Positions 1 to 56,215 of a DNA stretch of 56,215 nucleotides are shown here, one piece after another. Numbering within the stretch: position 1 is the first letter of the stretch; each line of letters begins with the position of its first letter. This stretch comes from Acutalibacteraceae bacterium (GTDB lineage: Bacteria > Bacillota > Clostridia > Oscillospirales > Acutalibacteraceae). The position numbers and the translations under genes are program-made. Location: NCBI GenBank assembly GCA_045531495.1, contig JAZSED010000038.1:1-56215 (forward strand). The letters are read 5' to 3'. Below the pieces are notes generated by a model. It did no database searches. It had not been told where the DNA came from and saw nothing but the letters and a program-made list of their open reading frames with translations.

Positions 1-164
1 AGTCCCTTGTCACACAACCGTTTTAATACCGTATAGGTGGTGGACTTCTTCCATCCCAACAATTCTTCGCCGTATTTTGCAAGCGTCGCAGACGAAAGCG
101 GTTCGTTTTCCCAGATAATATCCGCAAAACGCGCTTCTATCTCGCCTAACTGCCAACCCGCCAT
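1..164 (-). CDS. BlaI/MecI/CopY-family transcriptional repressor, N-terminal part (gene runs off the left edge)
   Basis: Minus-strand ATG at 164-162 is preceded by a GGGGG RBS. Hand translation MAGWQLGEIEARFADIIWENEPLSSATLAKYGEELLGWKKSTTYTVLKRLCDKG looks like the winged-helix N-terminus of BlaI/MecI repressors. TACA/TGTA operators lie just upstream. Confidence 0.7.
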   Translation of the reverse strand, partial: MAGWQLGEIEARFADIIWENEPLSSATLAKYGEELLGWKKSTTYTVLKRLCDKG

Positions 165-180
165 ACGTACACCCCCTTTT

Positions 181-236
181 TTATTCTACAACTTGTAGAC
201 CAATTTTATTCTACAATATGTAGACCGTTTTGTCAA
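181..236 (-). promoter_or_regulatory. Autoregulated promoter with two tandem BlaI/MecI-type operators
   Basis: Two direct 21-nt copies of TTATTCTACAA(CT/TA)TGTAGACC lie at 181-201 and 206-226. Each contains the palindrome TCTACA-N3-TGTAGA. On the minus strand, TTGACA (236-231), a 17-nt spacer and TAGAAT (213-208) overlap operator 2. Confidence 0.65.
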
Positions 237-376
237 TAGGCGGGTTTTACATTTTTGCAAGGCGGTACACAGGCCTTCCTGCGATACATTTTTATGTCAT
301 TTGCAAAACGAATACATCCGTTCCCTACAAACCCATTCATCAATTCCACCCCGTAGAGAACGCCGCCTTCTGTCCC

Positions 377-410
377 CAAAAAAACAACCACCCGCCGTAC
401 GGCGGGTGGT
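377..410 (-). terminator. Rho-independent terminator candidate (for the DMT transporter transcript)
   Basis: 10-bp GC-rich stem ACCACCCGCC / GGCGGGTGGT (387-396 / 401-410) with loop GTAC. On the minus strand it is followed by TTGTTTTTTT. Confidence 0.55.
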
Positions 411-411
411 C

Positions 412-458
412 ATAGGGATAAAAATAGAGAAGATACACAAAACCCGTGTATCTTCTCT
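412..458. repeat. Hairpin repeat ATAGGGATAAAAAT-AGAGAAGATACAC-loop-GTGTATCTTCTCT (inverted copy at 22420-22466)
   Basis: The 13-bp stem and the ATAGGGATAAAAAT flank are both found again, reverse-complemented, at 22420-22466. Confidence 0.8.
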
Positions 459-482
459 TATTGTTTTGTAGACGTTTTTCAG

Positions 483-546
483 CCTTCCCCTTGAGGGGAA
501 GGGGTATTCCCCTGACAGGGGAAATGTCCGAAGGACAAAGGGGTGG
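483..546 (+). repeat. Two short GC hairpins plus tail (hairpin-tail repeat family member)
   Basis: CCTTCCCC-TTGA-GGGGAAGG lies at 483-502 and TTCCCCT-GAC-AGGGGAA at 507-523. They are followed by the tail TGTCCGAAGGACAAAGGGGTGG, which resembles the reverse complement of the 47841-47870 tail. Confidence 0.6.
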
Positions 547-596
547 CTGTCCTGCAAGGACCGCGTAGCGGTGGTTGAGGTGGGAAAGAACGCGTA

Positions 597-665
597 ACAC
601 CTCATCAGGCTCGCTTTGCTCGCCAGCTTCTCCTCAAGGAGAAGCCTTTTCCCTAATCCCTAACC
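597..665 (-). repeat. Hairpin-tail repeat, inverted copy of 55962-56027
   Basis: The first 54 nt (ACACCTCATCAGGCTCGCTTTGCTCGCCAGCTTCTCCTCAAGGAGAAGCCTTTT) are identical to the reverse complement of 55974-56027. A 3-nt indel follows, then 12 identical nt (TAATCCCTAACC). Hairpin GCTTCTCC-TCAA-GGAGAAGC lies at 626-645. Confidence 0.85.
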
Positions 666-691
666 ACAACTCCCTTACGGAGGGCTTTTCT

Positions 692-1642
692 TTATACGTC
701 AAATACACCGAGTACCACAATACCGACAGCGGTCAGTACGATACACAGATAATGCCACAAGGACAGTTTTTCTTTGAGGAAGATACGGCTCCACACAACG
801 CTCAATACGCAATAAGCGCAGATAATAGGCGCGGCAAGCGCGGCGTGTTCGGTATCTGCAAGTGCGTAAATATACGCAAACTGACCGATGGTTTCGCAAA
901 TGGCACCCACGTAACGCGGACGCGCCTGCTTGGGTCTTTGCAAATCCTTTTTAATAAGCAAATACAAGAAGCAAATCGCACCGATAGCAAAGAAGGTCAG
1001 CTCGTACGCCACGTTTGCGCTATCCTCGTTGAGCGCCTTACCAAAGCCCTGCCAAATAGCGGGCAGGTCAGCGGGATCGGCAAGCACCAGGCTGTCCGCG
1101 AAGGTGCCCAGCGCATCCAAAAGACAATACGCAAGCGGTAAACAGATAGCCAGCCAGCTTTTGGCATATTTGCGGTTCGCCGCTTCCTGACGACGGGCGC
1201 GCAGGTCGGGGTCTTCGTTGCTTTCCACGATACCCAGACCGACAACACCGAGACACACACAAGCAAGTGCGCCAATCTGCCAGCCGTTCAGGGATGCGGT
1301 CATACCGGTCAACAGACAAATCACCGATACGAGCGCGCCGCTGCTGTTACAAATGGGCGAAGAAATGGACAGCTCGATATACCGCAGACCCATATAACCG
1401 AGAATCATCGAGAAGATGTACAAAAGGGATACAGGCAGGTACGCCAGCAGCACGTCCAGGTTAATTTCTACGCCGCCGATAAGAATTTCATACAAAGCGT
1501 GCAAGCCCATCACCGTACCGACCGCAACGGTCATACGCAGATGCGCGTGGCGGTCCTTCTCTGCCGAACAGCCGATTTTAGAGAACAGGTCAGAGCCCGA
1601 CCAACACAGCATTGCCGCTAAGGATAACCAGAACCATGTCAT
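692..1642 (-). CDS. DMT-superfamily (EamA-like) membrane transporter
   Basis: 316-aa ORF with about 10 hydrophobic segments in two halves. The N-terminus WFWLSLAAMLCWSGSDLFSK and the C-terminal half are EamA-like. Confidence 0.7.
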   Translation of the reverse strand: MTWFWLSLAAMLCWSGSDLFSKIGCSAEKDRHAHLRMTVAVGTVMGLHALYEILIGGVEINLDVLLAYLPVSLLYIFSMILGYMGLRYIELSISSPICNSSGALVSVICLLTGMTASLNGWQIGALACVCLGVVGLGIVESNEDPDLRARRQEAANRKYAKSWLAICLPLAYCLLDALGTFADSLVLADPADLPAIWQGFGKALNEDSANVAYELTFFAIGAICFLYLLIKKDLQRPKQARPRYVGAICETIGQFAYIYALADTEHAALAAPIICAYCVLSVVWSRIFLKEKLSLWHYLCIVLTAVGIVVLGVFDV

Positions 1643-1674
1643 AAAAAATCACTCCATAAAAAAGTATGGAGTGA
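1643..1674 (-). terminator. Rho-independent terminator after rubrerythrin
   Basis: Minus-strand stem TCACTCCATA / TATGGAGTGA (10 bp, 6-nt loop) is followed by T6. The T tract abuts the ATG of the next gene. Confidence 0.65.
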
Positions 1675-1703
1675 TTTTATCACTTTTTGGATATTCTTGT
1701 CAA

Positions 1704-2243
1704 TTAAAAATTTTTCGCAGGCTCTTCAAAGTACGCTTGCGGTTTTCCGCAAACAGGACAAACCTGGGGTGCGTCCTTGCCTACCGCCATGTGTCCGCAA
1801 TTGCGGCACACCCAAATGGCGTTTTCTTCCTGCTTTGAGAAAACAAGTCCCGTTTCGATGTTGGCAAGCAGATGGCGAAACCGCGATTCGTGGTCTTTTT
1901 CTATCAAAGCGACCTGCTCAAACTTTTTCGCGATGTGGTCAAAGCCCTCTTCCCTTGCCACCTCGGCAAAGGTGGGATACATAGAGGTAAATTCATACTT
2001 TTCGCCGTCTGCGGCATCCGACAGATTGCGGTCGGTGTCGGGATTGCCGTGTAACAGACGAAACCACATTTCTGCGTGTGCTTTTTCGTTATTAGCGGTC
2101 TCCTCGAATATGGCTGCTATCTGCTCATAGCCGTTTTTTCGGGCGACGTCCGCGTAAAACGTGTACTTGTTTCTCGCTTGCGACTCCCCTGCAAACGCGG
2201 CGGCTAGGTTGGCTTCGGTTTTACTGCCTTTCAGTTCGGGCAT
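1704..2243 (-). CDS. rbr: Rubrerythrin
   Basis: 179 aa. The ferritin-like N-terminus (EANLAAAFAGESQARNKY ... EKAHAEMW) plus the C-terminal rubredoxin motifs CRNCGH and CPVCG are characteristic. Confidence 0.9.
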   Translation of the reverse strand: MPELKGSKTEANLAAAFAGESQARNKYTFYADVARKNGYEQIAAIFEETANNEKAHAEMWFRLLHGNPDTDRNLSDAADGEKYEFTSMYPTFAEVAREEGFDHIAKKFEQVALIEKDHESRFRHLLANIETGLVFSKQEENAIWVCRNCGHMAVGKDAPQVCPVCGKPQAYFEEPAKNF

Positions 2244-2319
2244 GGCTATCTCTCCTTTTTTCGTTTGCTGTTAGTATAAACAAAGAGGGATGAGATATAC
2301 TACAAAACGAGGTGTTTTT

Positions 2320-2685
2320 ATGGATTTTATGATGTTGTTAAAGGCGTTTTTGGTGGGCGGTATGATATGCGTCATCGGACAACTGCTCATTGATTACACC
2401 CCAATGACCCCCGCGCGCATCTTGGTGATGTTTGTTACCCTCGGCGTCGCGCTCACCGCTGTGGGCGTGTATGAACCGCTTGTAAAATTCGCTTCGGCAG
2501 GTGCCACCGTACCCTTAACGGGATTTGGCTATACACTCGCCAAGGGTGTTAAGAAAGCGGTGGACAAAGACGGTGTTTTCGGCGTCCTGCAGGGCGGTCT
2601 TACCGCGGCGGCAGGCGGTATTGCCGCCACCGTTGTTTTCTCGTTTATCGCGGCGCTCTGTACCCGCTCGGGGGATAAATCGTAA
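2320..2685 (+). CDS. spoVAE: Stage V sporulation protein AE (SpoVAEb-type small membrane protein)
   Basis: FLVGGMICVIGQLLID, YEPLVKFASAGATVPLTGFGYTLAKG and GVLQGGL resemble SpoVAEb/SpoVAC family motifs. I moved the start to the ATG at 2320, which has a GAGGTG RBS 6 nt upstream. Confidence 0.8.
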   Translation: MDFMMLLKAFLVGGMICVIGQLLIDYTPMTPARILVMFVTLGVALTAVGVYEPLVKFASAGATVPLTGFGYTLAKGVKKAVDKDGVFGVLQGGLTAAAGGIAATVVFSFIAALCTRSGDKS

Positions 2686-2686
2686 C

Positions 2687-2722
2687 AAAAAGGAAGGTAC
2701 ACGGTGTACCTTCCTTTTGTTT
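2687..2722 (+). terminator. Rho-independent terminator after spoVAE
   Basis: Stem AGGAAGGTACA / TGTACCTTCCT is followed by TTTGTTT. Confidence 0.65.
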
Positions 2723-2732
2723 ACGTCATATC

Positions 2733-2816
2733 GCTTCTCCTTGCGGAGAAGCCAACGGCGGGAGCAAGCCCCCGCCCTACGGTACCATGCGATTGTTTCC
2801 GTAGGGGGTGTCCCGC
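2733..2816 (+). repeat. Hairpin-repeat family member with a different tail
   Basis: GCTTCTCC-TTGC-GGAGAAGC (2733-2752) has the same stem as the hairpins at 626 and 55979. Further hairpins follow: GGCGGG...CCCGCC and CTACGG...CCGTAG. Confidence 0.5.
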
Positions 2817-4151
2817 TTATACGGATTTCAGCAATAAAACGCTTCTCGGGGCGACGGGGAGGGTGTCACCGCTTTTTACGGTGGTGATTTTTTCCATGGT
2901 ATTGTCTTTATCCAACAAATACACGTCGTACTGTTTCGCACCATCTTCAAATTTGAAGGTCACGGGGCGTTTTTCGGTATCCAAATCGTCGTCGGTGTAG
3001 CAAGCAAGCATCAACGCGCTTTCTCCGTTGTCGCCCTTTGCGGCGGCGGCATACAGCTTATCCCCCGTGATATCAACACGCACGGAATTGCCGAGCGTAT
3101 ACAGCTCGTTGAACATTTTGAAGGGGTAATACCCTTTTAACGGGCGCAAGGTGTAAAAGTCAAACATACCGTTCCACGTGCACTGTACACGCGCATCATA
3201 GTACATCAGCATATCTAAAGGCCCTTGCTGGCTCCCCAGCATTGTAGCCGCGGTAAACGCCGCACCTTTTATCGAAATGATTTGTTCGATGCTGTACAGA
3301 TACGCATCGGTCCAATTTTTGACGTAGTTCCATTCGTTACAGATACTTTCGGTCTCCGTGTAGCCGTGTTTATCCAGCAACGCACGCCAATGGTGCATAC
3401 GGTTAAAGATCCATTCGGGGTCTTTGGCATACACGTGCCAGGAGAAGAAATCCAGCGGCACGTTATCCGCTTTCATCGCCGCCAAGAAATCGTCCGCCCA
3501 TTTTTCGCGGTGCGCAATGGCAGGACCGCCGATTTTTAAATGCGGAAAACAGCTTTTTAAGTGTTTTGCGGTGATGCGGAACAGGTCGTGGAACTCCTGT
3601 ATCGTGCCGCCCCACGTTGCCTGCCGTTCCTTCGGCTCGTCCGGCTCACGCAAATCGGGCTCGTTCCAGATCTCCCAATATTCGATGTCCCAATGAAAAC
3701 CGTCTGCCCAGCCTTCGGTATAGTGACGGATGATATGTTCACAAATTTCCGCCCATTTCTGAAAATCGGGGGGCGGCAAGGTGCCGTATTTTTTGGACTC
3801 GTGTTCAATTTTACTGCCCAAACGGTAGAAAACCTTCGCCCCGGCCTGCTGAATGGTGTCGCAATATTCGTCGGTCAGCTGAAAATCATACGATGCAGGG
3901 TCATTCACGTCCGCTTTAAAATTCGGGAAAATCATATGTACATCTACGATATGTGCACCGCCGTAGGAGGTACAAAAAGACGCATCGTGATTACGCGCGT
4001 ACGGAATACCCGCTTCCTTGAACTGCCAGAAGTTACTGCGCGCCATCGCCGCCGCTTGCTTCTCAATCGGTTTGGTGGGGCCGTTGTTTACCGCGTGCAT
4101 CGGCTTTACTGCGCCCACAACGTCGTTAAAATGTACTCGTACCGTATTCAT
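2817..4151 (-). CDS. Clan GH-A glycoside hydrolase (GH39-like), cytoplasmic
   Basis: YWEIWNEPDL matches a GH-A acid/base NEP motif and ICNEWNY a candidate nucleophile motif. No signal peptide is visible. I moved the start to the ATG at 4151 (MNTVRV), which has a GGAGAG RBS. Confidence 0.6.
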   Translation of the reverse strand: MNTVRVHFNDVVGAVKPMHAVNNGPTKPIEKQAAAMARSNFWQFKEAGIPYARNHDASFCTSYGGAHIVDVHMIFPNFKADVNDPASYDFQLTDEYCDTIQQAGAKVFYRLGSKIEHESKKYGTLPPPDFQKWAEICEHIIRHYTEGWADGFHWDIEYWEIWNEPDLREPDEPKERQATWGGTIQEFHDLFRITAKHLKSCFPHLKIGGPAIAHREKWADDFLAAMKADNVPLDFFSWHVYAKDPEWIFNRMHHWRALLDKHGYTETESICNEWNYVKNWTDAYLYSIEQIISIKGAAFTAATMLGSQQGPLDMLMYYDARVQCTWNGMFDFYTLRPLKGYYPFKMFNELYTLGNSVRVDITGDKLYAAAAKGDNGESALMLACYTDDDLDTEKRPVTFKFEDGAKQYDVYLLDKDNTMEKITTVKSGDTLPVAPRSVLLLKSV

Positions 4152-4359
4152 ATCACTCTCTCCTTTGAAATGAGCTTTATCTGTTTTCAGTATACCCCTC
4201 TTTCCCAACTTTGTAAATACAAAACGGGCAAACGAAAACAACAAAAATTTTTATCTGTCAGCAAAGGCGATTTCTCCCTGTTTAGGTAACGCACCGTATA
4301 ATTTTGCCATATATATACAAATAGTAATAGAAAAAATGCATAGAACGCGATGGCAGATA

Positions 4360-4388
4360 TTGCATTTTTGCGGAAAATCCTGTATACT
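4360..4388 (+). promoter_or_regulatory. Sigma-A-type promoter candidate for the GT2-GtrA-cysK unit
   Basis: TTGCAT (4360-4365), a 17-nt spacer and TATACT (4383-4388), with TG immediately upstream of the -10. Confidence 0.4.
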
Positions 4389-4423
4389 AGAAAGGTATAT
4401 AGTAATAAGAAGGACGGTATGGT

Positions 4424-5377
4424 ATGAAATTATCGGTAGTTGTCCCTTGCTACAACGAACAGGATAATATTGAGCCGTTGTTCCGCGCGGTGGAAAAGGC
4501 ATTTGCGGCATTGCCCGCGGCGGTGGATAAATACGAGCTGATTTTTGTCAACGACGGCAGTAAAGACGAGACGCGCGCGCGCCTGCTCTCTTTACACGCG
4601 GCGCACACAAAAACGGTGGCTGTTGTAGACTTTTCCCGCAATTTCGGTAAAGAAGCAGCGGTTTTGGCAGGACTGCGCCGTGCCGAGGGCGACCTTGTCG
4701 CCATTATGGATGCCGACCTGCAACAGCGACCTGAAGTGGTGGTGGAAATGGCGCAGTTTTTGTGCGATAACCCCGACACCGATATGGTGGCCGCCTATCA
4801 GGAAAACAGAATTGAGGGCAGGACCTTATCCTTCTTCAAAAAGATGTTTTATAAAATCATCAATTGGATGTGTGAAATCCCGTTCCGCAAAGATGCGTCG
4901 GATTTCCGCGCCTTCCGCAAGCCCGTACGGGACGCAATATTGTCTCTGCCCGAATATGACCGCTTTTCCAAAGGTATTTTCTCGTGGGTAGGCTTCCCCA
5001 CCCACTATATGCCGTACACCGCGGCACCGCGGCACACAGGCAAAACCACCTGGTCCTTTTTCAAGCTATTGAAATACGCGGTAACAGGTATCATTTCATA
5101 TACCACCACCCCTTTGCGCATTTCCACGTGGTTAGGGCTCGGCGTGTCCTTCATTTCGGTGGTGTATATGATAATTACCGTGGTACAAAAGCTGTGCTTC
5201 GGTGTGGACGTGCCCGGTTATGCCACCATTGTGGTGCTTATTCTGTTGCTCGGCGGTATTCAGCTGTTGATGCTGGGTGTAATGGGCGAATACCTTGCTA
5301 AAGCGTATATGCAGGGAAAGGGCAGACCCGTGTACATTGAACGGCAGTACTTGCCGACGGAGGATACGGATGCGTAA
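4424..5377 (+). CDS. GT2 polyprenyl-phosphate glycosyltransferase (GtrB-like) with two C-terminal TM helices
   Basis: LSVVVPCYNEQDNI, IFVNDGSKDET and IMDADLQ are GT2 motifs. The C-terminal hydrophobic pair is typical of GtrB/ArnC-like enzymes. Confidence 0.8.
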   Translation: MKLSVVVPCYNEQDNIEPLFRAVEKAFAALPAAVDKYELIFVNDGSKDETRARLLSLHAAHTKTVAVVDFSRNFGKEAAVLAGLRRAEGDLVAIMDADLQQRPEVVVEMAQFLCDNPDTDMVAAYQENRIEGRTLSFFKKMFYKIINWMCEIPFRKDASDFRAFRKPVRDAILSLPEYDRFSKGIFSWVGFPTHYMPYTAAPRHTGKTTWSFFKLLKYAVTGIISYTTTPLRISTWLGLGVSFISVVYMIITVVQKLCFGVDVPGYATIVVLILLLGGIQLLMLGVMGEYLAKAYMQGKGRPVYIERQYLPTEDTDA

Positions 5378-5756
5378 AGAGGTGTTACGGTATCTCATCG
5401 TGGGGGGACTTACCACCCTTGTGAGTATGATACTGTTTTACGGCAGTACGTGGACCTTTTTGGACGGCAACAACGCGTTGCAGTTGCAGGTAGCGAACGT
5501 GCTGTCTTGGATAGGCGCGGTGGCGTTTGCGTACGTGACCAACCGCCGTTTCGTGTTTGAAAGCAAAAACCCAAACATTCTTCGTGAGCTTACTTCGTTC
5601 GTCGGCTCGCGGGTAGCCACCTTACTGCTGGATATGGCGGTGATGTTCCTGCTTTCTACCGTTCTTTCGATAAACTATAATTTTTCCAAATTGGTCGCCA
5701 TGGTGTTGGTGACGGTGGGAAATTACGTAATCAGTAAACTTTTTGTTTTTAGGTGA
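5370..5756 (+). CDS. GtrA-family membrane protein
   Basis: The start MRKEVLRYLIVGGLTTLV, the motif NRRFVF and four TM segments fit the family. ATG at 5370 overlaps the upstream stop by 8 nt. Confidence 0.75.
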   Translation: MRKEVLRYLIVGGLTTLVSMILFYGSTWTFLDGNNALQLQVANVLSWIGAVAFAYVTNRRFVFESKNPNILRELTSFVGSRVATLLLDMAVMFLLSTVLSINYNFSKLVAMVLVTVGNYVISKLFVFR

Positions 5757-5760
5757 TAGT

Positions 5761-6690
5761 ATGATTTGCAATACCGTTTTAGAAGCACTTGGTAACACCC
5801 CCATTATCCGTTTGAACCGTATGGCGGATGCGGATATGGCGGAGATTCTTGTGAAATTTGAAGGCCTTAACGTCGGCGGTTCTATTAAAACCCGCACGGC
5901 GCTCAATATGATTATGGACGCGGAAGCGCGCGGTGTGATTACCAAGGACACCGTTATTGTTGAGCCCACCAGCGGCAACCAGGGCATCGGCCTTGCGCTT
6001 GTCGGCGCGGTACGCGGCTACCGCACGATTATCATTATGCCCGACTCGGTGTCCGAGGAACGCAGAAAGCTCGTTAACCAATACGGCGCAGAGGTGATTT
6101 TGGTACACGACGCGGGCAATATCGGCGCATGTATTGAAGAATGTCTTGAGCTGGCGCTCAAAATGCAACGCGAAGACGAGAACGTATTCGTGCCGCAGCA
6201 GTTTGAAAACCCCGCCAACGTGGAGATTCAGTATAAACAAACCGGCAAAGAAATTTTAGAGCAGGTCGGCGGTCCTGTGGACGGATTCTGCTCGGGTATC
6301 GGCACGGGCGGTACCATTACAGGCATCGGCACCGCACTGCGCGAAGCCAATCCCGCTATGACAATTTGGGCGGTTGAGCCCGAACACGCCGCTATTTTGT
6401 CGGGCGGCTCTATCGGCACCCACCTGCAAATGGGTATCGGCGACGGTATCATTCCCGCCATTCTCGATACCGAGATTTTTGACGACGTATGCATCATCGG
6501 TGACGAGGAAGCGTTACAAACCGCGAAAGATCTGGCGGCGAAGGAAGGTATCCTCTGCGGCATCTCCAGCGGTACCAACGTTGCCGCCGCTATCCGCTTA
6601 GCGAAAAAACTCGGCAAGGGTAAGCGCGTGGTAACCGTGTTGCCCGACACGGCGGAAAGATACTTCTCCACGCCCCTTTTCGAAAAATGA
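5761..6690 (+). CDS. cysK: Cysteine synthase A (O-acetylserine sulfhydrylase)
   Basis: LGNTPIIRLNR, KFEGLNVGGSIKTRTA, EPTSGNQGIGLA and GIGTGGTITG are PLP-dependent CysK/CysM motifs. Confidence 0.85.
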   Translation: MICNTVLEALGNTPIIRLNRMADADMAEILVKFEGLNVGGSIKTRTALNMIMDAEARGVITKDTVIVEPTSGNQGIGLALVGAVRGYRTIIIMPDSVSEERRKLVNQYGAEVILVHDAGNIGACIEECLELALKMQREDENVFVPQQFENPANVEIQYKQTGKEILEQVGGPVDGFCSGIGTGGTITGIGTALREANPAMTIWAVEPEHAAILSGGSIGTHLQMGIGDGIIPAILDTEIFDDVCIIGDEEALQTAKDLAAKEGILCGISSGTNVAAAIRLAKKLGKGKRVVTVLPDTAERYFSTPLFEK

Positions 6691-6709
6691 AAAAAATTTG
6701 TATATCCTA

Positions 6710-6738
6710 TTGATTTTCAAAAAAAATAGCAGTAAAAT
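6710..6738 (+). promoter_or_regulatory. Sigma-A-type promoter candidate
   Basis: TTGATT (6710-6715), a 17-nt spacer and TAAAAT (6733-6738), upstream of the CofE-like gene. Confidence 0.4.
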
Positions 6739-6803
6739 ATTTGCGTTAAAAAAACAGTCAAAAAAGCCGTTTTATCGGCTGGACATAGAAGGGAAAATGG
6801 TTT

Positions 6804-8003
6804 ATGGAACAAAAAGAACGTAGAGTAGGTACAGTGTCCCGCGGTATCCGTTGCCCCATTATTCGTGAAGGAGACGACCTGGCGAAAATCGTGACCGACA
6901 GCGTGTTGGAAGCGGCAGAATGCGAAGGCTTCGCATTGCGTGACAGAGACGTTATTTCGCTGACCGAATCCATCGTGGCGCGTGCGCAGGGCAACTACGC
7001 ATCGGTAGACGATATTGCGGCAGACGTGCGTGCAAAATTAGGCGGTGAGACCGTCGGTGTAATTTTCCCCATTCTTTCCCGTAACCGTTTTGCAATCTGC
7101 CTCAAGGGTATCGCCAGAGGCGCGAAAAAAATCGTATTGATGCTAAGCTACCCTTCCGATGAAGTGGGTAACCACTTGGCAACCTATGAGCTCATCGATG
7201 AAGCGGGTATTAATCCGTACTCCGACGTGCTTTCGCTGGAAAGATACCGCCAAGTGTTCGGCGTACAGAAATTGGAGTTCACGGGTGTTGACTACGTGCA
7301 GTATTATGCCGACCTCATTCGCGCGGAAGGTGCCGAGGTGGAAATCATCTTTGCTAACCAGGCAAAAGCCATTCTTGACTACACCGATTGCGTCTTAACC
7401 TGCGATATTCATACCCGCGAGCGCAGTAAGAGATTGCTCAAAGCCGCGGGTGCGAAGGTGGTTTGCGGTCTTGACGACATTTTGAACGCACCCGTAAACG
7501 GCAGCGGCTGTAATGAAAAGTACGGTTTGCTCGGCTCCAACAAATCCACCGAAGATAAAGTCAAACTGTTCCCGCGCGACTGCCAACAGCTGGTGTTGGA
7601 TATTCAGGCAAACATTTTGGCGGCAACAGGCAAGCACGTAGAGGTTATGGTGTACGGCGACGGCGCTTTTAAAGACCCCAAGGGTAAGATTTGGGAGCTG
7701 GCCGACCCGGTTGTATCCCCCGCCTTTACCGACGGCCTTATCGGTACACCGAATGAATTGAAGCTCAAATATTTAGCAGATAACGATTTCAAGGATTTGT
7801 CGGGTGACGCTTTGAAGGCCGCCATTTCCGAAAGCATTAAAGCGAAGGACGGTTCCCTTGTCGGCAATATGGCGGCACAGGGCACCACACCCCGCCAGCT
7901 TACCGACCTTATCGGTTCGCTGTGTGACCTGACTTCGGGCTCGGGCGATAAAGGTACCCCCGTTGTTTTGGTACAGGGCTACTTCGATAACTACACCAAC
8001 TAA
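6804..8003 (+). CDS. CofE-like (F420-0:gamma-glutamyl ligase family, COG1478-type) protein of unknown role
   Basis: 399 aa. The N-terminus ISLTESIVARAQG and the C-terminus DLIGSLCDLTSGSGDKGTPVVLVQGYF resemble CofE/FbiB N-domain motifs. Confidence 0.55.
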   Translation: MEQKERRVGTVSRGIRCPIIREGDDLAKIVTDSVLEAAECEGFALRDRDVISLTESIVARAQGNYASVDDIAADVRAKLGGETVGVIFPILSRNRFAICLKGIARGAKKIVLMLSYPSDEVGNHLATYELIDEAGINPYSDVLSLERYRQVFGVQKLEFTGVDYVQYYADLIRAEGAEVEIIFANQAKAILDYTDCVLTCDIHTRERSKRLLKAAGAKVVCGLDDILNAPVNGSGCNEKYGLLGSNKSTEDKVKLFPRDCQQLVLDIQANILAATGKHVEVMVYGDGAFKDPKGKIWELADPVVSPAFTDGLIGTPNELKLKYLADNDFKDLSGDALKAAISESIKAKDGSLVGNMAAQGTTPRQLTDLIGSLCDLTSGSGDKGTPVVLVQGYFDNYTN

Positions 8004-8017
8004 GGGGGATTAAAAAT

Positions 8018-9019
8018 ATGGATAACAATGTACGTCCTGAAAGCATGGAAAGAATTACCACCAAAGCGCTTGCCGATGCGTTCATCGCAGAACAGGTTGA
8101 GGCCGTTCGCGCACAGGTTGGTGACAAAAAGGTGTTGCTCGCCCTTTCCGGCGGTGTTGACTCCTCGGTTGTTGCCGCACTGCTTATCAAGGCTATCGGC
8201 AAACAGCTGGTTTGTGTACACGTAAACCACGGCTTGATGCGTAAAGGCGAGTCTGAGGCGGTTATTGATATGTTCCGCGGCGAGCTGGATGCCAACCTCA
8301 TTTACGTAGACGCGACCGACCGTTTCTTAGACCTGCTTGCAGGCGTGTCCGACCCCGAGAAAAAGAGAAAAATTATCGGCGCAGAGTTTATCAATGTGTT
8401 TGCTGACGAAGCGAGAAAGCTCGACGGCGTGGCGTTCCTCGGTCAGGGTACTATTTACCCCGACATTTTGGAGAGCATTAAGCAGGCAGAAGGCAAAAAG
8501 GCCGTGAAATCCCATCATAATGTGGGCGGCCTGCCCGAAGATTTGCAGTTTGAGTTGGTAGAGCCCTTAAAGCTGCTGTATAAAGACGAAGTACGTGTTG
8601 TAGGCGAGGCGCTCGGTCTGCCCCACGCGATGGTATACCGCCAGCCGTTCCCCGGCCCTGGCCTTGGTGTGCGTTGCCTTGGCGCTATCACCCGCGACCG
8701 CCTTCACGCACTGCGTGAAGCGGATGCTATTCTCCGCGATGAGTTCGATAAATGCGGCCTTGCGGAAAAGGTGTGGCAGTTCTTTGTGGTTGTCCCCGAC
8801 ATTAAGAGCGTCGGCGTGAAGGACGAAAGCCGTTATGAAGGCTGGCCCGCCATCATCCGTGCGGTCAATACCAAAGACGCGATGACCGCAACGGTGGAAG
8901 AAATCCCCTACCCCGTTCTGCACAAAATCGTCTCCCGCATCACCGCGGAAGTAGACGGCATCAACCGCGTACTGATGGACCTGACCCCGAAACCCGTGGG
9001 TACTATCGAGTGGGAATAA
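8018..9019 (+). CDS. guaA: GMP synthase, ATP-pyrophosphatase plus dimerisation domains only (no glutamine amidotransferase domain)
   Basis: PP-loop LALSGGVDSSV, DPEKKRKIIG and the C-terminal KPVGTIEWE match GuaA. The ORF is 333 aa and starts about 25 aa before the PP-loop domain. A GGGGGA RBS is present. Confidence 0.8.
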   Translation: MDNNVRPESMERITTKALADAFIAEQVEAVRAQVGDKKVLLALSGGVDSSVVAALLIKAIGKQLVCVHVNHGLMRKGESEAVIDMFRGELDANLIYVDATDRFLDLLAGVSDPEKKRKIIGAEFINVFADEARKLDGVAFLGQGTIYPDILESIKQAEGKKAVKSHHNVGGLPEDLQFELVEPLKLLYKDEVRVVGEALGLPHAMVYRQPFPGPGLGVRCLGAITRDRLHALREADAILRDEFDKCGLAEKVWQFFVVVPDIKSVGVKDESRYEGWPAIIRAVNTKDAMTATVEEIPYPVLHKIVSRITAEVDGINRVLMDLTPKPVGTIEWE

Positions 9020-9032
9020 GTTGAATAACGGT

Positions 9033-9070
9033 AAAAGAGCTGACTGATGCAATCAGTCAGCTCTTTTTGT
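9033..9070. terminator. Bidirectional terminator between guaA and murF
   Basis: Stem GAGCTGACTGAT / ATCAGTCAGCTC is flanked by an A run on one side and a T run on the other. Confidence 0.7.
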
Positions 9071-9084
9071 TTTGTTTCTTTATA

Positions 9085-10449
9085 TTATTTTTGCAGCCAC
9101 TCGACGATTTCTTCAAAATGCATACCGTGGGAGGCTTTTACCAGCACGGTTGTGTCCGCAAAATCCGCGGAGGTGTGTGCGGCGAAAAACGCCGCCTTAT
9201 CCGCATAATATTCCGCCGCAACCCTTTGTTCTGCCGCGCCTTTTTGCATATTCTCCGCCAATTTTCCGATAAAAATCATACGGTCTACGGGCGCTTTTGC
9301 CGCGTATTGCCCCACCTCGCGGTGCAACGCTTCTTCCTCGCTGCCCAGCTCAAACATATCACCCAAAATCACACATTTGGGACCTTCTGCCATCATCAAC
9401 AGGTCAATAGCACTCTTCATAGACACGGGATTGGCATTGTAGCAGTCATCAATAACCGTTTTATCCGCCAGCTTCAAAATATTACTGCGGCCACCCGTCG
9501 CTTTTACAGAGGCAATGCCCGAAAGAATTTCCTCTTGGCTCATACCCAAAAGCCGTGCCACACAGGCAGAAGCCAGCGCGTTATTCACCATATGCACACC
9601 GGGCAGCGGCACGGCGGCCTCTGTCTCCTGCCCCATCAGATGCATGGTAAACTCACTGCCGAACAAGCCCTTGGAACGCACCTGCGACGCGCAAACGTGT
9701 AGGTTGTTTTGTTGGTTCATACCGAAGAAATACGGCGCTTTGCCGTGTACGGTTTCAATGGTGGCGAGCTTATCATCATCGCCGTTGAGCACCACATGGC
9801 CATCCTGCTGCATAAAATCAAATATCTCGGTTTTGGCACGCAGTACGCCGTCTCTGTCCCCCAAATTTTCCAAATGACACAGGCCGATGTTGGTAATCAC
9901 GCAAATATTCGGTCGCGCAATCTCGCTCAAACGGTGCATCTCTCCGAAATCGCTGATGCCCATTTCCACCACTGCGACCTCGTGCTCTTCACGAATGGTT
10001 AAGATGGTCAACGGCAGGCCCACCTCGTTATTAAAATTCCCTTGGGTCTTTTGCACCCGAAACTTTGCGCCGAGTGTTGCCGCCATCATTTCCTTTGTGC
10101 TGGTTTTTCCCACACTTCCCGTTATGCCGATAACAGGAATGGTCAACTGCTGTCGATAAAATGCCGCCACCTTTTTCAGCGCCACGAAGGAATCCTCCAC
10201 CAAAATGTACGGAACGTCCGTCTCGGGCGCTTTTTCACAAATAACCAGAGCCGCGCCCTTTTCCGCCACCTGCGGAATAAAGCTGTGCCCGTCTACGCGC
10301 TCCCCTTTTGTGGCAAAAAAGGCAAAGCCCGGCTCCACCTTTCTGGAATCCAGCACCGCACCTTGTATTTCAAACGCTTCCCGACCCGCCGCTTGTTGCA
10401 ATTCGCTTTGCAGGCAAGCCGCGATGTTGGATAATGTCATATTGCGCAT
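9085..10449 (-). CDS. murF: UDP-N-acetylmuramoyl-tripeptide--D-alanyl-D-alanine ligase
   Basis: GITGSVGKTSTKEM is the Mur ligase P-loop, and DDCYNANP and LGDMFELG also match. I chose the ATG at 10449 because of its GAGGGG RBS; the ORF track extends to 10488. Confidence 0.85.
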   Translation of the reverse strand: MRNMTLSNIAACLQSELQQAAGREAFEIQGAVLDSRKVEPGFAFFATKGERVDGHSFIPQVAEKGAALVICEKAPETDVPYILVEDSFVALKKVAAFYRQQLTIPVIGITGSVGKTSTKEMMAATLGAKFRVQKTQGNFNNEVGLPLTILTIREEHEVAVVEMGISDFGEMHRLSEIARPNICVITNIGLCHLENLGDRDGVLRAKTEIFDFMQQDGHVVLNGDDDKLATIETVHGKAPYFFGMNQQNNLHVCASQVRSKGLFGSEFTMHLMGQETEAAVPLPGVHMVNNALASACVARLLGMSQEEILSGIASVKATGGRSNILKLADKTVIDDCYNANPVSMKSAIDLLMMAEGPKCVILGDMFELGSEEEALHREVGQYAAKAPVDRMIFIGKLAENMQKGAAEQRVAAEYYADKAAFFAAHTSADFADTTVLVKASHGMHFEEIVEWLQK

Positions 10450-10454
10450 ATGTA

Positions 10455-11486
10455 TTACCCCTCTCTTAACGAGATTTCTATCAGCCATTCACAAAGGTCA
10501 CCGTAAGAGATGCCCACCGCCTGCGCTTCTTGAGGAAGCAAGGAAGTGGGTGTCATACCCGGCAACGTATTCGCTTCCAAACAATACATACGTCCGTCTT
10601 CTGCCAACATAAAGTCCATGCGGGCATAGTTTTTCAAGCGCAACACCTTGAAAACCGCCTCCGCATACGCTTGCATCTCTTTTGTCTTTTCTTCACACAA
10701 ATCCGCAGGGCAGGTTTCCACGGTAGAGTCTGCCTGATACTTGTTTTTATAGTCATAAAAACCGCAAATCGGTGCAATCTCAATGACAGGCAACGCCTTG
10801 CCGTCAATCACACCCACGCTGAATTCTCTGCCCTTGATATACTGCTCGACAATCAATTCCTCATCATAGCAAAAGGCATCCTTTTTCGCCGTTTCGTAAT
10901 CTTCTTCCTTTTCCACAATGTAGGTGCCCACGCTGGAACCACCGTTACAGCATTTCACCACAAGCGGGAACGGCACGGTTTTGCGGTCGACCTCGCCTTT
11001 TTTCAAGCGGATGCCCTCGGGGGTCGGAATACCGTTTTGTCTAAAAAGCTCCTTTGCAATAGATTTATCCATAGCAATGGCGCTGCTCATATGCGAGGTT
11101 CCCGTGTAACGGATGCCCATTAAATCAAAGTATGCCTGTATCTTTCCGTTTTCACCTTCTGCGCCGTGCAATGCCATAAACACCACATCCGCCTGCTGAC
11201 AAAGGGCAATCACGTTAGGCCCGAAAAAGCATTTTTTATAATCCGGACGTTGTGCAAGAATGACAGAAATATCGGTAATTTCGGTAGAAACCCCTTTGAT
11301 ATCCGCTGCCCAATTTTTATCCAGCGCAAAGACGTCCTGTGTCATATCGCCGCTATATCCCAAAAACACGTCCAGCAAAATGACCTGATGCCCCTTTTCC
11401 TTCAGTGCCTTATATATGCCTGTTCCCGAAGACAACGACACGTCCCGCTCGGTGCTGATGCCGCCTGCCAAAACCACGATTTTCAT
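10455..11486 (-). CDS. ddl: D-alanine--D-alanine ligase
   Basis: MKIVVLAGGISTERDVSLSSG, ALHGAEGENG and the ATP-grasp motifs (CLEANTLPGMT) match. Start is the ATG at 11486, with a GAGGGA RBS. Confidence 0.9.
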   Translation of the reverse strand: MKIVVLAGGISTERDVSLSSGTGIYKALKEKGHQVILLDVFLGYSGDMTQDVFALDKNWAADIKGVSTEITDISVILAQRPDYKKCFFGPNVIALCQQADVVFMALHGAEGENGKIQAYFDLMGIRYTGTSHMSSAIAMDKSIAKELFRQNGIPTPEGIRLKKGEVDRKTVPFPLVVKCCNGGSSVGTYIVEKEEDYETAKKDAFCYDEELIVEQYIKGREFSVGVIDGKALPVIEIAPICGFYDYKNKYQADSTVETCPADLCEEKTKEMQAYAEAVFKVLRLKNYARMDFMLAEDGRMYCLEANTLPGMTPTSLLPQEAQAVGISYGDLCEWLIEISLREG

Positions 11487-11675
11487 AATTTCCCTCATTT
11501 CTGCCGTGTGTGTAAACAATATACATATACAGTATATAACTTTTCGCCTTGAAATTCCATAGTTATTATGAGATTTTTATGATTTTATTTCAAAATGTGC
11601 AAGTCGGGCAAAAAAAGCGCCTTCAAAGCCACGGGCGTTGACCGGCCGCACCAAGCGGACGATTGGAATTAAGCA

Positions 11676-11710
11676 GAAAAAACCGCGTGGATTTCTCCAC
11701 GCGGTTTTTT
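11676..11710. terminator. Bidirectional terminator downstream of the cell-wall-binding repeat gene
   Basis: AAAAAACCGCGTGGA-TTTC-TCCACGCGGTTTTTT. Confidence 0.7.
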
Positions 11711-11758
11711 GTTAGGCTAGCAAGAGGAAAAGTCGCTTTTCGTTACGATTTTGGCAGA

Positions 11759-14700
11759 TTATTCTACCCAATACCCTTCGTTGAAGTAATACTCTTTTCC
11801 GCCGATTTTAAATACGCCGTTTTCGGCAATCTTACCGTTTGCCAAGACGTATACCCATTTGCCGTTTGCAGCGGTGTACCAGCCTTGCTTGGTCACCAGC
11901 TTGCCGCCGGCATCGTAGTAGCTGTAGCTGTTGTCATACCAAGCGAACATAACATCGTTTGCAATCATTTTGCCGTCATAATCAAACGCATAGTACGCAT
12001 TACCGATTTTGTATTCCGTTTCGCCCGAAACGACCTGGCCGTATTCGTCAATGTAATACCAATCGTTGCCAACCTTCAGCCAGCCCTGCTGGTTTACGGT
12101 GCGAACAAGCACGCCGGCGTTATCGAAATAGTACATCGTACTGCCGATAACACAATAGCCCGTCACCATATGCGGCTCTACGGTTGCGCCGATATACATA
12201 CCAAGCGCGTCGCCGTATACGTCTACGTAATATCTCTTGCCGTTTTCAAACACCCAAGAGGAAAGCTTATGCGTTCTGTCAAAATACACCCACTCGCCAT
12301 GGATTTTCTTCCAGCCGAGATAGTCAGCACGCTCGCCACCCGCGGTGTAGTAGAAACAACCGCCTTCGGTATAGGCGAAGCAATCGGTCACCATTTTGCC
12401 GTCATAGTCGAAATAATACCACTTGCCGTCGATAAGGAGCTCTCTGTCTCTTACCGTACGTTCTGCCATTATATAATACCAATTGCCGTTAAACGATTTC
12501 CAGCCGTCGGTCGTGCCTAAACGGTTTTCACCGAGCCAAACACCGTTTTTGTCAAAGGAATGCTGTTTACCATTGATGGTGAGCGTTTCATCGTACGCCA
12601 TCATATCGCCACGGAAATAGTACCATTTACTGCCCTGCTGCAGCCAATCGTTGCACACAAGAGAGCCGTCGGCTCTGGCATATACCCAATAATCCTCTAC
12701 TATTTCGTACCAGCCGGATTTTACCTTGACACCTTTCTTATTGACGTAATATAGTTTTCCGTTGTCCGTTTCAATAAATTCGTTGACCGCCATTGCGCCT
12801 TCGCGAATATAGTAGTCACCCGTCCAACCGGTATACGGTTTACCGTTCACAAAGTAAAGGGCTTCGCCGTAACCGCCCGACTGCCGATACGTCCAACCGT
12901 TAGGTGCCGTTCTTTTAATAACCGCACCGTCATTGTTGGTGGTAACAATCTGTTCACTGTAATAGTCATATACAGTAGTATTTACCAGCAATCTGCCGTC
13001 ATCAGCAAACAGATACGCTTTGCCGTTAACAGAGTAAATACCGTCTCTGTGCAACCAACCGCAATCGTTGGGATTGCCGTAATACCAAATGCCGTCCACC
13101 TTAAACCAGCCGGTCAGCGCATCACCGTTGCCGCCGAGGTATCGGTTGTCATAGAATTGGTTAGCAAGCATTTTGCCGTCGTTGTCAAACACAAAGAAGC
13201 GGTCTTTTTCGTCAACAAATTCCCATCTGACAAGCTCTTTTCCATAGCCGTAATCATCAACATAATACCAGCTGCCGCCTGCCTGATGCCAGCCTGCCGT
13301 GCTGAAGGAGCCTACCTTTTTACCGTCGCCGTTGGTGACATACCATACGCCGTTGACTTCACAGGTGCCGTTCTCGACCAGCACACCGTTTTCCTGGAAC
13401 ACGTATCCTGCGCTGTCCACGCCCGTAAAGAGCTTGCCGCTGGACGCCGCCCAGAACCAATGATTATGAGAATCCTTTATCCAGCCTTTGTTTGCCATCA
13501 CACCATCGGCGTCGAAGAAATAAAAGGCATTGTCAATGTAGTAAGAGCCGTCGTACACCATCATACCGTCATGGAGGAAATAGTACCAACGGGCACCCTC
13601 GCCACGCCATTTGTTGGTGATAAGTGCACCGCTCGCTTGGGCAAAATACCACCTTCCTCGGCTGTCGGCAACCCAACCGTTACACGCCATTACACCGTTC
13701 GCATCAAAGAAATAGTATGCATTCCCGATGTAAGCGGAGCAATTGGTGAGCATAGTACTGCCCTCATCGAAATAGTACCATTTTCCGCCGGACTGTATCC
13801 ATTTTTCGGTCGCCGGTTTTCCGTTCTCCAAATAGATGGTACGACCGTAAAGCTCTATAAAGCCTGTAGAAGTGAGCTTTTGGGAAACACCGTTTCCTGC
13901 AGCAACGTATGCGTAGCCGTCGTCACCGAGGAAATAGGTTGCATAGGTCATCTCGGGCTGCATATAATACTTGTTGTTTTCCAGCCAACCGACATACAAG
14001 CTGGAATCTCCGGTAAAGTATACCCATTCGCCGTTGATGGCTTTCCATTGTCCTACATATGTAGCAATGCTGCCGCCGTTGCCGTTTTCATCCATATAGG
14101 TCGCATAATAATATTTGCCGGTAGCATAATCCTCTACGATTTCGTCGGTTCTCAGCTCACCGTTATTGGAAAACGCATACCGCTTGCCGCCGATTTGGTA
14201 AATACCGCCTTCATAGCGGAGGCCGTCGTCACCGAAATAGTACCAAGCGCCATAGTCGTAGAGTTTTACCCATTGATTCTGCGCCAACGCGCCGTCTGCC
14301 GCGCCGCCCTGCGCGTAATAATACTCCCACTCACCGGTCTCTTCATCGTATATGCTGAAATCGGTATTAAAGTACATCCGGCAGTCCCAATCAAAGCCGT
14401 ACAGCTTGCCGCCGATTTCATAAATACCTTCGTAGCAAAATGCATTATCCTGTACATAATACCAATAACCGTCTTCCAGCGTCCAACGATTGTTCAAAAC
14501 CTCTCTGGCAACGCCCGATGCATTCACTAAAATGCATCTTACCGTATCGCCTTCATACACCGTGTGGGTGCCGCCGGTCAATATGTAACCGTCTCCGCTA
14601 AAATAATATTGTTTCCCGTCAACAGTAACCAATCCTTGGGGCGCTTTGCCATCCGCACCGTAGTAATACCAATCGCCCCATTCGTAATCGGGACCGTTGC

Positions 14701-15976
14701 CGTAATCCTCATAATACCACGCGTTGACATATAGCGCACCGCCTGCTCTGGCGCGGTAATGGCCGTCGTTCACCCATTCCCAGATTTCTTCGTCCCAATG
14801 ACCAAACGAGAAGCTTTCGTCATCATACATCCAGCCGCTCGCATCGAAACCGTACAGGACGTCGTAAATTGCATACACACCGTTCTGGTAGCGTTTAGCG
14901 TCTGCGCCATAATAGGTCCAATATCCCTCAGGGGTCAGAATCCATTTGCTCTGCGCTAACGCACCGTCTGCCGCGCCGCCCTGCGCGTAATAATACTCCC
15001 AATCATCAATTGCTTCGTTGTACCGCTCGAAAACAGCGTCATAATACATTTTTGCGTCGTAGTCGAAGCCGTATTGCTTACCGCCAATGGTATAAATTTC
15101 ACCGCTGCAAAATGCATTATCCTGTACATAATACCAATACCCGCCCAATGCCGTCCATTGGTTATTGAAGGCTTCCTTGGCAATACCGTCTGCATCTACC
15201 ACGAAAAACCGCAGCGCAGATTCTTCGTCTTCTGTATACACGCCCTCGGTATACATACAGCCGTCGTTTCGGAAATAATACTGTTTACCCTGAACGGTGG
15301 CAAAGCCCTTCACTGCTTTGCCTTTATCACCGTAGTAATACCAATCGCTCCATTCGTAATCGGGGCCGTTGCCGTAATCTTCATAATACCACGCGTTGAC
15401 ATAGAGCGTGCCGTCCTCCTTGGCACGGTAAGAACCGACAGTCACCCACATATCTGCCTCTTGGTCGTACCGATCCACCGAGAACGTTTGATCCCGGTAC
15501 ATCCAACCTTGGTCAGTAAAGCCGTACCAAGCGCCGCCGATTTCATACACACCGTTGGTATACGCCTTGCCGTCGGCACCGAAATAATACCATTTTTCGT
15601 CATCCTGCTTCCAATCGTTCAAAAGCAGCTTGCCATCTGCCTGCGCATAGTAATACTCGATCTCATCCGTCTCGTAGTTGTATCGGTCATACAGACCGTC
15701 GTTTTGCAGCACGCCGTTCCCATCAAACACGTACCATGCATCGCCGATTTGGAAAGCGCCGTTTTCATAACGGCTTCCGTCCTCACCGGCGTAGTACCGT
15801 TCGCCTTCATACTCCACCCATTGGTTGGTGAGTATTTCTCCGTCCTGCACAAAGACCCATTCCCAGACAGTGTCACTCCACTCGTAGGAAACACTACCTT
15901 CGGCAGATACCGCGGTTACGGACAACAGAAATGCCATCAGTAACGCGAGAAATGCCACCGTTCTTTTGCCTTTCAT
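11759..15976 (-). CDS. Secreted protein made almost entirely of cell-wall/choline-binding-type (CW_binding_1-like) repeats
   Basis: Signal peptide MKGKRTVAFLALLMAFLLSVTAVSA. After it, roughly 20-aa units of the type GW.k..GkWYYF...G.m..G run for about 1380 aa. No recognisable catalytic domain is present. Confidence 0.85.
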   Translation of the reverse strand: MKGKRTVAFLALLMAFLLSVTAVSAEGSVSYEWSDTVWEWVFVQDGEILTNQWVEYEGERYYAGEDGSRYENGAFQIGDAWYVFDGNGVLQNDGLYDRYNYETDEIEYYYAQADGKLLLNDWKQDDEKWYYFGADGKAYTNGVYEIGGAWYGFTDQGWMYRDQTFSVDRYDQEADMWVTVGSYRAKEDGTLYVNAWYYEDYGNGPDYEWSDWYYYGDKGKAVKGFATVQGKQYYFRNDGCMYTEGVYTEDEESALRFFVVDADGIAKEAFNNQWTALGGYWYYVQDNAFCSGEIYTIGGKQYGFDYDAKMYYDAVFERYNEAIDDWEYYYAQGGAADGALAQSKWILTPEGYWTYYGADAKRYQNGVYAIYDVLYGFDASGWMYDDESFSFGHWDEEIWEWVNDGHYRARAGGALYVNAWYYEDYGNGPDYEWGDWYYYGADGKAPQGLVTVDGKQYYFSGDGYILTGGTHTVYEGDTVRCILVNASGVAREVLNNRWTLEDGYWYYVQDNAFCYEGIYEIGGKLYGFDWDCRMYFNTDFSIYDEETGEWEYYYAQGGAADGALAQNQWVKLYDYGAWYYFGDDGLRYEGGIYQIGGKRYAFSNNGELRTDEIVEDYATGKYYYATYMDENGNGGSIATYVGQWKAINGEWVYFTGDSSLYVGWLENNKYYMQPEMTYATYFLGDDGYAYVAAGNGVSQKLTSTGFIELYGRTIYLENGKPATEKWIQSGGKWYYFDEGSTMLTNCSAYIGNAYYFFDANGVMACNGWVADSRGRWYFAQASGALITNKWRGEGARWYYFLHDGMMVYDGSYYIDNAFYFFDADGVMANKGWIKDSHNHWFWAASSGKLFTGVDSAGYVFQENGVLVENGTCEVNGVWYVTNGDGKKVGSFSTAGWHQAGGSWYYVDDYGYGKELVRWEFVDEKDRFFVFDNDGKMLANQFYDNRYLGGNGDALTGWFKVDGIWYYGNPNDCGWLHRDGIYSVNGKAYLFADDGRLLVNTTVYDYYSEQIVTTNNDGAVIKRTAPNGWTYRQSGGYGEALYFVNGKPYTGWTGDYYIREGAMAVNEFIETDNGKLYYVNKKGVKVKSGWYEIVEDYWVYARADGSLVCNDWLQQGSKWYYFRGDMMAYDETLTINGKQHSFDKNGVWLGENRLGTTDGWKSFNGNWYYIMAERTVRDRELLIDGKWYYFDYDGKMVTDCFAYTEGGCFYYTAGGERADYLGWKKIHGEWVYFDRTHKLSSWVFENGKRYYVDVYGDALGMYIGATVEPHMVTGYCVIGSTMYYFDNAGVLVRTVNQQGWLKVGNDWYYIDEYGQVVSGETEYKIGNAYYAFDYDGKMIANDVMFAWYDNSYSYYDAGGKLVTKQGWYTAANGKWVYVLANGKIAENGVFKIGGKEYYFNEGYWVE
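14270..15595 (-). repeat. Tandem duplication of a ~224-aa (~670-nt) block inside the repeat protein gene
   Basis: aa ~128-345 and ~352-569 align colinearly, e.g. LYVNAWYYEDYGNGPDYEW, WYYVQDNAFC and EYYYAQGGAADGALAQ in both. A 40-nt run, CCGTCTGCCGCGCCGCCCTGCGCGTAATAATACTCCCA, is identical near 14291 and 14964. Confidence 0.75.
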
Positions 15977-16183
15977 ATATATCCTCCTTCTTTTGGTGTT
16001 TTACGCCAAAACACCTTTTGTCCCCTTCATTATACACCTACGAAATGCGGTTGTAAAGCGGACAAAATCAATAAAAAAAGAAAGTATTAAACAGCATCTT
16101 GTCTAAATATGCGAAAAAATCTGCCGCCGCGCCTTCCTTTCAGGAAGAAGGCTGTAAGCGACAGGCGCTATATGGCTGAGCAA

Positions 16184-16212
16184 TTGACAAATGGGGGCTT
16201 TTCTGTTATACT
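16184..16212 (+). promoter_or_regulatory. Sigma-A-type promoter candidate for the glycan locus
   Basis: TTGACA (16184-16189), a 17-nt spacer and TATACT (16207-16212), with an upstream TGn extended -10. Confidence 0.45.
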
Positions 16213-16261
16213 ATCAAAAGAGTATGTGCATTTTTAGCCACGTGAAAGAAGGAGAAAGAAA

Positions 16262-17263
16262 ATGGGTGTAGTTTTATCGGTTGTCGTACCGAGTTACAAC
16301 GTTGAAAAATACTTGGACAAGTGTTTGACATCTTTTTCGGACCATCGTTTTGACGACCGTTTAGAGGTGATTATCGCCAACGACGGTTCCACCGACAAAA
16401 CCCGTGAAATTGCCGAAGGATACGTACAACAGTATCCGCGCATTTTCAAGCTCATCAACAAGGAAAACGGCGGTCACGGTTCTGCTGTAAATGCGGGCAT
16501 TGAAAATGCGACCGGCAAATATTTCCGCATTGTAGACGGTGACGATTGGGTTATCACCGAAAATATGGTCACCCTCCTTGACATTCTTGAAAAAAGCGAC
16601 GCGGATATGGTGGTGGACGAGCATCGCGAGGTGCATATGGTAACGGGCGAAACCACCCTCTTCCCCCTATCCGACCAAATTGAAACGGACAAGCTGCTCG
16701 ACTTCTCCAAAATGTGTAACCACCCCGAAATGGGCGTATGCATTATGCTGCACACCCTTTCGTTCCGCACCGCGCTTTTGAAACAGCACAATATCCGTTT
16801 GCAGGAACACATTTTCTATGTGGATATTGAGTATATCATCAAATCCACTATGGAAGCGGAATCCATTGAATTCCATCATTTGGAAATCTATCAGTATTTG
16901 GTAGGCAACGTCAATCAGAGCGTCAGTTGTCAAAACTACGTCAAGCGGTTTTCGCACCATTCAAAGGTGACCCGCGAACTGATTCGGTATGCCACCGCAA
17001 AACAAGCCGGCGGCGAAAAGAAGACCTACCTTGACAACAGGCTGTGCCTGCTTATCAATACCCATATGAACATCTCGCTCATATTTAACAAGGACCGCAA
17101 GGAAGGCCGCGCACAGGCAAAGGATTTCCGCGCGTTTTTGAAGGAAATCAATCCGCAGTATTACGCGCGCACCCAAAAAAGATATTTGTTGACGCTGTTT
17201 TTACACCTGCTGGGTGTAGATTACGATAAAATGCAAAACATCAAAAGAGGTTTAGGGAAATGA
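16262..17263 (+). CDS. GT2 family glycosyltransferase
   Basis: LSVVVPSYNVEKYL, IIANDGSTDKT and IVDGDDW. Confidence 0.8.
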   Translation: MGVVLSVVVPSYNVEKYLDKCLTSFSDHRFDDRLEVIIANDGSTDKTREIAEGYVQQYPRIFKLINKENGGHGSAVNAGIENATGKYFRIVDGDDWVITENMVTLLDILEKSDADMVVDEHREVHMVTGETTLFPLSDQIETDKLLDFSKMCNHPEMGVCIMLHTLSFRTALLKQHNIRLQEHIFYVDIEYIIKSTMEAESIEFHHLEIYQYLVGNVNQSVSCQNYVKRFSHHSKVTRELIRYATAKQAGGEKKTYLDNRLCLLINTHMNISLIFNKDRKEGRAQAKDFRAFLKEINPQYYARTQKRYLLTLFLHLLGVDYDKMQNIKRGLGK

Positions 17264-18297
17264 AAGTTTCTGTGATCATCCCGATTTTTAACTGCGGGAA
17301 ATATCTGGAAAACTCTATCCCGCAAATTTTGGGACAGAGCCATACCGACTTGGAATTGATTCTTGTTAACGACGGCTCCACCGACAACAGCTTGGCGCTT
17401 TGCGAGAAATTTGCCGCGGCCGATGACCGCGTGCAGGTTATCAGCAAAGAAAAAAGCGAAGGTGCGGGACCTGCCCGCAACAGCGGCATTGATGCGGCAA
17501 GCGGTGAGTATTTAATGTTTATCGATGCCGATGACCAAATCGAGCCCAATATGGTAGAGCGTTTGCTTAACGCTATTGTGTCCGAGCAATGCCAGGTGGC
17601 TATCTGCGGTTACGAAACCTATGTAGAAGGCATGGAAAACGCAGACCGCGAAAACATCTTTCTGCCACAAAAAACCTACCGCGGCAAAGAGGTACAGACC
17701 TTGTTTGCCACCTATTTCCCCGAAGGTATCGTCGGCTATCTGTGGAACAAAATCTACGATGCCAAGTTGATTCGGGAAAAGAACATCCGGTATCCCGACA
17801 TGCGGCGGTTGCAGGACGGCGTGTTTAACGTGGAGGTTTTCCGCCACGCGACCGACTGCTGTGTCATTGAGGACATTTTGTATCACTATCGCTTAAACGC
17901 GCAGACCGATTTGTTTCGGAAACTGCCTCAAAACTATTACGATTTGATTCGACAATTTTCGGAAAGTTTTCTGCTCGCGAAAACAGAGTGGGGCGATTTC
18001 TCCGACGAGAAAATCGATGTGTTTTTCCTCGGGGAATTGGGCTCTTGCCTTGAAAACGCGGTATCTGCGCATTGGAATATGACAAAACCGGACAGAAGAC
18101 AGTACTTTTCGCGCATTGCAAACGACCCGTTCTTTGTGGAAAGAGCGGCGAAGACCGTGCCGCTGCCGCGGTACAGACGCATTTTGATTGCTTTGCTGAA
18201 AAACAGACATTTTGCGTTGCTCGAAATCATTGTACGCACCAAAGGTTTTGTAAAAATTCGTATGAAAAAGCTTTTTTTCGCATTAAAGAGGAAATAA
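17260..18297 (+). CDS. GT2 family glycosyltransferase
   Basis: VSVIIPIFNCGKYL, ILVNDGSTDNS and FIDADD. A 4-nt ATGA overlap joins it to the upstream gene. Confidence 0.8.
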   Translation: MKVSVIIPIFNCGKYLENSIPQILGQSHTDLELILVNDGSTDNSLALCEKFAAADDRVQVISKEKSEGAGPARNSGIDAASGEYLMFIDADDQIEPNMVERLLNAIVSEQCQVAICGYETYVEGMENADRENIFLPQKTYRGKEVQTLFATYFPEGIVGYLWNKIYDAKLIREKNIRYPDMRRLQDGVFNVEVFRHATDCCVIEDILYHYRLNAQTDLFRKLPQNYYDLIRQFSESFLLAKTEWGDFSDEKIDVFFLGELGSCLENAVSAHWNMTKPDRRQYFSRIANDPFFVERAAKTVPLPRYRRILIALLKNRHFALLEIIVRTKGFVKIRMKKLFFALKRK

Positions 18298-18300
18298 AAA

Positions 18301-19746
18301 ATGGAGAATCTTCGTACGGTCGCAGACCGCTGTCTTCTTAACCGTCTCGCCTTCAAAATATTGATGGTGTTGTCGGTTTTGGTGACCGCAGTCCCATATT
18401 TACACACCGCCGTCGGTGGATATGTAAAATTCGTGTTGCTGTATGGTTTTGTGATAATCGGGTATGAGCTGCTGACAGGCAAGCTTGCCGATGCCTTTCG
18501 AAAAAAGACCAATTGGCTGCTTATCGGCTTTTGCATATTTTATGCGATTACGCTTTTTCTTAACCGCGCAGGCAATCTGACCGCGGGAGTAAAAAGCTTT
18601 GCATATATGATAAGCTTCTTTGTGTTGTTCTTTATGACCAAAAACGGACAAACCAAGGCTTCTATCATACGGGAAATAAAAGTTCTGGCTTTTGTTATCA
18701 TTCTCGGCACCTTTCTTTTGAGTGCCGTTTCTTTGGCCACCTTCATTTTCTCTGTCTCAGGGAAATACCTCAACGGCGACGGCATTGTGGTGTACTACGG
18801 TATGTTTGAAAACCGCCTTTGGGGTCTTTACAATCCCAACACCGGCGCCACCCTCAATGGCATCTCTATATTACTGTCGGTAGGTTGCTTGTGCACCGTT
18901 AAGAACCGTATCTCCACCGTTTTTAACGGCGTTAACCTGTTTTTGCAGTTCTCCTGCTTATTATTGACAGGTTCTCGCGCATCCTACTATATGGTAGTGG
19001 TTACGCTGATGATTTTGACAGCGTTCTGGACCTTGCAACGGTTTCCGCGCACCACGTTGCGCGCAGGTATTGCCGCGTTTTTATCTATGGTGCTTATTGC
19101 GGCAACGATTATGGGGGTCGGCGCCGTGTTGCGCTTAGGCTACGCGTATGCGCCGAGTGTCACCGCGGCTGTTTTCGCCCCAAAAGAGGGGACCGACGAA
19201 ACACCCCCTGTGTCCGACGATGACACAGCGCCCGTCACGCCGCCCGCCAATACCGACAACATCGAAAAACAAGATTTTACCCGCTTGGAAGAGCTGGAAG
19301 GGCGCGAAGGCGGCTTCTTTAACGGACGCGCGCCGATGTGGGCCGCTTGTTTTAAAACTTTCAAAGAAGCACCGCTTTTCGGTGTCGGCTATGAAAACCT
19401 CATTGAACGCACCCTCCCGCATTTTCAGGACAACACCTGGAAGGAGCATTTCCGCACAGGCGGACCGCACAACATATACATTACCATTCTTACTTCCTGC
19501 GGTGCTCTCGGTTTTGTTTTGTTGGGTCTGTTTGCCGCTGTTACCTTTGTGCGATCAGCGACGGTGCTTTTGAAAACCTACAGAAAAGGCAACGTGTGGT
19601 TGTTACTTTCTATTTGTATTTGCGTTATGTTTTACATAACCGAGTTCGTAGAATCGCGCATACTGTTCCAGGTTAGCACCTTCAGCGTGTTTTTCTGGCT
19701 GTTTGTGGGATATATGTATCGGTTGGCTATGGATACTTTAGAATGA
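18301..19746 (+). CDS. O-antigen ligase/polymerase family (Wzy_C-like) polytopic membrane protein, copy 1
   Basis: About 12 TM segments, the motif LLLTGSRASYY, and a hydrophilic loop followed by GVGYENL. Confidence 0.7.
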   Translation: MENLRTVADRCLLNRLAFKILMVLSVLVTAVPYLHTAVGGYVKFVLLYGFVIIGYELLTGKLADAFRKKTNWLLIGFCIFYAITLFLNRAGNLTAGVKSFAYMISFFVLFFMTKNGQTKASIIREIKVLAFVIILGTFLLSAVSLATFIFSVSGKYLNGDGIVVYYGMFENRLWGLYNPNTGATLNGISILLSVGCLCTVKNRISTVFNGVNLFLQFSCLLLTGSRASYYMVVVTLMILTAFWTLQRFPRTTLRAGIAAFLSMVLIAATIMGVGAVLRLGYAYAPSVTAAVFAPKEGTDETPPVSDDDTAPVTPPANTDNIEKQDFTRLEELEGREGGFFNGRAPMWAACFKTFKEAPLFGVGYENLIERTLPHFQDNTWKEHFRTGGPHNIYITILTSCGALGFVLLGLFAAVTFVRSATVLLKTYRKGNVWLLLSICICVMFYITEFVESRILFQVSTFSVFFWLFVGYMYRLAMDTLE

Positions 19747-19753
19747 TTAGCTG

Positions 19754-21061
19754 GTGATATACGTGGGTTCCCTTTTCAAAAAACTAAAAGCCGTTTTGAA
19801 CAATAAAACGGTGAACAATGCCAAATGGATGATTGGTGAACAAGCGGTACAAATGGGTATCTCGGTTGTTCTCGGCGTTCTGACGGCACGATACCTCGGT
19901 CCTTCCAATTACGGTGTCATCAACTATGCCGCCGCTTTGGTGGTATTCTTCTCCTCCATCGTCACGTTGGGACTTGAGGGTGTTATCATCAAGGAGATGG
20001 TAAACAACCGCGACGCAGAAGGCACCATACTCGGCACGGGTATTGTGATGCGCCTTATCGCAAGCGCACTTTCCATCCTCTCCATTATGATTTTGCTGAT
20101 GATACTCAATCCCGGTGACACGCTGGTGTTGAAGGTCGGCTTTTTACAATCGCTGGTGATGCTGTTCCGCTCGTTTGAGTTGATAGATTTCTGGTTTCAG
20201 TCACATCTGCGTTCCAAATATGTGGCGATTCTGAAATCCGTCTCATATTTTTTGGTGGCGGCATATAAATTCTACATTTTGTTTACAAACAAAAGCGTGG
20301 AATGGTTTGCGTTCAGCACCTCGCTGGATTTTCTGCTTATCGCGGTGATGATAGTCATCGCCTACTACCGAAAAGGCGGCAAGCCGATGCGGTTTTCTAT
20401 GCAGGTAGCCAAAGACCTTATCCTGCAAAGCTACCATTTCATTTTATCGGGTATGCTGGTGACGGTATACACCCAGATGGACAAAATCCTTATCGGACAG
20501 CTGCTCACCGAAACGGACGTTGGCTTATATTCCGCGGCGGTAACCATTTGTAACTACTGTTTGTTGGTGCCCGTGGCGCTTATCAACTCCGCCCGACCGA
20601 CCATTATGCAGCTCAAAAAAGACGGGGATGAGCAAAAATATATTACCCGTATCAAACAATTATATGCCATTCTCATTTGGGGCGGCATCGTGTTGGCACT
20701 CGGTATTTCAATTTTCTCGAAACTGATTTTGCGAATTTTGTACGACGAGGCATACCTCTCCGCGGCACCTGCCTTAGCGATTACGATTTGGCACGTTCTC
20801 TTCTCCACTCTTGGCACCGCACGCGGTGTTTGGATCGTGTGTGAAAACAAAAACTCTTTTGTAAAAAAGATGGTGCTGTGGGGCGCGGTTGTCAATCTGG
20901 CTCTCAACCTCCTGCTGTTGCCGCTTATCGGTATTATCGGCTCCGCAATCACGTCGTTGGTAACCCAGATTTTCACTTCGATTATCGCCCCGCTGCTGTA
21001 CAAAGAAACGCGCATTCATTCCAAATACGTTTTAGATGCATTTTTGCTTAAATTCAAATAA
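19754..21061 (+). CDS. Polysaccharide flippase (Wzx / MOP superfamily)
   Basis: 435 aa and highly hydrophobic (about 12-14 TM). N-terminus [34 protein letters not shown]. The GTG start is uncertain. Confidence 0.7.
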
Positions 21062-21078
21062 AGGGAAGGGAATATCTT

Positions 21079-22269
21079 ATGAGTCTTAAAATTGCAATTG
21101 CCGGTACCGGTTACGTCGGCTTGTCCTTGGCAACCCTGTTGTCTCAAAAGCACGAAGTATACGCGGTGGATATCATCCCCGAAAAGGTGGAACTGATAAA
21201 CAGCAGAAAATCCCCCATTCAGGACAATGAGATTGAGGAATTTTTTGCAACCAAAACCTTGAATCTCACCGCAACGCTGGATGTGGAGCAGGCATACATC
21301 GGTGCGGACTTTGTGGTGATTTCCACCCCCACCAACTATGACCCGAAGGTAAACTACTTCGACACCTCGTCTGTAGAAAACGTTATCCAGACGGTGTTGC
21401 GTTTGGCACCCGAAGTGCCGATGATCATCAAATCCACCGTTCCGGTCGGCTTTACCGAGTCGGTCAGAAAGAAATACAATTGTGACCACATTTACTTCTC
21501 CCCCGAATTTTTGCGCGAAAGCCGTGCCTTGTACGACAACCTGTATCCGTCCAGAATTATCGTGGGTGCGCCGGTTGACAGCGAAAAGGCGCAGGCGCAC
21601 GCAAAGCAGTTCGCAGAGCTGCTCAAAGAAGGCGCGTTGAAAGAGGATATTCCCGTTCTGTTCACCAACCCCACCGAGGCGGAAGCGGTAAAACTGTTTG
21701 CCAATACCTACCTTGCACTGCGCGTTTCCTTCTTCAACGAGTTGGATACCTATGCCGAGGTGCGCGGCTTGGATACCAAGCAGATTATCGAGGGTGTCGG
21801 CCTTGACCCGCGTATCGGTCTGCATTACAACAACCCCTCGTTCGGTTACGGCGGATATTGCTTGCCGAAAGACACCAAACAGTTGCTCGCAAACTTCGCG
21901 GACGTACCCAACAACATCATCCGTGCTATCGTAGATGCAAACAGCACCCGCAAAGATTTCATTGCGGAACGTATTTTGGAGCGCAACCCCAAATGCGTGG
22001 GTGTATACCGCCTTACCATGAAATCCAATTCGGACAACTTCCGCGCTTCTTCCATTCAGGGTGTTATGAAGCGCATCAAAGCGGAAGGTGTTGAGGTCAT
22101 TATTTATGAGCCGACCCTGTCAGAAGAAACCTTCTGCAATTCCCGTGTGGTTAACGACATCGAGGCGTTTAAAGCGCAAAGTGACGTTATCATCGCCAAC
22201 CGCTATAACGAGGATATTGCGGACGTGCTGGATAAGGTATATACCAGAGATTTGTATTTTAGAGACTAA
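21079..22269 (+). CDS. ugd: UDP-glucose 6-dehydrogenase family enzyme
   Basis: [16 protein letters not shown] is a Rossmann motif, and [10 protein letters not shown] carries the catalytic Cys motif. Confidence 0.85.
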
Positions 22270-22290
22270 AAACCCGCTTAAGGGTGTTGC

Positions 22291-22396
22291 GGTTAGGGAT
22301 TTGAAGAAACTTGCGGCGAAAGACTGAGAGATACAAACATAGTATCCCTCCACCACCGCTAACGCGGCGGTCCCCCTCCCTTTAGGCAAGGGAGGC
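22291..22396. repeat. Convergent pair of hairpin-tail repeats (left copy degenerate)
   Basis: GGTTAGGGATT...TGCGGCGAAAGACTGAGAGATA (22291-22333) faces AGTATCCCTCCACCACCGCTAACGCGGCGGTCCCC + CCTCCCTT-TAGGC-AAGGGAGG (22341-22396). The second copy resembles the arms flanking DUF559. Confidence 0.7.
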
Positions 22397-22419
22397 AGAA
22401 AAACGCCCACAAAAAAGCA

Positions 22420-22466
22420 AGAGAAGATACACATCTTTTGTGTATCTTCTCTATTTTTATCCCTAT
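22420..22466. repeat. Inverted copy of the 412-458 hairpin repeat; likely doubles as a bidirectional terminator
   Basis: AGAGAAGATACACA-loop-TGTGTATCTTCTCT followed by ATTTTTATCCCTAT. Confidence 0.8.
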
Positions 22467-22481
22467 GCGAGGTTTCTTTTT

Positions 22482-23498
22482 TTACGGCACAATGTGCTTT
22501 AATACGGGAATCTTTTTGAGGATAAAGGTGAATGCCACCGCAATGCCGTAAATGAGGAACGGTACGAGCAAGCGCCACTCCCATGTGTTTTCCTGTATAA
22601 AGTCGTTCAAAACACGATAGATGGTCATATGCGACAGGTATACACCAAAGCTGCAACCCGAAAGGGTGGATAAAAACTTACACGCTTTTTCATTCTCAGC
22701 GAGTTTTTCAAAGGGCTTGAAATAGCGGAAAAACAAGAACACGCCGCACGCAAGAAGAATCGAGCAATAGCCGGTATAGCCATAGAAGGTTTTGTTCAGT
22801 GCGCCATCCCTGGCAGATAAATACCACGTGCCAAAATACCGTAAAGCCGCGGCCAATACCGCCAACACGTAAAAAACGATACGTTGCCATTTTTTGAAAT
22901 CGGTGGTAACTAACAAATGCCCGAGTATAGGGAAAATGAGCACACCGCCGGCAGTCAACATACTGAGACTATAGTTATATGTAATGCCGACATAACTGCA
23001 CAGTGCCGGTAAAACAGACTGTAAAACAAACGACCCACCCGCCATATACCACAGCACCTTTTTGTTATCCTTCAGCAAAGAAAGCACCGGCATCGAAAGG
23101 TATACCGCAAAAAGCGGGATAAAGAACCAATACACATTTTCAATGGAACACGAGAACGCACGGCTTAAAAACGTGCGAATACCGATAGAAAACGGATTGA
23201 TGCGTTTTTCCACCGCCACAATTAATGTCCAAATCACAAACGGAATCAGTGTACGGGTAAAGCGTTTTATAAAAAACTCTTTGGTGGTGTACCGTTTGCG
23301 GTAGCCTATGAGGTTTGCGCCCGACAGCATCAGGAAAATCGGTACAGGCCAATACATGGTAACCTCAACAAGCAGCGCCTGTTTCCAAGCCAACGTGTCG
23401 GCATAATTAAAAGAGGTGCCGTTACAATGTAAAAAGATAACACAAAGTGCGGCAATGATATTTAGTATATCGAAATACGCAACGCGTTTCTTCGCCAA
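22482..23498 (-). CDS. Acyltransferase family 3 (O-acetyltransferase-type) membrane protein
   Basis: 338 aa with about 10 TM segments. The N-terminus YFDILNIIAALCVIFLHC is typical of acyltransferase_3. Confidence 0.75.
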   Translation of the reverse strand: MAKKRVAYFDILNIIAALCVIFLHCNGTSFNYADTLAWKQALLVEVTMYWPVPIFLMLSGANLIGYRKRYTTKEFFIKRFTRTLIPFVIWTLIVAVEKRINPFSIGIRTFLSRAFSCSIENVYWFFIPLFAVYLSMPVLSLLKDNKKVLWYMAGGSFVLQSVLPALCSYVGITYNYSLSMLTAGGVLIFPILGHLLVTTDFKKWQRIVFYVLAVLAAALRYFGTWYLSARDGALNKTFYGYTGYCSILLACGVFLFFRYFKPFEKLAENEKACKFLSTLSGCSFGVYLSHMTIYRVLNDFIQENTWEWRLLVPFLIYGIAVAFTFILKKIPVLKHIVP

Positions 23499-23511
23499 AG
23501 TTTTCTCCCCC

Positions 23512-24567
23512 TCAACTCAATTTTTCAAACACCTGCGGCAGATGCTTTTTGATAAAGTTAATAGCCGCCGCGATGGTCAAACACAGAAAACGATTTTTGG
23601 CTTTGAATGCCTTTGCCATCACACCCGACACACCGCCGCCGCCCAGATACGTACAGAGATTCGCGTACCGTTCTGTCTTCAGCTCAGCATCAAAAAAGGC
23701 TTTGCGCGCTTTGCGGTTCATACCCATTCTCTTATCCAGATTACGCTCCAAAGCAGAGAAAACATACCGAGAATAGAGAGCAGCCACCAAGGTAAGTGCT
23801 TCCTCGGTCAGCATATCCCAATATTGCAATTGGCGATACAGCCCGTCAATTTTCAACATAATATCTGCAAAGTAGGTCGGAATAAACCGACTTGTGGTGC
23901 TGGCATTGACGCGTTTGGCGTAATGATACGGCGTAATATCCAGAATCGTACATCTTTCCAGATCCATAAAGGCATCGATATTAAATAAAATGTCTTCATT
24001 AAACCGTACCGCAGGAAAACGGACGTTATGTTCCCGCAGATATGCCAGACTGTACAGTTTGTTCCACGGGTACCCGTAAAGGGTGGTTCTTTCCAGATCC
24101 AACATCACCTTGCGCACCTCTGACGCGCCGGTCAAGATCTGTGTCGGGAGAGAAATGCGCACGGTTTTTTGGACGGTATCATTCTCATCGAAATGTTCTT
24201 CCAAAAGGCCGTACACAACAATATCCGTTTCGTTTTTCTGCACGGCAGCTACCAATGTCTCCACCAAATCCGCATCACAGATGTCGTCGCTGTCAATAAA
24301 CAAAACATACTGCCCGCGAGCGACATCTATACCGATATTTCTTGCGTTGCTGACGCCGCCGTTCTTTTCAAGATGGATCACGCGGATACGATCGTCCGTT
24401 TGCGCTAACGCATCACAAATAGCAGGGCTGTTATCGGGGGAACAGTCATCGATCAGAATCAATTCAAAATCACGATAGGTTTGCCGCAAAAGTGCCCCAA
24501 CACCGGTTTCCAAAAATTTCTCTACACGAAACACCGGCACAACAATACTGATAAACGGTGCAGACAT
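23512..24567 (-). CDS. GT2 family glycosyltransferase
   Basis: ISIVVPVFRVEKFL, ILIDDCSPDNS and FIDSDD. Confidence 0.8.
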   Translation of the reverse strand: MSAPFISIVVPVFRVEKFLETGVGALLRQTYRDFELILIDDCSPDNSPAICDALAQTDDRIRVIHLEKNGGVSNARNIGIDVARGQYVLFIDSDDICDADLVETLVAAVQKNETDIVVYGLLEEHFDENDTVQKTVRISLPTQILTGASEVRKVMLDLERTTLYGYPWNKLYSLAYLREHNVRFPAVRFNEDILFNIDAFMDLERCTILDITPYHYAKRVNASTTSRFIPTYFADIMLKIDGLYRQLQYWDMLTEEALTLVAALYSRYVFSALERNLDKRMGMNRKARKAFFDAELKTERYANLCTYLGGGGVSGVMAKAFKAKNRFLCLTIAAAINFIKKHLPQVFEKLS

Positions 24568-24581
24568 CGTTTTTCCTCCTT

Positions 24582-26000
24582 TTAGCCCTCTTCCTTTTCT
24601 GCTAATGCCAAATTGTACATATATCCTGCAAACAACCAGAAGAACACACTAAAGGTGCTGACCTGGAACAAAATACGTGCCTCCACAAACTCGGTGATAT
24701 AAAACATCAGACACACACAAATCAAGGTAAGCAACCACGGATTTGCCTTTTTGTATGATTTTACGTACATCACACACGACCGTATCAACGTCCATGCCGC
24801 AAAGGTGCCCAGGAACAAAAAGCCGATGATGCCGCAGGACGTGAGTATGCACACGTAGATATTGTGTGCGCCGCCCGTGCGGAAATGCTCCTTCCAGGTG
24901 TCGTCTTCAAAATGCGGGAGGGTACGTTCAATAAGATTCTCGTAGCCGACACCGAAAAGCGGCGCTTCTTTAAAGGTTTCAAAACAGGCAAACCACATAG
25001 TCGCTCTGCCGTTAAAGAAACCGCCTTCGCGACCCTCCAATTCCTCTAAACGGGTGAAATCCTGTTTTTCGATTTCGGTGTCCTTTTCCCCATCAGGGTC
25101 CTGTTCGGACGGCTCAGTGGCAGAAATAATGATGTTGGTAAGTCCCGGCAGATACGCATATCCTGCTTTTAACGCACTGCCCAGCCCTACATACATACCA
25201 ACCATTACAACCACGCAAAGCGCAGACGCCCCCACAGCGCGCAGCTGCAGTTTGGGGAACCGTTTCAACACGGTGAACGCGGTCAACAGCACCAAGGTTA
25301 AAACCATAATATAATACGATGCGCGGGAGCCTGTCAGCAACAGGCAGGAGAACTGCAAAAACAGGTTAATACCGTTAAAAACGGTGGAGATACGGCTTTT
25401 CACCGTCAAAATACACCCCACCGACAACAGCATGGAAATGCAGTTGAGGGTTGAGCCGGTATTGGGATTGTAAAGCCCCCAAAGGCGGTTTTCAAACATA
25501 CCGTAGTACACCATAATGCCGTCCCCGTTGAGATATTTTCCGGAAACGGAGAAGATGAAGGTCGCCATGGAAACAGCGCTCAGAATAAAGGTGCCTGCGA
25601 TAATCACAAACGCAAGGATTTTGATTTCGCGCACGACGCCTTCCTTGGTTTGTCCGTTTTTGGCCATAAAGAACAGCACAAAGAAAACCGCCATATACGC
25701 GAAACTCTTCACGCCTGCGATAAGGTTGTCCGTGCGATTGAGCAGCAAGGTTATAGTATAAGACACGCAAAAACCGATAAGCAGCCAATTGGTCTTCTTT
25801 CGAAAGGCATCGGCAAGCTTGCCTGTCAGCAACTCATACCCTATCACCAAAAAGCCGTACAGCAACACTATCTTGACATATCCGCCAAATGCCGTATGCA
25901 AATACGGCACCGCCGTCACCAACACGGCCATTGCCATTAAAATTTTGAACACCAATCGGTTAAAAAGATATTTATCTGCGATGAGACGCAACCTTTCCAT
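24582..26000 (-). CDS. O-antigen ligase/polymerase family membrane protein, copy 2 (paralog of 18301-19746)
   Basis: Colinear with copy 1. I hand-counted about 79 identical residues in the first 100. I moved the start to the ATG at 26000 (MERLRL), which has a GGGAGGGG RBS. Confidence 0.7.
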   Translation of the reverse strand: MERLRLIADKYLFNRLVFKILMAMAVLVTAVPYLHTAFGGYVKIVLLYGFLVIGYELLTGKLADAFRKKTNWLLIGFCVSYTITLLLNRTDNLIAGVKSFAYMAVFFVLFFMAKNGQTKEGVVREIKILAFVIIAGTFILSAVSMATFIFSVSGKYLNGDGIMVYYGMFENRLWGLYNPNTGSTLNCISMLLSVGCILTVKSRISTVFNGINLFLQFSCLLLTGSRASYYIMVLTLVLLTAFTVLKRFPKLQLRAVGASALCVVVMVGMYVGLGSALKAGYAYLPGLTNIIISATEPSEQDPDGEKDTEIEKQDFTRLEELEGREGGFFNGRATMWFACFETFKEAPLFGVGYENLIERTLPHFEDDTWKEHFRTGGAHNIYVCILTSCGIIGFLFLGTFAAWTLIRSCVMYVKSYKKANPWLLTLICVCLMFYITEFVEARILFQVSTFSVFFWLFAGYMYNLALAEKEEG

Positions 26001-26163
26001 TTTGCTACCCCTCCCTTGCTTTCCACATCCTTGCATACACAAGCAGTATAGCAGTTTTGCGAGATTTTGTCAATTGCGCGGAACGTATATCCGCACCGTC
26101 TCAATAGTTTACAATTCGTATATAAATATACAAATTATACTCTATGTTCTTTTTCTGGGTGAT

Positions 26164-26197
26164 AAAAACAGGCTGTGCAATGCTGCACAGCCTGTTT
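26164..26197 (-). terminator. Rho-independent terminator after EF-G2
   Basis: Stem ACAGGCTGTGCA / TGCACAGCCTGT is followed by T5 on the minus strand. Confidence 0.7.
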
Positions 26198-26206
26198 GCG
26201 TATTTC

Positions 26207-28270
26207 TTATTCTTCTGCTTTATACCCTGCGCAAATCTGCTGGGTAACCGATGCAGGTGCTTCCGCGTACCGTTCAAAGTCGAGAGTAAAGTACCCTCTG
26301 CCCTGTGTCGAGGAGCGCAGCCAGGTTGCAAAATCGTGCATCTCTGCAAGCGGCGCTTCTGCGGTAACGCAGGTTAAGCCGTCAGCGGTGGGTTCCATAC
26401 CGAGCACTCTGCCGCGGCGGCGGTTGACCTCGCCCATCACATCACCCGTGTAATCGCCGGGCACATACACATTCAGCATACCGATAGGCTCAAGCAATAC
26501 GGGACTTGCCTGCGGAATACCCGCTTTATACGCCAAAGACGCAGCGGTCTTGAATGCCATTTCGGAGGAGTCAACGGGATGATACGAACCGTCGGTCAGC
26601 ACCGCTTTAACACCTACCATCGGGTAGCCTGCGAGCACGCCGACCTTCGCGCTGTCGCGCAGACCCTTTTCGACTGCGGGGAAGTAGTTCTTCGGCACAG
26701 CGCCGCCGCACACGGTTTCTTCAAACACCAATTCCTCGCTGTCGCAGGGGGAGAACTCAATCCACACGTCACCGAACTGTCCGTGGCCGCCCGACTGCTT
26801 TTTGTGTCGGCCCTGTACCTTGACCGATTTGCGGATGGTCTCTCTGTACGGTACTTTCGGCACTTCTAATGTGACTTCCACACCGAATTTGGATTTCAGC
26901 TTGGAAATCGCCACGTCAAGGTGCTGTTCGCCGAGACCGGAGAGGATAGACTCCTTGGTTTCATTATCGATATAGAATTTGAGGGTGGGGTCTTCTTCTA
27001 CCAAACGGTTAAGGCCGGAAGCCACCTTCTCCTCCTCACCCTTTTTCGTGGTGGTAACCGCCATAGAGTAACACGGTGTTTCAAATTCTACACGCGGCAG
27101 GATAACAGGTTTATTGGGAGAACACAAGGTATCGCCCGTTCCTGTATTGGCGAGCTTTGCCACCGCGCCGATGTCACCCGCGGGCACGTACGGTACGTCT
27201 TCCTGTTTCTTGCCGCGCACCAGCATAACCTTGCCGATTTTCTCGGCTTCACCCGTGCGGGGATTATACAGCATAGAATCGGGTTGTACCTTACCGCTGA
27301 TGACCTTGAAATACAACAGCTTACCCACAAACGGGTCAACCACCGTTTTGAATACAATAGCGGCGGTGGGTCCGTTTTCGTCTACGGTGAGCTCTACCAC
27401 GTCGCCGTCGGGGGTTTCTGCCACTTCACCCGCGACAGATTCTGCCCACGGAGCAAGCCACAACAGACCGTTCAATAATTGGTCAATACCCTCCAGCTCC
27501 AACGCAGAGCCGCAGAATACGGGTGCAATATCGCCCGTACGCACACCGTGCGCCAAGCCCATAATCAATTCATCGGGGGTAAATTCCTCGCCCGAGAAGT
27601 ATTTTTCCATCAATTCTTCGCTGGTTTCCGCGACCGCTTCGCAAATGGCGGTACGCAGGCCCTCCAAGCGGTGACCCATATCCGGCAGCGGCACGGGGGT
27701 CGCTTTGCCGTCTTTATATGTATAGGCACGATACTCTAAAAGGTTTACGTAACATTCAACCTTATGGTCTACCACGTGCGGCACCACGATAGGACATACC
27801 ATCGGGCCGAACTTGGTTTTCAAATCTTCAAACACCTTATAAAAGTCCGCGTGTGCGCTATCCAGCTTGTTCACAAAGAACATCGTGGCGATTTTCTTTT
27901 TCTGCGCGGCGGCAAAGCCCTTTTCCGCACCGACCGTCAAACCGCTTTTACCCGACAACACGATAACTGCGCTGCCCGCGGCGCGCACGCCTTCCTGTCT
28001 GCCGCCCGCGAAGTCAAACAGACCGGGGGTATCCAATACATTTATCTTGGTATCCTTCCACTCCAGCGGCAAAATGGCGGTGGAAACCGACGCTACGCGG
28101 CGAATCTCCTCAGGGTCAAAGTCGGTGACGGTGTTGCCGTCCGCTACTTTGCCAAGGCGCTCCGCGGCACCGGTCATATACCAGCACGCTTCGGCAACGG
28201 ATGTTTTACCCGAGCCGGCATGACCGACAAATGCAACGTTACGAATCTGTTTTGCGGAATAAACTTTCAC
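26207..28270 (-). CDS. Elongation factor G paralog (EF-G2-like translational GTPase)
   Basis: The G1 motif VGHAGSGKTS differs from the AHIDAGKTT of canonical EF-G. DTPG, NKLD, KKQSGGHGQFG and the C-terminal FERYAEAP are present. The gene is not in an rpsL-rpsG-fusA-tuf context. Confidence 0.85.
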   Translation of the reverse strand: MKVYSAKQIRNVAFVGHAGSGKTSVAEACWYMTGAAERLGKVADGNTVTDFDPEEIRRVASVSTAILPLEWKDTKINVLDTPGLFDFAGGRQEGVRAAGSAVIVLSGKSGLTVGAEKGFAAAQKKKIATMFFVNKLDSAHADFYKVFEDLKTKFGPMVCPIVVPHVVDHKVECYVNLLEYRAYTYKDGKATPVPLPDMGHRLEGLRTAICEAVAETSEELMEKYFSGEEFTPDELIMGLAHGVRTGDIAPVFCGSALELEGIDQLLNGLLWLAPWAESVAGEVAETPDGDVVELTVDENGPTAAIVFKTVVDPFVGKLLYFKVISGKVQPDSMLYNPRTGEAEKIGKVMLVRGKKQEDVPYVPAGDIGAVAKLANTGTGDTLCSPNKPVILPRVEFETPCYSMAVTTTKKGEEEKVASGLNRLVEEDPTLKFYIDNETKESILSGLGEQHLDVAISKLKSKFGVEVTLEVPKVPYRETIRKSVKVQGRHKKQSGGHGQFGDVWIEFSPCDSEELVFEETVCGGAVPKNYFPAVEKGLRDSAKVGVLAGYPMVGVKAVLTDGSYHPVDSSEMAFKTAASLAYKAGIPQASPVLLEPIGMLNVYVPGDYTGDVMGEVNRRRGRVLGMEPTADGLTCVTAEAPLAEMHDFATWLRSSTQGRGYFTLDFERYAEAPASVTQQICAGYKAEE

Positions 28271-28511
28271 AGGAAGTGCCCCTTTCGCTTTTGTGGGGAA
28301 ATTAGCTAAAATTAGCCCACAAATTATAGTCTCTTTTGTATAGTATATACCATATATTCACACTTTTCAAGAAGATTTTGGTATATTTTAATAATTTGGG
28401 CATTTTGTAGCAAATATGCGCCGCCACTTTGTGTACACCGCTGTTTTTACACATATGAAAAGGCGTAAATACATGAGGAAAGCCATCTGCGACTACCTGT
28501 TGCCCTTCGTT

Positions 28512-29309
28512 TCACCGCGGTATTCGTATAACATACTCTATGAATCCTTCCCGTTCATATTTCTTGCTCTCTGCCGCAACACCGCCGCGGCGCATGGTAT
28601 CTATGGCGTGCTCCACCGTATTGAAAAACACACGCACGTCGCGGATAAGCGGTACCTCTCTGCGATGTCGCGCCACCTTTCCTGACAGCATTTTTTCAAT
28701 AAACGCATCCGTTTCGGCAACGGTCATACTCTTTTTCAGTATTTCGGCAAGCGCAAACCGCCGTTCTTCGGGTTTTTGCAGCCGCAACAGCGCTCTTGCG
28801 TGCCGTTCCGAAAGACCGCCCTCGGTAATTAACCGCCTTTCCTCGGGAGAAAGCCGCAAGAGGCGCAGCTTGTTAGCCACCGCCGATTGCGAATACCCCA
28901 ACCGCAATGCCGCTTCTTCCTGTGTCAGACCGTATGTATGTATCAGCTGGTGAATACCTTGCGCCGTTTCAAAGCAATTCATATCCTCACGCTGGAGATT
29001 CTCCACCATCGCAAGCAACGCCTGCCGCATTCCTTCCGCTTCGGCGCGCACACACGGCACGGTGGAAAACCCCGCCATTTTTGCCGCGCGCAAACGCCTC
29101 TCCCCCGCTATCAGTACAGGACGCTCGTTCTTCATAGTTACAATCAGCGGCTGTAATATCCCGTTTTCCGCGATGCTTTCCGCAAGCTCGAGCAATTTTA
29201 CCCTGTCAAACCGTTTACGCGGCTGGTCGGGATTGGGCAAAATATCCGCTATGGGTATCTCCATTACCTCGCCGCTCACCTTATATTTTCCTTTTTTCAA
29301 TCCTTTCAT
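28512..29309 (-). CDS. noc: ParB-family nucleoid occlusion-like protein
   Basis: ILPNPDQPRKRFD and LIAGERRLRAAKMAG are ParB-box motifs. There is an HTH segment, and the C-terminus VFFNTVEHAIDTM...IRIPR is Noc-like. Start is the ATG at 29309. The position after rsmG also fits. Confidence 0.75.
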   Translation of the reverse strand: MKGLKKGKYKVSGEVMEIPIADILPNPDQPRKRFDRVKLLELAESIAENGILQPLIVTMKNERPVLIAGERRLRAAKMAGFSTVPCVRAEAEGMRQALLAMVENLQREDMNCFETAQGIHQLIHTYGLTQEEAALRLGYSQSAVANKLRLLRLSPEERRLITEGGLSERHARALLRLQKPEERRFALAEILKKSMTVAETDAFIEKMLSGKVARHRREVPLIRDVRVFFNTVEHAIDTMRRGGVAAESKKYEREGFIEYVIRIPR

Positions 29310-29412
29310 CTTTCTAACTCCCAAAACAAAAAGTCCGAAGGAAAATCCTTCGGACTTACTGTACCATATTGTATGTGTGCCGTTTGTCATAAACGCACGG
29401 CGGGAAAAGGGA

Positions 29413-30135
29413 TTATAACGGATTTTTTGCGATTTTTGCGGTAGGACGCGGGAAAGCGGTCGGTGTAGCGGTTACCTTGTCGATGAGATATATCTGCCGC
29501 GCCGCCGTCTCCCCCTTGCTGTCCGCGGGCAGTCGGAATGTATGCACATCACGGGTTTTACCGCCGAGTTTTTGGATAGCCGCAGTGCTGCGCGCCGCCT
29601 CTTCCGCCCCTGTCGGGCCTTTCAGCGCCAAAAACCATCCTCCCACCTTTACGTACGGCAAGCAATATTCACAAAGCAACGGCAAACCTCCCACCGCACG
29701 GGCGGTAGCCACGTCGAATGTATCGCGGTACAAAGGATTTTTACCGCCTTCTTCCGCACGCAGATGCACCAAATCGGCCGTAATACCCAATGCCTTGCAC
29801 ACCGTATCCAAGAAAATCAGTCGTTTGTTTAGGCTGTCTAACAAGGTGAGCTTACAATCGGGGCGCAAAATAGCAATCGGCACACCGGGGAAGCCCGCAC
29901 CCGTACCCACGTCAATAAGCGAAAAAGCGCCCTGCGGCAGTAACGGCGCCGCCGCCACGCTGTCCGCAAAGTGTTTTATCACCACATCGGTGGGGTCAGT
30001 AATGGCGGTAAGGTTCATTTTTTGGTTCCATTCCACCAACAGCTCCGCGTATTTATCGAATTTTTCCGCCGCAACCTCGTCTATCTCTACCCCAACGCTT
30101 AAAGCGGCGGTTTTTAATAAAGTTTTATCTATCAT
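29413..30135 (-). CDS. rsmG: 16S rRNA (guanine527-N7)-methyltransferase
   Basis: LVEWNQKMNLTAITDP and the SAM motif IDVGTGAGFPGVPIAI. Start is the ATG at 30135, with an AGGAGA RBS. Confidence 0.9.
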   Translation of the reverse strand: MIDKTLLKTAALSVGVEIDEVAAEKFDKYAELLVEWNQKMNLTAITDPTDVVIKHFADSVAAAPLLPQGAFSLIDVGTGAGFPGVPIAILRPDCKLTLLDSLNKRLIFLDTVCKALGITADLVHLRAEEGGKNPLYRDTFDVATARAVGGLPLLCEYCLPYVKVGGWFLALKGPTGAEEAARSTAAIQKLGGKTRDVHTFRLPADSKGETAARQIYLIDKVTATPTAFPRPTAKIAKNPL

Positions 30136-30191
30136 TTTGTTTCTCCTGTTTGTTTCACGTGGAACAACCCCTACCCTCTTGTCGACAGTGT

Positions 30192-30249
30192 GAAAGCCTC
30201 CCTTGTGTAAAGGGAGGTGGCACGGCGTTAGCCGTGACGGAGGGATTGT
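30192..30249 (+). repeat. Left arm of the inverted hairpin-tail repeat pair flanking DUF559
   Basis: GAAAGCCTCCCTTGTGTAAAGGGAGGTGG (30192-30220) is the perfect reverse complement of 30623-30651. The inner 11 nt, GGAGGGATTGT, also match. Confidence 0.9.
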
Positions 30250-30560
30250 TTTACTAAGAAATCTATATATTCGCAAACACCTGAGAAGTTATTGTTTACG
30301 TCATTGTTCGGTATTCTTACAACTTTAATACCATATTGTTCGAGAAAAGTTGTTCTTACGGTGTCTTTTTCAATGTGTATTTTTTCAAAGTGTTGCGAAC
30401 CGTCTAATTCTACAACCAATTTTGCTTTTGCACAATAAAAATCCGCTATATATTTACCAATCGGTTTTTGTCGCAAGAATTTTACAGAGTATCCTCGCAA
30501 AAAGTCATACCATAAGTGTCTTTCTTCTTTGGTCATATTTCTGCGAAGCATTCTCGCCAA
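30228..30560 (-). CDS. DUF559 (PF04480-type, Vsr-like PD-(D/E)xK endonuclease fold) protein
   Basis: ARMLRRNMTKEERHLWYDFLR, FLRQKPIGKYIADFYC, LVVELDGSQH and VVRIPNNDV fit the DUF559 pattern. The start is TTG at 30560 or ATG at 30551, with no clear RBS. The last 7 codons lie inside the repeat arm. Confidence 0.8.
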   Translation of the reverse strand: MARMLRRNMTKEERHLWYDFLRGYSVKFLRQKPIGKYIADFYCAKAKLVVELDGSQHFEKIHIEKDTVRTTFLEQYGIKVVRIPNNDVNNNFSGVCEYIDFLVKQSLRHG

Positions 30561-30594
30561 GGGAACTATTTTGCTGTTGTGCTTTCTTTCCGTA

Positions 30595-30651
30595 ACAATC
30601 CCTCCGGTTTCGCTTCACTCAACCACCTCCCTTTACACAAGGGAGGCTTTC
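30595..30651 (-). repeat. Right arm of the inverted hairpin-tail repeat pair flanking DUF559
   Basis: ACAATCCCTCC...CCACCTCCCTTTACACAAGGGAGGCTTTC. The last base is shared with the mnmG stop codon. Confidence 0.9.
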
Positions 30652-32513
30652 TATTTGTTCGTATACACAATCAACACCGAAATATCAGCGGGGCTGACAC
30701 CGCTGATGCGGCTTGCCTGTCCGATGTTATGCGGACGTACCTTCGCCAGCTTTTCCTGCGCTTCTTTACGCAAGCCTGTAATCGTGCTGTAATCGGTATC
30801 CGCAGGTATCAACCGCTTTTCCAAGCGGCGCATTTCCGCAATATCCGCCAACTGCCGTTTGATATACCCTTCATACTTAATTTCCACTTCAACCTGCTCC
30901 AGCACAAGGGCGGGCAGGTCGGGACGGTCGGTATCAATGGGAGCAAGCGCCTCATAACCGATATTCGGGCGGCGCATCAAATCAATCAGCTTTGCGCCGG
31001 TAGACAACGGTGTGGTTTCACGTGAAACAAGTATCGCGTTTATCGCTTCAGAAGGTGCTATCACCGTTTTTTCCAAGCGTTCACGCTCTTTTTGCTTCAT
31101 TTCGCGGCGCTGACAGAAATGCGCCCACCGTTCATCGTCCACCAACCCTACCTCCCTGCCGATGGGGGTGAGGCGCTCATCCGCGTTATCCTGTCGCAGT
31201 ACGAGGCGGTATTCCGAGCGTGAGGTCATCATACGGTACGGGTCGCTGCAGCCCTTGGTCACCAAATCGTCAATTAAGGTGCCGATATAGCCGGATGCAC
31301 GGTCTAAAATCAGCGGCTCCAGGCCTTTCACCTTGCGGGCAGCATTCACACCCGCCACCAAGCCCTGTGCGGCGGCTTCTTCATAACCCGAGCTGCCGTT
31401 AAACTGTCCTGCGCCGAAAAGTCCGTCCACCGTTTGGAATTCTAATGACGCCGCCAGCTGAATAGGGTCAATACAATCGTATTCAATCGCGTACGCAGGG
31501 CGCATCACCTGTACCTTCTCTAAACCGGGGATGGTGCGCAGAAACTTAAGCTGCACGTCCACGGGGAGTGAGGAGCTTAACCCCTGCAAATACATTTCTT
31601 CGGTGTTTTTGCCGCACGGCTCAATAAATACCTGGTGCCGTTCCTTATCCGCGAATCGCACCACCTTGTCTTCAAAACTCGGGCAATAGCGCGGACCGAC
31701 ACCCTCAATCTTGCCGCCAAACAACGGAGAACGGTGCAGATTTTCGTGAATGACCTGCTTGGTCTCCTCGGTGGTCCAGGTAATATGGCAAGGCAATACG
31801 TTTTTGGGCGGTATCACGGTCTCAAAAGAGAACGGCGTAACCGGTTCCTCACCTGCCTGTTCTTCCATTTGCGAGAAATCAATACTCTGTCGCAGTACAC
31901 GGGACGGTGTACCCGTCTTAAAACGGCGCAAGGAAACACCAAGTTTTTCCAAAGCGCCAGACAGGTCGTTTGCCGCAAACATACCGTCAGGACCGCCCTC
32001 GAAATTGACGTCACCGATAAAAATACGTCCTTTTAAAAACGTACCGGTTGCCAACACCACCGTTTGTGCAACATACTGCGCTTCCACACGGGTGGTCAAC
32101 AAAAATTTACCGTCCTCGGTTTTCTCTATATCAACAACCTCGCCTTGGCGCAGGTCAAGGTTTTCCTGCAGCTCCAGCGCGTGCTTCATATACGCGGCAT
32201 AATCACGGCGGTCAATCTGCGCACGCAGAGAATGCACCGCGGGTCCCTTGCCGCGATTGAGCATCCGCGACTGTAACAAGGTGGCATCCGCCGCCTTGCC
32301 CATTTCGCCGCCGAGTGCGTCAATTTCGCGCACAAGATGTCCCTTTGCGGTACCGCCGATGGACGGATTACACGGCATATTGCCGACCCAATCCATATTG
32401 ACCGTAAACACCGCGGTTTTCGCGCCCAAACGCGCCGCCGCAAGACCCGCTTCAATACCCGCGTGTCCTGCACCGATAACCGCAACATCGTATTTTTCCT
32501 CTAAAAATTTCAT
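30651..32513 (-). CDS. mnmG: tRNA uridine 5-carboxymethylaminomethyl modification enzyme
   Basis: YDVAVIGAGHAGIEA is the FAD motif, and the translation reads MnmG/GidA-like over its full length. Start is the ATG at 32513 (MKFLEEKYDV), with an AAGGGGAG RBS. Confidence 0.95.
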   Translation of the reverse strand: MKFLEEKYDVAVIGAGHAGIEAGLAAARLGAKTAVFTVNMDWVGNMPCNPSIGGTAKGHLVREIDALGGEMGKAADATLLQSRMLNRGKGPAVHSLRAQIDRRDYAAYMKHALELQENLDLRQGEVVDIEKTEDGKFLLTTRVEAQYVAQTVVLATGTFLKGRIFIGDVNFEGGPDGMFAANDLSGALEKLGVSLRRFKTGTPSRVLRQSIDFSQMEEQAGEEPVTPFSFETVIPPKNVLPCHITWTTEETKQVIHENLHRSPLFGGKIEGVGPRYCPSFEDKVVRFADKERHQVFIEPCGKNTEEMYLQGLSSSLPVDVQLKFLRTIPGLEKVQVMRPAYAIEYDCIDPIQLAASLEFQTVDGLFGAGQFNGSSGYEEAAAQGLVAGVNAARKVKGLEPLILDRASGYIGTLIDDLVTKGCSDPYRMMTSRSEYRLVLRQDNADERLTPIGREVGLVDDERWAHFCQRREMKQKERERLEKTVIAPSEAINAILVSRETTPLSTGAKLIDLMRRPNIGYEALAPIDTDRPDLPALVLEQVEVEIKYEGYIKRQLADIAEMRRLEKRLIPADTDYSTITGLRKEAQEKLAKVRPHNIGQASRISGVSPADISVLIVYTNK

Positions 32514-32596
32514 ACGTTTACTCCCCTTCGGAGGTCGTCTTTTTGTGCCTTTTTTCTGTTTTCGCATTTTTGGGTGTTTTTCAACTTTTCAACACC

Positions 32597-32710
32597 TTTT
32601 CACACAAAAATTACGCGAAAACATTTGTTTTGTGTCGATTTGACACCGTTTTTATACTATATGTAGAATTTTGCCCCTGAGTTTTCACCATTTCCACAGA
32701 CTTTTCCACA
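32597..32710 (-). promoter_or_regulatory. Secondary DnaA-box-like cluster upstream of mnmG
   Basis: Minus-strand TGTGGAAAA (32710-32702), TGTGGAAAT (32698-32690), TGGTGAAAA (32690-32682) and TGTGAAAAG (32605-32597). These are the same box variants used in the dnaA-dnaN spacer. Confidence 0.45.
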
Positions 32711-33243
32711 ATAAAAAAGGGTGGTTTTCCGCGTTATTATAGGGTTTTGGGGTGTTTTTTCCTGACCTTTACAGGAAATTTTTTAAACGGAAAAGTTACC
32801 CTTTGTAATAAACACTTTACAGTATGCATTAAATACAATGGGCCGTTTTTCGGCGCGCGGCGAAAACACATTTTCGTCCCTTCGGCGGCCGCTTTTTTAG
32901 GGGTTCATACCGCTTTTTTCGGTCATTTTGTGAAAGGGGAACGGCAGATGCGAAATCGAAAACCAATACGGCCTTCCACCCTCGCCGTTTTATTGGCAGT
33001 AATCCTTCTGATGCTCGTTTTATCCAACCGAGAACAGAATAAAAGTTATGTGGCAACCATAGGCTGGCGAGAGTCGAACCCCTTTGCGGTTTCGCTCGCC
33101 AGCCTATACGGGCAAGCGGGGGTCGTACTGCAGCGCGGCCGTTAAAACTCGTCTGCCCTCCGCTATCATTTGCATTGTGTACATTGGGGCGGGTTTCCGT
33201 CCTGTACAATACCACCGAAAATGTGTGCTCAAATCAAAACCCA

Positions 33244-33273
33244 CTATCGCCCGCAGGGGTCTGCGGGCGATAG
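33244..33273 (-). terminator. Strong hairpin, possible gyrA terminator
   Basis: 13-bp stem CTATCGCCCGCAG / CTGCGGGCGATAG, followed by TGGGTTTTGATTT on the minus strand. It lies about 210 nt past the gyrA stop. Confidence 0.4.
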
Positions 33274-33484
33274 GCTCTTTGTAAACTTTTAGTATATTTT
33301 TATATTCAATATACCGTTTGTATTTGTTTTTAACGGGTTTTCACCTCTGTTTTACAGCGTTTTTATTTTGCAAAAACCATTAACGGTACGTTTCGCACCT
33401 TTAAAATCGCTGTAAAGAAGCGCTTTATTTTGTGTTTTTGACGATTTTTATGCAAATATCAAGCCACATCTTGTGGTACACACA

Positions 33485-36073
33485 TTATTCAGCGGGCGTA
33501 TCCTCAGCGGGTGCGGTTTGCTCAGCCGTTTCTTCGGGCAGCTCTGCGCCCTCGTCGGGATTTTCGGTACCGTCGTCTACAAGATGGGTGGTTTCCTCCT
33601 CGTCGTCGTGCGGTACACAAGCCATAGAAACAATACGGTTACCTTCACCGATACGCATCACGCGCACGCCCTTGGACGGGCGGTGGCACAAGCGTACTTC
33701 TTCGGACAAGATGCGGATAATGATACCGTCAGCGGAAATGAGAATAACGTCCTCGGTGCCGTCCACCATTTTGATGCCCGCCACTTTACCGTGGGTGGCA
33801 GTATGATAGTTGGTGATACCTTTACCGGCTCTGGATTGAATACGGTAATCCTCCAGGTCACTGCGCCTGCCGTAACCGGTTTCGGAAACGGTAAGCAAGG
33901 TCTGACCCTCTTTACACAGCTCCATACCCACGACCTCATCCCCTTCACGGAGAGAGATAGCGCGTACACCGCGTGCGGTTCTGCCCACAACGCGGGCATC
34001 ATTCTCATCAAAACGGATAGCCATACCGTCACGTGTCGCAACCAGCAGGGTCTGCTCACCGTCGGTAAGATGTACCCAGGCCAGCTCATCCCCCTCATCC
34101 AGGTCAATGGCGATTAAGCCGTTTTTACGGATATTGGCATACGCTTCCAGCTTGGTGCGTTTGATAACGCCCTTGCGGGTAACCATACACAGATAACCGG
34201 TTGCGTCTTCCCCACCGTCATGGCGGATAATGGCGGTAACCTTTTCTTCCTTCTCAATCGGCAGGATATTCACAATGTTCATACCCTTAGCGGTACGCGC
34301 GCCTTCCGGCACTTCGTAGGCTTTTAAGCGGTACACTTTACCGTAAGAGGTGAAGAAATAGATATAATCGTGAGAACTGCACGCAAACATGGTGTTGGTG
34401 TAGTCCTCCTCGCGCGTACCCATACCCACGATACCTCTGCCGCCGCGGCGCTGTGCACGGTAGGTGTCAGCCGGCTGACGCTTAATGTAGCCGAGCGAGG
34501 TCATGGTCAACACGCAATCTTCTTCGGGGATAAGGTCTTCAATATCCACCTCACCCGACACGAAGGAGATTTCGGTACGGCGTGCATCGCCGTATTTATC
34601 ACGCATACGCAGGCATTCTTCCTTAACAATCGCACGAATCTTGTGCTCATCCGCCAAAATGCCTTCGAGTTCCGCAATACGGGCGCGCAATGCGGCGAGC
34701 TCGTCCTCGATTTTCTGTCTTTCCAGACCGGACAACTGGCGCAAGCGCATCTGCACGATAGCTTCCGCCTGCACGTCATCAAAGTTAAAGCGTTCCATTA
34801 AGCGCGCTTTTGCCTCGGGCGTATCCGCGGAGCTGCGAATCATCTCGATAACCTCGTCGATAAAGTCAACTGCCGTGTGCAGCGCGTCCAAAATATGCGC
34901 TTTATCTCTTGCTTTGCGCAGTTCGAACAGACAACGGCGGGTGATAACCTCCTGCTGGAATTTGATATATTCCTCTAAAATCTGTTTTAAGTTCAAAATG
35001 CGCGGCACACCGTCCACAAGGCACAACAGGATAACACCAAAGGTGCTTTGCATCTCGGTGTAGGCATACAACTGATTTAAAACGACCTGCGGCACCGCGT
35101 CCTTCTTCAGGTCGATGACAATACGCATACCTTCCTTGCTGGAATGGTCCACAACGTCGCGGATACCTTCCACGCGTTTGGAGTCCACAAGGTCAATAAT
35201 GGATTTTACCATCTTGAGCTTGTTAACCTGGTACGGAATTTCGCTGATAACAATACGGCTGGAGTTGCCGTGTTCTTCAATTTCCGCTTTGGAGCGCACC
35301 ACGATTCTGCCTCTGCCTGTCGCATACGCGGCGCGGATGCCTGCGTGGCCCATAATCACACCGCCGGTCGGGAAATCCGGACCTTTGATATGCTCCATAA
35401 TGTCCACAAGCTCTGCCTCAGGGTTATCAATCAGCAAACAGATAGCATCTACCACTTCGCACAGGTTGTGCGGCGGAATATTGGTCGCCATACCGACCGC
35501 AATACCCATAGAACCGTTAACAATGAGGTTCGGGAAACGGGACGGCAATACAACAGGCTCTTGCAGACGGTCGTCGTAGTTACCTGTAAAGTCAACCGTT
35601 TCTTTTTCAATGTCGGCAAGCATATCCAGCGACATTTTGCTCATACGCGACTCGGTATAACGGTAAGCAGCCGCGGGATGGCCGTCAATGGAACCGAAGT
35701 TACCGTGTCCGTCGATAAGCGGGTAACGCAGAGAGAAATTCTGCGCCATACGCACCATCGCGTCGTAAACGGAGGCGTCACCGTGCGGATGATAACGGCC
35801 CAGCACCGCGCCGACCGTGTCCGCGCACTTACGGTACGCTTTGTCGGGGGTCAGACCGTTTTCGTGCATGGTATACAGGATGCGGCGGTGCACGGGTTTT
35901 AAGCCGTCACGCACGTCAGGCAACGCACGGGACACGATAACCGACATAGAATATTCAAGGAAACTCTTTTTCATTTCCTTTTCAAGGTCTACAGGCACCA
36001 CCTTAGTGGGGGTTTCCCCTCCTGCTGTTTCTACAGGGACGGTGGTTTCGTTGGTGTAGTTTTGTTCGTCCAT
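33485..36073 (-). CDS. gyrA: DNA gyrase subunit A
   Basis: [24 protein letters not shown] and YHPHGD match, and the catalytic Tyr context AAAYRYTE is present. The C-terminus is an acidic tail. Confidence 0.97.
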
Positions 36074-36075
36074 CT

Positions 36076-37179
36076 TTACTGATTCCCCTTCATTTTATCA
36101 TTCACGATACTGCGCAGGAAATCCATATCACCCACACAGCGCTTCGGGATATATACATATTGTCTCTTATTATATATTTCTACCGCGTCTTCACCCTCTA
36201 CCGCGTGTGCAATATCGCGCCATTGCAATATTACCTTTTGCGGCACGGTTTCGGTCTTTTTCTCAACGACTACCGCGTGTTCATTGAGGGTAACGGTAAG
36301 AACGCCGTTATCCCGGTCGGTGCGCTTGTACCGCGGTACCCAAAACAACGCTTTTAATACCGCGAACAACGCTACAGCCACCCAGAAGGTTACGGTAGCG
36401 GCGGTAAAGCCGTTATCCAATCCTGCCGATGCGGAAAGTAAGAAGCAAAACAGAAAGTACAGCGGTGCAGAACGGAAAATATCCCGTTTTATCACCGTTT
36501 TCAGTAAGGCTTTCCGCTCTTTTTCTTCGTACTGCATTGCAAAGGTGTACAGCACCGCGGGCGGGGTTGCGGACATAAGCTCTAACCGCGCGGTTGCGGT
36601 AGGCTGCAACCGTCCCTTTGAAACGTAAAAGCGGGGATTGATATACCGTTGTGCGATAAACCGTACCGCCGCCGCGTCTTCCTTTGTCAAGCAACGGGCA
36701 GGCAGAACAATGCCCTGTCCGAAGCGATTGACGAAAATCAGCATCTCCTGCCGTTCAATAAACAACAGATCACGGTCAAAAGAAAGAATAACACTGCCGC
36801 TTTCGGTCACCTTGGTAATCCCGTCGGTATTTACCGTTACCATACCGTCAAACACCTGACCGCCGGCAACGGCATCCTCATACCCCTTTGCAAACCGACG
36901 GTTTTCGATAAGTTTGGGTAAAAATATCCAAAATCCCAACAAAACGGCAAACACAAGGAAGGATACAACCACAACAGGGTCTTGCATCCTTTCCGGGTCG
37001 TTTCTGAAAATATCCCCCGCCGTTAACAGTATAAACACCGTAAGCAAAAGGGTAATCACCTTCACAACCCGTTTCCCTGCCACAAATTTTGTCATCGTTT
37101 TTTGGAAAATAACGTATTCGGTTTTATTCAGACCTACGCCAAAGGTAAGGGCGGTGTCCTTTTCCATTTCGTTTTCCAT
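36076..37179 (-). CDS. YcxB-like membrane protein (tandem two-module form)
   Basis: The unit TM pair plus soluble segment occurs twice (..[19 protein letters not shown].. and ..[10 protein letters not shown]..). The pattern resembles the YcxB family. Confidence 0.5.
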
Positions 37180-37180
37180 A

Positions 37181-37726
37181 TTACCCTCTGTGGAACAGTC
37201 GATACCACGCAGAGCCGCGTTTTAACCGTTTTTTCAGTTCCTTCATCTCTTTTTCCGGCACGTCACGCTTGGGAATAATCAAATAGCCGCGCCGATTTTG
37301 TATCAACAGGAAAAAGTCCTTTTTCTCCAAAAAATATTTACAATCCGAAAACGGAATATCGGTAGATACCATTTGGGAGGTTATCGATATAGAATGGGAA
37401 AACACCGAGAGTGTTCTTTCCCCGATTGCCATATATTTTTCGAGATAATGACGGCGTCTTTTGTTTACGTGCGGTATAACTATAGAAAAATATACAAAAG
37501 GTAAAGCTATTGCCGCACCACAAAAGGCAATTGCTGTCCAAAAGAGGTCGGTTGTCTGCTTTGTAAACAACATACATGCCGCCGAGGCGATAAGCAGTAA
37601 AGAAACGAGAAAAACGAGCCACCAAAACTGCAAAACACCGCAACGGTACTGCACCGTAAACCACGCTTTTTCGTGTTCTTTGGCTGTACAGGACACAGAA
37701 AACTCAATTTTGTGTTTTCTTTTCAT
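37181..37726 (-). CDS. YcxB-like membrane protein
   Basis: Two TM helices are followed by FFLLIQNRRGYLIIPKRDVPEKEMKELKKRL. Start is the ATG at 37726, 14 nt after the gyrB stop. Confidence 0.5.
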   Translation of the reverse strand: MKRKHKIEFSVSCTAKEHEKAWFTVQYRCGVLQFWWLVFLVSLLLIASAACMLFTKQTTDLFWTAIAFCGAAIALPFVYFSIVIPHVNKRRRHYLEKYMAIGERTLSVFSHSISITSQMVSTDIPFSDCKYFLEKKDFFLLIQNRRGYLIIPKRDVPEKEMKELKKRLKRGSAWYRLFHRG

Positions 37727-37739
37727 CAAACACCCTTCT

Positions 37740-39710
37740 TTAGATATCCAGATTTTGCACGTACTGTGCGTTCTTTTCAATAAATTCTTTACGCGGTTCC
37801 ACCTTATCACCCATCAAAATGGAGAAGGTTTCATCCGCGGCAATCGCATCGCTTAAGGTTACCTTCAGCATCGTACGGAACGCGGGGTCCATGGTGGTTT
37901 CCCAAAGCTGTTCGGGGTCCATTTCACCGAGACCTTTATAGCGTTGTACGTCCGCATTGCCGCCAAGCTCAGCAATATACGCGTCTCTTTCCTCATCCGA
38001 GAACGCATACCGCACCTGTTTACCCTTAAACACCTTAAAAAGCGGCGGCTGTGCAATATAAATGTGTCCCTCGTCAACGAGGGGTCTCATATAACGGAAG
38101 AAGAAGGTTAAAAGCAGGGTACGAATGTGCGAGCCGTCAACGTCCGCGTCCGCCATAATGATAATTTTTCCGTAACGGAGCTTACTTATATCAAAATCCT
38201 CGCCGATACCGCAACCCAGCGCCACCACAACCGGCAACAGCTTTTCGTTGCTGTACACCTTGTCAATACGCGCTTTTTCAACGTTGAGCATTTTACCCCA
38301 CAAGGGCAAAATTGCCTGATAGTTTCTGTCTCTGCCCTGAATAGCAGAGCCGCCGGCGGAATCACCCTCGACGATGTACAATTCGGTACGCTGGGCATCG
38401 TTCCAGATACAGTCAGCGAGCTTTTCGGGCATACGGGTGGCGGACAGCTTTTTATTATTTCGCGCGTTTTCTCTCGCCTTTTGTGCAGCTTCACGCACAC
38501 GGGCGGCATTGATACATTTATCTAAGATTGCTCTGCCCACAGCGGGGTTTTCATCCAGATACGGCACCAGCTTTTCATTCAGCAGTTGATTGACAAGGGT
38601 GCCCATAGAGGTATTTCCGAGCTTTGCCTTGGTCTGCCCTTCAAACTGCGCGTCGGTGAGCTTTACACTGATAACGGCAGTGAGACCCTCGCGCACGTCG
38701 TCGCCCTTGAGGTTGGAATCACTGTCTTTTAGCATTTTATAGCGGCGCGCGTAATCATTTAAGATACGGGTAATGGCCTTTTTAAAGGAATCCTCGTGGG
38801 TACCGCCGTCCACCGTGTGAATATTATTGGCAAAGGAAATAATGGTTTCATTATAGCTGTCGTTATATTGGAACGCCACCTCCGCGATAGCGTCGCCCTT
38901 TGCCAGGGACATATGCACTACCTGTTCGTGCAGCGGCACGTTACCGCGCACTTTATTCAAGAAATCTACAAAGGAGGAGATACCGCCTTCGTAGCAATAT
39001 TCTTCTTCAATGATATGCTCGCTGTCTCTGCGGTCAGCAAGGGTGATTTTAAGCCCTGCGTTAAGGAACGCCTGCTCACGCAGTCTCTTTTGCAGCACCT
39101 CAAATTCATATTCGGTGGTTTCGCTGAACACCTGTGCGTCCGCCTTGAAACGGATTAACGTCCCCGTTTCGGCAGCGTCACCGATAACCGTGAGGTCGTT
39201 GACAGGGGTACCGCGCTCAAAACGCTGTGCATGCACCTTGCCGTCACGGGAAATTTCTACCTCAAGCCATTCGGAAAGCGCATTTACAACCGACGAACCC
39301 ACGCCGTGCAAACCGCCCGACACCTTATAGCCGCTGCCGCCGAACTTACCGCCCGCGTGCAGAACGGTCAACACCACCGTTACGGCGGGCAAACCCAATT
39401 TTTCATTCATATCCACGGGAATACCGCGGCCGTTATCGCGCACCGAGATAATATCACCCGGAAGAATATCCACCTCAATATGGGTACAATAGCCCGCAAG
39501 CGCCTCGTCAATAGAGTTATCCACAATTTCATACACCAAATGGTGCAATCCGCGCGGACCGGTAGAACCGATATACATACCGGGTCTCTTTCTTACCGCC
39601 TCTAACCCTTCGAGAACTTGAATCTGGCTCGCGTCATACGCGGTATCTTCGGGACGGGTCATTTCCTCTTGTACTGTTTTTTCTAATTCCATTTCGGTTG
39701 CCATTAGCAT
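37740..39710 (-). CDS. gyrB: DNA gyrase subunit B
   Basis: [27 protein letters not shown], the Toprim motif EGDSAGG and [12 protein letters not shown]. Confidence 0.97.
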
Positions 39711-39733
39711 TTTTCCCCTTTATATAATCTTCT

Positions 39734-39997
39734 TTATAAATGCTTCATTCTCTGTTTTGCTCTGCCGCGAAGGGTTGCGGCAGAAATTTGCGAAATATAT
39801 ACCGTTTCGTCCCCCTCGTGCTCACACACGATAAAGGATTTGGGCAGCTCAGAGGTAACGTTTACCACCCTGCCGCCTTTTTGTGCATCTGCTAAAAACT
39901 GTCTTGTCAGCTTGGATACGGTGGTGTTTTCCATATCGAATATACCGATAATGTCACGCGACCGCACCACAACGTCGTTTCCTACATGTAAATACAT
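39734..39997 (-). CDS. remB: DUF370 / RemB (YaaB)-like protein
   Basis: 87 aa beginning MYLHVGNDVVVRSRDIIGIFD. It sits in the conserved recF-gyrB position. Confidence 0.8.
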   Translation of the reverse strand: MYLHVGNDVVVRSRDIIGIFDMENTTVSKLTRQFLADAQKGGRVVNVTSELPKSFIVCEHEGDETVYISQISAATLRGRAKQRMKHL

Positions 39998-40024
39998 ATA
40001 TTTTCCTTTACAAATAGTATAAAA

Positions 40025-41125
40025 TTATAAAATTTCGCCGTTTTGTATATGAAATACCTTGCCACCCGTCTGTCTTTCGATAGCGACGTGGTCACAACAG
40101 GTAATCAGCACCTGCCAATCATGAATATGATTCAGTATATAATCCTGTCTGCCGATATCCAGCTCGCTCATTACATCGTCCAAAAGCGCAATCGGCTGTT
40201 CTCCCGTCACCTCTTTCAGAAGGGACGCTTCTGCGAGCTTTAATGCAAGCACACAAGAACGTTTTTGTCCCTGTGAACCGAAATCCTTAGCGGAGATACC
40301 GTCTAACGTAATCAGCAAATCCTCTCGATGCGCGCCGACGGTGGAAAAGCCCGCCGCCATATCCTGCGGTCTGGCCTCTGCAATTTTTAAGCGATACTGC
40401 TCATATAACTCCATAACCGATTCGGACGGCTGTACAGCGGTGGAAAGTGCAATGGTAAGCTGCTCTTTTCCGCCTGACAGACCGTTATACACAGCGGCAC
40501 ATTCGGGCAGCATCTTTTTGATGTATTTTAAGCGCGCAAAGGTCACCTTTGCGGCGGCGGTGGCTAATGCCTCGTCCCATACGGAAAGCTGGCTTAAAAC
40601 GGCATTTCTGTCCATTTCTCCGCTTTTAAGCATTTTTAATAAAGCGTTTCTCTGGGTGAGTATTTTTTGATACTCCGAGAGAATTTTGATATAAGCGGGA
40701 CGTAACTGACAGTAAGCGCTGTCAATAAACCGCCGTCTGTCCTCGGGTGCGCCGGATACCAGATGCAAATGTGCCGGACAAAACACCACCGCACAAAATC
40801 TGCCGGTAATGGCGGTAGGAGACTTTTGTTTTATACCGTTTAAGGTAAGCGTTCTGCGTTTGACGATTTCAATATCTGCCGTCTGTGTCCTCTCCCCCGC
40901 AAAAAAGGAAGCGGACAAGGTAGCTTTTTCGCGGTTAAAAGCGATAAGCTCGCTGTCTTTCGCACCGCGAAAGCTTTTTCCGCCGGTAAAAAGCCAACAC
41001 GCTTCCAGCAGGTTGGTTTTTCCCTGCGCATTATCGCCGTACAGAATGTTGACACCGCCCGACAGGTCGATTTTTCCGTCTTTCAGATTACGAAAGGCCG
41101 AAAAGGTCAATGATTCAATACGCAA
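40025..41125 (-). CDS. recF: DNA replication/repair protein RecF
   Basis: Walker A GDNAQGKTNLLEA, the signature SQGQKRS and LLDDVMSELD. Confidence 0.95.
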   Translation of the reverse strand: MRIESLTFSAFRNLKDGKIDLSGGVNILYGDNAQGKTNLLEACWLFTGGKSFRGAKDSELIAFNREKATLSASFFAGERTQTADIEIVKRRTLTLNGIKQKSPTAITGRFCAVVFCPAHLHLVSGAPEDRRRFIDSAYCQLRPAYIKILSEYQKILTQRNALLKMLKSGEMDRNAVLSQLSVWDEALATAAAKVTFARLKYIKKMLPECAAVYNGLSGGKEQLTIALSTAVQPSESVMELYEQYRLKIAEARPQDMAAGFSTVGAHREDLLITLDGISAKDFGSQGQKRSCVLALKLAEASLLKEVTGEQPIALLDDVMSELDIGRQDYILNHIHDWQVLITCCDHVAIERQTGGKVFHIQNGEIL

Positions 41126-41330
41126 TGGTTATCTCTCTCTTCTCGTGCGGTACGGTAACGGTATCCCCGTCCCGCAGTTTTTTACCGCGCATCGGGCAAA
41201 CCTCACCGTTTACAAGAATCAGACCGCTTTGTATCATAACTTTTGCCTGTCCGCCTGTAGAAGCGACCCCCGTCAGCTTTAAAAGGTCGTCAAGACGGAT
41301 AAATTCGGTATCTATCTTTACAGTTTCCAT
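41115..41330 (-). CDS. yaaA: S4-domain RNA-binding protein YaaA
   Basis: 71 aa with IRLDDLLKLTGVASTGGQAKVMIQSGLILVNGEV. It sits in the conserved position between dnaN and recF. Confidence 0.8.
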   Translation of the reverse strand: METVKIDTEFIRLDDLLKLTGVASTGGQAKVMIQSGLILVNGEVCPMRGKKLRDGDTVTVPHEKREITIAY

Positions 41331-42439
41331 TATTTTTTTAACCTCACGGGCAGTACCAGGAACAAGAAGGCGTCTCCTTCCGCCGGCAAAATCTTAATGG
41401 GAGACAAAGGACCGCCGAGTTCAATGCGAATTTCATCCGTTTCGCTGTTTTTCAGCGCATCCAGAAGGAAACGGCTGTTAAAGCCCATATGCTCTGCATT
41501 ACCGTGAATTTTCACGTCTACGATATCACTTGCACTGCCAAGCGGTGTAGAACAGGAAATCTTAATGGTATCGTCTGCAAAGTCACAAACCAACGGAGAT
41601 TTCATACGGTCATTGATAACGAGAGAAGCGCGGTCTACCGCGTGCATCAACATTCTGGTGTTGGCAAAAACGGTGGTGGTAACCTCGTTTTTCAGCGTTT
41701 TTTCATAATCCATAAATTCGCCGTCCAACAAACGGGAAATCACGGCATAGCCCTTTACACTGACCACAAGATGCCGTCTGCCCACAGCAAAGGATACGGG
41801 CTCGTCATCATCATCCATCAGCTTTAACAATTCCTGTAAGCATTTACCGGGCACCACAAACTGCATATCATCACCGATATTTACCGCTTCGGAACGAATG
41901 GCCAAGCGGAAGCCGTCAACCGAAATGAGTTTTAAAATGCCGTTTGCCAATTCAAATTTGGTACCGCTGTAAATCGGACGCGGGTCATTAGGCTGTGCCA
42001 CAGCAAAAATGGTCTGCCGAATCATACTTTTAATAATCTGTTGCGATACCGTAAACCCTGCGCCGTCGTCCACCTTGGGCAGCTCGGGAAAGTCCTCCGA
42101 GCTGATGCCGGTAATGGTAAAGCTGGTCACATCACTTTTAATAATGGTATTGCCCTTCGGGTCGGTTGCCAACACAACCTTTTCGCCCGGCATTTTGCGA
42201 ACAATGTCGCCAAAAAGACGGGAAGACAAAACAATTTCACCGGTTTCCTTCACAACAGCAGGAATGGTGGTGGTAATACCAAGCTCCATATCATACCCCG
42301 CAAGGTATACAGCAGACGAGGTGGCACGAACTAAAATACCTTCCAAAGCGGGAATGGTGCTTTTTGCCGCTACTGCGCGTTGCACGTTGGAAACGGCGCC
42401 GACTAATTCTTCTAAGGAACACATAAATTGCATATTCAT
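41330..42439 (-). CDS. dnaN: DNA polymerase III beta sliding clamp
   Basis: 369 aa with a clamp-like three-domain pattern. The position after dnaA fits. The stop overlaps the yaaA start by 1 nt. Confidence 0.95.
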   Translation of the reverse strand: MNMQFMCSLEELVGAVSNVQRAVAAKSTIPALEGILVRATSSAVYLAGYDMELGITTTIPAVVKETGEIVLSSRLFGDIVRKMPGEKVVLATDPKGNTIIKSDVTSFTITGISSEDFPELPKVDDGAGFTVSQQIIKSMIRQTIFAVAQPNDPRPIYSGTKFELANGILKLISVDGFRLAIRSEAVNIGDDMQFVVPGKCLQELLKLMDDDDEPVSFAVGRRHLVVSVKGYAVISRLLDGEFMDYEKTLKNEVTTTVFANTRMLMHAVDRASLVINDRMKSPLVCDFADDTIKISCSTPLGSASDIVDVKIHGNAEHMGFNSRFLLDALKNSETDEIRIELGGPLSPIKILPAEGDAFLFLVLPVRLKK

Positions 42440-42902
42440 TACTTCCTTTCGGTGGAAAATTAAATTACAACACAGAATAGATATATATATTTCTCTCTTT
42501 TTTCAGTAGTAGAAGTAGAGGGTGTTGAAACTGTGGAAAACTCTTGTATCCTTTGCGGTTGCTGTGTTTTTTTGAGTACAGTTTTTCTTTTTTCAATGTG
42601 GAAAAAAATGAAAAACTTTTTGTCGTTTTTTAGTTTTTAACACCGCTGTGAAAAGTTCTTTAAAAAAGAGGAAAACTTTGTGAAAAAAATTACCTTTTTT
42701 TGACGGTTTTTCAACATATGCTTGTGAAAAGCATATGGAAAACCTGTTGATTGTCTGTGTAAACTTCAAAAAACACTGTGGAAAGAATAATTTTTGTCTT
42801 TTTTTGTGAAATTGTGGAAAATATAATTTCATAAAAATAACCAATATAATAAGGTATTATATTAAATATATAGGGACGGATAGACCGCCCGTATATATCT
42901 GT
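42440..42902. other. oriC: DnaA-box cluster plus AT-rich unwinding candidate in the dnaA-dnaN spacer
   Basis: TGTGGAAAA occurs at 42532, 42597 and 42813, and TGTGGAAAG at 42777. Variants are TGTGAAAAG (42647, 42723), TGTGAAAAA (42679), TATGGAAAA (42734) and GGTGGAAAA (42451). All have the same orientation. An AT-rich stretch follows at 42822-42880. Confidence 0.8.
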
Positions 42903-44225
42903 TTAGTTGTTTTCACTCAGGTTTTTGATAATATCGGTGACAAGAATATTGAAAGAGGGGTCCTGCTTCATTTTTTCTTCCACCTTTTTGATGGAATAGA
43001 CAACCGAGGAATGGTCACGCGCACTGAATTCCTCGCCGATGCTTTCCATAGAAAGACCGGTCATGGTACGGATAATGTACTGTGCAATCTGACGCGCCAG
43101 AGAAATCGGCGCACTGCGCTTGGCAGAGCGGATATCCTCAACCGTCACCTGCATACTGCGGGCGACCTCCTCAATAATCTTGTCCGTTTTAATGGACATA
43201 GGCTGGTTATCGCTGCGAATATCGCGCACCGCGTTTTGTGCAATATGTAAGGTGATTTTTTCGCCGTTTAACATATATTGCGCGCGTAAATTTTTGACAA
43301 CGCCTTCCAGCTGACGCACGTTGGTTTTAATTTGTCCGGCGATGTATTCGGCAACCTCGCCCGAAATTTCAAAACCGAGAGATTCCGCCTTTTTCTGTAC
43401 GATAGCAATACGGGTTTCAATATCCGGCGGCTGAATATCCGCGGTAAGCCCCATCTCAAAACGGGAACGCAGACGGTCATCAAGATACGCTATCTCCTTG
43501 GGCGGACGGTCAGAGGTCAAAACAATCTGTTTGTTGTTGGAATGCAAAAATTCAAACATATGGAAAAATTCCGCCTGTGTACTTTCCTTGCCGCCCAAAA
43601 ACTGAATGTCGTCAACCAATAAAACGTCTACCGCGTGATATTTGGAGCGCAGCTCCTCCCCGTCGCCGCTGCGAATTTTTTCAATAATTTCGTTTATCAT
43701 GGTCTGACCTTTGATATACAAAATATTGAAGGTAGGATTTTTTCTGCGAATTTCGTTACAAATAGCGTACATTAAGTGGGTTTTACCAAGGCCTGTCCCA
43801 CCGTGAATAAACAGGGGGTTATACTGTCCCGCCGGGTGACCTGCTACCGCCTGTGCCGCAACGTAGGCAAATTTATTGGAGGAGCCGATAATGAAGTTTT
43901 CAAAGGTAAAGGAGCTTTCAAAATCCAAAGAGCTTTCGGAATCCTTCGGCTTGTCATGGCCGTTGGAAAGGCTCTCCCTCGAATAAATTTTAAGGCCGAG
44001 CGGAATACCCAAAACCTGTAAAAAAGCGTCAATAATTTTTTGACTGTAATGCTGTTCTATAGTGTTTTTTTGGAAATCGGTCTGTACCAGACATACCATT
44101 TCGCCGTTTTCCAGAGCAGCAGGCTCAATATGACTCAGCCACACATCAAAAGCGGTCTGTGAAAACTGCGCGGTTTTTTGCAGATAGTCTAAAACCTTCT
44201 CCCAAGCTTCGTTAATCGTTTCCAT
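42903..44225 (-). CDS. dnaA: Chromosomal replication initiator protein DnaA
   Basis: Walker A GGTGLGKTHLM, LLVDDIQFL and the C-terminal DNA-binding helix (RQIAQYIIR...GEEFSARDHSSV). Confidence 0.97.
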   Translation of the reverse strand: METINEAWEKVLDYLQKTAQFSQTAFDVWLSHIEPAALENGEMVCLVQTDFQKNTIEQHYSQKIIDAFLQVLGIPLGLKIYSRESLSNGHDKPKDSESSLDFESSFTFENFIIGSSNKFAYVAAQAVAGHPAGQYNPLFIHGGTGLGKTHLMYAICNEIRRKNPTFNILYIKGQTMINEIIEKIRSGDGEELRSKYHAVDVLLVDDIQFLGGKESTQAEFFHMFEFLHSNNKQIVLTSDRPPKEIAYLDDRLRSRFEMGLTADIQPPDIETRIAIVQKKAESLGFEISGEVAEYIAGQIKTNVRQLEGVVKNLRAQYMLNGEKITLHIAQNAVRDIRSDNQPMSIKTDKIIEEVARSMQVTVEDIRSAKRSAPISLARQIAQYIIRTMTGLSMESIGEEFSARDHSSVVYSIKKVEEKMKQDPSFNILVTDIIKNLSENN

Positions 44226-44483
44226 ACGTTTCTCCTATGTAAATGTGAATTATAGTTAAAAAAGGACATAAATACCTATACTATAATTGTAGCATAAAAA
44301 AATAAAAAACACAAACATTTTTAACGAAATTTCTTGTTATTTTTCAAAAAAAGTAAAATTTTTCTCCTTTGGCAAAAAAACCGCGAAAAAACGGCTTTTT
44401 AGGCAAAAGAAAATGCAAAAAACACGGGGCACGACCCTATGTTTTGGTAAAAAGCACAGATTTTCGGAAAAAAGAAAAAAAAC

Positions 44484-44513
44484 TTGACTTTTTATATGTT
44501 GTTGTTCTATAAT
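44484..44513 (+). promoter_or_regulatory. rpmH promoter candidate
   Basis: TTGACT (44484-44489), an 18-nt spacer and TATAAT (44508-44513). Confidence 0.55.
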
Positions 44514-44584
44514 AGGTCTTTGCAAGGTAAGACTGCCTTTTTTGGGGCGGTAAAATGACCGGATAGCGAAAGGAGGACGGAAAT

Positions 44585-44719
44585 ATGCTTCGTACCTATC
44601 AACCGAAAAAACGCCATCGCAAAATGGAACACGGTTTCCGTAAAAGAATGTCTACTGCTAACGGCCGTAAGGTGCTTGCTCGCAGAAGAGCGAAGGGCAG
44701 AAAACAGCTCACTTACTAA
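44585..44719 (+). CDS. rpmH: 50S ribosomal protein L34
   Basis: Hand translation [44 protein letters not shown], with a GGAGGA RBS. At under 60 aa it is absent from the ORF track. Confidence 0.95.
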
Positions 44720-44727
44720 AAAGCATT

Positions 44728-44754
44728 AAAAGACCACGGTTGTGGTCTTTTTTT
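44728..44754 (+). terminator. Terminator/attenuator hairpin between rpmH and rnpA
   Basis: AAAGACCAC-GGTT-GTGGTCTTT followed by TTTT. Confidence 0.6.
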
Positions 44755-44773
44755 GTAGAACGGAGGCGTCTTG

Positions 44774-45109
44774 ATGAAGGAAACGGTACTGCGGCAGAAT
44801 ACACAGTTCCGCACTTTATATTATCGCGGCGCCACCCGCGCCGATAAACTCATTATTGTGTTTGCGCGTAAAAACCGCTTGGGGTATACCCGCACGGGTA
44901 TCACCACCGGCAAAAAAGTAGGTAATGCTGTCAAGCGCTCCCGCTGCCGCCGTGTTATCCGCGCGGCATACAGGGAAATTTCTCCGCAGGTAAAGGCGGG
45001 ATACGACCTTGTGTTTGTAGCCCGCGCCGCCACCGCGTATTGCAAAAGCGGAGAGCTTACCGTTGCTTTGCGACGGATGCTGTGTGAGTTGGATGTGATG
45101 GACGGATGA
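44774..45109 (+). CDS. rnpA: Ribonuclease P protein component
   Basis: Basic 111-aa protein with [22 protein letters not shown]. Start is the ATG at 44774, after a GGAGG RBS. The position after rpmH fits. Confidence 0.9.
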
Positions 45110-45342
45110 AAACCGTTTTACTTTGCCTCATTCGTTTTTATCAACGCCACCTGTCACGCTTTTCACACGGATGCTGTCGGTTTACACCGACCTGCTCCGC
45201 GTATGCGTTGGAAGCCATTGAGGTACACGGCGCACTGAAAGGCACCGCCCTCTCCCTTTGGAGAATTTTGCGGTGCAACCCTCTTTTTAAAGGCGGCTAC
45301 GACCCCGTACCACCGAAGAAAAAGAGAAAAAATAACACCTGA
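45106..45342 (+). CDS. yidD: Membrane protein insertion efficiency factor YidD
   Basis: [10 protein letters not shown]...[15 protein letters not shown]...RILRCNP. It overlaps rnpA through an ATGA junction. Confidence 0.9.
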
Positions 45343-45405
45343 CCGTTTGCCACCCCCTCTACCACCTCCGCGTAAACGGTCCACGAAAAAAGGAGGAAAA
45401 CCCAA

Positions 45406-46527
45406 ATGATGAAGATTTTCAGCATTTTTGCTGAACCGCTCGGCTGGATTATGTCATTGTTTTACGACTGGATGGGCAGTTACTTTTTGACCATTTTGGT
45501 GTTCACGGTGGCAATCCGTCTGGCGATGTTCCCGCTGTCCTTAAATCAGCAAAAACAGCAGGCACAGCGCGCAAAATTGGCGCCCCGTATTGAACGCTTG
45601 CAGAAAAAATACGGTCACGACCAGCAAAAATTGATGGAAAAACAGCAGGAGCTGTACCAAAAGGAAGGCGTGAAGATGACCGCGGGTTGTCTGCCCTCTA
45701 TCATTCAGATGCTGGTGCTGATGAGCGTTATCGCGGTGATTTATAAACCGCTCACCTATCTGCAGGACATTCCGAAAACCGCTATCGACAGCAGTATCGT
45801 CGCACTTACCGAAATCAAAACCGATGAGGATAAGCCGCTGGTGACCGAAGCGGAGACCAAGAGTGAATATTATAAGGAATTGACCCTTTTAAAGCACGTG
45901 GAAAACCACCCCGCTGAAATCAAAAAAGCGCTTGCCACTGCGCAGGTTGCCGATGTGGACGCTACCTATAACAGTATGGTGGAGACCCAAAAAGAGTTTA
46001 AGGTGTTCGGTCTTTCCCTGCTCGAAACCCCGTGGACCGGTAGCTTTACGGGTATCAGCTGGCTGTGGATGATTGCTATCCTGTCGGGTCTTACCGCGCT
46101 GGGCACTTCGCTGGTTTCGATGCACTTTACAAAGAGCAGTATGCCGCAGCAGGCGGGCGGCTGCTCCCCCAATACGATGATGCTGATGATGCCCGTTATG
46201 TCCCTGTTTATCTCGTTTGGTGTACCCGCGGGCGTGGGCTTGTATTGGATTTTGTCCAACCTGCTTGCCATAGTGCAAACGGTGGTATTAAACAGTATTT
46301 ATAATCCCACCAAAATCCGCGAACAGGCACAGAAGGAATACGAAGAACGCCGTCAGCGTAAAAAGGAAGATAAAAAACGTCTTGCCGAATCCCGCGCAAG
46401 AGAGGAAGCCGCATTAAAAGCGGAAAAGGAAGCGGAAGAGAAAGCCGCCGCTGAAGAAAAGAAACAGAAAAAAGCATCTGCCCCCTCCGACACCACCTCC
46501 GCAGATGACGGAAAGGAAGAAAAATAA
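45406..46527 (+). CDS. yidC: Membrane protein insertase YidC (SpoIIIJ/Oxa1 family) with a K/E-rich C-terminal tail
   Basis: RLAMFPLSLNQQK, GCLPSIIQM and PAGVGLYWILSN match. An AGGAGG RBS is present. Confidence 0.9.
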   Translation: MMKIFSIFAEPLGWIMSLFYDWMGSYFLTILVFTVAIRLAMFPLSLNQQKQQAQRAKLAPRIERLQKKYGHDQQKLMEKQQELYQKEGVKMTAGCLPSIIQMLVLMSVIAVIYKPLTYLQDIPKTAIDSSIVALTEIKTDEDKPLVTEAETKSEYYKELTLLKHVENHPAEIKKALATAQVADVDATYNSMVETQKEFKVFGLSLLETPWTGSFTGISWLWMIAILSGLTALGTSLVSMHFTKSSMPQQAGGCSPNTMMLMMPVMSLFISFGVPAGVGLYWILSNLLAIVQTVVLNSIYNPTKIREQAQKEYEERRQRKKEDKKRLAESRAREEAALKAEKEAEEKAAAEEKKQKKASAPSDTTSADDGKEEK

Positions 46528-47387
46528 TGGCAAAAGAACTGATTATGAAAGCCGCCACCGTCGAGGAGGCACAGGCAAAAATTGTTGAGGCGCTCGGTGT
46601 TCCCGCCGCGTCTATCCGTTTTGAAACCCTGGCAGAGCCGCAGAAAAAGACATTCGGTCTGTTCGGCGGCGCGGATGCCGAGGTAAAAGGTACCGTTGTC
46701 GACGGTGCTGCCCAAGCTGCAAAAGCGTTTTTGGAAGACGTGCTCTCCGAAATGGGCGCCGCCCAATTCACCGTGACCATTAACGAAACGAAAGACACCT
46801 GCCTTTTGGTTGTGGAAGGCGAAGACCTTGGCTTTATCATCGGCCGCCGCGGTGAAACGCTGGATGCGTTGCAGTATCTGGTTGGTTTGGTTGCGAACCG
46901 CGTGGATAAAGACTATTGCCGTATCAACATTGACATCGGCAACTACCGTGAAAAGAGAGAAAAGACCCTTGTTGCGCTTGCGAAAAAAATGGCTGCGCAG
47001 GCGGCAAAAACAGGCCGCCGCTCTTCCCTCGAGCCGATGAATCCCTATGAACGCCGCATTATTCACACCACCGTGCAGGAAATTGAAGGCGCCACCTCCT
47101 GGAGTGTGGGCAGCGATGCCGCCCGCCACGTGGTTATCGGTCCTTCGGACGACAATCCCGTAAAACAGCAGCGTGCATCCCGTCGTCGCCGTCCGCGCAA
47201 GGAAAGCGAAGAGACGCGCAGTGAACGTCCCGCACGCCGTGAAGCAGAGGTTGCAGAGGGCAGACCGGTACGCCAATTTGTACCGCGCAGCAATCCCCTG
47301 CCGATGGCTGACGGCGCCACCCCGCCGCAGAAGACCGAATCCGAAGCGGAACGCTCCGCTTCCCTGTACGGCAGAATCGACCTGTAA
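46527..47387 (+). CDS. jag: Jag/SpoIIIJ-associated RNA-binding protein (Jag_N-KH-R3H) with a ~80-aa basic tail
   Basis: KH segment IIGRRGETLDALQYL and R3H segment MNPYERRIIH. The position after yidC fits. Confidence 0.85.
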   Translation: MAKELIMKAATVEEAQAKIVEALGVPAASIRFETLAEPQKKTFGLFGGADAEVKGTVVDGAAQAAKAFLEDVLSEMGAAQFTVTINETKDTCLLVVEGEDLGFIIGRRGETLDALQYLVGLVANRVDKDYCRINIDIGNYREKREKTLVALAKKMAAQAAKTGRRSSLEPMNPYERRIIHTTVQEIEGATSWSVGSDAARHVVIGPSDDNPVKQQRASRRRRPRKESEETRSERPARREAEVAEGRPVRQFVPRSNPLPMADGATPPQKTESEAERSASLYGRIDL

Positions 47388-47403
47388 GAAAAAAGTGTAA
47401 AAG

Positions 47404-47436
47404 AAAACCGACCTTGATTTTCAAGGTCGGTTTTTT
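47404..47436. terminator. Bidirectional terminator after jag
   Basis: AAAACCGACCTTGA-TTT-TCAAGGTCGGTTTTTT. Confidence 0.7.
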
Positions 47437-47437
47437 G

Positions 47438-47794
47438 TTAGGTCATCATAAGGAAGGCAAAAATACCTGCAACAAGACCGATTACTGTTAAAACTGTAAA
47501 AAAGACGACGCAAATTTTGATGGTATGTAAATAATATAATTTTTTGAATGTAAGATACTGCATGGTTTCCGCCTCACTAAGTTCAGCTTCATAAACGGTA
47601 TAGAATTCTGATGTTGAAACTTCTCCGTCGTCATATATATAAGGGAAAACATCTTCGGGAAGAGGCTTGCCCTCTTTTAACAATTGTTCATATTCTTTGT
47701 TTTCTTCTTGTGAACAAGGAATTTTTTCTAACAAATCAAAATCCATTTTGTACTCTGTTAACCGTTTTCTAAGATTTATTTTGTTATCTGCCAT
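47438..47794 (-). CDS. Hypothetical small protein with a single C-terminal TM helix (low-GC orphan)
   Basis: ATG at 47794 with a GGAGGA RBS (MADNKINLRKR...). C-terminal TM segment VVFFTVLTVIGLVAGIFAFLMM. I recognise no family. Confidence 0.45.
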   Translation of the reverse strand: MADNKINLRKRLTEYKMDFDLLEKIPCSQEENKEYEQLLKEGKPLPEDVFPYIYDDGEVSTSEFYTVYEAELSEAETMQYLTFKKLYYLHTIKICVVFFTVLTVIGLVAGIFAFLMMT

Positions 47795-47840
47795 TTTTAT
47801 TCCTCCGTTTTGTAGTAATAAATTGTAAAAAATTTGCACA

Positions 47841-47911
47841 CTACCCCTCAGTCCTCGTTACACTCGGACAGCTCCCCTGACAAGGGGAGCTAAGGGTTTT
47901 CGCGACTTTTG
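47841..47911 (-). repeat. Hairpin-tail repeat (direct copy at 56146-56215)
   Basis: CTACCCCTCAGTC + variable 17 nt + AGCTCCCCTGACAAGGGGAGCT + AAGGGTTTTCGCGACTTTTG. The first 13 nt and the 22-nt hairpin core are identical in the two copies. Confidence 0.85.
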
Positions 47912-47913
47912 TT

Positions 47914-48933
47914 TTAAAACACCACTCTGACGGTTGTCCCTTCGCCCAACGTACTCTCCACCGAAACAGAGGCGTTTAAGAAACGTACCGCGTGTTTGAC
48001 AATGGACAGCCCAAGCCCCGTACCGCCGATTTTTTTGGAATGGCTTTTATCCGCGCGGTAAAAGCGGTCGAAAATATGCGGTAAATCCTTCTCCGAAATA
48101 CCGATACCGGTGTCTTTTACCTTAAGCTCTACCCCATCGACGTACTGCCGTATGGTAACCGTAACGGTACCGCCGTCTTTGTTATACTTAACGGCGTTAT
48201 CGCAGAGATTGTACACAATCTCCTCCACCACCTGCTCTGCACCGCGCACCGTCACCCGTTCTCCCTGCAGAGAGAAGGTGACGTTTTTGCTTTTCGCCGC
48301 CATTTCCAGGTGAGAAATCACCCCTTCGCACAGCGCGAAAAGGTCGATATCTTCGATAGTAACATCTATTTCCTTGCTGTCCAATTGGGACAGCTTGATA
48401 ATGTCTCCCACAAGGGTGGTCAGCCGCCGGCTTTCATCGTAAATCTTGCCTGCAAACCGCGGCACGTCGGCAGCATCTACCAAACCGTTTTTGAGCAGCT
48501 CCGCGTATCCCGATATGGAAGTGAGCGGGGTTTTCATTTCATGGGACACGTTGGCGGTGAAATCGCGCCGCATCGCATCCTGTGCGGTGTGTTCCTTTTG
48601 CATATTCTCCATCTGCTCGGTCAACAGCCGATTTTGCTGTCGAATACGGTCGGTAAGCGGGGACAGCTCCGCGTATAATGTCTCCCCGTCGGGGTTGTTG
48701 AAATTTATGCGGTTAATAGGTGCGGTGATACTCCTTGCCACCCGAGAAGACAGCCAAAGAGAAAGCAATAACGCCCCCACCGCGATACACGCCACGGGAA
48801 TGAGCAGCTCCGCAAAAAAGGTCATCGGCGGCTTTTTGTAAATGTATACAAAAACGCCGTACACCGCCGCCAATGCCGCGCACAGGACGGTAAAGGAAAC
48901 CGAAAGACAGCTCCAAAAAATCTTTTTTCTCAT
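47914..48933 (-). CDS. Sensor histidine kinase (PhoR-like)
   Basis: Two N-terminal TM segments, H-box FTANVSHEMKTPLTSISGY, N-box YNLCDNAVKY and G-box DTGIGI...GTGLGLSI. Confidence 0.85.
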   Translation of the reverse strand: MRKKIFWSCLSVSFTVLCAALAAVYGVFVYIYKKPPMTFFAELLIPVACIAVGALLLSLWLSSRVARSITAPINRINFNNPDGETLYAELSPLTDRIRQQNRLLTEQMENMQKEHTAQDAMRRDFTANVSHEMKTPLTSISGYAELLKNGLVDAADVPRFAGKIYDESRRLTTLVGDIIKLSQLDSKEIDVTIEDIDLFALCEGVISHLEMAAKSKNVTFSLQGERVTVRGAEQVVEEIVYNLCDNAVKYNKDGGTVTVTIRQYVDGVELKVKDTGIGISEKDLPHIFDRFYRADKSHSKKIGGTGLGLSIVKHAVRFLNASVSVESTLGEGTTVRVVF

Positions 48934-48936
48934 ACC

Positions 48937-49596
48937 TTAACCCACCTTGTACCCGATGCCGCGTACCGTTTCCACAATATCGCCCGCTTCGCCGAGCTTT
49001 TGCCGTAAGGTGCGGATATGTACGTCCACCGTGCGGTTTTCGCCGTCAAAGGCGTATCCCCATATGTGGTTGAGAATCTGGTCGCGGGTTAAAACCGCAC
49101 CGCGGTTTTCAAGCAGGAAACACAGCATTTCAAGCTCCTTGCGGGTGAGGGTAACAGGGTCGCCGTTTACGGTTATGACGTGTTTTTTGGGACAAACGTA
49201 TACCGCACCGACCGTATATTCCTCGGTGGGCTTTTGTGCGCCGCGCAACCGCGCTTTGACCCTTGCCACCAATTCCATAACGCCGAAAGGTTTGGCAATA
49301 TAATCGTCCGCGCCGTATTCAAAGCCGCGCACTTTGTCGATTTCGGACGCTTTTGCGGTGAGCATAATGACGGGAATATGCTCCGTGTCAGGGGCGGCAC
49401 GCAATTTCTGTAAAATGCAAAGGCCGTCCTCTTCGGGCAGCATAATATCCAACAAAATGAGGTCGGGTTTCTCGGTTTTCATCTTCTCCCAAAACAGAGA
49501 CGGTGCCGCAAACCCCTGTGCGGGCAGACCGGTGCTGTTTAAGGAGTATACTACCAGCTCGCGGATATTGCTGTCGTCCTCGATGAGGTAAATCAT
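48937..49596 (-). CDS. OmpR/PhoB-family response regulator
   Basis: Receiver motifs DLILLDIMLP and the conserved Lys context YIAKPF, plus a winged-helix C-terminus RTVDVHIRTLRQKL...VRGIGYKV. Confidence 0.9.
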   Translation of the reverse strand: MIYLIEDDSNIRELVVYSLNSTGLPAQGFAAPSLFWEKMKTEKPDLILLDIMLPEEDGLCILQKLRAAPDTEHIPVIMLTAKASEIDKVRGFEYGADDYIAKPFGVMELVARVKARLRGAQKPTEEYTVGAVYVCPKKHVITVNGDPVTLTRKELEMLCFLLENRGAVLTRDQILNHIWGYAFDGENRTVDVHIRTLRQKLGEAGDIVETVRGIGYKVG

Positions 49597-49723
49597 AGGT
49601 CTATTCTCCTTGTCGTATTGCGTTCTGTTTTCGGGCGTATTGCTCCCTCGTCAGAGGGAGGTAAGATTTTCAATCATTTTCCACTATACCACACAACTCT
49701 CAAAAACGCAACGCAAAAAAGGG

Positions 49724-49753
49724 TTGCCATTTTTTGTATATATATGGTATACT
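49724..49753 (+). promoter_or_regulatory. Promoter candidate for the NSS transporter
   Basis: TTGCCA (49724-49729), an 18-nt spacer and TGgTATACT extended -10 (49745-49753). Confidence 0.45.
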
Positions 49754-49785
49754 ACATCTAACTATCAACCTTTGGAGGGGTTTAT

Positions 49786-51177
49786 ATGGAAAGAGAAAAA
49801 TTAGGAAGTCGTTTAGGCTTCATCCTGTTGTCAGCGGGCTGTGCCATCGGCCTTGGCAACGTGTGGAAGTTTCCGTCCTTGGTTGCCGCGAGCGGCGGCG
49901 GTTTCTTCGTACTGTTCTACATATTGTTCCTGTTTGTTTTGGGTCTTCCCGTTATGACCATGGAGTTTTCTCTTGGTCGTGCGAGTCAGAAAAGCCCTGT
50001 TAAAATGCTGCAAACCTTAGAAAAGCCCGGTCAAAAATGGCATTGGTACGGCTATTTTGCCATGGCGGGCAATTGGCTTTTGATGATGTTCTACACCGCA
50101 GTTTGCGGATGGATGCTGCAATACTTTGTCAACACCGCCAAAGGCGATTTTGTCGGTCTTGACGCGCCCCAAGTCAGCGCGGCGTTCGGCGCGATGACCG
50201 CCAATTGGAGCACCATGCTTATTTTCACCTTCATTATCATCATTGCCGGTTTCTTTGTATGCTCGTTCAGCCTGCAGAAGGGTCTGGAACGGGTCACCAA
50301 ATATATGATGCTGGCACTCCTTTTGATTATGGTGGGTCTTGCGGTATACAGCTGCCTTCAGCCGGGCAGTGCGGAAGGTCTCAAATTCTATTTGATGCCC
50401 AGTGTTGAAAATATGAAAAAGGTCGGTATCGGCAGAGTGATTGTCAATGCGATGAATCAGGCGTTCTTCACTCTGTCCCTCGGTGTCGGCTCGATGGCGA
50501 TTTTCGGCAGTTACCTCAAAAAAGACCATTCCCTGTTGGGTGAAGCGGTCAACGTCGGTGTTTTGGATACCTTTGTCGCCGTTACCTCGGGTCTTATCAT
50601 CTTCCCTGCCTGCTTTGCGTATAACGTACCGCTGACCGACGCACAAGGCAATTTGCAGGGCGGCCCCGGTTTGATCTTTGAAGTGTTGCCCAACCTGTTT
50701 GCCAACCTGCCCGGCGGCAGAATTGTAGGCAGTCTGTTCTTTATGTTCCTGTTCTTTGCGGCATTTTCCACCGTTTTGGCGGTGTTCGAAAATATTATTG
50801 CAATGATGATGGATTTGACCGGTTTTTCCCGCAAAAAGACCTGCCTTATCTGCTGTCCCGCAATGCTCCTCCTGTGCTTGCCCTGCATTTTCGGCTTTAA
50901 CCTCTTAAGCGGCTTTACACCGTTTGGCGCAGGCTCTAACTTTATGGATTTGGAAGACTTTATCGTTTCCAACGTGCTGTTGCCTGTCGGTTCTTTGGTG
51001 TTTGCGATATTCTGTACCGCGAAATTCGGTTGGGGCTGGAAGAATTTTAAAGCGGAAGCCAATGAAGGCAGCGGTATCAAGGTACACAATTGGATGCGTG
51101 TGTATATGACCTATATCCTGCCGCTCATCATCTTCGCGTTGTTTGTTGTCGGTATCTGGGACAAATTCTTTAAATAA
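49786..51177 (+). CDS. Sodium-dependent transporter, NSS (SNF) family
   Basis: GSRLGFILLSAGCAIGLGNVWKFP is the NSS signature. About 11-12 TM segments. Confidence 0.85.
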   Translation: MEREKLGSRLGFILLSAGCAIGLGNVWKFPSLVAASGGGFFVLFYILFLFVLGLPVMTMEFSLGRASQKSPVKMLQTLEKPGQKWHWYGYFAMAGNWLLMMFYTAVCGWMLQYFVNTAKGDFVGLDAPQVSAAFGAMTANWSTMLIFTFIIIIAGFFVCSFSLQKGLERVTKYMMLALLLIMVGLAVYSCLQPGSAEGLKFYLMPSVENMKKVGIGRVIVNAMNQAFFTLSLGVGSMAIFGSYLKKDHSLLGEAVNVGVLDTFVAVTSGLIIFPACFAYNVPLTDAQGNLQGGPGLIFEVLPNLFANLPGGRIVGSLFFMFLFFAAFSTVLAVFENIIAMMMDLTGFSRKKTCLICCPAMLLLCLPCIFGFNLLSGFTPFGAGSNFMDLEDFIVSNVLLPVGSLVFAIFCTAKFGWGWKNFKAEANEGSGIKVHNWMRVYMTYILPLIIFALFVVGIWDKFFK

Positions 51178-51189
51178 GGAGAGAACAAG

Positions 51190-51918
51190 ATGAATTTCAG
51201 TGTAAACAGCACCTTTTTATACCTGATTGCAGGTGCGGTTATCCTGTTTGTGTTGGCGCAGTCCTTCTTTTTCCTTATCCGCGCGTACCGTCGCGGTAAA
51301 CAGCTCGGTATGGCAACCGCCACCCTGCGTAAAACGGTGGTTTCCACGGCGGTGTTTACCGTTGCACCCGCTGTTTCCATTCTTATCGGCATTATTACCC
51401 TGTCGAAGTTTTTGGGTATTCCGTTGCCGTGGATTCGTATGAGCGTTATCGGTGCACTCACATACGAACTGCCCGCGGCAACCGCGGCGGCAAGCGCTCT
51501 TAACGTGACCGAGCTTTCCAAAATGATTACCGACCCGAAGGTGTATGCCGCTATCGCGTGGGTTATGACCCTCGGTATTCTGCCGTCCATTATTTTGCCG
51601 CCCATTCTGATGAAAAAGATTCGCGGCGGTATGTTAAAGCTCAAAAACCGCGACAGCAAGTGGAGCGACATTTTTATGACCTCGCTGTTTCTCGGTATGA
51701 TTTCCGCGTTTTTAGGTCTGGTGTTTGCGGATGTCGGCAACGGTTTGAAAGGCTTTATTCCGCTGTTTGTACTGCTCGTTTCCGCACTGTTAATGGCCGT
51801 GTGCGGTCTGCTTATCAAAAAATGCGGTATGAAATGGCTGGAAACGTATGCTATGGCAATCAGTATGGTGGGCGCTATGGTGTTCGCCGCTGTGATTACG
51901 CCTGTGATGGGGGGTTAA
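51190..51918 (+). CDS. Polytopic membrane protein of unknown function
   Basis: 242 aa with about 6 TM segments. It is tightly spaced with the following genes. I recognise no family. Confidence 0.55.
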   Translation: MNFSVNSTFLYLIAGAVILFVLAQSFFFLIRAYRRGKQLGMATATLRKTVVSTAVFTVAPAVSILIGIITLSKFLGIPLPWIRMSVIGALTYELPAATAAASALNVTELSKMITDPKVYAAIAWVMTLGILPSIILPPILMKKIRGGMLKLKNRDSKWSDIFMTSLFLGMISAFLGLVFADVGNGLKGFIPLFVLLVSALLMAVCGLLIKKCGMKWLETYAMAISMVGAMVFAAVITPVMGG

Positions 51919-51922
51919 GAAG

Positions 51923-52576
51923 ATGCGTGACTATATGAAAGATACCGACAGATACGGTAAAATTTGGATATGGACCGCCGTGCTGGTGGTTTTGATGGTG
52001 CCGGTAGCCATTTGTGTTGCGTATAACGCGTGGCCGCCTGTCACCGCGGTGCTCAAAGGTCTTTTGGGCGTTGCGCCTATCTTCTGGACGGTGGGTGTTA
52101 TTGAGGTTATCACCTATACCCCTATGCTCGGTGTGGGCGGTACCTACTTGTCCTTTGTCACCGGCAACCTCACCAGCCTGAAAGCCCCTGCCGCGCTGAC
52201 CGCGATGGAAAATGCAAATGTCAAGCCCGACACCGAAGAAGGTGAAGTGGTATCCACCATTGCGGTGGCGACCTCCTCTATTGTCACCACTTTGGTTTTG
52301 GCACTTGGTGTGGCGATTTTGAGCTTCTTAACCCCTGTTTTGGAGCATCCCGCGTTAAAGCCTGCGTTTGATAACATCCTGCCCTCGCTGTTCGGCGGCT
52401 TGGCGGTGGTGTATATCAGCAAGAATTGGAAGCTTTCCTTGGCACCGCTCATTTTTATGGTGGTACTGTTCTTGTGTGTACCTTCCCTTGCGGGCTCGGT
52501 GGGCGTTTTGGTGCCTGTCGGCGTGTTGGTAGCGCTTGGCGCCGCGCGTGTGATGTATAAAAAAGGCTGGGTGTAA
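51923..52576 (+). CDS. Polytopic membrane protein of unknown function
   Basis: 217 aa with about 5-6 TM segments. It starts 5 nt after the previous stop and ends 1 nt before the next start. Confidence 0.5.
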   Translation: MRDYMKDTDRYGKIWIWTAVLVVLMVPVAICVAYNAWPPVTAVLKGLLGVAPIFWTVGVIEVITYTPMLGVGGTYLSFVTGNLTSLKAPAALTAMENANVKPDTEEGEVVSTIAVATSSIVTTLVLALGVAILSFLTPVLEHPALKPAFDNILPSLFGGLAVVYISKNWKLSLAPLIFMVVLFLCVPSLAGSVGVLVPVGVLVALGAARVMYKKGWV

Positions 52577-52577
52577 G

Positions 52578-54014
52578 ATGTATATTGTACTCGGACTTTT
52601 GGCATTACTTATTGTTTTTCTTGCAATTATTGTCATACGTGCGTTATGCTTCCGTCCCGCCCCCGAAACTCCTGTCACCCCCGTCCCTGTGACGGTGGAC
52701 AGAGAGAAAATCACCGCGGATATGGTGGAAATGATACGCTGTAAAACCGTTTCCTACCGCGATGACAGCTTGGTGGACCGCAAGGAATTTGAAAAATTCG
52801 AAAAACTGCTGTTTGACCGCTATCCTGCGGTCACAGCCGCCGCCGATTTCAAAAAAATCGGTAAAACGGGTCTTTTGTTTCACATAAAAGGCAAAAGCGA
52901 TGCTGCCCCCACCGTGTTAATGGCGCATTATGACGTTGTGCCTGTAGATGAAGACGGTTGGGAAAAACCCGCTTTTGAAGGTATCGTGCAGGACGGCGTT
53001 ATCTGGGGCAGAGGCACTTTGGATACCAAAGGCACCCTGCTGGGTGTTATGCAAGCCGCAGACAGCGCGATAAAAGACGGCTTTGTGCCCGAAAACGACC
53101 TGTATCTCGCTTTTTCGGGCGAAGAAGAAATTGACGGCGATTCCTGTAAAGAGATTGTCAGCTTTTTAGAACAAGACGGCGTTACCCCCGCGCTCGTTTT
53201 AGACGAAGGCGGCGCGGTGGTGGAAAACGTGTTCCCCGGCGTGAAAAGTGCGTGCGCGGTTATCGGTATTGCGGAAAAGGGCAGTGTGTCGATGGATTTG
53301 GAGCTGTTGTCCAACGGCGGGCACGCGTCCACCCCGCCGCCGAAAACGGTTATGGGCAAGCTGTCCAAAGCAGTGGTGGATATTGAAAGCCACCCCTTCC
53401 CCCGTCGTTTAACCCCGCCGGCCGCGGGTCTGTTTGACACCCTGGGCAGACGGTCTACCTTCCTGTATCGCTTGATTTTTGCAAATCTTTGGTGCTTTAT
53501 GCCGGTTTTAGATATGATTTGTAAGCTGTCGGGCGGTGAGCTGAACGCTTTGGTGCGCACCACCGTGGCGGTTACCCGTATGCAAGGCAGTGACGCGTAT
53601 AACGTGTTGCCCCCGAAAGCAAAAGCGGGCATTAACGTCCGCTTGATTGGCGGGGACACCATTGAGAGCGCGGTTGCTTATATTAAAAAGGTTATAAAGA
53701 ACGATGCGGTTACCGTGTCGGTGGTGGGCGGTATGAACCCCTCTATCAGTTCGGACACCCATTGCGACGCGTGGGAAAAAATCGCGTTGGCGGTGCGGCA
53801 GACGTTTGATAACACGGTGGTAAGCCCCTATTTGATGATGGCGTGCAGTGATTCGCGCCACTATTGCCGTATCACCGATAAGGTGTACCGCTTCTCCCCT
53901 ATGCGTTTATCCAAAGAAGAACGCAGAATGATTCACGGCAACAACGAGAGAGTACCCGTAGACACGCTGGTGGACACGGTGGCGTTTTATACAAGATTAT
54001 TGAAAATGTTGTGA
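52578..54014 (+). CDS. M20-family metallopeptidase with an N-terminal membrane anchor
   Basis: N-terminal TM segment MYIVLGLLALLIVFLAIIVI. AHYDVVPV, WGRGTLDTKG and SGEEEI are M20 metal-ligand and catalytic motifs. Confidence 0.8.
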   Translation: MYIVLGLLALLIVFLAIIVIRALCFRPAPETPVTPVPVTVDREKITADMVEMIRCKTVSYRDDSLVDRKEFEKFEKLLFDRYPAVTAAADFKKIGKTGLLFHIKGKSDAAPTVLMAHYDVVPVDEDGWEKPAFEGIVQDGVIWGRGTLDTKGTLLGVMQAADSAIKDGFVPENDLYLAFSGEEEIDGDSCKEIVSFLEQDGVTPALVLDEGGAVVENVFPGVKSACAVIGIAEKGSVSMDLELLSNGGHASTPPPKTVMGKLSKAVVDIESHPFPRRLTPPAAGLFDTLGRRSTFLYRLIFANLWCFMPVLDMICKLSGGELNALVRTTVAVTRMQGSDAYNVLPPKAKAGINVRLIGGDTIESAVAYIKKVIKNDAVTVSVVGGMNPSISSDTHCDAWEKIALAVRQTFDNTVVSPYLMMACSDSRHYCRITDKVYRFSPMRLSKEERRMIHGNNERVPVDTLVDTVAFYTRLLKML

Positions 54015-54044
54015 TGAAAATTGTATGTAAAAGAATGACGTTAT

Positions 54045-54084
54045 AAAAAAGAAGGACACAAGCGTTGCTTGTGTCCTTCTTTTT
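54045..54084 (+). terminator. Rho-independent terminator after the M20 peptidase gene
   Basis: 13-bp stem GAAGGACACAAGC / GCTTGTGTCCTTC followed by TTTTT. Confidence 0.7.
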
Positions 54085-54099
54085 GCGTATCCTCTGCAT

Positions 54100-54139
54100 T
54101 TAACGAATATTTAACAGCTTCTTGCTTTCATTCTTAACA
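54100..54139 (+). promoter_or_regulatory. Pho-box-like phased hexamers upstream of the Na/Pi cotransporter
   Basis: TTAACG (54100), TTAACA (54111), TTGCTT (54122) and TTAACA (54134) at ~11-nt phasing. A possible -10, TACACT, lies at 54150-54155. Confidence 0.35.
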
Positions 54140-54184
54140 TAAAAAAGCGTACACTAAAGCCGTACAAAAGAAAGGAAGGAAATT

Positions 54185-55936
54185 ATGGATATTTTTAATG
54201 TACTTTCCCTGTTGGGCGGCCTTGGCTTTTTCCTGTTTGGTATGCACGTGCTGTCCGAAGGGCTGGAAAAAACGGCAGGCGGTAAAATGCAGAGCATTTT
54301 ACAGAAAATCACCGGCAACCGTGTAAAAGGTCTTGCGGTGGGCGCCGTTGTCACCGCCGCTATTCAAAGCTCCTCTGCAGTAACCGTTATGCTGGTGGGT
54401 CTTGTAAACTCGGGAATTATGAGCCTGAGACAAGCTATCAGTGTGACAATGGGCTCCAACATCGGCACCACGATGACCGCGTGGATTTTGTCGCTGACGG
54501 GCATCTCCTCGGATAATATTTTTATGTCCTTGTTAAAACCCGCGAACTTTTCCACCATTATCGCTTTTATCGGCGCGTTGCTTTTGATGTTCTCCAAAAA
54601 GGACAGCCGTAAAAATGTGGGTATGATTTGTGTGGGCTTTGCGGTTTTGATGTTCGGTATGAACAATATGTCGAGCGCCGTAAAACCGCTGGCGGATATG
54701 CCGCAGTTTGTGAGTATCCTCACCGCATTTAAGAACCCCATTCTCGGCGTGCTGGCAGGCGCCTTGTTTACCGCCGCTGTCCAGAGCTCTTCCGCGTCGG
54801 TCGGCGTGCTGCAGGCGTTGTCCCTGACGGGTGCCGTCACATACAGCAGCGCTATCCCGATTATTATGGGTCAGAATATCGGCACCTGTATCTCCGCTTT
54901 GATGGCGGTGCCGGGCACCAACAAAAACGCAAAACGCGTTGCGGTGGTACACGTGCTGTTTAACTCTATCGGTTCGATTGTGTGGCTTGCGATATGGAGC
55001 ATCGCCAATGCTTTTGCGGATTTCGCTTTTGCGGAAAGCGCCATTGACCCTGCAGGCATCGCGGTGGTACACTCGGTGTTTAATATCGCCACCACCGTTA
55101 TGCTGTTCCCTGCGGCAGGCTTGCTGGAGAAGCTGTCCCGTATGGTAGTCAAAGGGGAAGACGAAAACGCGTTGCCCAAGGTGGTTATGGACGAGCTGTT
55201 GATGACCGTGCCCGCTGTTGCGGCGGCACACGCGTATGACACCACCAAAGCGATGGCAGCGGTTGCCGAGCAAACGGTGGGAGAAGCAGTAGGTCTGTTA
55301 TTTGACGGCTATGATACCGCCGCCGCCGAAGCGGTGTTGCGTCACGAAAAGACGCTGGATATGTACGAAGATACGCTGGGCACCTATCTTGTAAAGCTCT
55401 CCCGTTGTAATTTGAGTGATGCGGATGCGCAGACCGCCGCGATGCTGCTGCACACCATCAGCGACTTTGAGCGCATTGGTGACCACGCTAACAATATCGC
55501 GCAAACCGCCGCGGAAATGAAAACCAAAAAAATCGAATTTTCTGCCGAGGCGTTTGCGGAATTGCGTATCATGACCGCGGCGGTCACCCGTATTTTGCAT
55601 AATACGGTGGCGGCGTTTACCGAAAACAATCTTTCTGCCGCGGCGGATATTGAACCGCTTGAGCAGGTCATTGACAACCTTATCGATACGGTGCGCACCC
55701 GTCACATTGTGCGCCTGCAGGAAGGAAACTGTACCATTGAGCTCGGGTTTGTGCTCACCGACTTCCTCACCGACTGCGAACGCATCTCCGACCATTGCTC
55801 CAATGTCGGTGTGGCATTACTCGAAACAGCAGAGGGCACCTTTGATACCCACGAGCGTTTGCGTACCATCAAAGACAAAAGCAGCGAAGACTATCGACAG
55901 ACCTTTGCACGGTATACGGCAGAATTTGCGCTGTAA
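54185..55936 (+). CDS. Na/Pi cotransporter family protein with C-terminal PhoU-like repeats
   Basis: GLGFFLFGMHVLSEGL and AIQSSSAVTVMLV are repeated as AVQSSSASVGVL. The soluble C-terminus carries two ERIGDHANNI / ERISDHCSNV PhoU motifs. Confidence 0.85.
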   Translation: MDIFNVLSLLGGLGFFLFGMHVLSEGLEKTAGGKMQSILQKITGNRVKGLAVGAVVTAAIQSSSAVTVMLVGLVNSGIMSLRQAISVTMGSNIGTTMTAWILSLTGISSDNIFMSLLKPANFSTIIAFIGALLLMFSKKDSRKNVGMICVGFAVLMFGMNNMSSAVKPLADMPQFVSILTAFKNPILGVLAGALFTAAVQSSSASVGVLQALSLTGAVTYSSAIPIIMGQNIGTCISALMAVPGTNKNAKRVAVVHVLFNSIGSIVWLAIWSIANAFADFAFAESAIDPAGIAVVHSVFNIATTVMLFPAAGLLEKLSRMVVKGEDENALPKVVMDELLMTVPAVAAAHAYDTTKAMAAVAEQTVGEAVGLLFDGYDTAAAEAVLRHEKTLDMYEDTLGTYLVKLSRCNLSDADAQTAAMLLHTISDFERIGDHANNIAQTAAEMKTKKIEFSAEAFAELRIMTAAVTRILHNTVAAFTENNLSAAADIEPLEQVIDNLIDTVRTRHIVRLQEGNCTIELGFVLTDFLTDCERISDHCSNVGVALLETAEGTFDTHERLRTIKDKSSEDYRQTFARYTAEFAL

Positions 55937-55961
55937 ATAAAAACACCCCTATGTAGGTTAT

Positions 55962-56027
55962 GGTTAGGGATTAAAAAGGCTTCTCCTTGAGGAGAAGCTG
56001 GCGAGCAAAGCGAGCCTGATGAGGTGT
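55962..56027 (+). repeat. Hairpin-tail repeat (inverted copy of 597-665)
   Basis: GGTTAGGGATTAAAAAGG + GCTTCTCC-TTGA-GGAGAAGC + tail TGGCGAGCAAAGCGAGCCTGATGAGGTGT. Confidence 0.85.
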
Positions 56028-56097
56028 CAAACGCCTTTTTTCACCTCATCCGTCTTTCAGCGCGCAAAACTTGCACCTGAAAACGGGTTGGGTGCGC

Positions 56098-56143
56098 CTT
56101 CTTGCAACGCAAGAAGCGACGGAGTAGCGCATTGCGCTACTCC
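56098..56143. repeat. Two further short hairpins in the spacer of the convergent repeat pair
   Basis: CTTCTTGC-AAC-GCAAGAAG (56098-56116) and GGAGTAGCGC-ATT-GCGCTACTCC (56121-56143). Confidence 0.5.
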
Positions 56144-56145
56144 AA

Positions 56146-56215
56146 CTACCCCTCAGTCTCGCTCCGCTCGCCAGCTCCCCTGACAAGGGGAGCTGAGGAT
56201 TTTCGCGACTTTTGC
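56146..56215 (-). repeat. Hairpin-tail repeat (direct copy of 47841-47911), truncated by the window end
   Basis: CTACCCCTCAGTCTCGCTCCGCTCGCCAGC is the reverse complement of a TGGCGAGCGGAGCGAGACTGAGGGGTAG tail. GCTCCCC-TGACAA-GGGGAGC and GAGGATTTTCGCGACTTTTG follow. Confidence 0.85.

Follow-up and report, generated by a model that had tools for sequence, protein, structure and literature searches.

A conserved DUF559 cassette framed by triplex-type repeat arms as a candidate nuclease-repeat system of Clostridia

Between mnmG and rsmG, in a 56-kb stretch of DNA (hereafter the window, meaning the whole stretch and not the cassette alone), a small gene of the DUF559 family is flanked by inverted copies of a hairpin repeat that recurs elsewhere in the window. 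REP elements are imperfect palindromes with a conserved 5' GTAG, and a REPtron is a RAYT gene flanked by REPs. The locus had been called a REPtron-like unit, which raises the question of whether nuclease and repeat are coupled. The perfect inverted repeat proposed for the site was recovered, with 30192-30220 and 30623-30651 complementary at 29 of 29 positions and bracketing an intact DUF559 ORF. By direct arithmetic, the chance expectation for a perfect 29-mer inverted pair no more than 500 nt apart in a 56-kb window is about 1e-10. The inner arm ends were also found to pair, as had been noticed (30238-30261 with 30583-30606; 24 nt at 79%). In agreement with the predicted hairpin-plus-tail form, both window arms fold into an 8-9-bp hairpin plus a second small hairpin, with DNA z-scores of -3.8 to -5.8 and 0 of 200 shuffles folding as well. 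The inside of the cassette is more A+T-rich than the neighboring genes, as had been judged by eye for the ORF (GC of 0.335-0.38 compared to 0.52-0.58 in mnmG and rsmG), and base 30651 is indeed shared with mnmG, as the last base of its stop codon. The tail had been said to begin TGGC, but that of the right arm starts TGGT. Unusually for a 3' arm, the one in the window belongs to the 'CCTCC' 5' type. The resident spacer adjoining the cassette on its right includes AAGAGGGT, which has a 7/8 mirror match and might serve the same hairpin as another tail that faces outward. The site TGTTTCACGTGGAACA, which we take to be parS-like from the parS consensus, is part of this resident spacer outside the cassette and is kept in all relatives.

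Table 1. Coordinates of the cassette, its surroundings and the ORF-less arms of the window.
Feature	Position	Strand	Content
5' arm	30595..30651	-	GAAAG, then Y arm CCTCCCTT 30646-30639, loop GTGTA (gene strand)
5' arm, continued inward		-	R arm AAGGGAGG 30633-30626; second hairpin GGTTGAGTGAAGCGAAACC 30624-30606
5' arm, inner end		-	mirror tail GGAGGGAT 30605-30598 = Shine-Dalgarno; then TGT
DUF559 ORF	30228..30593	-	predicted Vsr/EDxHD-like PD-(D/E)xK endonuclease, 121 codons + stop
3' arm	30192..30249	+ (purine-tail strand)	GAAAG, Y arm CCTCCCTT 30197-30204, loop GTGTA
3' arm, continued inward		+	R arm AAGGGAGG 30210-30217, TGG, mini-hairpin CACGGCGTTAGCCGTG 30221-30236
3' arm, inner end		+	AC, mirror tail GGAGGGAT 30239-30246, then TGT
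Resident spacer right of cassette	30172..30191	-	AAGAGGGT, common to relatives' spacers, there after solo hairpin
parS-like site	30151..30166	.	TGTTTCACGTGGAACA, between cassette and rsmG start
ORF-less arm	507..544	+	TTCCCCT-GAC-AGGGGAA, mini-hairpin, tail AAGGGGT; nested in another arm 482-582
ORF-less arm	600..645	-	GGAGAAGC type, tail TGATGAGG; convergent with 507-544
ORF-less arm	22344..22395	-	AAGGGAGG type, tail GGAGGGAT; convergent with degenerate arm 22268-22301
Solo arm	47841..47890	-	AGCTCCCCT-TGTC-AGGGGAGCT, tail TGAGGGGT (3'-arm type); read directly
ORF-less arm	55979..56024	+	GGAGAAGC type, tail TGATGAGG; convergent with 56146-56193
ORF-less arm	56146..56193	-	AGGGGAGCT type; 95% identity to copy at 47869-47911

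The assignment of the ORF to DUF559 was upheld. On the minus strand, 30228-30560 matches PF04480 over residues 2-99 of the 110-aa ORF (E 4.5e-30; 104.2 bits against a gathering cut-off of 20.6). Its Pfam matches were limited to DUF559, MTES_1575 and DUF2726, with no Y1/HUH transposase (RAYT) or any other transposase domain among them. The score for NCBIfam PRK09767 was 80 bits against a cut-off of 218, so the window protein does not qualify as an equivalog of YcjD from E. coli. PADLOC returned weak partial matches alone (DpdF, mREase_II). An AF2 model of the protein (mean pLDDT 70.8) was matched by Foldseek to 3HRL (E 9e-6), 3R3P (E 5e-4) and 1VSR (TMq 0.63). The sequence was matched to 3HRL at E 2.6e-17, with the motif DF...ELDGSQH aligning with DF...EADGGQH. 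Residues D58, E69, D71 and R100 were invariant in 16 sequences and H75 nearly so (numbered by the 128-aa window sequence in this 16-sequence alignment). Judged by the model, the protein has a PD-(D/E)xK/Vsr-like fold and is a predicted nuclease. The ORF was intact in 78 of 80 cases with a median dN/dS of 0.097, and on this measure the DUF559 protein is under strong purifying selection.

The extent of 333 nt originally given to the ORF proved too short. An ACG stands at the position of the family's ATG (30593-30591), 6 nt past a perfect GGAGGG Shine-Dalgarno sequence of the repeat tail; within the frame, canonical starts first appear at 30560 (TTG) and 30551 (ATG). From the family start position, the full ORF is therefore 30228-30593, or 121 codons, compared to 121-122 in the family. 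The start signals had been described as weak, and the specific reason lies in this ACG in place of ATG. With ACG as its start, the window copy would owe whatever weak expression it may have to read-through from mnmG. In the family, the 5' tail is the Shine-Dalgarno sequence of the DUF559 gene, the 3' tail encodes a conserved C-terminal KQSL, and in most loci (typical copies) the 3' hairpin with a T-run is terminator-like. As proposed for the last codons of the window ORF, KQSLRHG-stop is supplied by the repeat, namely by the left arm's tail and second hairpin, with the stop codon inside the mini-hairpin at 30221-30236. The ribosome-binding-site and terminator roles of the arms could by themselves explain their co-travel with the ORF. 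DUF559 genes are also mis-called by automatic annotation, with N-terminal extensions through the arm or with shortened starts (e.g., P0001, P0003 and P0006).

Read 5' to 3' and from outside to inside, each arm is a module of about 55 nt: a pyrimidine (Y) arm, a loop and a purine (R) arm form an 8-bp hairpin, and a variable mini-hairpin follows, then a purine tail whose sequence mirrors that of the R arm. The original prediction had recognized the hairpin and the tail but missed the mirror relation, the DNA mini-hairpin, the Shine-Dalgarno role and the terminator that the 3' arm supplies in typical copies. In both window arms, 8 of 8 triplets agree with the mirror code. A perfect mirror tail was found in 18 of 35 stem types among arms in 1.31 Mb, compared to 2.8±1.4 for permuted stem types (maximum 7 in 300) and 7 for a direct-copy control; GGAGG is itself mirror-symmetric, which gives the commonest arm type part of the relation free, and the rarer variants carry the argument. 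The relaxed arm scanner gave many chance matches at 6-7-bp stems, and the arms used were those with stems of at least 8 bp or curated by eye. Joint changes of all three strands were detected (CCTCCCCT/AGGGGAGG/GGAGGGGT, CCTCTCTT/AAGAGAGG/GGAGAGAT and GCTCC/GGAGC/TGAGG), a three-way covariation that serves, in effect, as nature's own mutagenesis experiment on a DNA triple helix.

A and T replace each other at one and the same position of the triple, and arms of the GGAGAAG type have a fixed internal T opposite an A-T pair, which fits the purine motif and not the pyrimidine motif. The arms have the class II purine-motif domain order, the triplet code and the 6-15 nt stem of the ITxF definition (PMC4666352). 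The first loop has 3-5 nt, whereas the second, mostly 16-20 nt long and with the mini-hairpin inside it, exceeds the ITxF limit of 1-6 nt for both loops (PMC4666352). In plan and base code, the arms fit a class II purine-motif intrastrand DNA triplex (G.G-C, A.A-T, T.A-T). RNA reportedly does not adopt purine-motif triplexes (PMC4666352), and the arm code fits a DNA rather than an RNA structure. When hairpin 1 was used for an RNA/DNA comparison, 8 G.T and 6 A.C mismatches were counted. Hairpin 2 displays CG/GC/UA/AU covariation at 5 pairs, with 69 distinct stems, and often has a GCGNAGC/GCGNNAGC-type core (GCGTTAGC in the window, GCGAAGC or CCGAAGG elsewhere); we know of no link of this motif in the arms to priming. 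Motifs of this type were present in 38 distinct spacers on the purine-tail strand compared to 2 on its complement. Their RNA versions are much less stable than the DNA (PMC13037366). A search of Rfam 15 gave no match at gathering score across the whole window and none at E<=1 in 30100-30750. Two other pairings were considered and rejected. Sequestration of the Shine-Dalgarno sequence by the pyrimidine arm reaches 6 pairs in its best register, wobbles included, and the variants are not compensatory there; base pairing between the two tails was set aside as a source of covariation, as 5' variants (GGAGGGGTT) retain a standard 3' arm.

Among GTDB contigs with one genome per species, at least 600 loci matched the cassette pattern, and at least 582 were confirmed. 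Close homologues of the DUF559 protein numbered more than 8000. The median cassette length was 455 bp. Of 80 loci, about 75 had the same arms on both sides of the gene, with outer flanks that differed. Such arms accompanied about 100 of the 107 DUF559 genes examined in fetched loci, and about 3-5 of the 107 were armless. The cassette is a conserved unit of Oscillospirales/Clostridia. Solo arms and convergent ORF-less doublets of the same plan far outnumber the gene. In the window, the repeats listed in the original prediction as convergent tail-to-tail pairs do form three such pairs, but the copy at 47841-47890 is solo. Only 1 of 83 arms of the GGAGAAG type adjoined a DUF559 gene; thus, arms do not depend on a gene close by, and might belong to a separate repeat family that the gene exploits. 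A second DUF559 clade (L136, L231, L232, L236 and L204) has GGAGAAGG/GGGGAAGG arms and GGATGAGG tails, such that the clades differ in arm type and arm types are internally matched within a clade. Several DUF559 copies were found in one genome in four cases (L002, L017, L066 and L104). When identical proteins were followed in metagenomes, P0064 had the same context in 8 of 8 sampled places and P0006 in about 7 of 8. No sign of recent movement to different contexts was detected for these two proteins in the sampled metagenomes, and the cassettes thus look vertically stable.

At the mnmG-rsmG junction, the gene was absent from the spacer in 11 loci of relatives with conserved synteny and RsmG identity of 85-91%. 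As anticipated for a junction without the gene, these spacers included empty ones (L084 and L085) and ones with ORF-less arms alone, either solo (L081, L082 and L091) or as doublets (L086-L090). The gene is thus polymorphic for presence at an otherwise conserved site, as homing endonuclease genes are, and the spacer is a variable hot spot. No target-site duplication was shared by the flank that ends in AACAAATA and the flank that begins with ACACTGTC. No clean excision footprint or exact empty-site boundary was definable in the spacers of the relatives with 85-91% RsmG identity, because these are too diverged for base-by-base alignment. The sole relative with DUF559 at this junction (L002) has the arms, and carries cassettes both before and after mnmG. 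Each comparison on which the original prediction could have failed came out in its favor: other DUF559 genes are bracketed by arms, the arm family is widespread and not unique to the locus, the same-site relative has the arms, and the conserved acidic and histidine residues of the fold are present. At the level of sequence, the association of DUF559 with the repeat is real. Our literature searches revealed no published DUF559-repeat association, consistent with the statement that none had been described. With arms on most DUF559 genes, clade-matched arm types and ORF-less sites in relatives, the analogy to a REPtron is therefore apt in layout, but the enzyme class and the repeat chemistry differ, and the original interpretation is supported in part.

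With about even confidence, we propose that the locus represents a conserved DUF559 cassette with triplex-type arms in which nuclease and repeats are coupled and largely vertically inherited. The nuclease would recognize and nick the folded module in single-stranded or extruded DNA, and recombination between arms, set off by nicks or breaks, would let it maintain or spread both the cassette and the related ORF-less elements. Nuclease and repeats would then be a coupled, largely vertically inherited system like RAYT-REPIN. What connects DUF559 to triplex-type repeats here is that their junctions agree to the exact nucleotide across hundreds of species and that each of two nuclease clades comes with its own matched arm type, and DUF559 is a candidate for the first protein partner of triplex-type bacterial repeats. 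DUF559 is a very large family of small nucleases without an assigned function; if the coupling is true, it gains one, an abundant repeat family of gut Clostridia is explained, and a natural protein that reads a DNA triplex is at hand. The coupling is directly testable with 50-nt oligonucleotides and a 14-kDa protein. More tentatively, DUF559 proteins in general may be structure-specific readers of intrastrand triplex/hairpin modules in single-stranded DNA and the missing partners of PIT/BoxC-like repeats. If so, they would represent a new class of nuclease-repeat replicator, similar to RAYT-REPIN but based on DNA triplex recognition, and the adjacency of ycjD and BoxC in E. coli would be the same system in reduced form.

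Homing is an unlikely account of the cassette, but one with several observations in its favor. A selfish, free-standing DUF559 nuclease of homing type would cut the short spacers of ORF-less doublets and be copied in by recombinational repair via arm homology; the arms would be an older host repeat family (PIT/REP type), and the gene a parasite rather than their propagator. The fold match to I-Bth0305I (E 5e-4, TM 0.77; sequence E 0.025) is as this account would have it, as are the position of the ORF exactly between convergent arms, the common occurrence of ORF-less doublets with 40-60-nt spacers, and the AT-richness of the ORF relative to the host. The window arms are identical over 29 nt, as expected from gene conversion, and the leader most like that of the window belongs to a cassette that L002 carries elsewhere. 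In L087, the nearest relative, the same mnmG-rsmG site is occupied by an ORF-less doublet; however, this doublet is of a different stem type than the window arms. Arms that adjoin the gene are, moreover, clade-specific, and the difference between the 5' side (GGAGG tail as Shine-Dalgarno sequence) and the 3' side (TGAGG tail) is systematic and kept across species, so the arms travel with the ORF. Also against homing, the gene is stable in its context within species, and a dN/dS of about 0.1 over deep divergence suggests long-term retention instead of cycles of invasion and decay.

It is improbable that the arms are expression signals only, i.e., cis-acting RNA of the DUF559 gene in the form of a protective or regulatory 5'-UTR hairpin whose fold sequesters the Shine-Dalgarno sequence, plus a terminator whose 3' end an RNA triple helix may stabilize. 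By this account, ORF-less arms would be decayed cassettes and the nuclease would have an unrelated cellular role such as repair. In several groups, hairpin 1 is preceded at a distance of 14-25 nt by promoter-like TGnTATAAT boxes, from which the arm would be transcribed as a 5' UTR; the Shine-Dalgarno tail and the terminator-like 3' end in most loci agree with this, and the sense strand of the 3' arm has the pyrimidine-motif order that is possible in RNA (PMC4666352). By contrast, the mirror code is kept in ORF-less arms, which need no Shine-Dalgarno sequence, and T opposite A-T pairs in the tail is a mismatch for an RNA pyrimidine-motif triplex. At either end, the mini-hairpin motif is carried by the purine-tail strand, and at the 3' arm this strand is antisense. 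ORF-less doublets mix arm types and are thus not simple deletion products, and the region is without an Rfam match. Coincidence, in which triplex/hairpin repeats destabilize intergenic sites where small accessory genes like DUF559 accumulate, is very improbable: E. coli shows more rearrangement at its TM_ECO loci than at control sites (PMC4666352), almost every relative has a different mnmG-rsmG spacer and the E. coli sapF-fabI site carries ycjD with BoxC or the eef operon, but ORF-arm junctions are nucleotide-fixed in about 75 of 80 species (Shine-Dalgarno sequence, 6-nt spacer and start; KQSL codons in the tail), arm type follows nuclease clade, and no other gene family was framed likewise by arms in the loci examined.

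The coupled cassette proposed here was compared to known systems. As in the RAYT-REPIN systems of Proteobacteria, a gene lies between inverted copies of a dispersed hairpin repeat that also occurs many times without the gene, solo and as short-spacer inverted doublets, and inheritance is stable and apparently vertical, with repeat type following protein clade. The differences from RAYT-REPIN are that the protein is a PD-(D/E)xK Vsr-like DUF559 instead of an HUH/Y1 transposase, that Clostridia are the hosts, that one genome can have several DUF559 copies, and that the strand which folds, the same in both cassette arms, is on opposite DNA strands at the two ends. Unlike REPs, the arms begin AAAGCC without a 5' GTAG, and have a mirror tail and mini-hairpin instead. 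The I-Bth0305I / EDxHD-Vsr-like homing endonucleases share a small Vsr-like catalytic domain and site-variable gene presence, but the cassette gene is outside an intron or intein, is without an extra DNA-binding domain, is framed by structured inverted repeats, and has a sequence identity of about 19-20%. Vsr itself is of the same fold superfamily (1VSR, TMq 0.63); the similarity is weak (E 0.4-0.6), no dcm partner is nearby, and the DUF559 core of 3HRL type is smaller. MITEs and TIR transposons also have terminal inverted repeats with short ORF-less derivatives, but the cassette has no transposase and no target-site duplication was seen at it. Like IS200/IS605 elements with their subterminal hairpins, the cassette has hairpin-forming ends that probably work in single-stranded form; however, the ends of IS200/IS605 are on one strand and not inverted. 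The GCGNAGC/GCGNNAGC mini-hairpins of single-strand initiation sites (PMC13037366) have the same cores as are often present in the second hairpin of the arms, where they are instead the turn between hairpin and mirror tail.

In repeat chemistry, the arms resemble PIT/BoxC/TM_ECO, which share the class II order of Y, loop, R, loop and reverse-Hoogsteen purine domain (PMC4666352), along with G-rich 8-9-nt stems, dispersed intergenic copies and a link to variable loci. These elements were first noted as palindromic repeats in the 1990s (PMC4666352), and in 2000 their potential to form triplexes was recognized (Hoyne et al. 2000, cited in PMC4666352). BoxC/TM_ECO have the Y-R-tail plan and formed a triplex in vitro (PMC4666352; Holder et al. 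2015). PIT/BoxC/TM_ECO mark unstable loci, with no enzyme or mobility function linked to them (PMC4666352). The second loop of TM_ECO is 3 nt, within the ITxF limit, compared to 16-20 nt in the cassette arms, which therefore would not have been catalogued. The cassette arms also form convergent doublets and frame a nuclease gene, unlike TM_ECO, for which no associated enzyme was found. As a clean empty site, E. coli genomes that lack ycjD were considered and rejected, since the eef efflux operon is there instead. In E. coli, a BoxC copy is located about 165 nt downstream of ycjD (DUF559), an anecdotal observation.

The original prediction that a DUF559 gene lies inside inverted hairpin repeats was confirmed. 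The outer arms of the cassette were found to be perfect reverse complements, their inner ends also match inversely, and the ORF between them is DUF559 (PF04480, E 4.5e-30). As claimed, the cassette is A+T-rich (GC 0.335-0.38 inside compared to 0.52-0.58 in the genes on either side), and the further hairpin-plus-tail copies that had been named were all present, mainly as convergent pairs. The unit occupies most of the 515-nt mnmG-rsmG spacer, not the whole spacer as first thought. ORF-less arms of both types (clade 1 and GGAGAAG/clade 2) are present in the window. An unusual trait of the window cassette is its two 5'-type arms, seen in only 2 of 107 DUF559 genes.

Positions of features in the window and in loci fetched from other genomes or metagenomes (L-numbers)
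Sequence	Position	Strand	Feature
Window	411-488 and 22390-22467		78-nt repeat, copies 87% complementary
Window	482-582		Outer arm CCTTCCCC/GGGGAAGG ... GACCGCGTAGCGGT ... GGTTGAGG, seemingly with another arm inserted
Window	505-558		54-nt segment forming a full arm of its own (TTCCCCT/AGGGGAA, tail AAGGGGT)
Window	11759-15976	-	1405-aa ORF, choline-binding / cell-wall-binding repeats
Window	18301-19746	+	Wzy_C (O-antigen ligase-like) gene
Window	24582-26042	-	Wzy_C (O-antigen ligase-like) gene, diverged, inverted
Window	28512-29390	-	ParB-family gene adjoining parS-like site
Window	30151-30166		parS-like site TGTTTCACGTGGAACA, just upstream of rsmG
Window	30192-30651		DUF559 cassette
Window	30192-30220 and 30623-30651		Outer arms, reverse complement 29/29
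Window	30238-30261 and 30583-30606		Inner arm ends
Window	30593-30591	-	ACG at family start position, 6 nt 3' of GGAGGG
L084, L085	mnmG-rsmG spacer, 71 nt		No hairpin at all
L081, L082/L083, L091	mnmG-rsmG spacer		Solo arm
L087 (closest relative), L088-L090, L086	mnmG-rsmG spacer		ORF-less convergent arms, other stem types
L092 (E. coli MG1655, NC_000913.3)	1351030-1351850		ycjD, single DUF559 gene
L231 (ENA ERZ1046549 scaffold_22)	890-1500		Clade 2 DUF559 gene flanked by ~85-nt direct repeat

When GTDB species were scanned at one genome each, at least 600 matches were obtained, at least 582 of them confirmed. The 80 loci kept among the matches listed were all from Clostridia MAGs, mostly Oscillospirales, with Acutalibacteraceae providing the closest loci among the matches listed. 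About 75 of these 80 loci share the 5' sequence AAAGCCTCCCTT-GTGTA-AAGGGAGG-TGG-[variable hairpin]-AC-GGAGGGATTGTA-ATG and the 3' sequence AAACAATCCCTCAGTC-[variable hairpin]-GACAGCTCCCTT-TACAC-AAGGGAGCC-TTTTTT, with a median cassette length of 455 bp and outer flanks that differ from locus to locus. By these consensus sequences, the 5' repeat tail is the Shine-Dalgarno (SD) sequence of the gene and the inverted tail copy at the 3' side encodes an invariant C-terminal Q-S-L; the 3' hairpin and T-run look like a terminator. Relative to the 5' arm (CCTCC/GGAGG/GGAGG), the 3' arm is inverted and copied imperfectly (GCTCC/GGAGC/TGAGG). Other DUF559 genes are also bracketed, arms being unrecognizable in just ~3-5 of the 107 genes in all fetched DNA. 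The DUF559-repeat finding is real and general.

Homologue search with the window ORF was saturated at >8000 close homologues, usually of 120-122 aa with the N-terminus M-[DE]-R-K-H-N-K. The fold residues DF...ELDGSQH...R.PN are invariant or nearly so in 16 sequences. ORFs are intact in 78 of the 80 species (exactly 122 aa in 60), with a median dN/dS of 0.097 between pairs. Aligned in frame with this N-terminus, the window reads ...GGIV-T-ERKHNSK, so its start position is ACG, from which the ORF is open for 121 codons without interruption. ACG is common to a sub-clade with diverged second hairpins (L001, the first copy of L002, L004 and protein entry P0003); ATA (in three loci: L017, L036 and L073), GTG or TTG occupies this position elsewhere. 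Since a perfect SD and an intact ORF accompany each ACG or ATA codon, the non-canonical starts suggest deliberately weak translation of the nuclease, not decay. Gene callers mis-annotate these cassettes (entries P0001, P0003, P0006 and P0022): the window gene is annotated as 102 aa from a downstream ATG, and other entries run upstream through the arm, as this is open in frame (e.g., MCKGRWQNFSFDGGIV...).

Within each arm, the tail is a mirror image of the purine arm of hairpin 1 and neither a stem copy nor a stem complement. It runs from the hairpin base antiparallel to the purine arm, with G matched by G, A by A or T, and C by T. Pyrimidine arm, purine arm and tail were found altered together in the three-way co-variants CCTCCCCT/AGGGGAGG/GGAGGGGT and CCTCTCTT/AAGAGAGG/GGAGAGAT, and in the variants GGAGAAGG to GGATGAGG, GGGAGAGG to GGAGAGGG, AAGGAGGG to GGGAGGAT and GAGGAAGG to GGAAGGAG. 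Hairpin 2 is free to vary in sequence with pairing kept (69 distinct stems; CG/GC/UA/AU exchanges at five pairs). When hairpins were picked without use of the tail across 1.31 Mb, 461 perfect Y/R hairpins of ≥8 bp were detected, and a perfect 8/8 mirror tail lay within 46 nt for 18 of their 35 stem types, compared to 2.8±1.4 for permuted stem types (maximum 7, 300 permutations) and 7 for the direct-copy control. By sequence, the arm plan corresponds to the class II purine-motif intrastrand triplex described by Holder et al. (PMC4666352), of which the E. coli repeat BoxC/TM_ECO forms a triplex in vitro (PMC4666352). The second loop of the arms is 16-20 nt with a mini-hairpin, compared to 3 nt in TM_ECO (PMC4666352); as the triplex search of Holder et al. 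was limited to loops of 6 nt (PMC4666352), the arms would have escaped cataloguing. The REPtron analogy holds for the layout, while the repeat chemistry is PIT-like: two known kinds are newly combined.

In metagenomes, 83 GGAGAAG-type arms were found, mostly as ORF-less doublets 40-60 nt apart. Only one (L136) lies beside a DUF559 gene, which is of the other clade (51% identity) and has CCTTCTCC/GGAGAAGG...GGATGAGGTG-TAA-ATG at one end and CACCTCATCA-hairpin-AGCTTCTCC/GGAGAAGC at the opposite end. The same pattern was observed in more clade 2 members (L231, L232/L234, L236/L238 and L204), with some arms missing or direct. Judged from these nucleotide patterns, arm type follows nuclease clade. 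The direct repeat at L231 contains the 5' arm, so cassette layout is not uniform across clades.

We favor a coupled nuclease-repeat system, a reading we give an even chance. The DUF559 enzyme would act on the folded hairpin/triplex modules, these would double as expression signals of its gene, and ORF-less modules would be the non-autonomous majority. That DUF559 recognizes, cuts and propagates the modules is a step we infer beyond the observed association and covariation. By sequence, the window protein matched the endonuclease-like protein 3HRL of N. gonorrhoeae (E 2.6e-17), and the match to the homing endonuclease I-Bth0305I was weak; an AF2 model (pLDDT 70.8) gave Foldseek matches to 3HRL, I-Bth0305I (TM 0.77) and Vsr. 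It is unlikely that DUF559 is instead a homing-type parasite of a repeat family already there. In practically every metagenome sampled, the identical proteins P0064 and P0006 have the same context; thus, the cassettes do not hop on short time scales, a stability closer to that of RAYTs than of insertion sequences. The nested arm in the window, where the outer arm is broken directly after its purine arm, hints that single arms may insert.

Three features of the arms point to folded single-stranded DNA. First, T swaps with A opposite A-T pairs (AGGGGAGG to GGAGGGGT 10 times and to GGTGGGGT 6 times), and the internal T of the GGAGAAG-type tail is fixed; such a T is permitted in the purine motif but would be mismatched in the pyrimidine motif, which favors DNA, as RNA reportedly does not form purine-motif triplexes (PMC4666352). 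Second, the core of hairpin 2 is often GCGNAGC or GCGNNAGC (GCGTTAGC in the window), the 'mini-hairpin DNA' motif. The purine-tail strand carries such cores in 38 of 150 distinct spacers, compared to 2 for the complement; RNA versions are far less stable (PMC13037366). Third, inversion of the arms makes one and the same folded strand run 5' to 3' inward at both ends, which is beyond any single transcript. The 5' arm is transcribed as 5' UTR in several groups (promoter-like boxes just upstream), and the arms may have an additional role at the RNA level; that they are expression signals and nothing more is improbable.

In relatives whose RsmG is 85-91% identical, the gyrA-mnmG-rsmG-parB-fusA order is kept, but the mnmG-rsmG spacer holds no DUF559. 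The empty-site comparison thus provided relatives without the gene; neither the precise limits of insertion nor a target duplication was definable. L002 (mnmG 86.7% identical) has a cassette 3' of mnmG that differs from that of the window in junction, second hairpin and start codon, and a further cassette before mnmG whose leader most resembles that of the window. As its contents differ among relatives, the spacer is a hot spot and cassette presence is lineage-specific; coincidence of DUF559 gene and arms at this hot spot is very improbable. The parS-like site is in the same place in all 11 of the relatives' loci. The joint presence of gyrA, mnmG, rsmG and parB makes the window look origin-proximal.

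Several features of the E. coli gene ycjD are arm-like: the GTG start is within a 16-bp hairpin, in its 3' arm, the stop codon is within a CCCTCTCCC stretch, and a remnant duplicate of the gene's 3' end lies downstream. A full BoxC/TM_ECO motif (CCCTCGCCC-CTCT-GGGGAGAGGG-TTA-GGGTGAGGGG) is located ~165 nt 3' of ycjD, a single anecdote that fits a wider DUF559-triplex repeat link. Of 5426 complete E. coli genomes, 3378 (62%) have ycjD, and the rest carry the eef operon (eefRABCD) there. Near TM_ECO sites, the triplex-repeat paper found no mobility-related genes (transposase/integrase remnants), and there is no mention of ycjD or DUF559 in it (PMC4666352). Flanking repeats are not a topic in the titles or abstracts listed for 25 papers mentioning DUF559, and as far as these tell, no DUF559-repeat association had been described, as originally supposed. 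The finding makes an old question directly testable.

Elsewhere in the window, both copies of the 78-nt repeat, which holds a terminator-like hairpin (AGAGAAGATACAC...GTGTATCTTCTCT and a T-run), directly adjoin hairpin-tail arms, as if arm and terminator were a composite unit. The two Wzy_C genes share 73-79% DNA identity across ~1.2 kb and enclose a polysaccharide-type gene cluster, including a UDP-glucose dehydrogenase and an acyltransferase. The 1405-aa repeat ORF explains the numerous families of short direct repeats reported at 11.8-15.8 kb.
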